NCBI GenBank assembly: GCA_045631585.1
Contig: JAZQUX010000190.1
Span: 1-50,546 of the forward strand
Source of the DNA: Eubacteriales bacterium
GTDB lineage: Bacteria > Bacillota > Clostridia > Oscillospirales > CAG-272
Length of the DNA: 50,546 nt
Direction: 5' to 3'
Position 1 is the first letter of the stretch, and each line of letters starts with the position of its first letter. Below are positions 1 through 50,546 of the stretch, piece after piece. Below the pieces are notes generated by a model. It worked only from the letters and a program-made list of their open reading frames with translations, made no database searches and had not been told where the DNA came from. The position numbers and the translations under genes were made by a program.

Positions 1-218
1 ACCGTATTGTCAACCTTTTCGTCATCGTTATATGCTCCGATAAGCTTTGCATTAACCTCTATCGCCTTGAGAAGGATATCCGCCGCAGCCTTATTGATGA
101 CACCGATACCCTCGACATTCTTCGCTACGCAGATTTTCGCCTTTCGCATCACGAACTCACAGTCTCGGATAAGTCGTTCCTTTGTGACGGGCTCTTCAGC
201 CCCAATCGCATCGCTGTC
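1..218. repeat. Left copy of the 218-bp window-end direct repeat (inside terS)
   Basis: Gap-free alignment to 50329-50546 with 9 mismatches (positions 51, 81, 102, 120, 138, 150, 153, 156, 159). Confidence 0.95.
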
Positions 219-428
219 AAAGGAGTCAAGCACCAATTCCTTACGCCTACGTTCAATTCGTTCCTTGATTTCGGGCTTTCTCGCCAATTCAGAGCCTCTG
301 TCATTCGCCACACGTTTCGTAAGCTCGCCGTTGATATGTATCAGATAAGCCTCATACAGCTTTGAGCCGTGAGCGACCGCATCGATAAAAGCCTCAAGAG
401 CCTCTTCGGAAACCTCAATTTTCTTCAT
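1..428 (-). CDS. terS: Terminase small subunit, 5' part (3' end runs off the window start; the homologous 3' end is seen at 50286-50546)
   Basis: ATG at 428-426 with GGAGGTG RBS at 438-444. Translation starts MKKIEVSEEALEAFIDAVAHGSKLYEAYLIHINGELTKRVANDRGSELARKPEIKERIE..., an HTH-like N-terminus typical of small terminases. In the circular map it lies immediately upstream of terL. Not in the ORF track because there is no stop inside the window. Joined to copy 2 it would be 156 aa. Confidence 0.6.
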   Translation of the reverse strand, partial: MKKIEVSEEALEAFIDAVAHGSKLYEAYLIHINGELTKRVANDRGSELARKPEIKERIERRRKELVLDSFDSDAIGAEEPVTKERLIRDCEFVMRKAKICVAKNVEGIGVINKAAADILLKAIEVNAKLIGAYNDDEKVDNT

Positions 429-469
429 TTTTTAGCACCTCCGTTCGTTTTTTATATCCTCTACATAAA

Positions 470-501
470 ATGCTACCACAGAAATTTGCATTTTCATTCA
501 C
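470..501 (-). promoter_or_regulatory. Late-promoter-like motif, copy a (upstream of terS)
   Basis: Minus strand reads GTGAATGAAAATGCAAATTTCTGTGGTAGCAT. It shares GT[GA]AATGAAAA-N10-TGTGGTAG[CG]AT with 36485-36516 and 43948-43979, and ends 41 nt upstream of the terS ATG. Confidence 0.55.
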
Positions 502-750
502 GATTTTACTTTTGTGCAAAAATATTTTGTATTTTCTTCTCTTAAGGTAAGATTGTGCAAACAAAAGACAAAAAAATAAAGCCAATTCAAGACAATTGTC
601 CCCGAAACGGCAAAAAAACAAAGCCCCATCGGAACGCCCGACAAGGCAAATGCGACTCATTTTGAAAAAATCAATAAAGCCATATAATATAATTTTATGT
701 TAAAAATAAATAAAATAGGGTACACAGGGTATTTTTTTGACGAGATTCCG

Positions 751-792
751 ATAAAAAAGAAAAGTCCCGAAGCAGCATAACCGCTCCGAGAC
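751..792 (-). terminator. Intrinsic terminator after the HTH gene
   Basis: Minus strand has GUCUCGGAG / CUUCGGGAC, a 9-bp stem (2 G-U pairs) with an 11-nt loop, followed by UUUUCUUUUUUAU. Confidence 0.65.
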
Positions 793-808
793 CATTTCAA
801 ATATTAAT

Positions 809-1024
809 TCAGTCGTCCTCATCAGGAACATACTCGATGATATCACCGGGTTGACAGTTCAACAGCTCACACACCTTGTTCAGGCAATCCCCGTAAACGA
901 CATTTCCGCTCCGAATAAGCTGTATTTGGCTTTCCCCGAGCAATCTATCCTTCCGCATACGATAAGAGCTGTATCCCGCCTCTTTGAGCGCCTGAAGCAC
1001 ATCTATCTTGTATTTGATAGCCAT
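809..1024 (-). CDS. XRE/Cro-type helix-turn-helix regulator (71 aa)
   Basis: Internal ATG at 1024 of track ORF 809..1312, with AAAGGAGA RBS. Sequence MAIKYKIDVLQALKEAGYSSYRMRKDRLLGESQIQLIRSGNVVYGDCLNKVCELLNCQPGDIIEY matches the short HTH family ending ...L.C.PGDI.EY. It has its own consensus promoter and is divergent from the small-gene island. Confidence 0.75.
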   Translation of the reverse strand: MAIKYKIDVLQALKEAGYSSYRMRKDRLLGESQIQLIRSGNVVYGDCLNKVCELLNCQPGDIIEYVPDEDD

Positions 1025-1055
1025 AGTTTTCTCCTTTCGGTATTTTTTCATTATT

Positions 1056-1084
1056 ATTATATCATATATATGCACCGAAGTCAA
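1056..1084 (-). promoter_or_regulatory. Sigma-A consensus promoter for the HTH gene
   Basis: Minus strand TTGACT (1084-1079), 17 nt spacer, TATAAT (1061-1056). Confidence 0.7.
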
Positions 1085-1126
1085 GTGTACAAAATAACCA
1101 AATTGCAACGCCTCTTTTTGTGCACC

Positions 1127-1141
1127 TATACAAAGTGTATA
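1127..1141. promoter_or_regulatory. Palindromic operator candidate between the divergent promoters
   Basis: TATACAAAGTGTATA is a perfect 6-bp-arm palindrome. A related half-site GTGTACA at 1085-1091 abuts the -35 of the minus promoter. Confidence 0.4.
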
Positions 1142-1158
1142 TTTTTGCTGAAAAACTA

Positions 1159-1187
1159 TTGACAAACACCGAAATATGGTGTATAAT
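1159..1187 (+). promoter_or_regulatory. Sigma-A consensus promoter of the small-gene island
   Basis: TTGACA (1159-1164), 17 nt spacer, TATAAT (1182-1187). Confidence 0.75.
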
Positions 1188-1299
1188 GGTGCCAACAAGT
1201 TAAGACACGGACACCGTTGGTAGCCCGTTAACAGCTTGAAATTTTGCCAAAAATTGGCAATTTTAAACGATGCAAATATTAAAAAAAGGAGAAACAAAA

Positions 1300-1491
1300 A
1301 TGACAAACACACAGAACACCATCACAGACAAGATGTACGCAGACTTTATAAAGGAAGCGATAAAGAAAGAAGGTTGGAAAACAGCCGACATCGCAAACAA
1401 AATGGCGCTTGAAACCGAAGCAATCACACTCGACCAATACAGAATGGCGGCACAGATAATTGTAGCAGCTTATAAGAAAGAAAATTGGTAA
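1300..1491 (+). CDS. Hypothetical small protein (63 aa)
   Basis: ATG at 1300 preceded by AAAGGAGA RBS (internal start of track ORF 1270..1491). First gene after P1159. Confidence 0.65.
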   Translation: MTNTQNTITDKMYADFIKEAIKKEGWKTADIANKMALETEAITLDQYRMAAQIIVAAYKKENW

Positions 1492-1505
1492 GGAGGTAAA
1501 CAAAA

Positions 1506-1691
1506 ATGACAAAAACTGAAAAATGTTATCGCGTAAAACACACCGATTCGAGCGGTTTGCAGTACTTTGATGTTGAGTTAGTAGGGCAGAAAGCTTTAGA
1601 AGGTTATTTATGGTTTTTGGAGTGCAGATTTGGTCAGAGAGTAAAAGAAACCGCATTAGTTGAAGAATACACTATTAACATCTATCAGTAA
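1506..1691 (+). CDS. Hypothetical small protein (61 aa)
   Basis: AAGGAGG RBS 7 nt upstream. Same operon. Confidence 0.65.
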   Translation: MTKTEKCYRVKHTDSSGLQYFDVELVGQKALEGYLWFLECRFGQRVKETALVEEYTINIYQ

Positions 1692-1742
1692 CTACCACAC
1701 CGAGCCGGGCGGTTAATCCCGGCAGAAAGAGAGGTAAAGAAA

Positions 1743-1928
1743 ATGATTAAAGGAATGATTAAAACGCTCAATGTAGCGATGTACGCAGGTGAGATAAGCT
1801 TTGATTGCGTAAGAGACCTGCTTGCACAATTAAGCAAATTGACAGGCAAGGAATACGACATCGTTAATCGCAGAGTAATCGTTAAAGACGAATACGGGAA
1901 AATACACGATGCATATGTGTGGGCTTAA
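1743..1928 (+). CDS. Hypothetical small protein (61 aa)
   Basis: AGAGAGG RBS. Same operon. Confidence 0.6.
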   Translation: MIKGMIKTLNVAMYAGEISFDCVRDLLAQLSKLTGKEYDIVNRRVIVKDEYGKIHDAYVWA

Positions 1929-2050
1929 TTCAGCCACAAGGAACACAAGCAGAGCAGCTCTCCCTCGGGAGAGTTAATGCGGACAGGCAGACGGTTGCAA
2001 TCCCCGAGAGCCGCGCAAATAAAATTGTTTTTTGAAGGAGAAAAGAAAAA

Positions 2051-2524
2051 ATGATTATCGACCTTATTTTAAATCGAAAAGACGGCGACGACTACAGCGC
2101 AAACAAATTCTACCACGACATTCTCGAATACGATGCGATTTTCGACGGCATAGCCACAGACATCCTTCGTGCGTTAGACTCAGGCACAGAGCAAGATGTG
2201 AAAGCAGCACTTTGCGATTACATCACAAGAAACGAATACAATCCTGCCATCTGCGAATATGTAAATTCGGTCAATTGGCTCCCCGAAGAGCTAACCCCTA
2301 AATACACAATTAAATCGATTAGCGAAGAAGGAACATACTTCCTTGTCAACGGTTGGAGAAAGCACCAAAAGCTTTGGATTTCAAAGGACGAAGTCAAGAA
2401 GGATTTAAACAGGGCAATGTCAATGTTTTTCGACAGCGCCGCACAAGCGAAAGCGAGTCTGACAAAGCTCCTGAAGATAATGCCGGAATACGCTACCGAT
2501 AAATTTGAAATCGTTGTTTTTTAA
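2051..2524 (+). CDS. Hypothetical protein (157 aa)
   Basis: GAAGGAGA RBS. N-terminus MIIDLILNRKDGDDYSANKFYHDILEY resembles, from memory, an uncharacterised family in Firmicutes phages/ICEs. The competing track ORF 2032..2301 is an R/H-rich off-frame artefact. Confidence 0.7.
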   Translation: MIIDLILNRKDGDDYSANKFYHDILEYDAIFDGIATDILRALDSGTEQDVKAALCDYITRNEYNPAICEYVNSVNWLPEELTPKYTIKSISEEGTYFLVNGWRKHQKLWISKDEVKKDLNRAMSMFFDSAAQAKASLTKLLKIMPEYATDKFEIVVF

Positions 2525-2537
2525 GGAGGAATCAAAA

Positions 2538-2726
2538 ATGGCAAAGTCAACAAAGGCATACGCAAAAGAAGTACTCGACATATGGAAAAAAGAATCAGTC
2601 CTGTTCAACGCAGGTTTGAACGAAGCGCAGTTTCAGCTAATCCTTGAAGGCTACGGAATAAGAACGGCAGATGCAATCTGCATAACAATGGCCTGTGTAG
2701 TTGCAGGCGCAAAATTCAAAGACTAA
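2538..2726 (+). CDS. Hypothetical small protein (62 aa)
   Basis: ATG at 2538 with AAGGAGG RBS (internal start of track ORF 2505..2726). Confidence 0.65.
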   Translation: MAKSTKAYAKEVLDIWKKESVLFNAGLNEAQFQLILEGYGIRTADAICITMACVVAGAKFKD

Positions 2727-2821
2727 TATCCCGACAGGTGATAGCAACGGCGAAAGCCGTTGTAACCCGGCGCTCAAAAATCTAAAGCATTGAGCGGGAA
2801 AATCAACAAAGGAGAATAAAA

Positions 2822-3013
2822 ATGGCAACAATAACCATATCAGCTATGTGGGCAAAAGCCTATATGCGTTTCCTCAAGGATGTCGGCGTACAAGCCCTCT
2901 GCGAGTATAACAGCGAATCCGACACGATGACTTTCACTGTTGCTGAAGAGGACGAAATCCGCACCCGAGAATGGAATCCGAGACATTACGCAAAATATAT
3001 GGAAAGGAGATAA
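2822..3013 (+). CDS. Hypothetical small protein (63 aa)
   Basis: AAGGAGA RBS. Confidence 0.65.
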   Translation: MATITISAMWAKAYMRFLKDVGVQALCEYNSESDTMTFTVAEEDEIRTREWNPRHYAKYMERR

Positions 3014-3016
3014 AAG

Positions 3017-3256
3017 ATGAATACCGCCCTGAAAAAGATGGAAGATTTCGCAAGAAACGTTCTGAAACTTCCTACAGAGGCTCAAAACGAGCTTTTCAAA
3101 ACCCTTGAAGAAACACTTACCCCCGATGAGGTAAAGGGCTTAAAAGGGCTTGTAGGGCTCTACAGACTACACACAGACCTGAAATACTACAAGGCAATCG
3201 AAAACGCCCTTGCCGAACAGCTTTATAACGAATTCAATAAGGAGGAACAGCAATGA
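3017..3256 (+). CDS. Hypothetical small protein (79 aa)
   Basis: AAAGGAGA RBS. Starts 4 nt after the upstream stop. Confidence 0.65.
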   Translation: MNTALKKMEDFARNVLKLPTEAQNELFKTLEETLTPDEVKGLKGLVGLYRLHTDLKYYKAIENALAEQLYNEFNKEEQQ

Positions 3257-3375
3257 CATTCAGAGAAGCTTTTGAAGCATTCCTCGAGATGAAGGGATAC
3301 CGAACCGTAGCCGCAATCGCAGGAATTTGCACAGCGATATATTTCGCCGCATTAACCGCATCCGTACTTATGTAA
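3253..3375 (+). CDS. Small membrane-type protein (40 aa), not in the ORF track
   Basis: ATG overlaps the upstream stop (ATGA) and has an AAGGAGGA RBS. Sequence MTFREAFEAFLEMKGYRTVAAIAGICTAIYFAALTASVLM has a hydrophobic C-terminal half. Confidence 0.5.
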   Translation: MTFREAFEAFLEMKGYRTVAAIAGICTAIYFAALTASVLM

Positions 3376-3379
3376 CCCC

Positions 3380-3408
3380 TTGACAAACCCGAAACAATTC
3401 TGTATAAT
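3380..3408 (+). promoter_or_regulatory. Second sigma-A consensus promoter inside the island
   Basis: TTGACA (3380-3385), 17 nt spacer, TATAAT (3403-3408). Confidence 0.7.
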
Positions 3409-3437
3409 AAACTCAAACACAAAAGGAGAACAAAAAA

Positions 3438-3710
3438 ATGAAAAAAGAAATCACAGCCCTTGTAGAAAGTAAGGAAGGAACACTCAAGATTAATCAGTAT
3501 TGCACCCTCCACCGTTGGACTTGGGCAGGCACAAAAGTTGACGCGTTAGAAGTAAGATTTGATTTAATCAGCATATCAAGCCACACATACGAAATCCACT
3601 CCCGTGATTGGCAGGGCATCGTAGAAGAGATTAAAGAAGCACAGACGAAAGCATTTGCGGATACCGCAAACCACTACAATAAGGTCTTGAGCAACGGATA
3701 TATAGGTTAA
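3438..3710 (+). CDS. Hypothetical protein (90 aa)
   Basis: AAAGGAGA RBS. First gene after P3380. Confidence 0.65.
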   Translation: MKKEITALVESKEGTLKINQYCTLHRWTWAGTKVDALEVRFDLISISSHTYEIHSRDWQGIVEEIKEAQTKAFADTANHYNKVLSNGYIG

Positions 3711-3726
3711 TAAGGAGAACAAAAAA

Positions 3727-3951
3727 ATGAAAACACTTAAAAAAATAACAGCCTACCGCATCGAATTAGAAAACGGACACTACTGCGATATCACCGAAAG
3801 GGGAAACAACGAATACGACTTTTGGCTATACCACAAAGAATACGGAACAGCAACCTATATGTTCTGTATCAAGGCAAACAGCGAGGAAGAAATAATAGAA
3901 TTAGCAACCGCCAACGCACCCGACTATTACGACTTCATCGACAAAGATTAA
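3727..3951 (+). CDS. Hypothetical protein (74 aa)
   Basis: AAGGAGA RBS. Last plus-strand gene before the bidirectional terminator. Confidence 0.65.
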   Translation: MKTLKKITAYRIELENGHYCDITERGNNEYDFWLYHKEYGTATYMFCIKANSEEEIIELATANAPDYYDFIDKD

Positions 3952-3964
3952 ACTAAACAACAAA

Positions 3965-3999
3965 GCTCCGAGGAGAAATCCCCGGAGCCTTCTTTTTTT
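3965..3999. terminator. Bidirectional intrinsic terminator between convergent operons
   Basis: GCTCCG...CGGAGC stem followed by CTTCTTTTTTT on the plus strand, preceded by AACAACAAA (U-rich on the minus strand). Confidence 0.6.
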
Positions 4000-4327
4000 A
4001 TTCCACTTTGTTTTGCTGTTCCCCGCTGACGGGACCAAACTTCCAACCCCTGAAAGCTACATCCCACTTCTTCTTAACTTCCTTGATAAGCTTCGAAAGT
4101 AAAGCCTCGGAAACGTTAAACTTAATCGACACCGATGTCAGGGTATCCTTTGTCAGCATTCCGTAAAAGACCGCACCGACATACTCGTCAGCTACCGTTG
4201 CCGAAATCAGCAGGAAGAGTCTGTCTCTGAATTCTTCCGTCTGATATGCAGGATTAAGGCATACCCCGTCAATCAATTGATTTTTCTCCCTCGATATCCA
4301 ATCCCTCTGTTTGTTCCTTGAGTACAT
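3998..4327 (-). CDS. Putative late transcription regulator (sigma-70 region-4-like / RinA-ArpU-like HTH), 109 aa
   Basis: GAGGTGG RBS. The segment ...VFYGMLTKDTLTSVSIKFNVSEALLSKLIKEV... resembles region-4 type HTHs. It is the last gene of the early operon, the usual place for late activators. Confidence 0.45.
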   Translation of the reverse strand: MYSRNKQRDWISREKNQLIDGVCLNPAYQTEEFRDRLFLLISATVADEYVGAVFYGMLTKDTLTSVSIKFNVSEALLSKLIKEVKKKWDVAFRGWKFGPVSGEQQNKVE

Positions 4328-4415
4328 ATACGACCACCTCTATTCCGTCATTATGAAATGTAAAAGCAGCGAATCAATCACCGAATATTCAATATACATA
4401 TTTTTTCTCCTTTAT

Positions 4416-4661
4416 TTACTTTTTTCTCCCTCGAGAGCGCTCATCAATTGCCTTCTTGAGCTTGTTGTGCTTGCCTTTTCGCACCATCCCGTATGCCCAA
4501 TCTTGTATTTTGATTTTCCGCACCTTTTCGTTTTTCGCTCTTCGAGCTGCCTGCTCGTCAAAATAATCTTTGCAAGTTGAATGGCAAACCATCGTCCGTT
4601 TGGGGCATTCATAGCAAACCGATTCCCCAAAATTCAATCCCTTATTCGTTTTTCCCGTCAT
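4416..4661 (-). CDS. Cys-rich small protein (81 aa)
   Basis: ATG at 4661 (internal start of track ORF 4416..4703). Sequence MTGKTNKGLNFGESVCYECPKRTMVCHSTCKDYF... has a basic C-terminus. Confidence 0.6.
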   Translation of the reverse strand: MTGKTNKGLNFGESVCYECPKRTMVCHSTCKDYFDEQAARRAKNEKVRKIKIQDWAYGMVRKGKHNKLKKAIDERSRGRKK

Positions 4662-4830
4662 GCAAGAACACCTTGTACGACTTAATGTCAACACGATCCG
4701 CATCCATCATACTCTTGACACGGTGCTTGACGACAGCAGGGTAATCCTTTCGGATAAACTTCTCGTCAAGATTTGTCTTGATTACCTCGGTAACTTCAAT
4801 TGTGTAAATAACTGTGGTTTCTTTATTCAT
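4642..4830 (-). CDS. Hypothetical small protein (62 aa)
   Basis: ATG at 4830 with AAAGGAGA RBS. Overlaps the upstream stop by 8 nt. Confidence 0.6.
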   Translation of the reverse strand: MNKETTVIYTIEVTEVIKTNLDEKFIRKDYPAVVKHRVKSMMDADRVDIKSYKVFLHDGKNE

Positions 4831-5125
4831 TTTCTTTTCTCCTTTCACCGTAACTGCAATAATGTGTTGGCTTTACCGCAAATCCGCTGTAATTGCAAGA
4901 TAGCATCTCATTTCCTGTAATAGCACAAATGCGTGTTTCTCGATATTTGCAATCCTTGCACCGCACAACCTCAACCACATCAGCTTCAGGAGCATCATCA
5001 ACCATATCGAAAACAAAATCAACATCACAGCTTCTGCATCTGATTCCGTCGTTGTTATTGCATCCTTCACAATAATCTGATTTCAATCTTTCAATTAAAG
5101 CATCCGCATCAATATACCTTGCCAT
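4823..5125 (-). CDS. Cys-rich hypothetical protein (100 aa)
   Basis: GGTGGTG RBS. Several CxxC-like pairs (CEGC, CRSC, CKDC). Confidence 0.65.
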   Translation of the reverse strand: MARYIDADALIERLKSDYCEGCNNNDGIRCRSCDVDFVFDMVDDAPEADVVEVVRCKDCKYRETRICAITGNEMLSCNYSGFAVKPTHYCSYGERRKENE

Positions 5126-5129
5126 TCAA

Positions 5130-5264
5130 TCACCACCTTGACTCTTTAATAATATTTACGTAAAATCTTATTAACAAAAGTAAGCAATGTACAGCGAAGC
5201 AAATCCAATAAGCAACGCCTGCTTCAATTGTTGCTCCTATGATTGCAAACAAAACTATATTCAT
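5130..5264 (-). CDS. Small hydrophobic protein (44 aa), not in the ORF track
   Basis: ATG overlaps the upstream stop (ATGA). Sequence MNIVLFAIIGATIEAGVAYWICFAVHCLLLLIRFYVNIIKESRW. It fills an otherwise 135-nt gap in a gap-free operon. Confidence 0.45.
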   Translation of the reverse strand: MNIVLFAIIGATIEAGVAYWICFAVHCLLLLIRFYVNIIKESRW

Positions 5265-5653
5265 TCCGCACCGCCTTTCAACGCCCTTTCAGCATCCTCA
5301 CGGGAGAGGAATACTGTTTTGCCGATAAGCAAATCTATCCTATTCCTTATTTCTGTTTTGCCATACCACAACTCATTGCTAACAACCGTTATCCACTCTT
5401 TCGGCGTAGTATATAAATTATATTCGAAGTGTGTTATGATTCCACTTACAACGCTATCAGATGTGCGGTCAACGATATACACAGCATCCCCCGCCTTGCA
5501 AGGCAACAGCACAACCCCGTTCTCAAGCAGGTAGTCGGCAATAAACTCTGCACCCCTTGGAGAATCTATGAGAGAATCTATATCGCCACACACAGCATTA
5601 AGGATTTGCTGTATTTCTGCTTGCTTCAACAGCTTAATCAACCTCTCACGCAT
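5261..5653 (-). CDS. Hypothetical protein (130 aa)
   Basis: ATG at 5653 with GGAAGGTG RBS. The track start at 5662 is GTG. Confidence 0.65.
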   Translation of the reverse strand: MRERLIKLLKQAEIQQILNAVCGDIDSLIDSPRGAEFIADYLLENGVVLLPCKAGDAVYIVDRTSDSVVSGIITHFEYNLYTTPKEWITVVSNELWYGKTEIRNRIDLLIGKTVFLSREDAERALKGGAE

Positions 5654-6338
5654 TGTCAGCACCTTCCTTCTCCGTCATTTCTCCGCCCCATTGTTCTGCC
5701 ATTGCTTGTGCTATGCCCTCAAAGGTCTTGCTTGCATCCTTTGCATTATGTGCCACGCCTCTGCTACCTCCTCGCCCTTTTGCAAAGCCTCCCGTATTGC
5801 TTGGCAAAAACGGCTTATATTCGTTCAAAATGTTTGTAGGAATTAACTTCGGTAACCCTTTCAGCCACAACAATGTGCGTTTGGAAAAAGGATGCCCAAA
5901 TTGATACGGCTGAATTACTTGAGATTTTTTAGGCAAGCCTACAACCTTTAAAGGTGTCGGATTTTCAACACAAATTCTTTCACAATCAGCTTCAAGAAAA
6001 GTCATAAAAAATTCTTTCGCCTTCGAAGCCATCTCAAGCCTTTCTTGGTTAATATTGCCTGCCGTTAAATACATAAACCTCGCCCCTGCTTTGCTCATAT
6101 ATGTACACGGCGGATGAGCAATAATCATATCCCATCTTCCGTCAATGGTATGCTTTGCTCCGTCCATCGTCACAAATTCGCATCCGCCATTGATAAGCGG
6201 TATAACATCTTGCATTATATGCCATTCGGGATGCCCACCCGAGCATTCAATAATGTCACAAGAATATGCTTCGTGTCCTTTCGCACGAAAAGCCTTGCAT
6301 ACCGCTTGGCTCTCTTCACAAGCTACAAGTACTCTCAT
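5646..6338 (-). CDS. Short DNA cytosine-C5 methyltransferase-like protein (230 aa)
   Basis: PC motif IIAHPPCTYMS and ENV-like motif VENPTP. Non-canonical N-terminal motif I region (VLVACEESQAV). Confidence 0.65.
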   Translation of the reverse strand: MRVLVACEESQAVCKAFRAKGHEAYSCDIIECSGGHPEWHIMQDVIPLINGGCEFVTMDGAKHTIDGRWDMIIAHPPCTYMSKAGARFMYLTAGNINQERLEMASKAKEFFMTFLEADCERICVENPTPLKVVGLPKKSQVIQPYQFGHPFSKRTLLWLKGLPKLIPTNILNEYKPFLPSNTGGFAKGRGGSRGVAHNAKDASKTFEGIAQAMAEQWGGEMTEKEGADNA

Positions 6339-6496
6339 TTCTTTTCTTCCGTCATTTCCCTTACAAGGTTGTCAATTGTCATCTGCAAACCATCGTGAAG
6401 TGCATAAATGTCTTTCAACTTCTCCGCAAACTCTTTGATTCCGTATGCATACCCTTCATCAAATGCTTTTTGTAGTTCTTTACCTATGTCAAACAC
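6335..6496 (-). CDS. Small protein (53 aa, GTG start), not in the ORF track
   Basis: Open frame (V/M)FDIGKELQKAFDEGYAYGIKEFAEKLKDIYALHDGLQMTIDNLVREMTEEKK with helical, coding-like composition. Its stop overlaps the methyltransferase ATG (ATGA). Confidence 0.45.
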   Translation of the reverse strand: MFDIGKELQKAFDEGYAYGIKEFAEKLKDIYALHDGLQMTIDNLVREMTEEKK

Positions 6497-6502
6497 TACC
6501 TA

Positions 6503-6745
6503 TCACCCCATCCTTTCCAACAGTTTCGGAAGCCCTTTTCTGACGATTTCGGCTGTTGCTCTTTCGACAACCTTTTCAACGATTTCATCCTTGTGGGAAT
6601 ACACTATATCCTTGACCGCTTGTGATATTTCGTGACCAGTATCACCATATTTACTTTGAATTTCTCTGTTGAATATGGTGTTAATAATGCCGTTGATTTG
6701 TTCCGTAATTTTGGAATCGTCAATGGTAATAACATAGTTACTCAT
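6503..6745 (-). CDS. Hypothetical protein (80 aa)
   Basis: ATG at 6745 with GGTGGAG RBS and ATGA overlap with the upstream gene. Confidence 0.6.
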   Translation of the reverse strand: MSNYVITIDDSKITEQINGIINTIFNREIQSKYGDTGHEISQAVKDIVYSHKDEIVEKVVERATAEIVRKGLPKLLERMG

Positions 6746-6963
6746 ACAATCTCCACCTCGCATTCATCAGACACAAGCCAATTAAGTGACACAAGACTTT
6801 TTTCCGCTCTGCTAACCGTCCGCTTATCCTCGGGTATCTTAATCAGCCTATATTCGGTAAAATAATACACATTATCCGTCTTTTGATTCTTTAAGCGGAA
6901 TCGCTGATACTTCTTCAATTTGAGTCTGTGCCTTATCAGGAATACAATAAGTCTCTTAATCAT
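6742..6963 (-). CDS. Basic hypothetical protein (73 aa)
   Basis: ATG at 6963 overlaps the methyltransferase stop by 8 nt. Its own stop overlaps the next ATG (ATGA). Confidence 0.45.
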   Translation of the reverse strand: MIKRLIVFLIRHRLKLKKYQRFRLKNQKTDNVYYFTEYRLIKIPEDKRTVSRAEKSLVSLNWLVSDECEVEIV

Positions 6964-8614
6964 TCTTTTCACCATCCTTAACACATCGAATCAGATGCCG
7001 TATGGTCTCGATTGTCCACCCATTCCCGAGCAACTTATAAGCCTGTGTATCCGACACCGGGAATTCATACCATTCAGGTACTGTCTGCAACCGCATACAC
7101 TCTCTGACCGTCAGCTTGCGGATGATATAGAATCCGTCAACAAGCTTTATCGGATACTCCTTGCCCTTGATGGTAATCTTGCCGTCCTTGACTTCGTAAA
7201 CGATATACACCTTGCCATCCGCACAGGACACCGCCTTGATAGGTTTTCCGTCTTCGTCCCATTCACACGGTGTAGCATAGCCACATCTCATCGGCTCATC
7301 AATCTGTATGGCATACAACCCTGTTTTACCACCTGCGCCACCGCCACCGCTTGTCAGATTAACAGACTTGCCCTCGACATCATAGACTCTAAAAGCCTGA
7401 CTATTCCTTATCTCTCCATCAGGCGAAGGCATACAACCTACACGAACAGGCTCTGCTACGCCCGTTGCAGAATGCCCACCGTTTGTTATAAAATTCGCCA
7501 TTCCTTGCTTTGCATAGCTCGCTTTTATAGTGTGAGCAAATCCATCCACAGTAACATTGACAGGCTCGGCAACATAATCAAACACCTGCTTGTTCGGATT
7601 GTCGGGGAAAGCATCGCAAGCCAAACTTCCTTCACCACTACCTTTGTGAGCATAGCTTGCACTAATTGGTCTCGATTTGTCTTCCACTCCGTATTCGGGA
7701 ATCCTTACAGTCTCTGCCACCCCCGAAGCCCCATAAGTTGAAGTGTAACAGCATATATTTGCTATGCTTGTCTGCTGATATTGTGCTTTTATCGTTTGAG
7801 ACTTTCCGTCTTTGGTAAGATTGACAGGCTCTGCTACACTCTGCTTACCCATAAAACCGCTTGTCGCAATATCCATACATCTGTCTCGCTGTGAGCAAGC
7901 AACATAACCGCTCGTCAAAGTCCTCGATTTATCTCGTCCCATAGGGCAGACAGGCTCTGCCACAGCAAGCCGTTGCCCGCTTTGCTTTTGAAGACTTGTA
8001 AAATTTCCGCCCTTAAAATAGTTGGCATCTATACAACCTTGTTTATCTCGCCACGCATATCCGCCTTCCAACACATCCCTCAACAAAATCCCTCTGTCCT
8101 CCGGCTGCGGCACATCCACCTTTGAATAAGTCCCATCCACATTCCTGCGACCAACCCAATACAGCCTCTGTCTGTTCTGTGCTGACACTAATGCCGAATT
8201 AATGCATATCGGCTCAAACCCAAACGCATCGGAAATACTCTCCCGAATCGCCTTTGACATAGACTTGTTATTTTCGTAAATAAACCACTTCGGCTTCGCT
8301 TCCTTCAATGCTCTTACATACTGACAGAACAGTTCCCAACCAAGTCCACTTGCTTCGGTCTCCCTGTTATTCTTCTGTGCAATGCTCCAATATGTACAAG
8401 GACTACCGCCTATCAGCCAATCAAATCCCTCGAACTCGGTAAAATTACCATCAAACACATCGCCCCTCTGCTCAATATCGGGAAAGTTATGTACCGCTGT
8501 CTTAACGGCATAGCCATCAATTTCATACGCCACATATCTGTCTATCGGAATGTCCTCAAGCATCATCGCAATATGCCCACAAGCCATCCCATCATATAAG
8601 CTTAATATATTCAT
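6956..8614 (-). CDS. DNA cytosine-C5 methyltransferase with five tandem TRD-like modules (552 aa)
   Basis: Motif I LSLYDGMACG, motif IV GGSPCTYWS, motif VI ENNKSM, motif VIII QNRQR, motifs IX/X RKLTVRECMRLQTVP...LLGNGW. Between VIII and IX there are five repeats beginning [VA]AE[PT]V at aa 218, 260, 299, 348 and 386, most followed by K-S-x-T-[LI]-type TRD signatures. Confidence 0.85.
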   Translation of the reverse strand: MNILSLYDGMACGHIAMMLEDIPIDRYVAYEIDGYAVKTAVHNFPDIEQRGDVFDGNFTEFEGFDWLIGGSPCTYWSIAQKNNRETEASGLGWELFCQYVRALKEAKPKWFIYENNKSMSKAIRESISDAFGFEPICINSALVSAQNRQRLYWVGRRNVDGTYSKVDVPQPEDRGILLRDVLEGGYAWRDKQGCIDANYFKGGNFTSLQKQSGQRLAVAEPVCPMGRDKSRTLTSGYVACSQRDRCMDIATSGFMGKQSVAEPVNLTKDGKSQTIKAQYQQTSIANICCYTSTYGASGVAETVRIPEYGVEDKSRPISASYAHKGSGEGSLACDAFPDNPNKQVFDYVAEPVNVTVDGFAHTIKASYAKQGMANFITNGGHSATGVAEPVRVGCMPSPDGEIRNSQAFRVYDVEGKSVNLTSGGGGAGGKTGLYAIQIDEPMRCGYATPCEWDEDGKPIKAVSCADGKVYIVYEVKDGKITIKGKEYPIKLVDGFYIIRKLTVRECMRLQTVPEWYEFPVSDTQAYKLLGNGWTIETIRHLIRCVKDGEKND

Positions 8615-8832
8615 TCAGCATCCTCCGCAAAAATCCTTCGATTTCTAAAATCCACCTTAATAACATTACACCGCATAGCCTTGTCAAGCAAAGGCGGCAA
8701 CTCCGAATTGAAGTACTTCCACCTCGCCTCATTATATTCTACACCTTCACCGACCTGTATGCCGTTTACGTATACATCAAACAGTTCGTCACCCCCGACC
8801 ATCTCGAGGAAGTCAAACACCGCTATTTTCAC
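8611..8832 (-). CDS. Hypothetical protein (73 aa, GTG start)
   Basis: AGGAGAG RBS upstream of GTG at 8832. ATGA-type overlap with the downstream methyltransferase. Confidence 0.55.
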   Translation of the reverse strand: MKIAVFDFLEMVGGDELFDVYVNGIQVGEGVEYNEARWKYFNSELPPLLDKAMRCNVIKVDFRNRRIFAEDAE

Positions 8833-8851
8833 TTTGCTCTCCTTTCAACCT

Positions 8852-9157
8852 TGTACCCTACTGTACCCACCTTGTACCCGACACCCAAAAACCAACAAAT
8901 CCAAGAATAACTCAATCCGCAAGGTGCGTACCCTATGTACCCTATAAATTCTCTCGCGCGTATGAGAGAAAATGTATTGTTAGATTTCTGTCAATACACA
9001 GAGAGATGTATATATATATGTGTAAAATATTTTTTGGTGGGTACATCGGGTACAGTACCGATTTTTGTATACCTTGCATAATTTTCAGTACCACCCATTC
9101 CCGATACACCCTCTTTTTCTGTGCACTCTGCACAAATCCTGCGTACCCTTTGTACCC
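8852..9157. repeat. Iteron cluster / candidate replication origin
   Basis: [TC]GTACCC starts at 8852, 8862, 8873 (10-11 bp phasing), 8927, 8936, 9142 and 9151. Inverted GGGTACA at 9039 and 9048. AT-rich stretch 9006-9036. Hairpin TTCTCTC/GAGAGAA at 8949-8970. This is the only ~330-bp non-coding gap in the replication operon, directly 3' of the helicase gene. Confidence 0.6.
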
Positions 9158-9160
9158 GAT

Positions 9161-11026
9161 TCACCCTTCATTTTCGCTCTCTGTGTCGTAATAATCGGGT
9201 AATTCGGGCGTTCTTTCGCCCAAATAAAGGCACACGCAGTTAGTCAAAACACCGTTCACTCTGCTCTTTTTTGTGCGTTTTCCCTCCTCACAAGTCAGAT
9301 AACCTTGTCTCTTTGCCCACGCAAGGAAGGATGACGGATTGTAGCCTTGTGCACTCATCTCTCGGTCGAACACGGATTTTATTATGTAAACGCAATCAGG
9401 CTCATACTTGCCCCAAACCTCTCCCGGATACATATCAAACTTGTTTGCTCTAAAGTGATTCGGATTCATCGCACAAAGCTCGCAAATGTAATCATACGCC
9501 CTGACATTAATGTCAACCTCGCTCTTCTTGGACATTAAAGATGCTATATCATCAACCGTCAGCGCATAATCATCTTTGAATATCCACTCCGTAGCGATAG
9601 CATCCGCTGTCAATAAGATAGATGCCGAAGCAGCCTGCTTTTCCGTTGAGTCATACTTGAGTAATTCCTGATAGAATTCCTTCTGCAACGTACTTACAAA
9701 CTCAACCGAGCCCGCATATCGGAACATTTCAATAAACTTCTCACCTGCAAAGCCGTAATTTTCCTTGATAACATCGCATATCCCAACAAGGTCAGAGTAA
9801 ACCTTTTCGAAGCACTCAAACTCTATGATACGGTTAACAGCACCACCGTTTGAATTGCTGTTTGATATAGGCTGTTCGCCGTTGGTTATAAAACAGCAAC
9901 GCCACTTGTTCTGCGCTTGCAGACCGCCCGTCTTTGTGCCTCTCGTCTTTCCGACACCCTCACAAAGCTGATATATCATCTTGTCGAAATCCTTAACACC
10001 CGATGCAACCTGAATCTGTAATTCGTCAATGCACATAGGCAAACTGTTAAGAAAAGCCGCTGTCATTTCCTGACCTACGCCCGTGCTATTAAATGTGGTA
10101 ATGTACTCGCCCATCTTTGGAGACCCCCACACCGATGCCGCAATCATAAGTCCGACACTCTTGCCTAATCCCGTCCCACCCCACGAATGAAGGAAAAACG
10201 GAAGAAGTCCGCAAGGCTCAAGAAGTACACTTGCAAAGGATGCCGCAAGAAATAACCTACCTATAGTTTTTTCTGCTCTCATCTTGCGCATAGCCTCAAG
10301 CCATTTGTCGTAGCTACCGTGACTCTGTACCGCATTGAACATCCCTCTGAAACTGTTCTCCCCGTCAAAGGTAAGCCCTTCGACATAAGGAGCAAATCCG
10401 TGACCGCCCACCCATCCGAGTCGGGAAACAGACTTCTGCTCGGGGATAAGGCTGTAATTAAACTGTTCCATTTTAAAAAGGTAATTGGAAAGCTCCTTCG
10501 CATTGACGGAGTTAACCATAACCCCATCGTCCGAAAGCTCAAGAATGCTACTCGCAGAACTTATAACACTCTTTGGGACAATAATCTTCTTCCATTCATA
10601 ACCTTTCTTGAAAGCTATCTCAAGCCGTTCCTTACCGCTGTCAACATTGCATAATCGTCTGACAGGCAAAATCGGATGGTCGCACACGCAAACTTCAAAC
10701 CCGAATTGGTTAATGTATCGAACGCCGTAATCATCGCAAGTGTAAAACCCGGAGGAAAGCTCCAATTCCTGCCCGTCAAACCTTGTCGCATTCTCAACGC
10801 TCTGCTTCTGTTCCTTTTTGGACAGCAGAAACCCTTTCCAAAGCGACATAAACTTTTTAACGCCAACACTTGCCGCCTGCTCACGCATAAGCTCTATCAT
10901 TTGCTCAAGCAGAAAAACATTACCGATATAATTATATAAAAACTCGTACGGCACAGACGTGCTTATATAATCGTCTTTGGTGTAGTCGGGAATATCCCGA
11001 AGCACCAAATTTGTATTCTCATTCAC
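9161..11026 (-). CDS. DUF927-type replicative helicase / primase-associated ATPase (621 aa, GTG start)
   Basis: Walker A HSWGGTGLGKSV, with IDELQ downstream. The N-terminal half resembles DUF927. The GTG start overlaps the upstream stop by 8 nt. Confidence 0.7.
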   Translation of the reverse strand: MNENTNLVLRDIPDYTKDDYISTSVPYEFLYNYIGNVFLLEQMIELMREQAASVGVKKFMSLWKGFLLSKKEQKQSVENATRFDGQELELSSGFYTCDDYGVRYINQFGFEVCVCDHPILPVRRLCNVDSGKERLEIAFKKGYEWKKIIVPKSVISSASSILELSDDGVMVNSVNAKELSNYLFKMEQFNYSLIPEQKSVSRLGWVGGHGFAPYVEGLTFDGENSFRGMFNAVQSHGSYDKWLEAMRKMRAEKTIGRLFLAASFASVLLEPCGLLPFFLHSWGGTGLGKSVGLMIAASVWGSPKMGEYITTFNSTGVGQEMTAAFLNSLPMCIDELQIQVASGVKDFDKMIYQLCEGVGKTRGTKTGGLQAQNKWRCCFITNGEQPISNSNSNGGAVNRIIEFECFEKVYSDLVGICDVIKENYGFAGEKFIEMFRYAGSVEFVSTLQKEFYQELLKYDSTEKQAASASILLTADAIATEWIFKDDYALTVDDIASLMSKKSEVDINVRAYDYICELCAMNPNHFRANKFDMYPGEVWGKYEPDCVYIIKSVFDREMSAQGYNPSSFLAWAKRQGYLTCEEGKRTKKSRVNGVLTNCVCLYLGERTPELPDYYDTESENEG

Positions 11027-11594
11027 CGTTTATAACCCCATTTCTATCAAAATCCCTCGTTTCATCCTCTTTACAATGCAAGGCATACCGCACAGCCTCA
11101 ATGTTATCAATTGCAATTTTATACAGCGGATGTAAAGCCTCACCACGCCTCGGTCTGTATTTGATAAGATTATCCTCAAGGTCCTGCAGAGCATTCCAAA
11201 GTCCCCAATATTCGTCCTCAAGCTGTTTTCTGTAAAGCTCTTTCTCTTTCCTTTGGCGTACAACCTCGTCTGACTTCGCCTGAAGCTCTACAAGCTCGTT
11301 TTGGCTCATCGAGGCACAATTCCCATACGGCAACGAAAAGTCCTCACAGAGCTTATTTACAGCCTTTCCGAAAGGGATGTTAAACAGTTTCATCACAAAG
11401 TCAAAGATGTCACCCTTCTCACCACAAACGAAACAATGAAATATCTCATCCTTGACTCCGAGATTGTTATCCTTGCCCCCGTGAAAAGGGCAGGGGATGC
11501 GCTTGTTCCTGCCAACCTTGAATCCGTACCTATCAAGCACATCCCACATGGATACCGCAGACTTTATCTGTTCATTTATGTATGCATTATTCAT
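11019..11594 (-). CDS. CHC2 (DnaG-type) zinc-finger protein without a recognisable catalytic primase domain (191 aa)
   Basis: CPFHGGKDNNL...FHCFVCGEKGDIFDFV zinc-finger signature. The remainder is a coiled-coil-like K/E/Q-rich sequence. Confidence 0.7.
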   Translation of the reverse strand: MNNAYINEQIKSAVSMWDVLDRYGFKVGRNKRIPCPFHGGKDNNLGVKDEIFHCFVCGEKGDIFDFVMKLFNIPFGKAVNKLCEDFSLPYGNCASMSQNELVELQAKSDEVVRQRKEKELYRKQLEDEYWGLWNALQDLEDNLIKYRPRRGEALHPLYKIAIDNIEAVRYALHCKEDETRDFDRNGVINGE

Positions 11595-12030
11595 ACTCTA
11601 ACAGCTCCAATATCCTCTTGCCCGTGTCAGCCTTACTGCAGAAAATAAACTCGATACCGTATGCTATATGCACCCGGTATATCTCATCCATAAGAGACCG
11701 CCCCGAAACAGGCGAAAACTTACTGTGCCAATTCGCAACATCATCGATGCAAGTTATATTCCGTGAATGCTCGCACAAAACTATCATCTTTGTCCGACTC
11801 TTAAATGACCGCCTGACTTCCTTCCAAAATCTCGACTTGTCGCTCTTGTTGGTAAGATTCCTCGCAAGCTCCTCAAGATTCTGCTTTCTGTCAATAACAA
11901 TGTCGTCCTTGCCATCAATCTTGTAGTCAGCCGTATCAAGCTTTTTAACCTCATACGGCACACCCGCCATCTCAAAGTACTTCAGCACATGACCGTTCTT
12001 TTTTTCTCTTGTATCGCAAATAACTTTCAT
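11587..12030 (-). CDS. ERCC4/XPF-Mus81-type nuclease (147 aa)
   Basis: VICDTREK ... TADYKI ... VIDRK matches the D-x-RE / GDY / ERK pattern of ERCC4 domains. Confidence 0.65.
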   Translation of the reverse strand: MKVICDTREKKNGHVLKYFEMAGVPYEVKKLDTADYKIDGKDDIVIDRKQNLEELARNLTNKSDKSRFWKEVRRSFKSRTKMIVLCEHSRNITCIDDVANWHSKFSPVSGRSLMDEIYRVHIAYGIEFIFCSKADTGKRILELLEYE

Positions 12031-12140
12031 ATATTAAGTTTCCTCGCAAGAGCTTTAATTCTTCTCTCGTACTCTGCAGAAGTCTTTGCCTCTGCATATA
12101 TCTTTCTTTTGAGTTGCTCGTAGACCTTGTATCTGTCCAT
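12027..12140 (-). CDS. Small basic protein (37 aa), not in the ORF track
   Basis: ATG at 12140 with GGAGG RBS. Sequence MDRYKVYEQLKRKIYAEAKTSAEYERRIKALARKLNI. Its stop overlaps the nuclease ATG (ATGA). It replaces the implausible track ORF 12055..12249. Confidence 0.5.
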   Translation of the reverse strand: MDRYKVYEQLKRKIYAEAKTSAEYERRIKALARKLNI

Positions 12141-12151
12141 AGCCTACCTCC

Positions 12152-12565
12152 TTAAAAGGGTAAATCATCCTCTTTGCCAACCTCGGTAAAATCAGCCTCA
12201 AGCGGAGTATTCCCCGTATCAACGCTTCCCGAGTCGGCATTACCGCCACTCTTCTTCGGAATAGGAAATTCTGCCTTGTTCATAACAATCTCAAAGGACG
12301 TCCTCTTGTTGCCATCCTTATCTGTATACTGATTGGTATCGATGCTTCCCGAGATGGTTATGCCGTCACCCTTCTTAAAATACTTCGCAAGAAATTCTGC
12401 GCTTTGTCTCCAAGCGATAACATTTATAAAATTCGCCTGTCTTTCTTCGCCCGTCTTGTAATCCTTGTCAACCGCCATACAAAATCTCGCAAATGAAACA
12501 CCGCTCTGTGTCTGCTTAACCTCGATATCTGCCGTAAGTCTGCCTGTAAGTACTACTATATTCAT
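12152..12565 (-). CDS. ssb: Single-stranded DNA-binding protein
   Basis: OB-fold SSB N-terminus MNIVVLTGRLTADIEVKQTQSGVSFARF..., ...NFINVIAWRQSAEF..., and acidic tail ...EDDLPF. Confidence 0.9.
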   Translation of the reverse strand: MNIVVLTGRLTADIEVKQTQSGVSFARFCMAVDKDYKTGEERQANFINVIAWRQSAEFLAKYFKKGDGITISGSIDTNQYTDKDGNKRTSFEIVMNKAEFPIPKKSGGNADSGSVDTGNTPLEADFTEVGKEDDLPF

Positions 12566-12786
12566 TAATTATTACCACCTTTCAATCCTAAAACGTAATC
12601 TGCCGACAGATTAAGCGCAGCACATAGCTTTGCAAAGGTACTTGTGTAACATCCACCGTTTCCCGTAAGCAAAGCCTTAAGTCTGCTCTCGCTCATCCCT
12701 GCACGCTGTCCGATTTGTTTGTATGTCATCCCCGACTTATTAACCGCTTCACGCAGTCTATCTGACATACCTCTTATCATTGCCAT
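12565..12786 (-). CDS. XRE-family HTH protein (73 aa)
   Basis: ...MTYKQIGQRAGMSESRLKALLTG...LCAALNLSADYVLGL. TAATG overlaps on both sides. Confidence 0.75.
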   Translation of the reverse strand: MAMIRGMSDRLREAVNKSGMTYKQIGQRAGMSESRLKALLTGNGGCYTSTFAKLCAALNLSADYVLGLKGGNN

Positions 12787-13400
12787 TACTCCGTGCCACC
12801 TTTCAACGCCTCGGTAAGAGCCGAAGCCTTATCACTCTTTGCCACATCTTCAACTTCGTCCGCCATCTGTATTCCCATAAGTGCTTCGGGACAATATACC
12901 CTCGCAAAGAAAGCAGAGCTACGATACGCAAGCATAAGCTCCGGCATATTTCTCCACTTCGAATTGGAAGTCCATCCTTCAGCCTTTGCCATCGCAAGTG
13001 TTACATCGGGACCTTCAACCACTTCACCGTTTGAAACCCTTGTCGCAACAACACGACATCCTCTGTTCTCTGTGCCTTTCTCGCCCGTGTAAACATGATG
13101 CACATCCTTGAATCTGCCACATCCGTTTATAAGAGCAATACACGCCTGACCCGCCCACGAAGGCTTACCCTTAACCACATACAGATTCTGCATAACAAAT
13201 AGCGGGTCTAAATCCATCCTCTGCGCCATACTGATAGCCACAAAGCAATCCTGCGGCTTATCCTGATAGCTCTGCGGGACAAGTCCCGACTTGGAATAAA
13301 TCCTTGAAAGCTCAAGGCAATGCTCATATCCTCTCGGCTCTGCCACAGTAACAGCATTGCTCTCTGTTCCTACGGCAACTATGTTTGTTTGATTATCCAT
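12786..13400 (-). CDS. recT: RecT-family single-strand annealing protein
   Basis: 204 aa with ...SGLVPQSYQDKPQDCFVAISMAQRMDLDPLFVMQNLYVVKGKPSW... Located directly downstream of an exonuclease gene. Confidence 0.75.
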   Translation of the reverse strand: MDNQTNIVAVGTESNAVTVAEPRGYEHCLELSRIYSKSGLVPQSYQDKPQDCFVAISMAQRMDLDPLFVMQNLYVVKGKPSWAGQACIALINGCGRFKDVHHVYTGEKGTENRGCRVVATRVSNGEVVEGPDVTLAMAKAEGWTSNSKWRNMPELMLAYRSSAFFARVYCPEALMGIQMADEVEDVAKSDKASALTEALKGGTE

Positions 13401-13418
13401 TTAAAAATTCCTCCTTAA

Positions 13419-14225
13419 TTATTCAACTTCTTTAGCAAGATAAGCAGGCAACCTCAACTCATTAACCTCATTGCTCTTGCCAAGATACCCATACCAATTA
13501 CCGCTGACCTTACAATCGTGATATATGCCGATATACTCCCTGAAAAGGTCAACGCCCCTTTGTACAAAGTCCTTGTCCGTCTGCAAGATGTTTACCGAAT
13601 AAGGCGGCTCTTTCTCAACAGCGATGATGACGAAATCCCACTTCTTCCCGGTACAAACTCCAACCCCTTCAGTGTACATCCCGCTTTGGAAGTCGTAACC
13701 GTACTTGATAGCTTCCTTCATAAACTGATTTGTCTCTGCCGATGTGGTAGTCTTAAGGTCAACAACTATCGGCATCTCCGAAAGCTCAACCGTAAGGTCT
13801 GCTCTGCACTTGCACTCTTCACCCGTGAATTCATCCACCCAAAAGAACTCCTTCTCCTTCTCGGCACTCGGATGCATTAAGAGCTTCTTCGCAAAGCCAT
13901 TCCCGAAAAGGGCATTTGTCATTGCCTTGACCTGTTCAAAGGCTTCGGATGTTATAACCGTCTTGCCCTTGTTAGCCTCGCAAAAAGCATTGTACATTTC
14001 CTTGCCTGCCTTTGTTCGTTTGTCAACTTCGGGCATCACAGCAAACTCACTCTCAAAGCTTTCGGGCTGAAGCACATACTTGTGAAATGCTTGCCCCAAA
14101 AGGAGAGCAGGCGTTGTCTCTTGGGGATTATCCTTGAAATATTTAAACTTTTCGGGAGACTCTCTGATGTGCCACAGCTCCGACCTCGATACGGCAGGAT
14201 GCTGTCTGTATTCTTTTTCGGTCAT
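13419..14225 (-). CDS. PD-(D/E)XK exonuclease (RecE/exonuclease VIII-like partner of RecT)
   Basis: 268 aa with ...CRADLTVE...IVVDLKTT... (D-x(n)-D/E-x-K arrangement). Synteny with recT. Confidence 0.7.
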   Translation of the reverse strand: MTEKEYRQHPAVSRSELWHIRESPEKFKYFKDNPQETTPALLLGQAFHKYVLQPESFESEFAVMPEVDKRTKAGKEMYNAFCEANKGKTVITSEAFEQVKAMTNALFGNGFAKKLLMHPSAEKEKEFFWVDEFTGEECKCRADLTVELSEMPIVVDLKTTTSAETNQFMKEAIKYGYDFQSGMYTEGVGVCTGKKWDFVIIAVEKEPPYSVNILQTDKDFVQRGVDLFREYIGIYHDCKVSGNWYGYLGKSNEVNELRLPAYLAKEVE

Positions 14226-14626
14226 TCATTACCTCCACCAAAAAGCTTGGATATAACATCATCCGCAGACTTAAATTCAACAGTATCCTTGGTTTTCTTA
14301 TCGATGTCAATGTCCGCATCAATCTCATCTAACTTATCTAAAAGACGTTTCATGCTCAAAGCAAGCATCTCAACGTTTGAACGAAGCTCCCCGTCAATCA
14401 GATGCCCACCGTTAGCAATGCCCTTGATTTTTTCAACCATAGGCTCAATTTTGCAGATGTTATTCATTATGTGGTCCTTTATCTTGTTTTTACGTCGGTC
14501 TCCGACCAATCCAATCATCGAATCAAAATGCTGTTTCCCTCTTTCAGACAATGTATAATGCTCGTCTGTATTAACCATCGCCTTTATAAACTCAAATGCT
14601 TCTTTTGCAAATTCTCTGTCTGTCAT
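14222..14626 (-). CDS. Hypothetical protein (134 aa)
   Basis: ATGA coupling at both ends. Acidic, helical composition. Confidence 0.65.
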   Translation of the reverse strand: MTDREFAKEAFEFIKAMVNTDEHYTLSERGKQHFDSMIGLVGDRRKNKIKDHIMNNICKIEPMVEKIKGIANGGHLIDGELRSNVEMLALSMKRLLDKLDEIDADIDIDKKTKDTVEFKSADDVISKLFGGGNE

Positions 14627-15057
14627 AACCTATATTCCTTTCCCGTAATAGTTTTATAGCCATCGGTAAGTGTTGCCCACTCCTTATCCGAAATGCGACT
14701 CTTACCTACACCGTAAAAATGCTTCTCATAAAGATTAACCATGCATACCTTAAGATAGCCCTCATCGTGCCACCCCTCAAAAGGCTTCGCATTGTATCCC
14801 CCGTAATCGGCAAACTCTATGAACTCCTCCATATAGCCCTTGTGCTGCACCGAAAACCGTTTGTTGTAGAGCATATCATAGTCCCAAAAGTAACTTGACA
14901 AATCTGCTCTTGGATACTCCATAACTCTGTTGATAAGGAGATTGTTCGTACGACCTCGGTCACGAATATCTCTCATTATCGCAACCACCTCACGAAGCTG
15001 TCCCTTAAACTGTAGCTCCGGCAGATACGGCAAAAGCTTGTGATGCCAAAGTCTCAT
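14623..15057 (-). CDS. Pyrimidine-dimer DNA glycosylase-like protein (DenV / TIGR02328-like)
   Basis: N-terminus MRLWHHKLLPYLPELQFKGQLREVVAI matches the MRLWH..L...LP.QQL.GQ.RE signature as I remember it. Confidence 0.6.
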   Translation of the reverse strand: MRLWHHKLLPYLPELQFKGQLREVVAIMRDIRDRGRTNNLLINRVMEYPRADLSSYFWDYDMLYNKRFSVQHKGYMEEFIEFADYGGYNAKPFEGWHDEGYLKVCMVNLYEKHFYGVGKSRISDKEWATLTDGYKTITGKEYRL

Positions 15058-15070
15058 ATACTACCTCCGC

Positions 15071-15289
15071 TTAATAATTCCAAGTACATTTATTAAGACA
15101 AGCCTTGCAGATTCCCTTTTCGCTGTCATCGTGAAGAAGCCACTCGTTGTCTGTCGAGTATATGTTTTTGTGGCAGAACACACACTCTCCGATTACCTTG
15201 CGCTCCTCCACCACCTCGGGCTGATTGTAGAAGGCTGTCTCTTCGGGGATTCCCCAAGGTCTGAACTCATCGTAATATGTTTTAGACAT
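15071..15289 (-). CDS. Cys-containing small protein (72 aa)
   Basis: ATG at 15289, 6 nt after a GGAGG RBS (internal start of track ORF 15071..15340). Contains CVFC...CKAC. Confidence 0.6.
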   Translation of the reverse strand: MSKTYYDEFRPWGIPEETAFYNQPEVVEERKVIGECVFCHKNIYSTDNEWLLHDDSEKGICKACLNKCTWNY

Positions 15290-15539
15290 TTTCATCCTCC
15301 TTGACAACGTAAAGTGTGGATTTTCTTGTTGTAAAGACAAAAGGCATATTGTGTGCTTTTGCGTAGTCTATCAGACTTATTCTTGCGTGTGATGCCCTGT
15401 AAGGCGAATTGTATTCAAGCGCAAGATTTGTGTAATCCTTCTTGCTGTTGAGCTCGTGAAGAAGATTCTGCTCTCTTGTGTAAAGTGACTTGCTTCTGCG
15501 AGGTACAATAGCCTCGTTAAACTTAAATGATTCAAACAT
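15282..15539 (-). CDS. Hypothetical protein (85 aa)
   Basis: ORF in operon register. 8-nt overlap with the next gene. Confidence 0.6.
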   Translation of the reverse strand: MFESFKFNEAIVPRRSKSLYTREQNLLHELNSKKDYTNLALEYNSPYRASHARISLIDYAKAHNMPFVFTTRKSTLYVVKEDENV

Positions 15540-15543
15540 AATT

Positions 15544-15858
15544 TTATTCTCCCTTTCTAATTAAAAATAATAAATAATCGTACTTGTCCGCAAGGTTTTC
15601 TCTTGCATCAAAAGTGTTTCTGCCCCAAAGCTCCTCAATCCGTTCTCTGTCCACATCTCCATTGGCGGCAAGATATTCGATTGCTTCCGCCTTGCTTTCT
15701 GCTCTTGCCGTCCTGCAAAACATATCAAATGCTTGCTCGGGAGGTACATCAAGCAGGAAATAATATCGGTAAGCCGCCTTGAAGAAGCCGTTGACTCCCT
15801 CCGGGTCTGATGGGTTAGGACATTTTTGATACTTATAGTATTTTTTCGTAAAATCCAT
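15544..15858 (-). CDS. Hypothetical protein (104 aa)
   Basis: ATG at 15858 with AGAGGG RBS (internal start of track ORF 15544..15891). Protein-like composition, unlike the overlapping frame 15561..15923. Confidence 0.6.
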   Translation of the reverse strand: MDFTKKYYKYQKCPNPSDPEGVNGFFKAAYRYYFLLDVPPEQAFDMFCRTARAESKAEAIEYLAANGDVDRERIEELWGRNTFDARENLADKYDYLLFLIRKGE

Positions 15859-15884
15859 TTTTGCCCTCTTTTTTTGAAAATCGT

Positions 15885-15913
15885 TTGACAAAATCGGGTA
15901 TCTATGCTATAAT
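15885..15913 (+). promoter_or_regulatory. Sigma-A consensus promoter antisense to the early operon
   Basis: TTGACA (15885-15890), 17 nt spacer, TATAAT (15908-15913). The -10 is bracketed by the inverted repeat TATCTAT (15899-15905) / ATAGATA (15914-15920). Confidence 0.65.
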
Positions 15914-15920
15914 ATAGATA

Positions 15921-15953
15921 CATCCGTTATTCTCCTTTTTCGGATGCTTTTTT
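15921..15953 (+). terminator. First plus-strand terminator of the small-RNA unit
   Basis: CATCCG (15921-26) / CGGATG (15941-46) stem, 14-nt loop UUAUUCUCCUUUUU, then CUUUUUU. Confidence 0.5.
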
Positions 15954-15958
15954 GAAAG

Positions 15959-15994
15959 GCCTGCGTTCTCCCTTCGCAGGTCTTTTTATTTTTT
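15959..15994 (+). terminator. Second plus-strand terminator
   Basis: CCTGCG / CGCAGG stem, 9-nt loop, then TCTTTTTATTTTTT. On the minus strand the same hairpin is followed by CCUUUCAAAAAA, so it is not a good terminator for the early operon. Confidence 0.6.
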
Positions 15995-16186
15995 GTCATC
16001 CTCGTCAAGTCTGTACCATTCAACCATATTGATTACAACTTCGGGTATGGCAAGCCCGATGCCGATAAGGGCAAGCTTAAATGCAACCCACATATCGTTT
16101 TCGACCGCACAGCTGCCAACCATCAGCAGAAACAGACCCGCAAGCAACGACAGTTTTGCAATCGCTTTGGCAATTATTCCTCGCAT
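15986..16186 (-). CDS. Small membrane protein (66 aa; alternative start 16201)
   Basis: MRGIIAKAIAKLSLLAGLFLLMVGSCAV...LALIGIGLAIPEVVI has two hydrophobic helices. GGGAG lies 9 nt upstream of the ATG at 16186. Confidence 0.55.
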   Translation of the reverse strand: MRGIIAKAIAKLSLLAGLFLLMVGSCAVENDMWVAFKLALIGIGLAIPEVVINMVEWYRLDEDDKK

Positions 16187-16611
16187 TCTAAACACTCCCA
16201 TTCTTTTATAGTCGGATTGTAGATGACATTCTTTTCGTAAACTCGCTCGAACTTGCGGAACATCTCGACTTCGTGTTCTTCAAATTCAATCCCCTTCGCC
16301 TTGAACGCCTTTTCCATCTTGGTGAAAGCAACTCCGTCACGCATATCCGCTTCAAAGCACTCCTTGTCAAGCTCATATGCCTTGAGTATTCGCTCTATCC
16401 TTATCTTCCCAAGACCAAGCACCCTTGCGGTAATCTCAAGGAAATGTAAGCTCTGCAACGCCGCATGAGTCCTCGATAAGTCATCGTGTTCCTTTGCTAT
16501 TGCCTGCTGACATTTTCTGCATCTTTTTGTCGCTTCGGCATCAAGCAATCTGTTCGCCTCTGCTTTCAAGAGGCGTTTTTTTCTTGCCGTGTCAAGGACA
16601 TTTGCCTTCAT
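16174..16611 (-). CDS. Hypothetical protein (145 aa)
   Basis: ATG at 16611 with GGAGGTG RBS (internal start of track ORF 16174..16629). Confidence 0.6.
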   Translation of the reverse strand: MKANVLDTARKKRLLKAEANRLLDAEATKRCRKCQQAIAKEHDDLSRTHAALQSLHFLEITARVLGLGKIRIERILKAYELDKECFEADMRDGVAFTKMEKAFKAKGIEFEEHEVEMFRKFERVYEKNVIYNPTIKEWECLECEE

Positions 16612-16769
16612 TTCTTGCACCTCCAACAATCTACATTAATAACCTTTGCCTTGTTTTTTCTGCGGTAAGCCCATTCAGCTTCCCAAATTTCAGCCTCAAG
16701 ATAAGCGAGGCTCGGTACAATCCCTACTCGGTGTCTGCCATCCGAGAAGGTAAAAACATATCTGTACAT
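16608..16769 (-). CDS. Small protein (53 aa), not in the ORF track
   Basis: ATG at 16769 with GGAGGG RBS. Sequence MYRYVFTFSDGRHRVGIVPSLAYLEAEIWEAEWAYRRKNKAKVINVDCWRCKK. Its stop overlaps the next ATG (ATGA). Confidence 0.5.
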   Translation of the reverse strand: MYRYVFTFSDGRHRVGIVPSLAYLEAEIWEAEWAYRRKNKAKVINVDCWRCKK

Positions 16770-16771
16770 CT

Positions 16772-17026
16772 CTATCCCTCCGTTCCCGATACGATTCCGT
16801 GAATCAGATTGTCAATCGTAGTATTAAGTGCGTTGCTTATAAGACACAGCTCGTTAATGGTTATTTCGCCCGGCTCACGCATCCTCTTCGAATAAGTCGA
16901 CCTTGAAAAGGGAAGTAACCGTTCAATGTCCGTCCGCTTCATCCCTTGCTTGGTCATCTCGCCCGAAATGGCTGTCTTAACATTGTTCGCAACCTTCTTG
17001 CGCTGTGCTTCGCTCATCCTCGGCAT
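16772..17026 (-). CDS. HTH-like small regulator (84 aa)
   Basis: ATG at 17026 with AAGGAGGTGG RBS (internal start of track ORF 16772..17158). ...LPFSRSTYSKRMREPGEITINELCLISNALNTTIDNLI. Confidence 0.55.
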   Translation of the reverse strand: MPRMSEAQRKKVANNVKTAISGEMTKQGMKRTDIERLLPFSRSTYSKRMREPGEITINELCLISNALNTTIDNLIHGIVSGTEG

Positions 17027-17039
17027 ATCACCACCTCCT

Positions 17040-17294
17040 TCAAGTCTCAAATTCCGAATAATCATAACTCGATGCCGTAGGAATTGCCGCAACCATCGAA
17101 ACAGCTCTCTCAATATCCCTCTGCACAACCTCAACCTGATTAAGCTGTATCTCATCAAGATTTTTAAGACTCGTTAATAATAGATGTGCCTTGTTTGCGA
17201 TGATGCGATAGTGTGTCGCAAACCTTTCGTGTGCGTTCTGTGCTTGCCTTGCCTCATCAAAGAGAGCCTGCACAGCACCCTTGTAGTCTTTCAT
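17040..17294 (-). CDS. Hypothetical protein (84 aa)
   Basis: AAGGAGA RBS. Second gene of the early operon. Confidence 0.6.
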   Translation of the reverse strand: MKDYKGAVQALFDEARQAQNAHERFATHYRIIANKAHLLLTSLKNLDEIQLNQVEVVQRDIERAVSMVAAIPTASSYDYSEFET

Positions 17295-17329
17295 TGCCGT
17301 TTTTGTCTCCTTCCAAAAACATTGTTTTT

Positions 17330-17497
17330 TTACTTTTTGATTTGCGTTTCAAAAGCCTCAAGGTCAGTTTCCTTGATGCGGTAAAACTTTCCGACCTTGA
17401 ATGCGGTCAAACGCTTGTCTCTTATCCACCCCCAAACGGTGGCAAGCTTTACGCCGTATCTTTCAGCGATTTCTTCACAAGTGTAAATTTTCTTCAT
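17330..17497 (-). CDS. Excisionase-family (HTH_17-type) DNA-binding protein, 55 aa, not in the ORF track
   Basis: ATG at 17497 with TAAGGAGGA RBS. Sequence MKKIYTCEEIAERYGVKLATVWGWIRDKRLTAFKVGKFYRIKETDLEAFETQIKK matches the MerR/Xis-like winged HTH pattern. First gene of the leftward early operon (Cro/Xis-like role). Confidence 0.7.
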   Translation of the reverse strand: MKKIYTCEEIAERYGVKLATVWGWIRDKRLTAFKVGKFYRIKETDLEAFETQIKK

Positions 17498-17525
17498 AAT
17501 TCCTCCTTATAATAGTTGTATTTAC

Positions 17526-17554
17526 TTGACTTTTGTTTTGTTTAGTGGTATAAT
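17526..17554 (+). promoter_or_regulatory. Rightward sigma-A promoter (extended -10) facing the leftward early promoter
   Basis: TTGACT (17526-31), 17 nt spacer, TATAAT (17549-54) preceded by TGG (TGnTATAAT). Confidence 0.65.
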
Positions 17555-17656
17555 GAATAAAAGAGTAATCATAGTCCACTAATTTATCCCGCCGATAAAT
17601 CGCTGAAACCGTGTTATTTTTCTTCGATTTAGTTTTGTTTTGTTCGGGATGGTTAT

Positions 17657-17685
17657 ATTATAATCCACCGAAGTGAATTTGTCAA
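17657..17685 (-). promoter_or_regulatory. Leftward early (lytic-type) sigma-A consensus promoter
   Basis: Minus strand TTGACA (17685-80), 17 nt spacer, TATAAT (17662-57). Confidence 0.7.
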
Positions 17686-17701
17686 CCCCTAAAATTCACT
17701 T
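17671..17701. promoter_or_regulatory. Operator candidate: 10-bp-arm inverted repeat across the -35 of the leftward promoter
   Basis: AAGTGAATTT (17671-80), 11 nt spacer, AAATTCACTT (17692-701). A third half-site GTGAATTT lies at 17746-53. Confidence 0.55.
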
Positions 17702-17771
17702 TTTTGAAGTTTGTGCAGTTATACAAAAAAAGCACATCCACTTTGGTGAATTTTATCAATAGGAGGAAAAA

Positions 17772-18089
17772 ATGTTTTGGGAAAACTTTTATTCGCTATG
17801 CGAAAACAACAATGAAAAACCGCTTAATGTTGTAACAAAGTTATCTATCGGTCATGGGTCTATAACAAAATGGAAAAATGGGGCTGTTCCTAATGGGAAA
17901 AACCTTCAAAAAATAGCCGACTACTTTAATGTAAGTGTCGACTACCTCTTGACAGGGCAAAAAGAAACGCCCACCGCAGAAGGCGATGAGCGTAAAACGG
18001 AGCTTATGAAATTGTTTAGCCTGCTTGACGATGCAGGTCAGGATGCTCTGATTGCGATTGCACAACAAATGAAGAAGCAAGACAAATAA
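17772..18089 (+). CDS. XRE-family HTH repressor-like protein (105 aa)
   Basis: AGGAGGA RBS. ...VVTKLSIGHGSITKWKNGAVPNGKNLQKIADYFNVSVDYLLTG is a classic Cro/CI HTH. Confidence 0.8.
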   Translation: MFWENFYSLCENNNEKPLNVVTKLSIGHGSITKWKNGAVPNGKNLQKIADYFNVSVDYLLTGQKETPTAEGDERKTELMKLFSLLDDAGQDALIAIAQQMKKQDK

Positions 18090-18174
18090 GCTGTTCAATC
18101 TGCTCGGAAGTCATATCCTTTATCAATTCTTCAAATTCTTTAGGCTTTGATTCTCTTATTTCAATTTCTTTCAT
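18016..18174 (-). CDS. Questionable small ORF (52 aa) on the antisense transcript entering the XRE gene
   Basis: ATG at 18174 with AAGGAG 11 nt upstream. MKEIEIRESKPKEFEELIKDMTSEQIEQLI... looks coding, but the last 22 codons overlap the 3' end of 17772..18089 on the opposite strand and look non-coding. Confidence 0.3.
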   Translation of the reverse strand: MKEIEIRESKPKEFEELIKDMTSEQIEQLICLASSFVVQSQSEHPDLHRQAG

Positions 18175-18235
18175 CTTTATATATACTCCTTTATGTAAAA
18201 TGTCTGTTGTGAGTTTAGAACGATTGTTCGATATA

Positions 18236-18264
18236 ATTATAGCACAACCGTTCGTGAAAGTCAA
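18236..18264 (-). promoter_or_regulatory. Leftward sigma-A consensus promoter convergent on the XRE gene 17772..18089
   Basis: Minus strand TTGACT (18264-59), 17 nt spacer, TATAAT (18241-36). Confidence 0.65.
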
Positions 18265-18280
18265 TTGTGATAACACACAA
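18265..18280. promoter_or_regulatory. Operator candidate abutting the -35 of the 18236-18264 promoter
   Basis: TTGTG-ATAACA-CACAA inverted repeat. Confidence 0.4.
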
Positions 18281-18312
18281 TATTTAAAGTAAAAGTTTGT
18301 ACGAAATTTGTC

Positions 18313-18340
18313 TTGACATTTCCGAAAGCTCCTTTATAAA
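18313..18340 (+). promoter_or_regulatory. Rightward promoter of the repressor-membrane protein-integrase operon
   Basis: TTGACA (18313-18), 16 nt spacer, TATAAA (18335-40). Confidence 0.6.
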
Positions 18341-18424
18341 GATGATTTTTTGTTTGTTGCACGAATTATATCACGGCAACTTTGTAAAATCAATACCCAA
18401 CTTTGTCTCAAAAGGAGGACATCT

Positions 18425-18862
18425 ATGTGGCTCGATAATCTCAAAGAGTTAAAGAAACAGACAAACTTGTCGTCAAAACAAATCGCATCGATGACAAACT
18501 TGCCCGAACGAACGGTCAGCCGTATCTTTTCAGGCGAAACCGACCACCCATATATGGACACAATCAGGTGTATCGTGTCTGCTCTCGGTGGCTCACTCGA
18601 TGACATATTTGCCGATACAAAAGTTGTCGTTGCGACAGAAACTGTTGCGACACTTAAGGAAAATGTCGATGCTGTCACCGCCGAAAAGGAACTTGTTGTT
18701 GCTGAAAAGGAACTCTCCGAAGCGGAAAACAATGTCCTGAAAGACAAAGTCGCCGCCTTAACAGCAGAAGTCGAGCTTTTGAAAATGCAACTCAAGCACA
18801 AGGACGAAATAATCGCCCTACATAATTATTATAATAGATTAAGAGTGAGCGAAGAACAGTAA
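18425..18862 (+). CDS. XRE-family repressor with C-terminal coiled coil (145 aa); best CI candidate
   Basis: ATG at 18425 with AAAGGAGGA RBS (internal start of track ORF 18350..18862). HTH ...SSKQIASMTNLPERTVSRIFSGE..., then a heptad-like VAEKELSEAENNVLKDKVAALTAEVELLKMQL. Heads the integrase operon. Confidence 0.75.
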   Translation: MWLDNLKELKKQTNLSSKQIASMTNLPERTVSRIFSGETDHPYMDTIRCIVSALGGSLDDIFADTKVVVATETVATLKENVDAVTAEKELVVAEKELSEAENNVLKDKVAALTAEVELLKMQLKHKDEIIALHNYYNRLRVSEEQ

Positions 18863-18875
18863 AGGAGAGAAAAAG

Positions 18876-19289
18876 ATGAAAAGAATCTTATCGTGGATTG
18901 TATTAATTGTTATAGGATATGTTGTAAGTTTGCTAACGAGCTTGGTTATGGGGCTTGGAGCGTATGTTTTATCTTTGATAGATGGGCTGAACACTCTTTT
19001 AAAAATACTCATATACTTGTTCGGTGGAGCTACTTTACTGTCGATAATTCTTGCTCCGATTTATTATGGAAGTATGCTCGCAGTCCCTGCTTCAGAAGCC
19101 GTAAAAGAGTCCAAAAAAGGAACGAGATATATTGTCTATTCGGTGTATAATCTTATAGCAAGCATTGCGTTTATAATTATGGGTTTTTTGCAAGGGGAAT
19201 TTAGATTACAGCCTTTGCTTATGTGTATATATTATATTGCGATATTAGTAATCGGCAAAAACATCGTCTCTGAAAAATACGAGGATTAA
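18876..19289 (+). CDS. Polytopic membrane protein (137 aa, about 4 TM) in the lysogeny operon
   Basis: AAAGGAGAG RBS. Four long hydrophobic segments. Sits between the repressor and the integrase. Confidence 0.7.
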   Translation: MKRILSWIVLIVIGYVVSLLTSLVMGLGAYVLSLIDGLNTLLKILIYLFGGATLLSIILAPIYYGSMLAVPASEAVKESKKGTRYIVYSVYNLIASIAFIIMGFLQGEFRLQPLLMCIYYIAILVIGKNIVSEKYED

Positions 19290-19291
19290 CT

Positions 19292-20353
19292 ATGCCCACG
19301 ATAAAGCAACTCCCGAGCGGTAACTACAACACCCTCATATACGACTTCACCGACCCGAATGGCAAAAGACACTATAAATCAATAACAGCTCCGTCAAAAA
19401 AGGAAGTAAAACTTCTTGTGGCGGAGTTTCTTGCGAGTAGGGAAGAACGAAAGGAAACACCCGACATCACCGTAAGAACGGCAATTGAACAATATGTCGA
19501 AGCTAAAAGCAATGTGCTGTCCCCGGCAACCTTGAGAGGCTATGATGTAATACTTCGCAATCGTATGAAGCGGATAATGGATATACCAATTTCAAAACTG
19601 TCATTGTCTGATATTCAGCTTGCTGTAAACGATGATTCGGAAAAACTCACACCAAAAACTGTCAGAAATACAAGCTCACTCGTGAGGTCGGCAATCCTTT
19701 TCGCAGCACCCAACTTCAGCTACAAAGTTACCTTGCCACAAAAAATAAAATCTGAAATCAAAATCCCGACAGAAGAGGAGATGCTCTGCATATTCAAGAA
19801 AGCCAAGGGAACAAACCTTGAAACAGCGATTTACCTTGCCGCAATGTGCGGTATGCGTAGAAGCGAAATCGTTGCCTTGAAGTGGTCGGATGTGGACCTC
19901 AAGAGCGGAATAATTAATATACGCCAAGCTGCCGTTCCCGACAGAAAAAACAAAACTGTTATCAAGACTACAAAAAACACATCAAGTACCCGGAGCATAA
20001 AAGTATTTACGCCCGTTCTCGCCCATCTAAAAACATTACCGCATAACACAGAAGCCGTGCAAGAATTCACTTCGCCAAACAGCATCACGGACGGATTTGC
20101 AGAATTGCTCAAAAGAAACGGAATCCCGCATTACCGATTCCACGATTTAAGACACTATGCCGTTTCGACTATGCTCTTGCTCAACATCCCCAAAAAGTAC
20201 ATAGCCGATTATGTCGGACACGAAACAGAGCATATGATAGACACAGTTTACGGACACATTATGCGAGATAAAAAAGATGACCTTATGGATGTCGTAAACG
20301 CTCATTTTTGCGATTTTTCAGCACAAATGCAAAACGAAATGCAAAACGAATAA
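19292..20353 (+). CDS. int: Tyrosine integrase
   Basis: 353 aa with ...GMRRSEIVALKWSDVD... and ...YRFHDLRHYAVSTML...GHETEHMIDTVYGHI (R / H-x-x-R / Y pattern). The att core lies 18 nt downstream. Confidence 0.9.
   Translation: MPTIKQLPSGNYNTLIYDFTDPNGKRHYKSITAPSKKEVKLLVAEFLASREERKETPDITVRTAIEQYVEAKSNVLSPATLRGYDVILRNRMKRIMDIPISKLSLSDIQLAVNDDSEKLTPKTVRNTSSLVRSAILFAAPNFSYKVTLPQKIKSEIKIPTEEEMLCIFKKAKGTNLETAIYLAAMCGMRRSEIVALKWSDVDLKSGIINIRQAAVPDRKNKTVIKTTKNTSSTRSIKVFTPVLAHLKTLPHNTEAVQEFTSPNSITDGFAELLKRNGIPHYRFHDLRHYAVSTMLLLNIPKKYIADYVGHETEHMIDTVYGHIMRDKKDDLMDVVNAHFCDFSAQMQNEMQNE
20325..20350 (+). repeat. 26-nt direct repeat, copy 1 (arm-site candidate, overlaps the integrase 3' end)
   Basis: AAATGCAAAACGAAATGCAAAACGAA, itself a tandem of AAATGCAAAAYGA. 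Matches 20544-20569 at 25 of 26 positions. Confidence 0.8.
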
Positions 20354-20370
20354 AAACTTTTCAACATATA

Positions 20371-20421
20371 TAAGGATTTGCTGAGTCTCTCGGAAGGGTT
20401 CAAGTCCCTTCGCCCGCACCA
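20371..20421 (+). other. attP core: 3' half of a type-II (long variable arm, Leu-like) tRNA ending in CCA
   Basis: Variable arm CTGAG-TCT-CTCGG, T-arm AAGGG-TTCAAGT-CCCTT, acceptor 3' strand CGCCCGC, discriminator A, CCA (ends at 20421). There is no complementary 5' acceptor strand or D-arm upstream, so it is not a complete tRNA gene. Confidence 0.7.
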
Positions 20422-20424
20422 AAA

Positions 20425-20462
20425 GGCAGTTTCAAGCTATTCTTGGAACTGTCTTTCTTTTT
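20425..20462 (+). terminator. Intrinsic terminator following the tRNA-like segment
   Basis: GGCAGTTTCAAG / CTTGGAACTGTC 12-bp stem (2 G-U pairs), loop CTATT, then TTTCTTTTT. Confidence 0.65.
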
Positions 20463-20484
20463 AACTTATTCTTGAAATTAAGAT

Positions 20485-20540
20485 GGTTTAAATCCAACCC
20501 AAAAGGTTTAAATATAACCCGAAAAGTTTAATTTTAAACC
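20485..20540 (+). repeat. Tandem GGTTTAAAT...AACCC[AG]AAA units in the P' arm
   Basis: GGTTTAAATCCAACCCAAAA / GGTTTAAATATAACCCGAAAA / GTTTAATTTTAAACC. Confidence 0.6.
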
Positions 20541-20543
20541 ACT

Positions 20544-20569
20544 AAATGCAAAATGAAATGCAAAACGAA
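20544..20569 (+). repeat. 26-nt direct repeat, copy 2
   Basis: AAATGCAAAATGAAATGCAAAACGAA, 219 bp downstream of copy 1 and on the other side of the att core. Confidence 0.8.
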
Positions 20570-20583
20570 ATATAAAACCAAAA

Positions 20584-20617
20584 GTGAGAGAGCCGAAACT
20601 CCCTCACCTTTTTTTTG
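20584..20617. terminator. Bidirectional terminator at the 3' end of the accessory cassette
   Basis: GTGAGAGAG / CTCCCTCAC stem (8 of 9 paired), loop CCGAAA, flanked by a T-run on the plus strand and an A-run (U-run on the minus strand). Confidence 0.6.
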
Positions 20618-20619
20618 TT

Positions 20620-21087
20620 TTAAGCTCTTTCAAGCTTTCTCATACAGTCTTTCAAAACTTCTCTCTCTTCGGGACTTGCATTCTCCATCATCTTGCCGAG
20701 CTTCGACATCATGTGGTCTTTTGCCCCCTCGCGAGAATAGTTATGACTTCCCATAGAGCCTTCATCGTAAGAATTGTAAGAGCCTCTGCCGTAAGAATCT
20801 CCTTCTTCGGAGTATCCGTCCTCACGGGAGTATCTGCCCCTGCTATCACGTTTCGCACGACGTCTGCCCCTTGCATAAGACATTTCATCATCGTAGCTTG
20901 CATAGCTTCCGTAACTGTCGTTGGACGAGCCGCCCTCCTCTTCAAGCATCTCAATCTTGCCGAGATTCTTGATTGTGTCGGTCAGTTTCCAAACGAGTTC
21001 AAGTTCAACGCCTGCAAGCTTGCCCTTGTTCGCATACTGTTCAAGCTCCTTGCAAAGCATCTCTTTTAATTTTTCAATATACTCCAT
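20620..21087 (-). CDS. Accessory protein F (155 aa): helical N-domain plus S/Y/G/R/D-rich low-complexity region
   Basis: ATG at 21087 with GGAGGTG RBS. MEYIEKLKEMLCKELEQY... then ...SYGSYASYDDEMSYARGRRRAKRDSRGRYSREDGYSEEGDSYGRGSY... Confidence 0.65.
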   Translation of the reverse strand: MEYIEKLKEMLCKELEQYANKGKLAGVELELVWKLTDTIKNLGKIEMLEEEGGSSNDSYGSYASYDDEMSYARGRRRAKRDSRGRYSREDGYSEEGDSYGRGSYNSYDEGSMGSHNYSREGAKDHMMSKLGKMMENASPEEREVLKDCMRKLERA

Positions 21088-21099
21088 ATGCACACCTCC

Positions 21100-29500: not shown

Positions 29501-32500
29501 ATATGTATCCTTGTTATTCTTATGCTCGCTCGGATAAATATTCTTGCTGACTTTCTTCCTTGCATTTTCGCTTGAAAGGTTAAGGCTGTCAACATATGCA
29601 TCCCAAAGATTCTTATCAGCTATCGTGTCACCCGACTCACTTGTGTAATTAAGCCACTTGTAATACTCGGCAACATCCGTACCCGTTCTTACAATGTGGA
29701 ACGGAATTATAACATCCGACCATTCCTGCTCGCCTGCCCATCTCAAAGCCTCATCATTGGTAACTGTCGCAACTATACCCACATTCGGATATTTCTTACG
29801 AAGCTCAACAGCCTTTTCAAAATTCGCAGATTGCTTTTCATCAATAAAGAAGTTCCCGTTTGCATCCTGATTGACAAATACGGAGACATTGATGTTCATT
29901 CCCGTAGAAGCAAATATCTCAACAAAATCGGTGTCTTTTGTGTATGCCAAGCCTTTAAGACCACGAATTGAAGCATCCGTTATCTGCTGCATATTCTCTA
30001 CGATAAATGCCGCAGAGTAATCGCTGAAGGAATACCATCTCAAGCCATAATGTTCGTTAAGGTTTTTAACCACTCTGTCCCCGAGCTTCAGAATCTCATC
30101 ACGATATGCAACATAGTTTTTCTGAATCTTTGACCACGAAGCACTCTGTGCATATTTTCTCGCATCCGCAAGCTGTTCTGCAAGAATACCACCCTTTGCC
30201 TTAATGTCACTCTGACGTTCTTCCGTAGCAATGTCCGCAAGGGATAAAAGCTGTGTGCCGTTGTCAACAGCCGAAATCCACTTGTCGAATCTCGACTTCA
30301 TTTCCTTTGTGTCTTTTCTGCCGCGAAGGAATTCTTCATATAACTTCTTTATGCTTTCGGCACTCTTGTCGCTGTTGTTATACTTCGCAATTACAGTATC
30401 CCTTTCGGTCATATAACGAAGAAGCATATCATTGAATGCTTTTCTGTCAAGTGATACATAACAGTACAAACATTGAGGCTCTGTGGCTATGTCGTAAAGC
30501 TTCTGCGACACAAGGAAAGATTCCATCTGTGTCAAAGGTCTTCCTATCTCTTCCTGCACCTTGTCAACAAATTCGTTGTACGCAAGCGTTCTTACACAAA
30601 TTGTGGTATTCTCAACCGAGCGGTCGTAAGAGCCGTTCTTTGTAAGCACCTTGCCGATTTTATCTTCGGGAAGAATCTCGGAATACTTCATCATCACATC
30701 AACCATAGCTCGGGTTACTTCTTGAGCATCCTTAAGCTCAGCCTCTGTAATGCTTGACTTGTTATTGCGAATATATTCCAATTCTCCTTTTGCAATATCA
30801 TCGTTGTGAGTTAGAGAATATCTTGTATCAAGTTCGTTGCTTGTGATTCTTTCTGCATCAATTTCCGCAAGTGCTTTTTTTGTATTTGTATCGGCTGTTT
30901 TTTCTGCAGAATCCTTTCCGTCAACCTTACCCTTAATAGCCCCTTCAAAGTCCCTAATAACCTTATCAAACTCATTGACAAACGCATCCTTCGAGTTGAA
31001 CGCTTTCTTTATGCCGTTTGCCATCTTTCTAAGGAACGAAAGAATAATATTTGCATCATTAGTTTCAAGCTTTCCTGCAAACATTTCAAGAAGCTCCGTG
31101 CTACCCATAGTCTCGCACATAAGGTCAGCCGCTATCTCGCTCTCAATATACTCATTTGAAAGTGTTCTCGGTTTTCTTCCTTCTGACTCGGCAATAGCAT
31201 TTTCGTGACTCTGATAACGCTCTCTGTATGCCTCATACTGTTTCTCATTGTATATGCCCATTTCGGCAAACACCTTGAGAGCTCTCTGTGCAATGCCCGG
31301 TGCTTTAGATTCCGCTTCGTGGAAAAGCTCGTGAGAAAGTACCCAAAACGCGCTCTGTTCACCCGAAAGCATCGAGCCGTTAAGAGTAATGGTTGTCTTT
31401 CCGCCTTTTGCTGTCCAATCCCCTCGAACAGCACCATCGGAGTTATCGTAATAAACAGATATTGAAACGTCAACGCCCGAAGCCTTAAATGCCTTTTCTA
31501 TGCTCTTTGCATACACTTCAACAGCATAGTTTCTGTTATCGTTGCTGAACTCATTACTCTCAAACATATCCGCAACAGATACGGCAGAGTTTTCGCCCTT
31601 AATCACATTACCAAGATACTCAAGTGCTTCAAGAGTTGAGTTATCTCCTCTTGCTTTTGCTGTTGCTATCTCTGTAGAAATGCCGTTGATTACTTTCTGA
31701 ATAACGGAGCCTCCACCCGAAATGGAAGTTGCAAATCTTCTGAAAAGCGATTTCGCTCTTGAACGAACAAGGCTTTCCGCTGTGATACCGAGCTTCTTTG
31801 CCATATTTCCGATTGCTCTGTATCTCTGTTCCTCGTTCTTGAAGTCGTAGTCGGAATACTTCTGTGCGGCTTGCTGAAGTGCCTTGTTGTTGCTTTCCTT
31901 TGCTTTTTTGATAACCTCATTGGTGTAATCCGCCTCGGAAACAGCCTTGCCTACAGCAAGAGTATCACCCTTTACCGCTTTGGCAACGGAGGTTGTATTC
32001 GTTTTAACAGAGCCACCTATTTTTTGGTCTCTTATTACCTGATCGATTTTTTCCTTGCCGACACTTTCGATTTTTGTTGTAGCATTTGTTACGGCTTCTT
32101 CAATCGTATTACCACTTCCGAATTCAAGCCCGCTCGACTTTTCAACGATGCTGAAGGTTTTCTTGCCATCTATGTTATTTTCTGCGGCATAAAGGTCATA
32201 TCCGAAATCATTGTCGATATGAACGCCCTTGCTTTTTACAAGCTTGTTCTTATATCTGCGGATAATATCAACCTCGTTTGACCTCTTCACGACTTCCGTT
32301 GTGTTTGCTTCCTTTACCTCATTGTTTGCATCAAGGATGGCTTCATTTATGGTGCTTTCCATATCACCGTTTTGTTCCGCACCTTCTTCGCTCTGCATAG
32401 GAACTTTTACATCTATGCTTTCTGTTTCTCCGACATCAATTTTTTCATCGGCAGAGTCATTGAGTATTCCCGAAAAGAGCATCTGAACATCAAATCCGTC

Positions 32501-34921
32501 AAGACCTTCTCCACTCGCAACAGCCTTTTCTATTTCAAGTGCAATCTTCTTTGTTTCGGGGTTGGTGCTTTCCTTACCGAGTCTCACAAGCTCATTGATA
32601 TTGATACCGCCTGCAATGAGCTTTTCACCGTCTCTTCTCACATCGGCTTCGCTGATTCCTGCGTAGTTGAAAAGACCTCTCGCTCCACCGAGAGCCATAC
32701 CGCTTATATAAGAAACAACAGCCGTGTTGAGACCATTCTTTATAAGGATTTGCATCATACCCGAGCCTACATCAACAGCCTTGCCGTCAACAACAAGTTT
32801 TCTCGCCTGCTGATACAGTTCGCTTTCTTCTCCGTTGAGGGCATAGTCGGAAATGTATCTTACGGCATCGTTTGTGAGTTCTCCGAGTACCTCGTTAGAA
32901 CCTGAAAGTCTTGCCGCCTTCACCATTCTCTTGAAGTGGTTAGGGTTAAATCTCGTCATATCGAGAGCCTTGTTAAGCGCTCCTAATTCGATTTTTTCTG
33001 TTAAGCCCTCGGAGAATGCCGTAACAGTAGACATTATAGCGTTCTTTGTCGGGTCTGAATAAGCATCGACTCCGCTCTTGTATTCCGTAGCGAAGCTCTG
33101 TGCAAACATCATTGCCGCACCGCCAAACACACCAAGCGGAGACCTTGCAAGGTTTTCGGCAATACTGTTCGTAAGCCCGTATATACCGCTGCCCCAAGCC
33201 TCTGCATTTTTTCTGTCCATACCGAGGAATTCAAGCACATCTGCGTTCTGCGCTGTACCAATTTCCGCTCTGCCCTTGTCAACGCCCGATTTTACCGAAG
33301 AGAGCTGTCCGTATCCTAAATGAGTCTTGTATGTAGGAAGCTCCGACTTCTCGATATTTGAGACTATCGCAGAGCCTATGGATTCACCCGCACTCGGAAG
33401 TGAAAGAGCATACGAAGCCATAAAGCCTCCAACACCTGCACCAACCTTGTCTAAGAAACTTCCGTTTTCTACAATGTTGTTGTACCATTTCGCAACAGCT
33501 TCTTCTGCTCCGAAATTAAAACGGGGTTTCAAAATTCCGAGGTAATACGACTCCCACGAATTATCGCCTGCGTTGTACATAATACCAAGGCGTACCAAGT
33601 CTGTGTTGGTAAGCTTCGCTGTCGGGCTTATTCGACCAACCGCTTTCTGCAAGTCGTTGATATCGCATTCGCCTTTTTCGGCTTTTTTATACAACTCATC
33701 ATTTGTGTAATTGGTAGCAACCGCAGAAGTGCTTTCACCGTAATTATATGCATCAAGGTTTGAAAGTTCTTCGTAATTTCTTTTGATGACATCCTTTACG
33801 ATTTCCGAAATAGTCTTGTTATCGGGAAGCTCGCCTTCTCCGTCATACCAAGCCTTTCCGTACTTATCTTTGTACTTTGCAAGTTCCCACTCCCTTGTGA
33901 CATAGTAATCAGTTTCGGCTTTCTTACTTTCCGCTTCGGAGCGTATCATTTCAAGCTCGGCTTTTCTCTTGATAGCCGCTTCCTCTTCGGGAGTATAAGT
34001 ATATCCGTAAGTTACATTTGCTCTTACGCCCTTTTGGTCAACGTTTCCGAGATTCATCGAAGAGCTTCTTTTCTGATTTGCATTGTTTACGATGGAAGAA
34101 ACCGCTTCGTACTCAGCCTGAAGTTCGGGAGTCCAAATCGAGTCATACATAATATTCGAGAGCTTTGCTGACTCTTTCTCAATCTCATCCTCGGAGAGCA
34201 TTCCTGCGTACATGGTGATTAATCCAACCCCGTTTTCCTTGAAGAACTTCGGTGCTTTGGTTGCCATCGATTCAAGGTCTGCAAAAGCAGATTGTCGAGC
34301 CTTGTTTCCACCGCTTTCCTTTCCGAAAGAATCGACATTGTGATAGAACGACCTTGTTGTCTCAACCCCGGTTGCATAATCGTCATCACCCATCTTTATC
34401 TGCTCATCGATATAACCCTTATTCTTGTTATAGTCCCTCGGTGAAAGCGATTTGTACTGATTGGTGTATTCTGTAGCCCGTTCATCATACACCGCAAGTT
34501 CTTCCGCTGTAGCACCATTCTTCTGAGCTTCTCTTCTGTCCTCGGAATTTGTCTTGATTAAGCCGAGAAGGTTGTTCTGCTTCTGCTGAAAGCCTGCCTG
34601 AGCCGCAGTTGTTGTTTTGGTATTGCCACTCGCATCCGTGACAGTAACCTCTCTTTCGGGGTTGACGGGTCCCATTCCAAGTGCAATTGCGTGACCGGGT
34701 TTGTTTCTGTTCTCCCATTCCTGACGACCCTCATCGAGAATTGTGTCAGTATACGCAACCTTTGCCTTGCTACGGGATTCCTCTTTTTCTTTTTCTTCTT
34801 TGGTTTTTTCTTTCTTCGTAGTAGGCTTGATGTACTCCTCTTTGGTGTACTTCGCTTCGAGTTCCTCTTTAGTGGAGTTCATCATATCTTTGATTACGGG
34901 GTTTTTCTTTTTGAAAGCCAT
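23588..34921 (-). CDS. Giant multidomain (polyvalent-type) late protein, 3,777 aa
   Basis: Single uninterrupted ORF with AAGGAGGG RBS. HELFH at aa 1197-1201, GHEGRHR at aa 2289-2295, FYHGT at aa 2423-2427 with GYDGIKITN at aa 2657, Gly-rich hydrophobic block from aa 493, TM-like helix near aa 3226. The function of most of the protein is unknown. Confidence 0.85.
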   Translation of the reverse strand: MAFKKKNPVIKDMMNSTKEELEAKYTKEEYIKPTTKKEKTKEEKEKEESRSKAKVAYTDTILDEGRQEWENRNKPGHAIALGMGPVNPEREVTVTDASGNTKTTTAAQAGFQQKQNNLLGLIKTNSEDRREAQKNGATAEELAVYDERATEYTNQYKSLSPRDYNKNKGYIDEQIKMGDDDYATGVETTRSFYHNVDSFGKESGGNKARQSAFADLESMATKAPKFFKENGVGLITMYAGMLSEDEIEKESAKLSNIMYDSIWTPELQAEYEAVSSIVNNANQKRSSSMNLGNVDQKGVRANVTYGYTYTPEEEAAIKRKAELEMIRSEAESKKAETDYYVTREWELAKYKDKYGKAWYDGEGELPDNKTISEIVKDVIKRNYEELSNLDAYNYGESTSAVATNYTNDELYKKAEKGECDINDLQKAVGRISPTAKLTNTDLVRLGIMYNAGDNSWESYYLGILKPRFNFGAEEAVAKWYNNIVENGSFLDKVGAGVGGFMASYALSLPSAGESIGSAIVSNIEKSELPTYKTHLGYGQLSSVKSGVDKGRAEIGTAQNADVLEFLGMDRKNAEAWGSGIYGLTNSIAENLARSPLGVFGGAAMMFAQSFATEYKSGVDAYSDPTKNAIMSTVTAFSEGLTEKIELGALNKALDMTRFNPNHFKRMVKAARLSGSNEVLGELTNDAVRYISDYALNGEESELYQQARKLVVDGKAVDVGSGMMQILIKNGLNTAVVSYISGMALGGARGLFNYAGISEADVRRDGEKLIAGGININELVRLGKESTNPETKKIALEIEKAVASGEGLDGFDVQMLFSGILNDSADEKIDVGETESIDVKVPMQSEEGAEQNGDMESTINEAILDANNEVKEANTTEVVKRSNEVDIIRRYKNKLVKSKGVHIDNDFGYDLYAAENNIDGKKTFSIVEKSSGLEFGSGNTIEEAVTNATTKIESVGKEKIDQVIRDQKIGGSVKTNTTSVAKAVKGDTLAVGKAVSEADYTNEVIKKAKESNNKALQQAAQKYSDYDFKNEEQRYRAIGNMAKKLGITAESLVRSRAKSLFRRFATSISGGGSVIQKVINGISTEIATAKARGDNSTLEALEYLGNVIKGENSAVSVADMFESNEFSNDNRNYAVEVYAKSIEKAFKASGVDVSISVYYDNSDGAVRGDWTAKGGKTTITLNGSMLSGEQSAFWVLSHELFHEAESKAPGIAQRALKVFAEMGIYNEKQYEAYRERYQSHENAIAESEGRKPRTLSNEYIESEIAADLMCETMGSTELLEMFAGKLETNDANIILSFLRKMANGIKKAFNSKDAFVNEFDKVIRDFEGAIKGKVDGKDSAEKTADTNTKKALAEIDAERITSNELDTRYSLTHNDDIAKGELEYIRNNKSSITEAELKDAQEVTRAMVDVMMKYSEILPEDKIGKVLTKNGSYDRSVENTTICVRTLAYNEFVDKVQEEIGRPLTQMESFLVSQKLYDIATEPQCLYCYVSLDRKAFNDMLLRYMTERDTVIAKYNNSDKSAESIKKLYEEFLRGRKDTKEMKSRFDKWISAVDNGTQLLSLADIATEERQSDIKAKGGILAEQLADARKYAQSASWSKIQKNYVAYRDEILKLGDRVVKNLNEHYGLRWYSFSDYSAAFIVENMQQITDASIRGLKGLAYTKDTDFVEIFASTGMNINVSVFVNQDANGNFFIDEKQSANFEKAVELRKKYPNVGIVATVTNDEALRWAGEQEWSDVIIPFHIVRTGTDVAEYYKWLNYTSESGDTIADKNLWDAYVDSLNLSSENARKKVSKNIYPSEHKNNKDTYLSLCESRGLSPRFVRFAGEAWYMKLVNETRLSADESSPLKPEYNLDAAKDSFQKFIDKGGYEGGWYKEGVDVEGEVKTVARDVLAGKKANEVEYGRQDGYNPEEIAANRKKNRVHEGDKKYALQGVDKVDNEGDKFTYDALISLPDMEVTKVSDKIPKKEDGKLDRAKVKFDAMNNAFSVGEKANSSLALVENKYTSKKIAVRPSAIGHGLDRRTNVAVVSGKIGELLQNAVSVNEMSSRSNVAYVNKSYPMVAIASDETGAKYAVLLIVNDVEGKIPELVDLSVSEVLYSVNAKKEESAVHSTRGHTSAQNAEYSLTDSNISISEVLSFVKDYFPDVLSNDVLSRFGMAKSGDSKYENVRYALSSFNKEGLTETEIENAKTVIDGLKTRAMASKYLDGYASYTSERMERELKASSSSDVIDYAKSYITWVEPTDFVYATTTSSESRQQLKEEAGTLDLEKLRNQEQPIHLTVDFETGEIVGHEGRHRMLALQKAGVDKVAVVIDALNDDRHHTKPIEFMSLKGQRFGEYRKGTDMYLHDALPLSQRYADVARGLFTTETKSGVRYSLPGNNKLDTEYLEIAKNPEQNKAKLQEIVDEAAIEWGCDVGKNGKPVRFYHGTNNFGFTTIDVAKSDDGISFFATDDLEVARTYVSNSTKVDTEVRKIGKKGEADTTKQGQAEKNEYTKTVNNVSAKRDRMLEFINKKLGEKSQDDVLGISGIIADRIRSIENGETGFSEEIKTHEAFERAYRDFVKRYTEHKHGKAYSWEEHIDTDEGIKLREEWSDYEIGIRADLSTLHSPRGNKGIYEMYGKTDGFLEIDAMGDRWDNIWTADGGKLKTRDVAKLAKEQGYDGIKITNLLDDGGQGHKRQTKPATVYIFLNPAEQMKSADPVTYDDEGNVIPISERFSEKGDIRWALSDNGNMSLEDAWNEKIEKYGAIPKGMNPARDVKVPKRISDNKYVSRTARSAIESGLTPEEFVSEFQKDILDGKFTYERFTDEKAEQKAKELIEYHGFEDALRHWDFIAHSGGAISKENFAFGIELYNQCAQNGDFKNAEKILADISAEATIAGQAIQAMSMLKKMSPDGTLYYLERSIDKINDELVAKFGEKRAKKVKIDEDLANRYFAEKDAAKREELYKELCKDIGEQIPSTFWEKEDAWRYLSMLFNPTTHMRNFAGNILNLIVTKINNTIEGAIQPIFIKQEDRTKTLKWADKKTAEFAKNDWELMKDMLTSGEGKYGNIVSDIDKYRRILRPTKNAGKVTKVVGNALGFAPEMLNKFNSWALEKEDELFLGVSYRSALKKIITARKLDVDNISSEELSKIRELAIKEAKRATFREANALAEAISRTRAKLMKGNLGEKVGGIALGGLFPFTKTPMNITKQSLETSPLGVFKTAYDVVEKSRGKAVSGNDIIADVARTFTGTGLFILGAVLARAGVVSAGDDEDKDKKRFDKLVGEQSYAINFRDGKSYTMDWATPASIPFLVGAQFYKTIEEEGLNFKAFADSIGAITEPVIGLSMLDGLRDFLESDNYSDNGAPTAAIESILSNFILQHFPTLGGKIKRIASPQKKNYYFINKNSETPEFVQELYGSIASKLPFEVGNYQASVDLWGRIENYGGVGERLAENLISPGYYSEDNYTDVDNEILRLYESTGNGDVFPKKMYEDITISGNTYYMNAEQYKDAAVMLGERRFDMLSRLFNDEIVLKNQDTVYSEMTDSEKSSIVMNVYKQALDETKYAMLDVVKGNAESSAEATAIQIVKSKEDEANSINKGNPTGVNGVTYVYWKQKNNFIEQAQKAIADGDKKNAEGFEKDLEKRAEKYDGTLSRGEELIAEMYDKTQNDDLFYTKAESYILQQTSDGIKEKKPMSYHDYSGMMKSMNDASEYVALAVFGNNFDKAKASKIKSSSSNMTKYINAGVTATNAYKRSLANKVRSGEMTQDDADVLYYKELISKIKSEIRADYKEDYFGKTK

Positions 34922-34936
34922 AATTGCCCTCCTTAT

Positions 34937-36439
34937 TTAATCGACTCCGAGAAATATAAGCTCAATGATTTCTGCATCCCTCGGACTTATCTGTCTCAAC
35001 TTCTTTACCTCGTCAAGTGCGGTCATTTCAATTTCGGAATATGAGCCTGCATCATACAATGCCTGAAGCTGAGCGTAAGCATCAATACCTGCCTGAGTGG
35101 TCAATCCAAGAGCAGAAGGTGTATGCCCATACGGATTGCTACCTCCATCGGTAAGCTTGTCAAGAGCATCGATTTCCGCATCTGTAAGAGTTGCCTGCGG
35201 AATAACACCTTCGTAACCGAGTTCCTTTTTCATCTCGTCCACGGTATAATTTGTGCCATAATAGTAATTATATGCACCTACGGTTGTAGCGTTAATCTCG
35301 CCCTTTTCAAAAGCTTTTTCTACGGCGCTTATAGTCAGCGTGGGTTTATAGGGCGGAACGCCCGTGTTGCTCGACTTCTTCGCCTTTGCCTGAATTTCCG
35401 CAATCTTTTCCTGCGAAATATACCCATTCATCGTAAGCTCTGCGTTGATTTCCGCAATCACCTGCTCAACATCATATCCGTATTTCTGTGCATCTGCCTC
35501 AAGCTGTGCTATGTCGTAATTGGTAAGATTGGTGTGCTTTACCCCTTCAAGGTCAGCATTGTAGCCGTAAACCTGCGTAGCGTTGTTGGCTGTGTTCATA
35601 CGCTCTTCCGTAGCGAGAGCATCCTGCTTGTAATCGTAGTCTCCAAAATTGTTTGCATTTGTGATAAGCTGATTTCCCCAAGTTCCGAGGAAGTCCGTCA
35701 TACCCTTTGCATAGCCTTCTCGCATCCTCTGTATAGCGTTTTCGCCTGCAAGCTGATATGCAAGGTTTGTCGCATTCTTGTTATGTTCCGAGAAACTGTC
35801 GAAATTACCGCCATTATCAGCCGCCGAGCCTGCCGCCGCTTGCTCACCCTTCGCACCACCATATGCCACAAATTTATCGCTGATATGCTTTCCGTAATCC
35901 GGGTCGAAATACATAGTGTTCATATTTCCGCTGTAGTCGTTCTTGTAATCGACAAGCTCTTCGTTTGCTCCCACATACATTTCCGTAGGATTTGTCGGTG
36001 CTTTACTATTTCGCCAATCAAGTGCTTCCTGATAGGACAGATTGCGAAGCATTGTAGCCGTTGCCGGGTCAACAGCAGAAAGCTCGTCATAAAGAGCAGA
36101 TGCGGCTGTTTCATACTGTTTGAAATCGCCACCATTGGCTTTTACCTTCTCATAGCCGTGCTTGTTCGCAAGGATTTCGTCTGTGATGGTCTTTGCATCC
36201 CTTGCTACACCATATTCCTTGAGAAGGTCTCTCGTCTGCTGTGCATTGCTGTTTTTGAGTGTCTTACGAAGGTCGGGACTGTAAGCACCGATAATATCAT
36301 ACTTGCCCGTTGCCGACTGACCGTACCTATCACGTTCCGATACATTTCCTACCGAATCGTTGTATTCGTACTCGTTCTTGTCGCTCGCAAGCCCTTTCAT
36401 CGCATCATAGACTTCCTGCGATACCCAATTTTTTGCCAT
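34937..36439 (-). CDS. Late protein of unknown function (500 aa), co-transcribed with the giant ORF; internal virion protein candidate
   Basis: AGGAGGA RBS. First gene after late motif c. N/Y/G/A/E-rich with no enzyme motif seen. Confidence 0.75.
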   Translation of the reverse strand: MAKNWVSQEVYDAMKGLASDKNEYEYNDSVGNVSERDRYGQSATGKYDIIGAYSPDLRKTLKNSNAQQTRDLLKEYGVARDAKTITDEILANKHGYEKVKANGGDFKQYETAASALYDELSAVDPATATMLRNLSYQEALDWRNSKAPTNPTEMYVGANEELVDYKNDYSGNMNTMYFDPDYGKHISDKFVAYGGAKGEQAAAGSAADNGGNFDSFSEHNKNATNLAYQLAGENAIQRMREGYAKGMTDFLGTWGNQLITNANNFGDYDYKQDALATEERMNTANNATQVYGYNADLEGVKHTNLTNYDIAQLEADAQKYGYDVEQVIAEINAELTMNGYISQEKIAEIQAKAKKSSNTGVPPYKPTLTISAVEKAFEKGEINATTVGAYNYYYGTNYTVDEMKKELGYEGVIPQATLTDAEIDALDKLTDGGSNPYGHTPSALGLTTQAGIDAYAQLQALYDAGSYSEIEMTALDEVKKLRQISPRDAEIIELIFLGVD

Positions 36440-36484
36440 AATAATTTCCTCCTGTAAAAAATAAATTATTTATAACCTATAAAA

Positions 36485-36516
36485 ATCCTACCACAAAAAT
36501 CGCACTTTTCATTTAC
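36485..36516 (-). promoter_or_regulatory. Late-promoter-like motif, copy c
   Basis: Minus strand reads GTAAATGAAAAGTGCGATTTTTGTGGTAGGAT. Ends 45 nt upstream of the ATG at 36439 and lies just downstream of terminator 36527-36555. Confidence 0.55.
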
Positions 36517-36526
36517 ATTTTAAAAC

Positions 36527-36555
36527 AAAAAAAGAGGACGGAAATTACCGCCCTC
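36527..36555 (-). terminator. Intrinsic terminator after the sigma-r4-like gene
   Basis: Minus strand GAGGGCGG / CCGUCCUC stem (one mismatch), loop UAAUUU, then UUUUUUU. Confidence 0.6.
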
Positions 36556-36563
36556 AAAACTGT

Positions 36564-36770
36564 TCAATTTTTCGAGATGTACCGAGCAATCTTCTTTCCT
36601 ATTCGTGAACGTCTGCGCTTAAGTGTAGATACCGAGATGCTCAATTCCTCTGCAATATCCACACAAGCCCAACCTCTCCGTAGGTAAGGAACAATCTCAA
36701 GCTCATCGTCCGTAAAGCCGCAGTTTTCGATAAAAGCTTCCCACTCATCCTTGTAGAATCGCATTATCAC
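36564..36770 (-). CDS. Mini sigma-70 region-4 / LuxR-type HTH protein (66-68 aa)
   Basis: ...YLRRGWACVDIAEELSISVSTLKRRRSRIGKKIARYI. GTG at 36770 or ATG at 36764. Last gene of the tail-lysis transcription unit. Confidence 0.6.
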   Translation of the reverse strand: MIMRFYKDEWEAFIENCGFTDDELEIVPYLRRGWACVDIAEELSISVSTLKRRRSRIGKKIARYISKN

Positions 36771-36792
36771 ACAATTACGCCTTCTTTCCCTT

Positions 36793-36969
36793 TTAATGTG
36801 TTATTAAAAATACAACAATCAAAAATGCATTTACCGCAAGAGAAGTCCCACACAGTATTCGCAATCGATTGTTAGCCTTGATGAGTTCTTTTGAAAGCAC
36901 CCATTCGGGTGAATGGTCTGTTTCGGCACAAGCCGCTCTTTTTCTTTTACACTCGATACAATTTGCCAT
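36793..36969 (-). CDS. Small membrane-anchored Cys-containing protein (58 aa), not in the ORF track
   Basis: ATG at 36969 with GGAGGG RBS. Sequence MANCIECKRKRAACAETDHSPEWVLSKELIKANNRLRILCGTSLAVNAFLIVVFLITH. Directly follows the holin-like genes. Confidence 0.5.
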   Translation of the reverse strand: MANCIECKRKRAACAETDHSPEWVLSKELIKANNRLRILCGTSLAVNAFLIVVFLITH

Positions 36970-36982
36970 AAGCCCTCCGCTG

Positions 36983-37219
36983 TTATTTTAAAATCAATTC
37001 AAAGAATGCCACAACAAGTGAGCCTATACTCGCAGATGCCACCGCCCACATAAGCTTTTTAACCGTTGCGAAATCGTGAGAAATAAGCTCGATTCTTTTG
37101 TCATCATTTGCAAGCTTCTTCTTGTTTTCGTCCTGAATATCGTTACAATCCACGATTCTTACATATTCTTTGTCAAATTCCTTTCGGATTACCTGAATGT
37201 CCTCAAGTGTTATCGCCAT
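36983..37219 (-). CDS. XhlA-like lysis-associated protein (78 aa; coiled coil plus C-terminal TM)
   Basis: GGAGG RBS. C-terminal helix LMWAVASASIGSLVVAFFELIL. Architecture like PBSX XhlA. Confidence 0.5.
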   Translation of the reverse strand: MAITLEDIQVIRKEFDKEYVRIVDCNDIQDENKKKLANDDKRIELISHDFATVKKLMWAVASASIGSLVVAFFELILK

Positions 37220-37457
37220 TGCCTGCTACCTCCTCTTCTTCGAGGTCGGCAACGACATTGTCAAGCACATCCTGCGATAGTTTTATGGTGTTCTGCACGG
37301 CTTTGCCATCTACATACCCTTCTGCAACGATATACGCCACGATAGAGGTAATTACGGCACTTGCCCCCTCAATGATATTGCCCGATACAATAAGGGCTAT
37401 TCCTGTCAATATGCCTGCTACAGAGGCAAGGAATTTTCTTGATGTAAATTTGTTCAC
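37203..37457 (-). CDS. Putative holin (84 aa, 2 TM, acidic C-terminus; GTG start)
   Basis: GTGA overlap with the upstream stop, GAGGA RBS. FLASVAGILTGIALIVSG and ASAVITSIVAYIVAEGYV helices. Confidence 0.55.
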   Translation of the reverse strand: MNKFTSRKFLASVAGILTGIALIVSGNIIEGASAVITSIVAYIVAEGYVDGKAVQNTIKLSQDVLDNVVADLEEEEVAGNGDNT

Positions 37458-37711
37458 GGTAAATCCTCGCTTTCATTTGTTTCTCTTTTCTTTTTTATAA
37501 TGTCAGAGCCGAATACTTGTCGCAATGCCACGATAAGCAATTCACCGCCCCAAAATCCGATAAGCACCGCAAGTACATCACTCGGTATCGGGATTCGTAA
37601 TATCCAATACTCGATAAGGGTTATCAAAGTCATAAACAAACCAACCGAGATGGACACCGAAATGATGATGTTAGCAAATATGCTGATTTTTTTCTTGACC
37701 TTTTTAGCCAT
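37454..37711 (-). CDS. Putative holin / lysis membrane protein (85 aa, 2 TM)
   Basis: ATG at 37711 overlaps the endolysin stop. MAKKVKKKISIFANIIISVSISVGLFMTLITLIEYW...VLAVLIGFWGGELLIVAL. Confidence 0.55.
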   Translation of the reverse strand: MAKKVKKKISIFANIIISVSISVGLFMTLITLIEYWILRIPIPSDVLAVLIGFWGGELLIVALRQVFGSDIIKKKRETNESEDLP

Positions 37712-38312
37712 TCTCATTGACCACCTTTCGGATAATCCAATACAACGACATAAACTCGGCATCATCCTTTGCCTTGTCAAGAGCCTTTACAGCCCTTTCA
37801 GGCTCATTTATCTCGACCTTAAGTTTGCCATTCATAAGCTGCCAAACGATGTCATTTCCCGTCTGTAGCTCTTTCTTCGTAGGCTCGGAAACATACTCAC
37901 CAACTTTGGTCGGTATAACGAACACAGTCGATGGATTTATTGATGTAGATGTACCCTTGTACCGCACTTCAAAATGCGTATGCAACCCCGTTGACTTGCC
38001 CGTGCTACCCATCACACCGAGCTTTTGACCTTTTGTGACCTTTTGCCCCTTCGTAACAGCCCTCGACTTTAGATGGCACATAAATACACTATACTTTCCA
38101 TCTGCCGTGTCAAGCCTTATGTAGTTGCCCCATTCAGCCGTAGCACCAACATACACCCTTGTGCTTGTACCGATAACACCATCGCAAGGCGCATATACCG
38201 TCTTATCGTCAATTCCGACAAGGTCAACGCCTTTATGAAATTCAGGCTTGCCGTTTAAAATTCGATTACCGTAAGGCGAAGTGATTTTGTATTTTCCTTT
38301 AAAACAAGCCAT
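37704..38312 (-). CDS. M23 (LytM-type) peptidase endolysin (202 aa)
   Basis: ATG at 38312 with AGGAGG RBS. H-x-x-x-D motif FHKGVDL and GSTGKSTGLHTHFEV (H-x-H). Confidence 0.85.
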   Translation of the reverse strand: MACFKGKYKITSPYGNRILNGKPEFHKGVDLVGIDDKTVYAPCDGVIGTSTRVYVGATAEWGNYIRLDTADGKYSVFMCHLKSRAVTKGQKVTKGQKLGVMGSTGKSTGLHTHFEVRYKGTSTSINPSTVFVIPTKVGEYVSEPTKKELQTGNDIVWQLMNGKLKVEINEPERAVKALDKAKDDAEFMSLYWIIRKVVNENG

Positions 38313-38323
38313 ACTTTGCCTCC

Positions 38324-39859
38324 TTAAAGCTTTACCCACTTATTGTTAAAACGGACATATGAGTCATTGTCCTTCGGCTCGCCATCTGTTCTGTATACCT
38401 CAACCGTACTATTATAAGGAATGGTATAGTTCACGTCCTGCTCGGTACAATTCACACTCATTTCAAAGCCATCGGGACCTGCGCTTGCCACGCCGCATTC
38501 TTTAAATATAAATTCTCTGTTTCCGATAATAAACTTATATGTGAAAGCATAATGCCTCTGCACATCATCATAAAGAAAGTTTGCAATACTTGACCAACCG
38601 TAAAAATATATTGTATGTTCGGTGATAACACTGCCGCTTGCATCAAAGAATTCACCCACATTTGTCCACGGAGAAAGAGAATATACATCTCCATCGTTAG
38701 CTGTTTCGGAAAGCGCACTTACTTCGCCCATAAACTTCATTACGCATCCTTCTCCTGCAAGTCCCGCATCACCATCACTACCATTGAGGTTGGCAATAAC
38801 TGTTATAACATCGTAGGTTACCATAATTGTTTCGCCGTGTTCCGTGGTAGAATAACTTGCCGTTGAATGGTTAAGCATCAAACCGCTGCCTCCATCGAAA
38901 AGCAAGTCTCCTTCAACAAAACCTTTAGGCATAGTAAAATCAAGGTATATCCCTGCACCACGCTGATAATTACTGTATCTAACGCCCACGGGATTCACCT
39001 TTGAAAGACCGAAATTAACTGTATGAATTGTTGTGCCGTTCTCTCCGTTCTTGCCATCCTTACCCTTAATATCCGCAAAGCATCTCACCGTGATAAAACG
39101 AACAACACCGTACTCCTTTATCATTCCCTCAATTATAAGCATTTTCCCGTCTTCGGAAAGGAAGTAATCGCCCACTCTCCAAGAGTCAATGCCGGGAATA
39201 GTCTGCCCATAAAAATCTTCCAACCCACTGAGGCTTCCGATTTCGTATGTTCTACCGACTTCAGCACCATAACCCTCGAACGGGAATTCAAATATCCTTG
39301 TTCCGTCATTGCCCTTCTGTGCGATAAGAAGCCAAGATTCACCATCCGTAGGATTCATCCCCATTGCACTATCAGCCGTCAGCACATAGCTTGAGCCTTC
39401 GTAGGATACCTTGTTGCCCTTGACATACTTCTTTGAAGGGTTATACTCCTCAAATACAAGGTAATTTCTCATTTCCGTCATACGCTTCTCATATGCATCT
39501 GCATTTTCGGAAACAAACTCTCTGCCCGTGAATTTGCCGTGAGACAGCACATTAATCTTTATGGTACTTGAAGTAATCTGTCTCTTAATCTCCTCGCCCT
39601 CAAGCTCATATGCACGAAGATAAACGCTCCACACACCGGGTGCAAGAGCAAGATTGTCCTCGGCTTTGATTTTGCCACCTATGAGGATAATGCTGTTGAT
39701 TGCCGCACCGCACTTGAAGTATGCCGTCACTTCGGGGAACGACTTCCAATCATCCGAAAGGTCAAATTCCGCTTCAAGATACCTTATTGTATCGCCAACA
39801 ATGACATCACCGCCATCAAGATAAAAAAGCTCCTGACCATCGGTTTTGAATTTCAGCAT
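38324..39859 (-). CDS. Tail fibre / receptor-binding protein candidate (511 aa)
   Basis: Last structural gene before the lysis genes. Beta-rich sequence. AAGGAGTGG RBS. Confidence 0.55.
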   Translation of the reverse strand: MLKFKTDGQELFYLDGGDVIVGDTIRYLEAEFDLSDDWKSFPEVTAYFKCGAAINSIILIGGKIKAEDNLALAPGVWSVYLRAYELEGEEIKRQITSSTIKINVLSHGKFTGREFVSENADAYEKRMTEMRNYLVFEEYNPSKKYVKGNKVSYEGSSYVLTADSAMGMNPTDGESWLLIAQKGNDGTRIFEFPFEGYGAEVGRTYEIGSLSGLEDFYGQTIPGIDSWRVGDYFLSEDGKMLIIEGMIKEYGVVRFITVRCFADIKGKDGKNGENGTTIHTVNFGLSKVNPVGVRYSNYQRGAGIYLDFTMPKGFVEGDLLFDGGSGLMLNHSTASYSTTEHGETIMVTYDVITVIANLNGSDGDAGLAGEGCVMKFMGEVSALSETANDGDVYSLSPWTNVGEFFDASGSVITEHTIYFYGWSSIANFLYDDVQRHYAFTYKFIIGNREFIFKECGVASAGPDGFEMSVNCTEQDVNYTIPYNSTVEVYRTDGEPKDNDSYVRFNNKWVKL

Positions 39860-39875
39860 AATACCACTCCTTCCT

Positions 39876-40553
39876 TTATGTTATAGAATTTAATTTAGTT
39901 ACAATATCGTTAAAGAAATCTGCCGTAATGGGCTGATTGCTTGCCACTTCGGACACGGATGCCCCCATAGACTTCAACGCCCTCACAGCCTCGTTTATAA
40001 TACTTGCGGATATAACCTTGCCCTCGGAAAGTCCGTGATTACCGCCCACAACAGCACCTTGAGGAAGTCCTGCACTTACAGCCTTTGTGAAAGATACCGT
40101 ACTTTTTCCCTTGTATTTTAAAAATTCGTTTATCTTATTCGTGAAAGCATTCCACTCCGAAGCGGAAACCCTTAAGGGCTGACCGACTTCTTTGGCAATA
40201 GCCCACTTGAAAGAGGTCGGCTTGCCGTTTGTAAGCTCAATTAAATATCTTGCTGTTGTATGAATGCTTCCATCATACTCTCGCTCAATATTAAAATACA
40301 CTTCGTATACTATATCGGGAAGAAGTTTAATGTTAAGCTCGCCATCAAAACCGCCTATTACCGAGTCAAAGCCCAAGTCATCCGCAAAAACCTCCCCGGT
40401 ATCGGGATTTTCAACCACAACCTGAAGCATTGAATAACTTATAGCAGAATTAAAATTTTCCGCATTGAGATACAAATAACCATCGTTGTCAACTATAAGT
40501 GTAATTTCAACCCACTCACTATCAACATATTCTGTGAATTTATAATTAGCCAT
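39876..40553 (-). CDS. Tail-associated protein (225 aa)
   Basis: Position in the tail block. The C-terminal segment ...SASEWNAFTNKINEFLKYKGK...ITADFFNDIVTKLNSI resembles a motif I recall from prophage tail proteins. Confidence 0.5.
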   Translation of the reverse strand: MANYKFTEYVDSEWVEITLIVDNDGYLYLNAENFNSAISYSMLQVVVENPDTGEVFADDLGFDSVIGGFDGELNIKLLPDIVYEVYFNIEREYDGSIHTTARYLIELTNGKPTSFKWAIAKEVGQPLRVSASEWNAFTNKINEFLKYKGKSTVSFTKAVSAGLPQGAVVGGNHGLSEGKVISASIINEAVRALKSMGASVSEVASNQPITADFFNDIVTKLNSIT

Positions 40554-40564
40554 TCAAATTTACC

Positions 40565-41425
40565 TCACTCAAATACGGCATAAAGACCCGTGACCTTTGC
40601 ATCGGAGAAGTCAATCTCGCAGCCATCCTGAAATGTGACATCGTAATCTGTGTCGCTCTTAACATCAAAATGCGTAAATACAATAGGGGAGGAAACGTAA
40701 ACATAACCATATCCGCTATATTCGTTTGTGGACGAAGGACCTCTCCACATACCCGCACCTATGGAAATGTTTTCAGAAGATTGTTTTTCCGAAGATGCAT
40801 ATGTGAGGATTTTCATAGCACGACCCATTTCGGATGCGATAAGCATTCTGTTTTTTGCTTCGTTGTTTCCGCTACCCGTGGAGTCAAAGCTTATAAATCC
40901 TGCAACATTATCCTCGTTTCCATCGCAAACATACAACGCAGAGCCTTTATCTGCTCCCTTGCCCGTCACATAAATGTTGCCGTTTTGATATGTGTTGCCG
41001 TCTATTTTTACATTTCCGCCAAGAAAAAAGCCGTCTGACGTCTGCCTGAAAGAACTTGAAATGCTGTTCTTGTCAACCATCTCCCACTTATTAAGCAAAG
41101 ACGAATATCGGTAATTATTTCCGTTCCAAGAAACCAAACTACCTTTATATTTTTCATAATATTCGGGATTGGTAATAGGATTGCCGTCTGTACCTATAAG
41201 CACTTCGTTGTAAACAGTTCCGACTTCCATTTCAATCTTCTCTGCAGTCTGCTCAATCTTAGAATACATATTCCCCTGCTGCACCTTATAGTTAGCAGAA
41301 AAATTATCCTCATCAAGATTATTCAGCAAATCCTCATAATGCCGTTTCATAGAAACAAGCTGTTCTTCAAGAAGGGCAATTCCGTCCTCAAGCTTCTTCA
41401 GCTTCTTCTCAAGCAATATATCCAT
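40565..41425 (-). CDS. Tail fibre-like protein with N-terminal coiled coil (286 aa)
   Basis: ATG at 41425 with GAGGAGG RBS. MDILLEKKLKKLEDGIALLEEQLVSMKRHYEDLL..., then a beta-rich region. Confidence 0.5.
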   Translation of the reverse strand: MDILLEKKLKKLEDGIALLEEQLVSMKRHYEDLLNNLDEDNFSANYKVQQGNMYSKIEQTAEKIEMEVGTVYNEVLIGTDGNPITNPEYYEKYKGSLVSWNGNNYRYSSLLNKWEMVDKNSISSSFRQTSDGFFLGGNVKIDGNTYQNGNIYVTGKGADKGSALYVCDGNEDNVAGFISFDSTGSGNNEAKNRMLIASEMGRAMKILTYASSEKQSSENISIGAGMWRGPSSTNEYSGYGYVYVSSPIVFTHFDVKSDTDYDVTFQDGCEIDFSDAKVTGLYAVFE

Positions 41426-41436
41426 AATACCCCTCC

Positions 41437-42963
41437 TCAAATGTATCTCTTTCCCGAATAGGAGTAAGTAAGGTCAACTCGATAAATGCGGATTTTTCCC
41501 TTTCCTTCAAAATATAGCGAATGAAAAAGGCTGTCCGTCTGACGAATTAATGCTCTCATCTTATCGACTCCGTCAAGACTCTGCTTGCCTATAATTCTGC
41601 TCCATATACCGCCAATCGAGTCACCCGACAATGTTGCTTCAATGTCGTCTCCCTCTGCGGTCACGGAAATAGAATGCACTCTCTTATCCTCCGAAGAGCC
41701 GTTAAGAATAGGTGCGGTCTTGAAATACCAATCAGAACTACCGCCATCAACTTTGCTTTCGGGATAAACAAAAATCTTTCCGCTTGCTCCGACAGAGTAA
41801 ATGCCCTCATCATTCGCCGCGAAAGAAAGAATGTAATTCGTCCCGTGCGGATTATCTATCGAAGACCAAGCCCCATTCGCAGGACAGTATGTGTAGACAA
41901 GCTTTGGGTCAAGATGCTTGTTATACATATATAAAACTCCGTCATAAGCACCGCACACAACACTCTCATCGTATGCAACCTCACCAAGAGCCTCGGAAAT
42001 CCGCTTCGGATAACCGCCACTATATCTGTATATGCCATCACTTGAAGCAAAATAAAGCACACTATCAAGCTCACATACACTTCGTGCAGACACACAGCCT
42101 ATAGCCACAATGTCCTGAAGCCTGAAGGGATTCTTGTTGTTGTTTATCTGATGCATATAATCATCCTTGAATACGATAGGATGACCGTCATATGCTGTTA
42201 TAGCCGTAATATTGCCCGAACTCTGCGTGTTAGCCTGCGTGGTCGTATACCAAGCGTGTGAAGCATCATAGCCACCCGTTGTAAGTCCGTCCTCGTCTGT
42301 AGATTCGGGAGTATCAAGCGAATAGTCCTTAAATGTAGAAGCAGAAGAACAAACGACAAGATTACCCTTTGAGCCAAATACTCTTCCGTTCCAAATGGTA
42401 AAATGTTCAAACACGGGCGATGTGTCCGTAATGTTTTTTACTGTACTGAATTCCCGTATGCTTATATACTTTCTGTCGGGATAAATCAGCAAATCATATT
42501 CGGGTGTCGCATCATAGTACATCTGATTCTCGTTGGGAGAGTACATACAAAATACGCCCATCTCTCGCTTTTCTCCGATGTTTGCGTTTTTCCAAGTTAC
42601 TGTAGCCTTGATAACTCCGTCTGTGATTTTTACAAGATTGACAGTATTATCACCGTTTTCATTACTACCCTCACACAGAACATACAACGACTTTTCGTAT
42701 CCAAATATGCCAAATATATTTTCGCTGATGGCATTGGGATTACCGCCACTATCTTCGCCAATAGCAGACTTTGCAACGCCCACCGAAACCACTTCGGGAA
42801 ACCTCGTCACATCAATATTGACACATTCAACAAGCCCTCTGCTGTCGGGTACTTTCCGAAGGTCAAGACCATTGAAATAAGCCATCTCACTTGTGTACTT
42901 CTTCTTGCCACCCTGCGGAATGTAAGCCTGCATATAGCTTCTCGTCTGTTCCTTTTTTGCCAT
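41437..42963 (-). CDS. Large virion/tail structural protein (508 aa), repeat-blade (beta-propeller-like) composition
   Basis: ATG at 42963 (TGATG overlap) with GGAGGTG RBS. Position is between the connector genes and the fibres. Confidence 0.5.
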   Translation of the reverse strand: MAKKEQTRSYMQAYIPQGGKKKYTSEMAYFNGLDLRKVPDSRGLVECVNIDVTRFPEVVSVGVAKSAIGEDSGGNPNAISENIFGIFGYEKSLYVLCEGSNENGDNTVNLVKITDGVIKATVTWKNANIGEKREMGVFCMYSPNENQMYYDATPEYDLLIYPDRKYISIREFSTVKNITDTSPVFEHFTIWNGRVFGSKGNLVVCSSASTFKDYSLDTPESTDEDGLTTGGYDASHAWYTTTQANTQSSGNITAITAYDGHPIVFKDDYMHQINNNKNPFRLQDIVAIGCVSARSVCELDSVLYFASSDGIYRYSGGYPKRISEALGEVAYDESVVCGAYDGVLYMYNKHLDPKLVYTYCPANGAWSSIDNPHGTNYILSFAANDEGIYSVGASGKIFVYPESKVDGGSSDWYFKTAPILNGSSEDKRVHSISVTAEGDDIEATLSGDSIGGIWSRIIGKQSLDGVDKMRALIRQTDSLFHSLYFEGKGKIRIYRVDLTYSYSGKRYI

Positions 42964-43541
42964 CAGCCAAGCACCTCCGCTTTTGTCTCGGCAATCCACA
43001 TTCTGAAGTCATCAAGCCTTGTATTGTAGACTCCGTACCACTTCGATGAAAGGTCATCGTCATTTGAGATGTTGTACATATCACCTCTTATTTTCGCTTT
43101 GACCATATCAATAAAGTCAAGAGGCACGGGAACATTCCCCTCAAATTCAACGCTGTCCGCATCTTCGGGGATTTCATAAGTAACCACATAGCAAGACTCT
43201 CCGTCAAAATTCTTGAGAGTAACCTTGTCCTTTGCAGAAACATACCAACACATTCTGCTTGTGACAAGTGCAAAGGTCAGGTTAACCTTCTCAAGCTCAA
43301 AGAAATCCTTACTGTATATTCTGTAAACATCCTCTGCATTGCCGTCAAGGAGAACAACTCCGCTTTCGCTGATGCTCTCATATTCCTGCATCTTTTCATT
43401 CTTGATGATGTCTCTGTACAAAGCCTTTATAAGCCCATTGTACGATTGCAGAAGCACATCAGCACTTACATCGGGAGCAATATCCGCTTCACCGTTTATC
43501 TGCTCAAACAGAGCCTTTACGGTTATTCCGCTATCAAACAT
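42963..43541 (-). CDS. Head-tail connector/adaptor candidate (192 aa)
   Basis: ATG at 43541 with GAGAGGTG RBS (the track start at 43550 is GTG). Second gene after the capsid-proximal late motif. Confidence 0.45.
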   Translation of the reverse strand: MFDSGITVKALFEQINGEADIAPDVSADVLLQSYNGLIKALYRDIIKNEKMQEYESISESGVVLLDGNAEDVYRIYSKDFFELEKVNLTFALVTSRMCWYVSAKDKVTLKNFDGESCYVVTYEIPEDADSVEFEGNVPVPLDFIDMVKAKIRGDMYNISNDDDLSSKWYGVYNTRLDDFRMWIAETKAEVLG

Positions 43542-43890
43542 GATTTTCACCTCTCAAACTCGGCTTAACAGCCTTCCCCTTTGACTTGCTTCGCCACACA
43601 GCAAGATAAGCCTGCTGACCCTTCTGCACAGCTCCTTCAAGCTTGGAAGCATCACCCATCAGCACTACGATGTAGTCACAGATAGCAGACGAATACTCAT
43701 CGTACACATCCACCACATCGGTACGCCTTTCAGCACCATCAAAGCTTCCGCTCTCGCCAACCACATAATCACGCCCGAAACGAGTCATAAAAAACTCCAC
43801 AGCCTGATTGAAGTATTCGCAGAATTTCTGTTCCGAAAGCACCGCACCCGAAAATGCAATTCTTTCATAAATTTTTGTAAGTTTTATCAT
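43534..43890 (-). CDS. Head completion/connector candidate (118 aa)
   Basis: GGAAGGTGGG RBS. First gene after late motif b. Confidence 0.45.
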   Translation of the reverse strand: MIKLTKIYERIAFSGAVLSEQKFCEYFNQAVEFFMTRFGRDYVVGESGSFDGAERRTDVVDVYDEYSSAICDYIVVLMGDASKLEGAVQKGQQAYLAVWRSKSKGKAVKPSLRGENHV

Positions 43891-43947
43891 AGATACCCAC
43901 CTTCCTCATCCGACAGATTTTTACCCTATTGTACCTGCCACAATTTA

Positions 43948-43979
43948 ATGCTACCACATTTTTCCGCATTTTCATTTAC
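43948..43979 (-). promoter_or_regulatory. Late-promoter-like motif, copy b
   Basis: Minus strand reads GTAAATGAAAATGCGGAAAAATGTGGTAGCAT. Ends 57 nt upstream of the ATG at 43890 and lies just downstream of terminator 43995-44029. Confidence 0.55.
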
Positions 43980-43994
43980 ACTTTCGCTTTTTCA

Positions 43995-44029
43995 CAAAAA
44001 AAGAAGAAACCCGTGACAAAAGCCACGGG
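43995..44029 (-). terminator. Intrinsic terminator after the major capsid gene
   Basis: Minus strand CCCGUG / CACGGG stem, 8-nt loop, then UUUCUUCUUUUUUU. Confidence 0.65.
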
Positions 44030-44070
44030 AATCCCCAAAGGAGTTATGTTATGAAGAAACCTTGCAAAAA

Positions 44071-45267
44071 TCAGTTACCGCTGTATGTGCAGTTGGTAAT
44101 CTTGAAGGAAGCACCGGGATTTTCACAGATTACGTTACCGTAAGATGTGAGAAGTGCTCTGTAATAGTTCTTACCGGGAACAAGAGTAAATGTAGAGCTG
44201 TTTTCATTAGCAAAGTCAAAGGGAGTAGATTCGTACTTCCAATCCTTTGTGGAAACGCCCCATACTTCTGTTTCGGGAACGAAGGATTCGTTAACAACCT
44301 TTGCGGTCTTGTTGCCGAAGAGAACTTCAAAGCCTGAATGACCGCCCTTGAACTTGAGCTGTTCTGTGATGGTAACATTGTTTTCCTTCATGTACATCTG
44401 ATATGCGTTGAATGCGGTATCGCCCATCATAATAAGGTCGATATCACCGTTCTTGTCTCTTTCTGCATCACGCATAGCATTTGTGATAAGAACATCGTTG
44501 AGACCACCGCCAACAGCCTTTGTTGCATCGTATGTAAGAGGAAGAATCCAAGGATTTTCGGAAACTGCCTTGCCGTAAATGACAGAACCGTTGGTGGCAT
44601 TCATCACAGCACCAAGACCTGTGATTTCTCTGCCGTAAGAGTTCTGGAGGGTGATCATACCGCCTGCAAAGTTGGAGACTTCAGCATCAACAAAAACTTT
44701 ATTACCAACTCTGTCAAGAGCTTTAATGCGAACAGCCTTCCTCACAGGAGTAGAAGAAGCATTGTATCCTGCTTCGTAAATATCAACAATCATACCTTCC
44801 TTGAGATTCTTCACGCTGTCTACGAGAATATAATTATCTTCTCCACCATTGATATCACAAAGCTTACCGCTACCATCCCCGAAGAGCGCTCTGCCAAGAT
44901 TCCAATTTGTAGCATCAAAAGCAGAACGAACTTCTCTGTCAAGCGCGTCAATCATAGAAGACTCACTCTTTGAGCCAAGCTTGATTGTCTTGTCGGAGAT
45001 TTCAATGTTGCAGTAAAGGTTGCGAAGACCGATTTCAAAGTCCTTGTACATCTGAGGACCTGAAATAGGAGTGTCAGAGCCGTCAACGCCGAAGCCTACA
45101 CCACCGTTAAGACCGAATGTAGCTGCAGCTCTTACTGTGTCGTTTGTAGCATTAGTCTTCTTTATCATCTCAAGGAAGGGAGAAGGCTTAATGCCAATCT
45201 GATTTCTGAATGCGGGAAGATACTTGTCCTTAAGTATTTCCTTTACGAGTTCAAGTGTCTGTGCCAT
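44071..45267 (-). CDS. Major capsid protein (398 aa)
   Basis: Follows the scaffold gene and is followed by a terminator. N-terminus MAQTLELVKEILKDKYLPAFRNQIG... and overall composition are typical of HK97-fold capsid proteins of Firmicutes phages. Confidence 0.8.
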   Translation of the reverse strand: MAQTLELVKEILKDKYLPAFRNQIGIKPSPFLEMIKKTNATNDTVRAAATFGLNGGVGFGVDGSDTPISGPQMYKDFEIGLRNLYCNIEISDKTIKLGSKSESSMIDALDREVRSAFDATNWNLGRALFGDGSGKLCDINGGEDNYILVDSVKNLKEGMIVDIYEAGYNASSTPVRKAVRIKALDRVGNKVFVDAEVSNFAGGMITLQNSYGREITGLGAVMNATNGSVIYGKAVSENPWILPLTYDATKAVGGGLNDVLITNAMRDAERDKNGDIDLIMMGDTAFNAYQMYMKENNVTITEQLKFKGGHSGFEVLFGNKTAKVVNESFVPETEVWGVSTKDWKYESTPFDFANENSSTFTLVPGKNYYRALLTSYGNVICENPGASFKITNCTYSGN

Positions 45268-45293
45268 AGTTTAAATCATCCTTTCTGATTTGT

Positions 45294-45320
45294 GTTTTTT
45301 GTTTTTTGTTTTTTGTTTTT
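45294..45320. repeat. Tandem heptamer (GTTTTTT)x3 + GTTTTT in the capsid-gene leader
   Basis: Read directly. On the coding (minus) strand it is AAAAAC(AAAAAAC)3, 27-53 nt upstream of the capsid ATG. Confidence 0.9.
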
Positions 45321-45361
45321 CGTATAATTAAAAGACTGTGCACATCTTTTACAAAAGGTTA

Positions 45362-46348
45362 TTACTTTCTGCCTCGCAGATAATTGAGAGCACCGCTTCT
45401 CGCCATATCAAAGTCGGTAGGCTCTTCGGGAATGTTCAGCCCGACTCTGTTAGAGCCACCACCCGCAACATAGGGAGGAGGATTATCCTGCTTGTTCTGC
45501 GCAATGCCCTTGACACGTCTTGCCTCAAGTGCACGCATAAGCTCGGGATTGTTCTCAATCTCGGAAAGCTGTTCATCCATAGACTTCGGAGCAGGTGCGG
45601 GAGGGGGATTATTTCTCGCCTTAACCGCATCAACACCCTGTGTGATAAGGTACGCAATCTCATACTGTTTGTTGAGAGGAAGCTGTTTAAGCTCGGGATT
45701 CTTCTCGATAATCTGCTCCATCCAAGGCTCTCTGTCCTGAAAACCTGCATACTGATTGTTGCTTCTGTACGCATCCTTGACATTACGCCTCTGTACATCA
45801 GCCTCTCTCGCACGGAAGTCATTCACCATAGGTGCAAGCTCTTCCATAATCTTTCCCCTTGTGTACTGCATCGTATCGTCAACAAACTTCTGCGTTGCCT
45901 CTCTCTGCTCTTCCTCCGAAGCATACATAATCGAGGAAATATCAAATGTAGGCGGAGTCATAACAGCGGAAACAACCTCCTCGGCTGTGCTTCTGTTAAC
46001 CGTCTGTGCCTGCTGTGCCATCTGTTGCATCTGCTGTTGCATCATCTGCATCTGCTGCATAAGCTGCTGATTCTGTGCCTGCAACTGCTGATAAATAGCA
46101 TCATTCTGCGGAGCTACATTCCCCTGAATGGGTGCTTCCGTAGGCGCATTTGCCTCTTCGACAACCGCCTGTTCTTCCGCTACCGCTTCCGTTTCGGGAA
46201 CAGCTTCCTCCACAGGTGCTTCTTCGGGAGCATTTTCCCTTGCTTCAACCTCTGCTCTCGCCGCCGCAAGAGCCTCATCAAGTGTCATAGGCTCACTGTT
46301 TACCGCCTCTTCACTTGTCTGCTGTTCAATCATTTCATTCTCATCCAT
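45362..46348 (-). CDS. Scaffolding protein (328 aa)
   Basis: Between portal and capsid. Acidic A/E/P-rich N-terminus and Q/M-rich coiled coil (QQLQAQNQQLMQQMQMMQQQMQQMAQQAQ). Confidence 0.75.
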   Translation of the reverse strand: MDENEMIEQQTSEEAVNSEPMTLDEALAAARAEVEARENAPEEAPVEEAVPETEAVAEEQAVVEEANAPTEAPIQGNVAPQNDAIYQQLQAQNQQLMQQMQMMQQQMQQMAQQAQTVNRSTAEEVVSAVMTPPTFDISSIMYASEEEQREATQKFVDDTMQYTRGKIMEELAPMVNDFRAREADVQRRNVKDAYRSNNQYAGFQDREPWMEQIIEKNPELKQLPLNKQYEIAYLITQGVDAVKARNNPPPAPAPKSMDEQLSEIENNPELMRALEARRVKGIAQNKQDNPPPYVAGGGSNRVGLNIPEEPTDFDMARSGALNYLRGRK

Positions 46349-46351
46349 TTT

Positions 46352-50546: not shown

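Follow-up and report, generated by a model that had tools for sequence, protein, structure and literature searches.

Little is known of how phages of gut Clostridia control their late genes, and the stretch of DNA analysed here (the window, 50,546 nucleotides) raises the question of what a 32-nt motif, found three times ahead of gene blocks of the late type, does and which protein reads it. The window is a circular assembly, its bases 1–218 being the same as 50329–50546, and is the genome of a temperate phage of gut Clostridia that is podovirus-like. One of its genes, which encodes the 109-aa protein considered below, has a 99%-identical copy on a contig assigned to an Acutalibacteraceae MAG. 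No match to GenBank phages was returned when 14 kb of the window was searched by megablast (0 matches), a tRNA scan found no tRNA gene, no Rfam covariance model matched anywhere in the window at gathering score, and no sigma factor with region 2 was found among the approximately 45 ORFs of 60 aa or more that were scanned with PHROG and Pfam profiles. The genes and signals on which the following argument depends are collected in Table 1. Because the assembly is circular, terS, which starts at 428, runs across the end of the window. The giant ORF behind the third motif copy carries a weak polyvalent-protein match, and PBECR5 and LPD3 polyvalent-protein domains are present in the giant ORF of one relative.

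Table 1. Genes, promoters and terminators of the phage genome (positions in nucleotides of the window; features without coordinates at the end)
Feature	Position	Strand	Remarks
terS	1..428, wrapping the circular end to 50328-50286	-	156 aa; first gene of late unit 1; ATG 428; PHROG terminase small subunit, E 1.4e-5
Class A copy 1, before terS	470..501	-	box GTGAATGAAAATGC 501-488; TRTG element TGTG 480-477; -10 hexamer TAGCAT 475-470
Second terminator-like hairpin, long region upstream of terS	623..647	-	
Terminator-like hairpin with T-tract	763..793	-	ends the Cro/C1-type HTH gene
Small Cro/C1-type HTH gene	about 809-1051	-	ended by hairpin 793..763
Terminator behind the 109-aa gene	3991..3962	-	
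109-aa orphan protein	3998..4327	-	last gene of early/replication operon; candidate class A activator
Cys4 (CxxC-x6-CxxxC) small basic protein ORF	4416..4703	-	just upstream of the 109-aa gene; true start probably internal
Early region	about 17.7 kb down to 4.0 kb	-	RecT, exonuclease, SSB, primase-helicase, two methyltransferases
Terminator closing the late strand	20580..20611	-	end of unit 4; adjoins attP
Class B promoter, fourth late unit	23464..23532	-	four TTGAK units, TGA exactly 11 nt apart (23532-23493); last within TTGAGCTACA (23497-23488); 18 nt; TAGAAT (23469-23464); next ATG 23431
Terminator after the giant ORF	23544..23577	-	end of late unit 3
Class A copy 3, before the 500-aa and 3777-aa polyvalent protein genes	36485..36516	-	-10 hexamer TAGGAT 36490-36485; next ATG 36439
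Terminator after the 68-aa gene	36534..36555	-	end of late unit 2
68-aa stand-alone sigma-region-4/LuxR-GerE-type HTH protein	36564..36770	-	last gene of late unit 2
Class A copy 2, after the capsid gene, before the virion/tail/lysis block	43948..43979	-	box 43979-43966; TGTG 43958-43955; TAGCAT 43953-43948; next ATG 43890
Terminator after the major capsid gene	44010..44029	-	end of late unit 1; conserved in relatives
Late genes		-	terS, large terminase, P22-type portal, SU10-like major capsid
Genes behind copy 2			internal virion protein, tail-fibre-like protein, M23 endolysin, holin-like protein, 68-aa HTH protein
Genes behind copy 3			500-aa protein; 3777-aa protein with weak ART-PolyVal match
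Lysogeny module			tyrosine integrase and CI/Cro-like HTH proteins

The pattern GTRAATGAAAA-N10-TGTGGTAGSAT matches the window exactly three times, always on the minus strand, and matched none of 100 dinucleotide-preserving shuffles, in agreement with the sequence-only reading that had drawn attention to it. A repeat search blind to the motif returned the same three sites as the largest dispersed direct-repeat family of the window (D1, 38 nt). The two halves of the motif, here called class A, are found together at these sites only, and relaxed searches add nothing other than weak matches in coding sequence. Both 11-nt blocks agree at 10–11 of 11 positions among the three copies, while the 10-nt spacers share few positions; this pattern fits bipartite recognition by a protein better than a recent duplication and argues for selection on two contact surfaces. 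The distance from the end of the motif to the first ATG is 41, 57 and 45 nt for copies 1, 2 and 3, exactly the range first reported, each ATG has a strong ribosome-binding site, and transcription is predicted to start near 463, 43941 and 36478, respectively. A consensus promoter scan of the window does not list the class A sites. Scans of IMG/VR with the exact motif core (93 single matches) and with a relaxed box plus TGnTA pattern (at least 120) gave no match with the flanks or a good matrix score, and these matches are therefore regarded as chance or coding. Tandem AAATGCAAAAYG repeats near the integrase were considered as further class A boxes and rejected, as they flank a tRNA-like attP core; they accompany the integrase into two other loci, L097 and L104.

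The motif had also been described as lying a few nucleotides behind a hairpin and U-tract terminator at each site. Hairpins with T-tracts do exist at all three places (793..763, 44029..44010 and 36555..36534), and the spacing holds for copies 2 and 3, where roughly 20 and roughly 10 nt, respectively, separate the T-tract from the motif; it fails for copy 1, to which the two hairpins in the region upstream of terS lie at approximately 250 and 112 nt. Copy 1 apart, the modular terminator–promoter layout that had been proposed is real and extends further than supposed, since the late strand consists of four promoter–genes–terminator cassettes. Three of them are headed by class A sites and comprise, respectively, terS to the capsid gene, the virion/tail/lysis genes, and the 500-aa and 3777-aa polyvalent-protein block; the fourth has a late-strand promoter of another type (class B, 23532-23464), which the sequence-only reading had missed. 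The word late in what may be called a late regulon describes a predicted timing.

Whether the motif is more than a peculiarity of one genome can be judged from related phages. The capsid protein alone found no relatives in IMG/VR, and capsid homologues collected at graded identity led to six related loci whose major capsid proteins are 66–91% identical, namely L094, L095, L096, L098, L097 and L099 (89%, 87%, 82%, 79%, 69% and 66% identity to the window, respectively). All six carry a diverged form of the motif on the late strand in the matching slots, before terS and just past the capsid terminator; where the locus reaches the third slot, the motif lies past the terminator of the 68-aa gene and ahead of a 500-aa-like gene. 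The conservation upstream of late genes on which the earlier proposal depended is thus observed, and the weight-matrix scan that it had recommended gives the same picture: a matrix trained on 12 motif instances and applied to approximately 170 kb (the window and L094–L099) recovers exactly one site per slot, all on the late strand, with two slots in L094, L097 and L099 and three otherwise. The sole additional match is a weak one (score 14.2) inside the giant ORF. MAFFT alignments of the whole intergenic regions, built without reference to the motif, included the copy 2 slot (A1, five genomes) and the copy 3 slot (A2); the invariant columns of A1 are AAAnGA and TGnTA, and the same blocks appear in the other two slots. 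Hence the bases invariant across phages are a GAAAnGA box at approximately -37 to -31 and the TGnTA of an extended -10, with drift in the spacer and the leader.

When 16 motif instances from seven genomes are anchored on the hexamer, a common layout emerges. An A-rich tract at approximately -50 to -40 precedes GAAA[T/C/A]GA at -37 to -31; in many instances RRRTGC comes directly behind this box, then a spacer that is mostly rich in T, T[G/A/C]TG-n and TAnnnT. TA occupies -12/-11 in all 16 and T occupies -7 in 12 of them; TG lies at -15/-14 in 13 instances and is shifted by one base towards the hexamer in the remaining three, and the third position of the hexamer is G (TAG) in 11. In 80 distant capsid relatives (35–44% identity, 1.3 Mb), the class A box and all three candidate regulatory proteins, the 109-aa and 68-aa proteins among them, are absent. 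This joint absence fits a regulator–promoter set specific to one lineage and does not single out the partner protein. A GGCAC..TTGC element of the distant relatives was considered as a sigma-54 promoter and rejected: its GG-to-GC spacing is wrong, and it forms an arm of an inverted repeat.

The shared motif is most likely a late promoter of this phage lineage, and the reading that we prefer, with a probability of about 0.6, is that the three copies are late promoters combining an extended -10 for the host sigma-A with a phage-specific box bound by an activator. The right half, TGTG-G-TAGSAT, fits the Gram-positive TRTGn extended -10, that is, a TAnnnT hexamer with TG one base upstream, and TRTG is found in all three window copies. 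The left half is of a different kind. In the window genome the box extends to -25 as AAATGAAAATGC, with the A-rich tract upstream of it, and it stands where a -35 element would be expected; since it takes the place of a usable -35, the promoter is probably activator-dependent. Dependence on a phage factor, as had been suggested from the start, is plausible because sigma-A region 4 does not read GAAAnGA and because copy 2 has lysis genes behind it. Under this mechanism, the host primary sigma factor would read the TRTGn extended -10 through its -10/-16 contacts, and sigma-A RNA polymerase would need a phage-encoded DNA-binding activator bound to the GAAAnGA box. The late genes, including the lysis genes behind copy 2, would then be kept off in the lysogen and be switched on together once it is induced. 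What the DNA itself shows is the motif with its bipartite conservation, its position and its strand; that it acts as a promoter, needs an activator and works late is inferred. The consensus sequences of ECF, sporulation and other alternative sigma factors fit the motif in neither spacing nor -10. The G at the third position of the hexamer is unusual for sigma-A and could indicate a different specificity.

It could be argued that no phage factor is needed and that class A sites are ordinary sigma-A promoters, with late timing achieved through a repressor, read-through or template copy number. The weakness of a -35 can be compensated for in TGn promoters, as has been reviewed (PMC2613000, which lists Voskuil and Chambliss 2002 for TRTGn), and in Firmicutes a TRTGn element, an A-tract and ATGAAA at a 16-nt spacing, which is the best -35 reading and matches TTGACA at four of six positions, could be enough; an extended -10 with an A-tract and a -35 match of 3–4 of 6 could likewise suffice for sigma-A alone. 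However, the match to TTGACA falls to 2–3 of 6 in relatives, so that a consensus sigma-A -35 is absent, and GAAAnGA is conserved in its stead: T, C or A may stand where the putative -35 has its T, and the flanking purines outside the hexamer, which sigma-A does not read, are fixed. A lysogen would be harmed by a constitutive promoter ahead of its endolysin and holin genes, and no operator-like repeat was noticed over the class A sites. Moreover, the phage does use perfect promoters: TTGACA-N17-TATAAT sites, to which the sequence-only reading had pointed, occur four times elsewhere in the window, against which the departure of class A looks deliberate. Regulation by sigma-A without a phage factor is thus rather unlikely.

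A second alternative dispenses with a promoter altogether and takes the motif as a signal at the RNA level, such as a processing site or a leader structure, or as a boundary for recombination in which modules are swapped. The motif does mark module boundaries, and the giant-ORF block is placed differently, upstream of terS, in L097 and L099; in addition, the slot past the capsid gene of the distant relatives holds one arm of an RNA-like long-range inverted repeat. For the window, however, Rfam gave no match, no conserved complementarity was detected, copy 2 lacks the pairing between A-tract and T-tract seen in the other copies, and no long-range partner arm for it was found upstream of the capsid gene. 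The bipartite conservation at a fixed spacing to TAnnnT, together with a downstream leader that is not conserved, also speaks against such a signal, and we consider this explanation very improbable.

Which protein would read the box is a separate matter. The sequence-only reading had nominated two region-4-like proteins, of 109 and 68 aa, and only the latter has turned out to be of that kind. Pfam matches of the 68-aa protein to GerE, HTH_23 and Sigma70_r4_2 all fall below the cut-offs and the PHROG match is weak; its family profile matches solved LuxR-type structures (E 6e-6) and GerE (E 0.016). The AF2 model is confident (pLDDT 92.7) and has four helices, and the best Foldseek match is region 4 of sigma-H (3mzy, TM 0.81, rmsd 1.4 Å, 33% identity), followed by ECF sigma region 4, the C-terminal domains of NarL, DosR and VraR, and KorA. 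According to this model, the protein has the LuxR/sigma-4 four-helix HTH fold. Its likely target lies elsewhere than class A. In the window the class B promoter follows the terminator of the giant ORF, and in L097, L102, L103, L104, L308 and L310 the 68-aa gene ends a late/lysis block and is followed by a terminator and then by a class B promoter. An alignment with L097 and L102–L104 (A6) places the elements in the same register in all, and these other phages have three to four units phased at approximately 11 nt, of which yTGAnnnACA contains the last, with a TAnAAT-type hexamer following after 18 nt. One of L097, L102, L103 and L104 carries myovirus-type baseplate genes. In L312, whose homologue is 40% identical to the 68-aa protein, the recognition helix is a different one and so is the unit, TGCCG occurring three times at 11 nt; as helix and repeat have both changed, the adjacent array is argued to be the target of the 68-aa family. 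The block consisting of copy 3, the 500-aa gene, the giant ORF and its terminator looks as if it had been inserted between the 68-aa gene and the array, and by this comparison of layouts the 68-aa protein most probably controls class B and with it the fourth late cassette of five or six small genes.

There is nonetheless something to be said for the 68-aa protein as the reader of the three-copy motif, whether as a class II activator or as a substitute for sigma-A region 4. No other protein of the phage has a demonstrable fold of the -35-reading type, it is conserved in every close relative that covers the slot (L094–L098), its gene lies directly upstream of copy 3 in the window, and a TGA(A) core approximately 38 nt upstream of the start is common to the boxes of both classes. 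Against this, its gene closes a late unit whose own expression depends on copy 2, and the homologues elsewhere precede a terminator and a class B promoter; among the 68-aa loci of other layouts or phage types that were compared (L097, L102–L104, L308 and L310), none gave a scoring class A site. The joint change of helix and repeat in L312 again points to the array, and the class A box (GTRAATGAAAATGC) differs from the class B units (TTGAGC) within one and the same genome. The 68-aa protein is therefore a poor candidate for the motif, and such a role for it is unlikely.

The favoured candidate activator of class A is the 109-aa protein, chosen for the position of its gene. As the last gene of the early cluster, its gene occupies the position described for Ltr-type late activators (PMC3753634), and it is found at the same position in L094, L095, L096 and L098, that is, in every relative covering that region; the co-occurrence of the motif and the 109-aa family was checked over five close genomes. 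The claim that the protein is region-4-like finds no support: neither a region-4 signature nor any other family match was found in Pfam, PHROGs, NCBIfam or a PDB profile search. Its family is very small, with three representatives in an exhaustive HMMER search; searches for the locus led to one near-identical MAG contig and one short contig, and the most divergent homologue led to a second short contig. A profile comparison between the 109-aa and 68-aa families gave a probability of 8%, and the single-sequence AlphaFold model of the 109-aa protein is poor (pLDDT 49). It counts against the candidate that it belongs to no recognisable DNA-binding family and that its gene lies 3.5 kb from terS, unlike the adjacent activators of the Ltr type. 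A third possible regulator is the small basic Cys4 protein encoded just upstream, which matches a 74-aa protein of L094 (tblastn, E 4e-4). The gene directly upstream of terS was excluded as the regulator because it is swapped between relatives that have the same motif, being of the HTH_26 type in the window and L098 and of the ribbon-helix-helix type in L094–L096.

Among the closest known systems are the activator-dependent late promoters of the Ltr superfamily in phages of Gram-positive bacteria, comprising RinA, ArpU, LtrA/Sigma70_r4, LtrB/DUF1492 and LtrC (Quiles-Puchalt et al. 2013, PMC3753634). In Ltr phages, a promoter upstream of terS, which lacks a good -35 and depends on the activator, serves as the single promoter of the late cluster (PMC3753634). 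The likeness is closest for class B, in which the 68-aa module presents a regulator gene, a terminator, short direct repeats and a promoter in succession, with a Sigma70_r4-like fold as in LtrA. However, the present phage has three dispersed class A copies plus class B instead of one late promoter, and the class A box overlaps the -35 region, unlike the 7-nt repeats beside the activator gene in Ltr phages. The 109-aa protein matches no Ltr Pfam family, and 3.5 kb with a module on the opposite strand intervene between its gene and terS, while the 68-aa gene ends the lysis block and its target is not terS. In terms of family membership, the former has no match and the latter has Sigma70_r4_2 and GerE matches below the Pfam cut-offs, although its fold agrees. 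The complete Ltr layout, in which the regulator is the last early gene beside terS with repeats and one promoter, does not describe the 109-aa gene and class A, and the version with repeats is found only for the 68-aa gene and class B in other phages.

Dispersed late promoters are also known from phages of Proteobacteria. The P2/P4 late promoters are activated by Ogr/Delta and are dispersed, with a shared activator site and a poor -35. Those of Mu, namely Plys, PI, PP and Pmom, are activated by C and are dispersed with a recognisable sigma-70 -10 and a poor -35 (PMC4461284). The system described here resembles both in having several dispersed late promoters with one shared site, each heading a morphogenesis or lysis unit. 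The hosts differ, however; the sites of C and Mor are dyad-symmetric and that of Ogr is at approximately -55, whereas the box here is asymmetric and lies at -37 to -25. No homologue of the Mu C/Mor or P2 Ogr/Delta activators was detected in the window.

In T4 middle promoters, a MotA box near -30 replaces the -35 ahead of a host-type -10 that is often TGn-extended, and sigma appropriation also involves AsiA. A phage box instead of a -35, combined with a host -10, is what class A would have in common with them, a resemblance drawn by analogy at the level of mechanism; the box sequence is unrelated, the phage here is temperate, and no MotA or AsiA homologue was found by PHROG and Pfam among the approximately 45 ORFs of 60 aa or more. 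The primary reference for T4 middle promoters is listed in PMC2613000. Class B resembles the system of the lactococcal phage TP901-1 in its direct repeats. Alt, the activator of that phage, binds a series of such repeats. Its binding site lies in the promoter region ahead of terS, and its phylogenetic distribution is narrow (PMC3753634); TP901-1 has a single late promoter, and the tools used here show no relationship between Alt and the proteins of the present phage. Class A thus resembles activator-dependent late and middle promoters and is not a demonstrable member of the Mu, P2, T4, Ltr or Alt families.

Tentatively, one may go a step further and propose that the 109-aa protein, perhaps together with the Cys4 protein, founds a new activator family for which no relationship to Ltr, Alt, Mor/C, Ogr or MotA can be detected and which would retarget sigma-A RNA polymerase to promoters with a GAAAnGA box near -31. 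This would amount to a MotA-like strategy in a temperate Firmicute phage and, beside a sigma-4-like regulator of the later fourth cassette, to a two-step late cascade; we hold this to be possible and clearly more doubtful than the promoter reading itself. What the analysis provides for a group of phages whose late genes have received little attention is a concrete regulon, consisting of three promoters with one shared box, a fourth with phased repeats, and three small candidate regulators. Should these assignments be right, late operons across the phage lineage could be marked by means of the motif, the 68-aa regulator and its repeat array would form a portable regulator–promoter pair present in several phage types, and the 109-aa protein would represent a new activator family. 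The general picture of phage late-gene timing is unchanged by this. Class A is most likely a control signal of a kind that is common among phages, met here in a lineage that has not been studied before. The main value of the locus is that it offers a clean test bed for two orphan regulators.

The first and last 218 bases of the contig (1-218 and 50329-50546) are identical, and the assembly is therefore circular or terminally redundant, leaving 50328 bp of unique sequence. Within the long stretch upstream of terS, the terminase small subunit gene, the minus strand carries an AT-rich block, ATACCCTGTGTACCCTATTTTATTTATTTTTAACATAAAATTATATTATATGGCTTT (~676-732), which is nearly invariant in three close relatives, L094, L095 and L098, and partially conserved in another, L096; the flanks differ. 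Candidate roles for this block are a pac or cos-related site, an origin, or another promoter. The small gene just 5' of the terS region is exchangeable between relatives, the HTH_26 version in the window having its own near-consensus promoter (1084..1056) and terminator. In one relative, L096, a YafQ/ParE-RelB toxin-antitoxin pair (5750-6284) on the opposite strand separates the large terminase gene from the portal gene as an insertion. A small basic CxxC-x6-CxxxC protein is conserved directly upstream of the gene for the 109-aa protein, the last of the early operon; it has no family match and is possibly another DNA-binding regulator.

In more than 60 distant capsid relatives (L228-L307; for example, L242, L236, L300, and L301), GGCACTTGCTGAA lies 3' of the capsid-gene hairpin and its reverse complement, GTCAGCAAGTGCC, precedes the capsid gene (by ~160 nt in L242), the pair enclosing ~1.4 kb (L242 positions ~9830 and ~11240). 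This complementarity, together with the GGTAC.. and GGCGC.. variants of the arms, in which pairing would persist as G-U, suggests that the capsid mRNA of these phages is enclosed by a long-range RNA duplex; the inverted repeat is missing in the clade of the window. At copy 2, the second of the three class A late-promoter motifs (43948-43979, after the capsid gene), and only there, a second TTGTGG/TGTGRTAG-like element is found ~5 nt downstream of the -10 hexamer (43934-43943, minus strand). It is kept at the equivalent place in the relatives L094, L096, and L097 (AATTGTGGCAGG, AATTGTGATAG, and AATTGTGGTAG), and could serve, within the initially transcribed region, as a second -10-like sequence, such as a putative sigma-dependent pause site.

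The block of the giant ORF is 3' of the lysis genes in the closest relatives of the window and immediately upstream of terS in L097 and L099, and the giant ORFs of relatives contain PBECR5, LPD3 or ART-PolyVal domains. The probable attP contains a tRNA 3'-end-like fragment, TGGTGCGGGCGAAGGGACTTGAACCCTTC (minus strand), with tandem 12-nt repeats, AAATGCAAAAYG, on both sides (20325-20350 and 20544-20581); no complete tRNA was called there by ARAGORN. Because the repeats and tRNA-like core also accompany the integrases of L097 and L104, the repeats are likely to be arm-type integrase sites.

Coordinates of features in the window and in fetched phage loci (L-numbers)
Feature	Locus	Position	Strand	Remark
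Cro/C1-type HTH_26 gene	window	809-1051	minus	
Cro/C1-type HTH_26 gene	L098	3401-3613		
Ribbon-helix-helix (RepB-RCR_reg-like) gene	L094	3798-3980		
Ribbon-helix-helix (RepB-RCR_reg-like) gene	L095	3742-3927		
Ribbon-helix-helix (RepB-RCR_reg-like) gene	L096	3088-3273		
CxxC-x6-CxxxC protein	window	4416-4703	minus	
CxxC-x6-CxxxC protein	L094	1623-1847		
Probable attP	window	20300-20600		adjoins integrase gene 19292-20353
Predicted second-type late promoter	window	23464-23532	minus	four TTGAK units, then TAGAAT
Giant ORF, 'polyvalent protein' type	window	23588-34921	minus	3777 aa; weak ART-PolyVal match
Giant-ORF relative	L097	1-3876		
Giant-ORF relative	L099	1-4377		
Giant-ORF relative	L096	21017 onward		
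Giant-ORF relative	L102	1-6363		
68-aa-type module	L097	18857-19048		
68-aa-type module	L102	10213-10328		
68-aa-type module	L103	9201-9311		
68-aa-type module	L104	10210-10386		
68-aa-type module	L308, L310	both ~10200-10400		
68-aa-type module	L312	~1330-1460		

A fourth late-strand promoter, of a second type, is predicted directly 3' of the terminator of the giant ORF, where it heads a cassette of 5 or 6 small genes closed by a terminator at 20611..20580. Its repeat units are spaced exactly 11 nt from TGA to TGA, and the last, contained in TTGAGCTACA, is followed by 18 nt and then the TAGAAT. Homologues of the 68-aa protein, a sigma-region-4/LuxR-type HTH protein, form a conserved module across several gut phage types, in which the gene, at the end of the late or lysis block, is followed by a terminator, 11-nt phased repeats, and a promoter. 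The repeat unit (TTGAGC, TTGATTA, TGAACC, or TGCCG) varies together with the recognition helix of the homologue, and the 68-aa-type gene with its repeat array looks like a portable regulator-promoter pair.

Follow-up and report, generated by a model that had tools for sequence, protein, structure and literature searches.

A probable repressor-gated island of small accessory genes in a fixed slot of a temperate phage of gut Clostridia

Gene content and position of the island

The window, i.e., the whole stretch of 50,546 nucleotides that was analyzed, shows a terminal overlap and thus represents the complete genome of a temperate phage, whose host is an Acutalibacteraceae-like gut bacterium. 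The genome comprises recombination and replication genes (RecT and an exonuclease among the products), two methyltransferases, a repressor, an integrase, and terminases. An earlier note on this DNA had described a group of small plus-strand ORFs that run opposite to their neighbors and separate the early operon's end from the late operon's start. Both statements are borne out by the genome layout, in which the slot has the final early gene on one side and the small terminase gene (terS) on the other and every neighboring gene lies on the minus strand. The two methyltransferases are orphan DNA methyltransferases encoded in the early operon adjoining the island. The immunity region and the lysogeny module of the phage are complete and sited away from the island, whereby the lysogeny module contains the sole tyrosine integrase of the window, the phage integrase (19292-20353). 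The GC content of the island is 39-44% compared to 38-47% in the flanks, its composition equals that of the rest of the phage, and the AT skew tracks the coding strand.

The slot was compared among three close relatives (L018, L025, and L029), whereby the L029 sequence ends after the island start. The protein-coding and transcriptional features of the locus are as follows:

763-793, minus strand: intrinsic terminator closing the HTH transcription unit, a 14-bp stem followed by a T-run
809-1024, minus strand: monocistronic gene for a 71-aa regulator of the HTH_26 family (Cro/C1-type; Pfam PF13443, E 4.9e-12)
1056-1084, minus strand: HTH promoter, TTGACT-17-TATAAT with TG extension, 11/12 consensus
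1159-1187, plus strand: promoter P1, perfect TTGACA-17-TATAAT, 12/12 consensus, kept in L025 and L029
1300-1491, plus strand: ORF1, 63 aa, RBS and ATG; 90% identity in L018 and 86% in L029, dN/dS 0.07-0.20
1506-1691, plus strand: ORF2, 61 aa, a cassette missing from L018, L025, and L029
1743-1928, plus strand: ORF3, 61 aa, a cassette with a different 48-aa ORF in its place in L029
2051-2524, plus strand: ORF4, 157 aa, a two-domain fusion, both domains also found independently
2538-2726, plus strand: ORF5, 62 aa, 81% identity in L018, dN/dS 0.10
2822-3013, plus strand: ORF6, 63 aa, a cassette missing from L018
3017-3256, plus strand: ORF7, 79 aa, predicted helical, 84% identity in L018
3253-3375, plus strand: ORF8, 40 aa, small hydrophobic (membrane) peptide, hydropathy maximum 1.98
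3380-3408, plus strand: promoter P2, perfect TTGACA-17-TATAAT, 12/12 consensus
3438-3710, plus strand: ORF9, 90 aa, by gene call
3727-3951, plus strand: ORF10, 74 aa, acidic (pI 4.7), a mobile cassette, dN/dS 0.19
3962-3991, both strands: bidirectional intrinsic terminator, common to the island and the convergent early operon

The same ten ORFs of 40-157 aa with RBS that the earlier note had listed were returned by a simple ATG-plus-RBS gene caller, and all ten are annotated as genes in the public record. For the five gene pairs that are comparable with relatives, dN/dS amounts to 0.07-0.25; the cargo ORFs are real genes under purifying selection.

The two perfect promoters reported at 1159 and 3380 were confirmed as sigma-70-type sequences, and so was the divergent consensus promoter of the HTH gene. 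Four perfect promoter matches occur in the whole 50.5-kb window, compared to 0.04 expected from shuffles. The P2 stretch shows 93% identity in L025 and is deleted from L018. The bidirectional terminator suggested to close the island was recovered in its minus-strand form by a scan, while on the plus strand a hairpin of -15.6 kcal/mol (z -3.8) is followed by UUCUUUUUUU. From this arrangement, the host sigma-A RNA polymerase would read both consensus promoters without phage help, whereby P1 would yield a transcript of ORF1-8 that continues through ORF9-10, and P2 would provide extra transcription of the last two genes.

The divergent regulator and its operators

The HTH protein matches Pfam HTH_26 (PF13443) with 46.4 bits at a curated cutoff of 22; a VanU-like match is weak and far below the cutoff. 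The gene has a dN/dS of 0.11, and its product shows 97% identity in L025 and L029 and only 40% in L018. Between the divergent promoters, the earlier note had described a palindrome as a candidate operator. The palindrome TATACAAAGTGTATA is indeed present and unique in the window, located at 1127-1141, one base off the position given before. Comparison of homologous loci revealed that it belongs to a different repeat unit, TRCAC-N9-GTGTA, so that the operators had been misplaced; the window contains three copies of this unit, at 1071, 1121, and 1165:

1071-1089, no strand: predicted operator O3, TGCAC-N9-GTGTA, covering the -35 of the HTH promoter
1121-1139, no strand: predicted operator O2, TGCAC-N9-GTGTA, the middle site, including most of the palindrome
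1165-1183, no strand: predicted operator O1, AACAC-N9-GTGTA, filling the P1 spacer between -35 and -10

The window has four sites that deviate from the operator by one mismatch or none, and three of them cluster at 1071-1183. Upstream of the HTH homologues (62 non-redundant), the operator density is 4.0 per kb versus 0.12 per kb in all fetched loci; at least two sites occur in 22 of these upstream regions and at least three in 10, and they fall into three position classes. The conserved three-operator pattern emerges from about 60 HTH homologues, whereby the O3 position class (-70/-60) and the O1 site class are both kept across homologous loci. L018, with its diverged HTH protein, has TTCAC half-sites with N8 spacing at the same positions, and the half-sites vary together with the recognition helix.

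Since O1 lies in the P1 spacer, its occupation would repress P1 and with it the island, and since O3 lies over the -35 of the HTH promoter, binding there would mean autorepression. Judged from these sequence comparisons, the HTH protein very probably represses both the island promoter and its own promoter, so that the autoregulation proposed in the earlier note is very probable as well: operators overlap both promoters, their positions are conserved, and the half-sites follow the recognition helix. O2 overlaps neither promoter and may serve activation or looping. The positions of the operators and comparative footprinting suggest that the HTH protein, expressed from a consensus promoter of its own, binds all three sites. 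Upon entry of naked DNA, a burst of P1 expression would be followed by shut-off and autoregulation, and in the lysogen P1 would be kept low. The P2 spacer contains only a degenerate operator copy, AACCC-N9-CTGTA, with three mismatches, and P2 probably escapes the HTH protein.

Three similar dyad-symmetric sites between two divergent promoters, the outer ones overlapping both promoters with autoregulation expected, resemble lambda OR1-3. It could therefore be that the HTH gene and the tripartite operator are the relic of an immunity-type (Cro/CI-like) switch, or a second one, and that the small ORFs are ordinary early genes from another phage's module without any special accessory role. That HTH homologues head long operons with RecE-like exonuclease genes in some loci would fit this explanation. 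However, the phage already has its immunity region and lysogeny module elsewhere, and no repressor-type gene faces the HTH gene, neither here nor in 41 homologous loci. In contrast to lambda, there is only one regulator gene and no CI-type partner facing it, the sites are spaced by about 44-50 bp instead of being adjacent, and the unit would control accessory cargo, the lysis-lysogeny decision being encoded elsewhere. Moreover, ordinary early genes would be conserved among phages that are 95% identical, whereas this cargo is not. We thus regard such a switch as improbable. Elsewhere, HTH homologues face genes of mixed function, with one ArdC-type anti-restriction gene among about 70, and therefore the regulator is uninformative on the function of the cargo.

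RNA elements and exchange of the cargo

Four structured elements are predicted in the plus-strand transcript, of which the twister ribozyme and the hairpin at 1700-1725 had escaped the earlier note:

1244-1260, plus strand: perfect 7-3-7 palindrome/hairpin, TTGCCAA-AAA-TTGGCAA, followed by UUUU, within the 112-nt 5' UTR
1700-1725, plus strand: conserved hairpin CCGAGCCGGGCGG-TTAAT-CCCGGCAG, directly 5' of the ORF3 RBS
1948-2007, plus strand: predicted type-P5 twister self-cleaving ribozyme (Rfam RF02684), between ORF3 and ORF4
2727-2821, plus strand: structured intergenic region with three hairpins, MFE -27.6 kcal/mol, z -3.8

The window copy of the twister scores 29.8 bits (E 0.0013), which is below the RF02684 gathering score of 37.6, whereas the homologous copies in L018 and L025 lie above it with 37.9 and 64.2 bits, respectively. 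In total, copies are present in four relatives (L018, L025, L029, and L027). The window copy retains stems P1, P2, and P4, both pseudoknots (T1 and T2), and the conserved core nucleotides; an A-G mismatch occurs at the outer pair of stem P2. In all 42 unique related sequences both pseudoknots are paired, T1 by 5 and T2 by 7 different pair combinations, which represents covariation, and stem P1 differs with compensation among the window, L018, L025, and L027. By analogy with known structures, cleavage is predicted between 1975 and 1976. On the basis of homology and covariation, the ribozyme would cut the P1 transcript between ORF3 and ORF4 and thereby part a leader from the cargo section, leaving the downstream mRNA with a 5'-OH end. 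The element shares the consensus core, the helices, and both pseudoknots with the type-P5 twisters of Clostridia and their phages. It differs from them as a subtype with non-consensus compensated pairs (T2 CA:UG, T1 GA:UC) and one extra loop base, which falls under the Rfam threshold, and in having a defined place in a transcription unit, with exchangeable cassettes on either side and a presumably repressor-controlled promoter upstream. Its context near hypothetical and phage genes agrees with that reported for bacterial self-cleaving ribozymes (PMC8782182). In other phages, twisters are often found one or two small ORFs past the divergence point of the early operon, an observation that would also suit the relic of an immunity-type switch discussed above.

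The hairpin at 1244-1260 is unique in the window, kept in L025 and L029, and part of the predicted fold; it may be an attenuator or a protein site. The motif at 1700-1725 is also present in L025 (with a compensatory A-T pair), L029, L053, and 66 IMG/VR contigs, and in 57 of 72 copies an ATG follows 5-19 nt downstream. The intergenic region 2727-2821 shows 97% identity in L018. Rfam contains no family matching either of the latter two elements.

The earlier note had raised the possibility of a hypervariable slot, and comparison with related phages revealed that the island is one. L025 has flanks of 95% identity and a right-hand neighbor of 99% identity. Regulator, terminator, and the two promoters are retained as well, yet its cargo consists of seven almost wholly different genes. 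The contents of the L018 and L029 islands differ again from both. None of the three close relatives has an empty slot; L026 and L027, which are more distant, have divergent gene runs adjoining terS, and analogous divergent islands lie beside terS in distant phages (terL 53-56%). Thus, the cargo between conserved regulatory and RNA elements has been swapped among otherwise near-identical phages. This exchange presumably occurs by homologous recombination, for which the phage has RecT and an exonuclease.

In its short, mostly promoter-less ORFs behind a common promoter, its conserved structured elements at some cassette borders, and its cassette-by-cassette turnover, the island resembles an integron array. 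It differs from one by having no integron (IntI-type) integrase and no attC-like sites, and its border elements are a ribozyme, an RBS-adjacent hairpin, and promoters. With lambdoid morons it shares promoters and a terminator of its own, transcription independent of the flanking operons, and a fixed position between conserved genes with content that varies among relatives. A moron, in contrast, is a single unregulated gene, whereas the island comprises an array of several genes together with a repressor dedicated to them; L018, L025, and L029 all have the slot occupied (as far as the shortened L029 sequence extends), with content changing cassette by cassette, and the nucleotide composition of the island matches the rest of the genome. 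Overall, the locus is probably an autonomous island of accessory genes that is gated by a repressor and occupies a fixed slot in the genome of this temperate phage of gut Clostridia.

Possible roles of the cargo

The ten ORFs have no recognizable function, as stated in the earlier note: this holds for all ten in Pfam, PHROGs, PADLOC, and PDB sequences and for the five ORFs searched in NCBIfam. None of ORF1-10 matches any of the 5027 defence-system models of PADLOC, and by sequence (Pfam, PHROGs, PDB sequences, PADLOC) no cargo protein resembles known Acr, anti-restriction, anti-CBASS, anti-Thoeris, or defence proteins. ORF4, the only ORF that was modeled, consists of an N domain with five helices (residues 1-80, pLDDT 83-95) and an alpha/beta C domain (residues 81-157, pLDDT 93). 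The C domain is found in the window, L018, and L025, and its family comprises 120 representative clusters. No informative structural neighbor was obtained for either domain. Most cargo proteins are soluble without a signal sequence, and several small ones are acidic. A small membrane peptide is carried by all three complete islands, namely ORF8 in the window and its homologues a3 in L025 and b7 in L018, and the L018 cargo includes a lipoprotein with a lipobox. In another prophage (L015-L017), copies of ORF10 with 86% identity are located at the prophage end, adjoining a serine recombinase.

The likeliest class of cargo is host-interaction factors under an arms race. The earlier note had gone further and proposed an anti-defence locus with an Aca-type repressor in the known organization of such operons. 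Accordingly, most or all of the cargo would inhibit host immunity (CRISPR-Cas, restriction-modification, CBASS, Thoeris, or others) and the HTH protein would restrain a strong early promoter in the manner of an Aca protein. Several features speak for this. The combination of strong host-type promoters and a probable repressor with operators placed over the promoter follows the logic of Aca repression (PMC6765145, PMC9410906). As in acr-aca operons, a strong constitutive-type promoter precedes small, fast-evolving accessory genes and an early burst followed by shut-off would be expected (PMC6765145, PMC9410906, PMC8633003). Likewise, a small HTH repressor would bind inverted repeats that overlap the operon promoter, here O1 in the P1 spacer, and a conserved 5' UTR hairpin, present here too, is known from acr-aca1 operons (PMC13551039). 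Furthermore, the cargo turns over extremely among near-identical phages, its proteins are small and several of them acidic, the two orphan methyltransferases next to the island point to restriction pressure, and the ArdC-type gene faces one HTH homologue.

On the other hand, the aca gene is normally located downstream in the same operon as the acr genes (PMC8633003, PMC9410906), as the last gene, whereas here the regulator is encoded apart from the operon, as a divergent monocistronic unit that has a promoter and a terminator to itself. The reference to a known organization was therefore inexact. Further differences are the presence of three predicted operators, of which one covers the promoter of the regulator itself, and a predicted ribozyme within the operon. 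At the sequence level, the HTH protein matches no solved Aca chain among PDB sequences (E up to 1). The cargo has no homology to known Acr or other anti-defence proteins, and the ORF4 models, the sole fold compared, have no structural neighbor among solved ones, so that neither check lent support to the proposal. Membrane-peptide and lipoprotein cassettes are at odds with intracellular inhibitors, and the place of ORF10 copies beside an integrase at a prophage end is typical of lysogenic conversion. In sum, an anti-defence role of the island is plausible, and for the P1 cargo counter-defence ranks first among the single candidates, though held tentatively and well short of an even chance; an operon dedicated to it is possible but on balance rather doubtful.

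It might also be that the island is a lysogenic-conversion ("moron") island switched on in the prophage, with cargo that protects or modifies the lysogen by superinfection exclusion, abortive-infection-type defence, or envelope changes, and does not aid infection. In agreement with this, the island has promoters and a terminator of its own and is read in the direction opposite to the lytic operons on either side; the ORF10 homologues and the membrane peptide and lipoprotein genes fit as well. No repeats of the immunity region were seen at the island promoters, so that these would not have to be silent in the lysogen, and the HTH operator at P2 is merely degenerate. However, with P1 open to repression by a regulator that is produced constitutively, ORF1-8 would hardly be expressed steadily in the prophage. 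The zero matches to the defence-system models, the mostly soluble cargo without signal sequences, and a composition like that of the rest of the phage do not fit well either, and we consider this explanation unlikely. Within the accessory island that we favor, the membrane and lipoprotein cassettes are likely to act in the envelope or in superinfection exclusion. The L018 lipoprotein and the membrane peptides of the three complete islands fit an envelope function better than intracellular anti-defence.

Anatomy of the phage genome and of the island

The window represents the genome of a temperate tailed phage, complete and circularly permuted. The initial 40 nt were found again at 50329, which yields a terminal overlap of about 218 bp (1-218 and 50329-50546) and marks the record as a genome that is closed circular or terminally redundant and was cut within the small terminase gene. 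The nearest genome record is an Acutalibacteraceae MAG contig (L025) with a 99.6% identical large terminase (terL). No close cultured or annotated phage was found, the top terL match among GenBank phages being an unannotated human faecal contig with 55% identity. The main genes and modules around the island are as follows:

start at 428, minus strand, small terminase gene (terS), spanning the junction
48928-50274, large terminase gene
about 17.2 kb down to 3998, minus strand, early operon with exonuclease, RecT, SSB, ERCC4 nuclease, primase/helicase, and two DNA methyltransferases
5646-6338 and 6956-8614, minus strand, the two DNA methyltransferase genes of the early operon, to the immediate right of the island
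plus strand, lysogeny module with repressor-type HTH genes and a tyrosine integrase at 19292-20353

A scan of early-operon ORFs showed no restriction gene, and the two methyltransferases may serve self-methylation that protects the phage against restriction. In the late region, one open reading frame (23588-34921, minus strand) spans 3777 aa, which is unusually large for a 50-kb phage. The motif ATAGGGTACAC (≤1 mismatch) occurs four times in the window, compared to 0.25 expected occurrences:

715-725, plus strand, one copy
8926-8945, minus strand, two overlapping copies
29156-29166, minus strand, one copy

One copy falls between the two terminators that precede the small terminase gene, and additional copies are present in L025 at the right end of its island. 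A phage regulator may bind the motif.

The island consists of ten small plus-strand ORFs (ORF1-10, 1300-3951) beside a divergent HTH gene (809-1024, minus strand). Its transcription signals agree with the description in the earlier note: both P1 (1159-1187) and P2 (3380-3408) match TTGACA-17-TATAAT at 12 of 12 positions, and the HTH gene has its own consensus promoter (1084-1056, minus strand), with an 11/12 match and a TG extension. In the whole window there are four perfect promoter matches compared to 0.04 expected from shuffles, whereas weak promoter-like sites in the first 6 kb show no excess (12 versus 12.0 by chance). P1, P2, and the HTH promoter are exceptional in quality only. The fourth perfect promoter (15885-15913, plus strand) is oriented antisense to the minus-strand early operon, in which it faces a gap of 250 nt. 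Downstream of it no convincing ORF was seen, and its product may be an antisense or small RNA.

A gene caller requiring an ATG and a Shine-Dalgarno motif returned exactly the ten ORFs that had been proposed, and the public record likewise calls all ten. For ORF1, 4, 5, and 10, where pairs could be compared with relatives, dN/dS values of 0.07-0.25 show purifying selection. Across 1200-3900 the AT skew flips to the plus strand. The bidirectional terminator that had been suggested at the end of the island was located at 3962-3991 and is predicted to act in both directions. The 71-aa product of the regulator gene, annotated as an HTH protein before, carries an HTH_26 domain (E 4.9e-12).

Variable cargo between conserved control elements

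The island is a hypervariable slot. Comparison with related phages was the test that the earlier note itself had put forward, and L025, L018, and L029 all differ from the window in their cargo. L025 is 95.6% identical to the window in the late genes, 97% in the HTH, and 99% in the right-hand neighbour of the island (109 aa). Its island comprises seven genes, of which only two are related to the ten of the window, namely one for a protein that shares just the C-terminal half of ORF4 (63% identity) and one for an ORF8-like small membrane peptide. At the DNA level the two islands are similar only at P1 with the operators and the 5′ UTR, in 69 nt around P2 (93% identical), and at the terminator. 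The 5′ UTR harbors a perfect 7-3-7 palindrome, which is kept in L025 and L029. The second relative, L018 (terL 90%), has kept ORF1, 4, 5, and 7 and lacks ORF6; it carries a 96-aa ORF in place of ORF2-3, as well as a lipoprotein-like ORF (lipobox LTSC) and a membrane peptide in place of ORF8-10 and P2. In L029 (HTH 97%) the order is ORF1, a conserved hairpin, a different 48-aa ORF, and a twister ribozyme. Elsewhere, ORF10 has copies of 86% identity in another prophage, where they sit at its far end next to a serine recombinase (L015-L017). An exact-sequence look-up of the HTH and the 109-aa neighbour of the window returned no further contigs.

In more distant phages (terL 53-56%) a divergent small-gene island also adjoins terS. 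One of these phages, L027 (terL 56%), has an analogous island at 7063-9420 beside terS with inverted-repeat operators of its own, two ATACGG-CAGA-CCGTAT dyads at a consensus promoter. Downstream of this promoter, a leader ORF of 56 aa precedes a twister; PcfK-like and PcfJ-like proteins are encoded next, and last comes a ribbon-helix-helix-like gene of 58 aa that has a promoter to itself. For PcfJ and PcfK, the literature yielded nothing helpful.

Charge and size of the ORF1-10 products are unremarkable (pI 4.7-7.9). Pfam and PHROGs gave nothing above noise for the ten ORFs, and 11 cargo proteins of the relatives were also unmatched. PADLOC, searched with 5027 defence-system models for the window ORFs only, produced no match for ORF1-10, and NCBIfam gave nothing above noise for five window ORFs. 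Sequence searches against solved structures, with the ten ORFs concatenated and with the 11 cargo proteins of the relatives, led to no PDB match. GenBank phages contained no match to the island DNA or, by tblastn, to ORF4. The latter is a two-domain fusion, and each of its domains also occurs alone or in other fusions. The N domain is modelled as a confident five-helix bundle with no neighbour in the PDB by Foldseek. The C domain has 25 nearly invariant positions and a model pLDDT of 93; Foldseek detected no significant neighbour in the PDB (best E 0.77), and its matches in BFVD are uncharacterised small phage proteins only. The C-domain family forms 120 representative clusters among 1.84 billion proteins, and the few long C-domain proteins checked for domain-fusion clues are without any Pfam domain. 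With its confident fold, strong conservation, and lack of an annotated PDB or BFVD neighbour, the C domain of ORF4 is a concrete target for functional work.

Most likely, the functions of the cargo are a mixed bag. That it serves counter-defence, as the earlier note had proposed, appears plausible to us but less likely than not, and a function in lysogen protection or at the envelope slightly less likely again. Membrane peptides are present in the form of ORF8 and its counterparts, and L018 encodes an acidic lipoprotein.

The HTH regulator and its predicted operators

Homologues of the HTH protein (33-65% identical) were taken from 14 viral and 80 metagenome loci. In their upstream regions a recurring set of three TACAC-N9-GTGTA dyads precedes the HTH start by about 135, 95, and 65 nt, whereby the dyad at about 65 nt surrounds the -35 of the HTH promoter and the one at about 135 nt lies inside a divergent promoter. 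Since a generic inverted-repeat count (5-nt arms, any spacer) could not separate real from shuffled sequences, the specific TACAC-N9-GTGTA test was used in its place. When up to one mismatch is allowed, the density of the dyad is 4.0 per kb over 62 non-redundant upstream regions compared to 0.12 per kb in all fetched DNA; at least two sites are present in 22 of these regions and at least three in ten. Three of the four dyad sites in the whole 50.5 kb of the window are the predicted operators:

1071-1089, O3, over the -35 of the HTH promoter
1121-1139, O2, containing most of the palindrome described in the earlier note
1165-1183, O1, exactly filling the gap between -35 and -10 of P1

The TATACA-N3-TGTATA palindrome exists and is unique in the window; its position is 1127-1141 and not 1126-1140. 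It was rejected as the operator unit, since across loci it is the N9 dyad that is conserved. The fourth operator-like dyad, TACAC-N9-GTGTG (one mismatch, 1903-1921), falls within the 3′-terminal part of ORF3, 27 nt upstream of the twister, and could be due to chance. As the recognition helix varies, so do the half-sites: in L018, where the HTH is only 40% identical, the same three positions carry TTCAC half-sites spaced by N8. The most economical reading of this comparative footprinting is that the HTH protein acts as a dual repressor of P1 and of itself. P2 carries a copy of the P1 core, and because its dyad has three mismatches, it is probably regulated weakly or not at all.

A role of the HTH homologues as Cro partner of a CI repressor was rejected, since no repressor-type gene faces them in 41 loci. 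The genes that face them elsewhere are heterogeneous and mostly unknown small ORFs. Among the isolated exceptions are one ArdC-type anti-restriction gene together with an amidoligase, HNH nucleases and an endolysin, RecE-like exonucleases, and integrases or invertases. Thus, guilt by association fails, and the regulator family gives no functional clue.

In the immunity region, two promoters (17526-17554, plus strand, and 17685-17657, minus strand) point towards each other across about 130 bp that contain GTGAATTT/AAATTCAC repeats. A cI-like RstR/DicA-type repressor (17772-18089) is served by one of them and a small MerR/excisionase-like HTH (17330-17497) by the other, a layout that recalls the convergent-promoter switches of P2/186-type phages. 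Repeats of the GTGAATTT type are absent from the island promoters.

Upon DNA entry, host RNA polymerase would fire P1, P2, and the HTH promoter at once. The accumulating HTH protein would then shut P1 and its own promoter, and P2 would stay on. The same logic is known from Aca-controlled anti-CRISPR operons (PMC6765145, PMC9410906). However, the island regulator is divergent and monocistronic and has a tripartite operator, whereas an aca gene is normally part of the acr operon and follows the acr genes (PMC8633003); with this difference, membership in the acr-aca class is not established. It is reasonable to say that the island works like an Aca-gated accessory operon.

Twister ribozyme and conserved hairpins

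A type-P5 twister ribozyme, which the earlier note had missed, was identified with Rfam at 1948-2007 between ORF3 and ORF4. Its score (29.8 bits, E 0.0013) is below the gathering score of 37.6. Homologous twisters score 37.9 bits in L018 and 64.2 bits in L025, and more copies are present in L029 and L027. The P1 stem of the ribozyme differs among window, L018, L025, and L027, yet is fully compensated. Together with 47 IMG/VR contigs found by pattern, the island copies yielded 42 unique related sequences, in all of which the T1 and T2 pseudoknots pair, with five and seven pair combinations, respectively. The low score of the window copy is explained by pseudoknot bases that are non-consensus but compensated, which a covariance model cannot credit, and by one A-G mismatch at the outer P2 pair; judged from these pairings, we take it to be a functional subtype. 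The cleavage position is presumably 1975/1976, as deduced from known twister structures. The ribozyme would cut the P1 transcript before ORF4.

The second RNA element, likewise absent from the earlier note, is a hairpin directly before the Shine-Dalgarno sequence of ORF3:

1700-1725, hairpin CCGAGCCGGGCGG-TTAAT-CCCGGCAG

The motif CCGAGCCGGGCGG-(5 nt)-CCCGGCAG is also present in L025 (with a compensatory A-T pair), L029, another locus (L053), and 66 IMG/VR contigs (L163-L223), and in 57 of 72 copies an ATG follows 5-19 nt downstream. Its sequence conservation is far beyond the needs of a plain stabilising hairpin. At least ten instances in which the hairpin shares an operon with a same-strand twister within 3 kb were found by pattern, and Rfam adds twisters in three more loci. 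The spacer between ORF5 and ORF6 (2727-2821) forms three hairpins (z -3.8 versus shuffles) and is 97% identical in L018. Neither spacer nor ORF3 hairpin has an Rfam family, even at E up to 10, and both were rejected as hammerhead, pistol, hatchet, or twister-sister ribozymes, since there was no Rfam match.

In other phages twisters are typically located one or two small ORFs past a divergence point, and some loci have two or three twisters with one or two small ORFs separating each. One-sided homology was found at twisters in 81% of the locus pairs sharing adjacent homology, compared to 19-45% at controls 700-1200 nt away, in a crude pairwise test whose pairs are not phylogenetically independent. 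These figures are only suggestive of twisters marking mosaic junctions. The hairpin is not distinctive as a junction hotspot (51% one-sided pairs versus 0-50% at control points). We consider it improbable, though worth stating, that the twister, possibly along with the ORF3 hairpin and the 2727-2821 spacer, punctuates an integrase-free cassette array. As RNA, these elements would cleave the polycistronic transcript or insulate its parts, and new cassettes would thereby be expressed and stabilised independently of their neighbours; as conserved DNA common to many phages they would offer short homology for RecT/exonuclease swaps.

The biological role of bacterial twister and related self-cleaving ribozymes is still largely unknown (PMC8782182). 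If the punctuation reading is true, bacterial twisters would gain a defined role in organising hypervariable accessory operons of temperate phages. Here the twister has a defined position within a simple transcription unit with mapped promoter, putative repressor, and exchangeable cargo, and its role is thus directly testable. Accessory islands that are regulated and hypervariable are a known kind, as are twister ribozymes in phage surroundings. What is new is that both occur together in a single simple unit, as well as the way in which the operators of this HTH family are laid out, the hairpin without an Rfam family, and the suggestion that ribozymes mark cassette borders. In the almost uncharacterised phages of uncultured gut Clostridia, the HTH with its TRCAC-N9-GTGTA operators, the twister, and the CCGAGCCGGGCGG hairpin can guide to fast-evolving accessory, possibly counter-defence genes. 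Twister arrays were seen in two further loci, with two copies in L162 (334-1012) and three in L152 (3730-4838), the latter in an island that is divergent from terS-terL like that of the window.

Follow-up and report, generated by a model that had tools for sequence, protein, structure and literature searches.

A putative multispecific cytosine methyltransferase with an exchangeable module array in a temperate phage of gut Clostridia

Can a single phage methyltransferase that carries a row of repeated units methylate several unrelated DNA sites? This question is raised by a gene on a contig of 50,546 nucleotides from a Eubacteriales bacterium (JAZQUX010000190.1, analyzed over its full length and hereafter called the window). 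Knowledge of multispecific cytosine methyltransferases goes back to the 1980s and is not known to extend beyond a handful of Bacillus phage enzymes. In the literature searchable since 2010, the term was rare and in part appeared just in reference lists. A sequence-only reading of the window had proposed a C5-cytosine methyltransferase of 552 aa with five tandem units resembling target-recognition domains (TRDs), like those of the phages SPR, phi3T and rho11s. The open reading frame and its family matches bore out the enzyme itself (Table 1), and we sought evidence on what its repeated units do.

The same contig carries genes for an integrase, a terminase, a portal protein, a major head protein, RecT and a primase-helicase. 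The methyltransferase gene sits in the early/replication module of this temperate phage, and the arrangement is alike in nine homologous contigs. No recognisable endonuclease partner was found near the gene, and the situation was similar in those nine contigs. A restriction-modification pair was therefore rejected, and the contig gene content is that of a temperate phage without a recognisable cognate endonuclease, a Pfam scan confined to three small flanking ORFs among the small neighbours having given no match. An ORF of 230 aa resembling a methyltransferase had no match in PADLOC.

The 552-aa protein matches PF00145 (E=3.3e-35) and passes the cut-off of TIGR00675 (dcm; 102.2 bits against 100.65). 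It also matches HaeIII, DNMT3A/B and HhaI in the PDB. The C5-methyltransferase motifs I, IV (Pro-Cys), VI (ENV), VIII (QxRxR), IX and X (GNxV) are all intact and in canonical order, those of the N-terminal core reading LSLYDGMACG (I), GGSPC73TYWS (IV), YE114NNKSM (VI) and Q146NRQR (VIII). Alignment with M.HaeIII confirmed that QNRQR (146-150) and RKLTVRECMRLQ (499-510) are motifs VIII and IX, as the sequence-only reading had assigned them. Across 70 homologues, the residues P72, C73, E114, N115, Q146, R148, R150, E505 and N531 show no variation. The N-terminal core was modelled by AlphaFold2 with a pLDDT of about 90, and the top Foldseek matches to it were the catalytic domains of DNMT3A/B (E about 1e-13, 25-31% identity), which were also its best PDB match by sequence (E about 4e-14). 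DNMT3 enzymes have a short CpG-specific TRD and form oligomers with regulatory domains, whereas the module array has no counterpart there. Judged by its motifs, the protein is a C5-cytosine DNA methyltransferase and is predicted to be catalytically competent.

Table 1. Features of the methyltransferase gene, with coordinates in the window
Feature	Coordinates	Strand	Basis
Whole gene, 552-aa orphan C5-cytosine DNA methyltransferase	6956..8614	-	ORF, PF00145, TIGR00675, PDB matches
N-terminal catalytic core, aa 1-185	8060..8614	-	Aligned to HaeIII and DNMT3A
Type-0a segment, aa 186-217 (YAWRDKQGCIDANYFKGGNFTSLQKQSGQRLA)	7964..8059	-	First-position element in homologues
Module 1, class S9, aa 218-259: VAEPVCPMGRDKSRTLTSGYVACSQRDRCMDIATSGFMGKQS	7838..7963	-	Class in 9/117 homologues
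Module 2, class S1, aa 260-298: VAEPVNLTKDGKSQTIKAQYQQTSIANICCYTSTYGASG	7721..7837	-	Class in 41/117 homologues
Module 3, class C1, aa 299-347: VAETVRIPEYGVEDKSRPISASYAHKGSGEGSLACDAFPDNPNKQVFDY	7574..7720	-	Class in 36/117 homologues
Module 4, class S2, aa 348-385: VAEPVNVTVDGFAHTIKASYAKQGMANFITNGGHSATG	7460..7573	-	Class in 20/117 homologues
Module 5, class E1, aa 386-436: VAEPVRVG...SQAFRVY..GKSVNLTSGGGGAGGKTGLYAI	7307..7459	-	Class in 106/117 homologues
Family-specific beta-rich domain, aa 437-498 (..EWDEDGKPIKAVSCADGKVYIVYEVKDGKITIKGKEYPIKLVDGFYII)	7121..7306	-	In 115/119 homologues
C-terminal core, aa 499-552: motif IX RKLTVRECMRLQ, motif X GNGW, stop codon	6956..7120	-	Aligned to HaeIII residues 262-321

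Five units led by the pentapeptide [VA]AE[PT]V (aa 218, 260, 299, 348 and 386) had been described between motifs VIII and IX, in the interval 7325..7972, which corresponds to aa 215-430. All were found at these residues, together with the reported signatures DKSRTLTSG, GKSQTIKAQ, DKSRPISAS, FAHTIKAS and GKSVNLTSG. They form a tandem, non-overlapping array of five homologous TRD-sized units (38-51 aa) that spans aa 218-436. Each follows a common frame, with a V-A-E-P-V strand, the element K-S-x-T-[LI]-x-A-x-Y and a class-specific tail of 13-25 residues. In 100,000 shuffles of the protein the pentapeptide matched 0.0025 times on average and once at most. Similarity between units, measured against shuffles, reached z=18.9 for units 2 and 4 and z=6.9 for units 1 and 2, the other pairs giving z=1.5-4.4. 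At the level of family profiles, the unit-3 type aligns with the short type across the first 25 positions of each (hhalign probability 90%, E=1.4e-6). That the repeat could be an accident of composition or an artefact of assembly or annotation, functionally meaningless, has next to no probability: it is refuted by five matches where 0.0025 are expected and by the recurrence of window-type modules in hundreds of independent metagenomic proteins. The short module is present in 274 clusters at 50% identity, and the methyltransferase family as a whole numbers more than 8000 clusters at 90% identity.

The five units are not all of one kind. All are homologous and share the leading pentapeptide, but unit 5 is longer, of HhaI type and unlike units 1-4. 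Ahead of module 1 lies the type-0a segment, which 34 of 119 homologues share, always as the first element. At aa 190-205 (DKQGCIDANYFKGGN) it carries a frame like K-x-x-[TC]-[IL]-x-A-x-Y, with a weak in-register match to the short-module profile. It is possibly a hinge or a degenerate sixth module.

To what extent do these units behave as independent elements? We compared 117 close homologues, which are the top matches to one query and phylogenetically non-independent. Among them, at least 25 module classes occur in 112 distinct architectures, so that almost every protein of the family has its own combination, and many pairs of classes are seen in both orders. In nine relatives the core shares 92-94% identity with that of the window protein, and each of them has a different module set. 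Natural variation thus shows the units to be exchangeable, in their order and on near-identical cores. Pairs of the same class within one protein are depleted, with 6 observed against 31.5 expected and none of 5,000 shuffles as low, as would be expected if each class gives a different function. The combinatorial assortment and the non-redundancy within proteins that independent specificity modules predict were thus both seen among the 117 relatives. Median identity was 67-73% for the module classes and 78% for the core. Such conservation, about like that of the core, argues against junk or pseudo-domains. Module number was overstated in one respect: five had been placed at the upper end of what is described, which does not apply within this family, where the median is 4 (range 2-7 in the 117 proteins) and some members have about ten.

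Position is not free of bias. E1 usually lies near the C-terminal end of the array, E2, K, J and L come after E1, and S, C and F lie mostly before it, although the preference is weak and class S1 occupies several positions, before and after E1. Module 2 identity, measured against the window copy, shows no correlation with that of the core (r=0.10), as in homologue P0023, whose core is 77% and whose module 2 is 95% identical. This decoupling was found for module 2 only. A transfer of module 1 independent of the core (95% against 78%) was considered and rejected, since its identity tracks that of the core (r=0.99). A module-aware alignment built from fragments was dropped because MAFFT piled the fragments on one V-A-E-P-V joint and misplaced 119 of 141.

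Do the units also look like recognition domains? A profile of 20 E-type modules, searched against all PDB sequences, matched residues 234-265 of M.HhaI (E=2.7e-4), an enzyme of specificity GCGC with a single TRD. The matched HhaI stretch (KGGQGERIYSTRGIAITLSAYGGGIFAKTGGY) includes the TL dipeptide and GGG..KTG.Y as well as Gln237 and Arg240, and module 5 carries the HhaI features in order: the loop 1 Q-x-x-R-[IV]-Y, a TL-type element and G-G-G-x-x-x-K-T-G-x-Y. It also aligns with TRD1 of M.Phi3TI (VREPLMVG..KRVYSPEGLSPTLTTMGGG), an enzyme whose multispecificity is experimentally established. By its sequence, module 5 is a full HhaI-type target-recognition core. In modules 1-4, by contrast, no HhaI-type loop 1 (Q..R.Y), and so no two-loop organisation, was found, and they have no HhaI counterpart. 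Profiles of the short modules and of the C type gave no match in the PDB even at E<=10. Aligned with module 5, the short modules share the TL-frame alone, and weakly (hhalign probability 23%). The roles of the recognition loops of M.HhaI are described in PMC2790894, and among the C5-methyltransferases studied there, changes in loop 1 inactivated the enzyme in every case. Structure prediction was of little help in judging module folds. The AlphaFold2 model of the full protein (70-sequence alignment) gave a pLDDT below 50 over the variable region 176-431, too low for this purpose. When aa 386-552 (E1, the beta-domain and the C-terminal core) were modelled with 30 contiguous homologues, E1 reached a pLDDT of 33-54 and the beta-domain one of 78-81, and a Foldseek search with this model returned nothing at E below 1.

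These results bear on the possibility that the enzyme is effectively mono- or bispecific, with module 5 alone reading DNA and the short modules serving as accessories, whether as spacers, as hairpins that bind DNA non-specifically and increase affinity or processivity, or as a silent reservoir of pseudo-TRDs. Of the five, module 5 alone combines the two recognition loops with a counterpart in the PDB, E1 is present in 106 of the 117 homologues, and the short modules lack loop 1 and any structural match. According to work reportedly from the Trautner laboratory, inactive pseudo-TRDs exist in Bacillus phage enzymes. On the other hand, 11 of the 117 homologues do without E1, their core being intact and accompanied by other modules, as in P0070 (S9-C1) and P0024. 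Neither the avoidance of same-class duplicates, nor a module identity of 62-95% across diverged backbones, nor the turnover of whole cassettes between near-identical cores would be expected of spacers. We consider this reading unlikely, and infer that modules 1-4 may each be a functional TRD.

The beta-rich insert noted ahead of motif IX proved real. It occurs in nearly all homologues (Table 1), with 24 invariant columns, and is predicted to form beta-strands (AlphaFold2 pLDDT 78-92). Neither by sequence profile nor by fold did it have a significant match in the PDB, and it is missing from the muut and phi3T enzymes described below.

The likeness to the enzymes of SPR, phi3T and rho11s was upheld for architecture and for the alignment of unit 5 with TRD1 of M.Phi3TI, but not for descent. 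The Bacillus phage enzymes (M.SPRI, M.Phi3TI, M.SPBetaI, M.Rho11sI and M.H2I) are likewise orphan methyltransferases of temperate phages. As in the window enzyme, there is a single core in which the stretch from motif VIII to motif IX is expanded by tandem units of some 40-50 aa, each with a lead of the form E-P-hydrophobic and with a T-[LIV] element. Their tandem TRDs confer multiple specificities (PMC8936443). The core of the window enzyme is DNMT3-like, whereas theirs is HaeIII/SPR-like, and in a BLASTP comparison it shared 25% identity with M.Phi3TI (E=5e-10), which places it in a separate lineage rather than in close kinship. The window family further differs in having more modules per enzyme, a strictly conserved V-A-E-P-V joint, the additional conserved beta-domain ahead of motif IX, a far larger repertoire of modules (at least 25 classes), mostly without an element like loop 1, and uncultured gut Clostridia instead of Bacillus as hosts. 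By this comparison, the window enzyme is predicted to work like the multispecific enzymes of SPR and phi3T, but to belong to another lineage.

Other known systems share single traits. M.BssHII, or M.(phi)BssHII, is a prophage-associated multispecific C5-methyltransferase with reportedly five specificities, so that five modules have a precedent. Going by a paper title, the TRDs of M.(phi)BssHII lie at separated locations, in contrast to the contiguous array of the window enzyme; the M.BssHII papers are cited in PMC4081073 and PMC8936443. The enzyme of Escherichia phage muut (NCBI accession number: QHR65876.1, 330 aa) belongs to the same core family (MKVLSLFDGM.., QNRQRLYW, YRKLTVKEC..LQ, GNGWT). 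It carries a type-0a segment (DKAYCIDANYAKGGN) and one F-type module, both used in the window family, but these one or two elements stand without a V-A-E-P-V array and without the beta-domain.

Taken as a whole, we think it rather likely that the enzyme is an orphan, phage-encoded multispecific C5-cytosine DNA methyltransferase with an anti-restriction role. Since relatives differ in module sets and orders, it is predicted to methylate several DNA sites and so to escape host restriction. One DNMT3-like, SAM-dependent catalytic domain, with Cys73 as the nucleophile, would serve an array of alternative recognition modules, in which the K-S-x-T-[LI]-x-A-x-Y frame may be the counterpart of the conserved 'TL' element of C5-methyltransferase TRDs. 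The modules would dock singly beside the catalytic domain on DNA, each reading its own short sequence. Several unrelated sites of the phage genome could thereby be methylated by one enzyme and the genome protected from several host restriction enzymes; we infer the anti-restriction role in this sense. As the array evolves, whole modules would be gained, lost or exchanged at the V-A-E-P-V joints, and close phages would therefore bear differing sets.

The modules could instead act jointly, with several touching DNA together to read a long or composite site, or with the array giving a relaxed, near-non-specific cytosine methylation. The weak positional preferences of the module classes are in line with joint action, and the conserved beta-domain could be a shared platform. 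A cooperative single domain would be hard to keep, however, with 112 architectures in 117 proteins and pairs in both orders, and with a non-specific enzyme the phage would have no need to avoid C-containing palindromes as strongly as it does. We regard joint action as quite improbable.

Restriction-type palindromes are avoided to an extreme degree in the phage genome, a sign of strong restriction pressure that speaks for the proposed anti-restriction enzyme. The sites GGCC, CCGG, CGCG and CCWGG are still avoided, so the enzyme evidently leaves them uncovered. This heavy reliance on site avoidance is a further point in favour of mono- or bispecificity. In 52 phage loci, each 12 kb or longer, we also tested for association between the observed/expected ratio (O/E) of palindromes and module class. 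Nothing survived correction for multiple testing (208 and 154 tests), and the avoidance signal across these loci was dominated by host clade, many sites being avoided in low-GC phages but not in high-GC ones. Two weak leads before correction were a lack of AGCT avoidance in loci with S1 (p=0.039) and a lack of GCGC avoidance in loci with F (p=0.012). In the E1-bearing phages L029, L030, L032 and L066, GCGC is nearly absent (O/E 0.03-0.08), and E1 therefore probably does not protect GCGC.

If multispecific, the family would represent a second, independent and far more diverse lineage of multispecific-type methyltransferases, in phages of gut Clostridia. Provided that the modules are functional TRDs, it would document a rapid arms race of gut phages with the restriction systems of their hosts, serve as a natural experiment on the specification of a DNA sequence by about 40 residues, and yield portable parts with which targeted or multiplexed 5mC methylation could be engineered. 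The linking of phages to hosts by 5mC patterns in metagenomes would be affected as well. A more tentative extension, which we hold to be possible though on balance doubtful, is that the family is a natural cassette system. The V-A-E-P-V joint would be the recombination point at which TRD cassettes of about 40 aa are exchanged among gut phages over short evolutionary times, and the short cassettes would be minimal DNA readers without loop 1, mounted on the beta-domain. This would provide a ready-made library of at least 25 portable specificity modules. At the nucleotide level the joint is partly conserved: the window contains GCAGAGCCTGT repeatedly, and CCT encodes the Pro at 78% of V-A-E-P-V joints, compared with 31% elsewhere.

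The C5-cytosine methyltransferase gene of the window lies in the replication module of a temperate phage contig that also encodes an integrase, a large terminase, a portal and a major head protein, together with a RecT-like protein, an exonuclease and a DUF927 primase-helicase. It adjoins small ORFs, of which the three scanned had no Pfam hits, no endonuclease-like partner was found beside it, and the gene context was comparable in nine homologous contigs. Relatives in genome collections were nearly all uncultured gut MAGs from humans and ruminants, mostly Clostridia (Oscillospiraceae, Acutalibacteraceae, Ruminococcus). About 600 bp downstream of the main gene lies a second putative DNA methyltransferase of 230 aa with a HPPCTYMS motif, which matched PHROG 757 "DNA methyltransferase" (E=1.3e-48) and had no significant match in Pfam, NCBIfam, PADLOC or PDB.

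Positions of the features discussed, in the window and in related phage contigs (L-numbers)
Feature	Sequence	Position	Strand	Remark
C5-methyltransferase ORF, 552 aa	window	6956..8614	-	holds all five units
Repeat region as first delimited	window	7325..7972		aa 215-430 of the methyltransferase
Module joints	window	7459-7975		
Beta-domain, aa 437-498	window	7121-7306	-	conserved, ahead of motif IX
Second putative DNA methyltransferase, 230 aa	window	5646-6338	-	
Giant ORF, 3777 aa	window	23588-34921	-	structural region
Lactamase_B-type gene	L029	10631-11338		
Lactamase_B-type gene	L030	15542-16255		
Lactamase_B-type gene	L036	4542-5249		

The window methyltransferase matched PF00145 (Pfam, E=3.3e-35) and scored above the cut-off of TIGR00675 (NCBIfam). 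Alignment with M.HaeIII placed QNRQR on QDRKR (motif VIII) and RKLTVRECMRLQ on RRLTVRECARVQ (motif IX). Motifs I (LSLYDGMACG), IV (GGSPC73TYWS), VI (YE114NN) and X (GNGW) were all found, and did not vary among 70 aligned homologues. In sequence (E ~4e-14) as well as in predicted fold (Foldseek E ~1e-13), the closest match to the N-terminal core was the catalytic domain of DNMT3A/B; identity to the core of M.Phi3TI was only ~25%. Four homologues (P0164, P0171, P0135, P0121) carry an insertion of ~400 aa exactly within motif IV (GGSPC | ... VHN | CTYWS), whose C...HN-C edges suggest a candidate intein splitting the active-site loop.

Five units opening with [VA]AE[PT]V had been proposed for this enzyme, and the pentapeptide is indeed present at aa 218, 260, 299, 348 and 386, as is every one of the K-S-x-T-[LI] signatures quoted with it. 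Shuffling the protein 100,000 times gave a mean of 0.0025 occurrences of the pentapeptide and at most one in any shuffle. Pairwise alignment scores, compared with shuffles, showed very strong similarity between units 2 and 4 (z=18.9), clear similarity between units 1 and 2 (z=6.9) and modest similarity in the remaining pairs (z=1.5-4.4). Profiles of the unit-3-type and short-type families aligned over their first 25 positions (hhalign probability 90%, E=1.4e-6), and at the level of sequence these family profiles settle the homology of the units. The repeat is therefore confirmed by position, shuffles, pairwise scores and profile alignment. An artefact is excluded. The units share a frame of ~25 residues, V-A-E-P-V ... 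[DG]-K-S-x-[TP]-[LI]-x-A-x-Y, followed in each by a class-specific tail of 13-25 residues. Ahead of unit 1, the segment at aa 190-205 (DKQGCIDANYFKGGN) is a possible sixth copy of this frame, in degenerate form; since the enzyme of Escherichia phage muut (330 aa) has it too, the segment may instead belong to the scaffold.

Unit 5 (aa 386-436) is of a different kind from units 1-4. A profile of 20 modules of its type, searched against all PDB sequences, matched M.HhaI residues 234-265 (E=2.7e-4), a stretch that holds loop 1 (Gln237, Arg240), the TL dipeptide and loop 2 with GGG..KTG.Y, the DNA-reading parts of target-recognition domains (TRDs) in C5-methyltransferases (PMC2790894). It also aligned with the first TRD of M.Phi3TI from phage phi3T (VREPLMVG..AIKRVYSPEGLSPTLTTMGGG). 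The leading strand and a TL-type frame are retained in units 1-4, which lack the Q..R.Y segment of loop 1; their profiles gave zero PDB matches even at E<=10, and their TL-frame showed only a weak alignment to the unit 5 frame (E=8.9e-4, probability 23%). Unit 5, hereafter class E1, could thus be the sole working TRD, the short modules being accessory or silent. We consider this unlikely: E1 is absent from 11 of 117 homologues, and the short modules are both conserved and non-redundant and are exchanged whole.

The comparison of homologues gave the main result. More than 8000 relatives of the window protein were found at E<=1e-5, nearly all metagenomic; the best 120 are 401-962 aa long, and the variable regions of 117 usable ones were classified against 29 seed modules. 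In this set, drawn from the best hits of a single search and phylogenetically non-independent, we counted 112 distinct architectures and, apart from four first-position "0" types, at least 25 module classes, which depend on the threshold used (>=40% identity over >=65% of the seed). The window architecture, 0a-S9-S1-C1-S2-E1 (0a being the pre-module segment), was unique. Module boundaries fall on the V-A-E-P-V joint, and many class pairs occurred in both orders. Nine proteins (P0002, 3, 5, 6, 7, 8, 10, 11, 17) have cores 92-94% identical to that of the window, yet the module set differs in each, so modules turn over far more quickly than the core diverges. For module 2, identity to homologous modules was independent of core identity (r=0.10), as in P0023, with a core 77% and a module 2 95% identical to the window's. 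Same-class pairs within a protein were strongly depleted: 6 were found where 31.5 were expected, a value as low as this arose in none of 5000 label shuffles, and with E1 counted too there were 9 against 71.8. Median conservation was about equal in module classes (67-73%) and catalytic core (78%). The short-module profile had only 274 matches at E<=0.001 among 1.84 billion representative proteins; those inspected were mostly relatives or fragments of this enzyme family, and two were unrelated repetitive proteins.

Five modules had also been placed at the upper end of what is described. The count proved ordinary: the median of the 117 proteins is 4 (range 2 to 7), about a third have five or more, and some representatives have about ten (e.g., P0126, 802 aa). 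The window gene is an ordinary member of a module-shuffling methyltransferase family, and the sequence-only reading of its repeats as TRDs appears largely right in kind. Judged from sequence comparison, the combined pattern is what independent, non-redundant specificity modules would predict, and one that would be hard to obtain from spacers or a single cooperative domain. We favour, with moderate confidence, a multispecific orphan methyltransferase that protects phage DNA: alternative modules would dock singly beside one catalytic domain, the short site of each docked module would be methylated, and together the modules would shield the phage from several host restriction enzymes. That the modules read DNA cooperatively, or non-specifically, seems improbable, since module order is shuffled and the phage genome itself avoids sites.

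The joint is also partly conserved in nucleotide sequence: GCAGAGCCTGT is shared by three of the window's five joints, and 78% of joint Pro codons are CCT, compared with 31% at other positions of these genes (18 joints from 11 genes, a small and related sample). Eight relatives of 770-960 aa (P0009, P0012, P0014, P0015, P0020, P0025, P0067, P0102) have motif VIII/IX patterns near residues 160 and 265 and module joints further on (520-730); they resemble a small C5-methyltransferase fused to a multi-module one, and their module classes are chiefly M, N, J and E3.

The beta-rich insert reported before motif IX was borne out, being conserved in 115 of 119 homologues with 24 invariant columns and predicted as beta-structure (pLDDT ~80-90). 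Sequence and fold comparisons detected no relatives, and the muut and phi3T enzymes lack it. Our guess is that it serves as a shared platform or non-specific DNA clamp for the modules. The window enzyme resembles the multispecific C5-methyltransferases of Bacillus phages in architecture and predicted function; in the latter, tandem TRDs confer several specificities (PMC8936443; primary papers cited there and PMC4081073). It does not share their descent, because the window core belongs to a DNMT3-like clade, and the window family differs in its invariant V-A-E-P-V joint, its additional beta-domain, its short modules without loop 1 and the size of its module repertoire. We found no account of this family in the literature; since 2010 the term "multispecific" was applied to methyltransferases in only seven papers, and in those examined it stood in reference lists only, citing Bacillus phage and M.BssHII work.

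Restriction-type palindromes are extremely scarce across window positions 1-50546 (observed/expected counts: GATC 3/186, GGCC 2/102, CTAG 0/34, CATG 19/192, CGCG 10/74, CCGG 41/184, ACGT 33/112, GCGC 42/85); CCWGG does not occur, and AGCT, GTAC, TGCA and TCGA are near expectation (O/E 0.66-0.94). This avoidance, which is similar in low-GC relatives and missing in high-GC relatives, shows that restriction pressure on the phage is strong, and suggests that the window enzyme does not cover the avoided sites; non-avoided cytosine-containing sites are, conjecturally, candidate targets. Across 52 phage loci, each 12 kb or longer, no correlation between module class and site avoidance survived multiple testing, and host clade dominated the signal. 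GCGC is almost missing from several E1-bearing phages (O/E 0.03-0.08); therefore, despite its HhaI-like loops, E1 is probably not GCGC-specific.

Elsewhere in these phages, L030 and L034 carry ORFs of 3240-3940 aa with MuF_C and ART-PolyVal domains, at a place comparable to the giant ORF of the window. The Lactamase_B-type genes of L029, L030 and L036 lie a few kb from the methyltransferase; their Pfam hits to anti-Pycsar Apyc1 are weak to unmarked.
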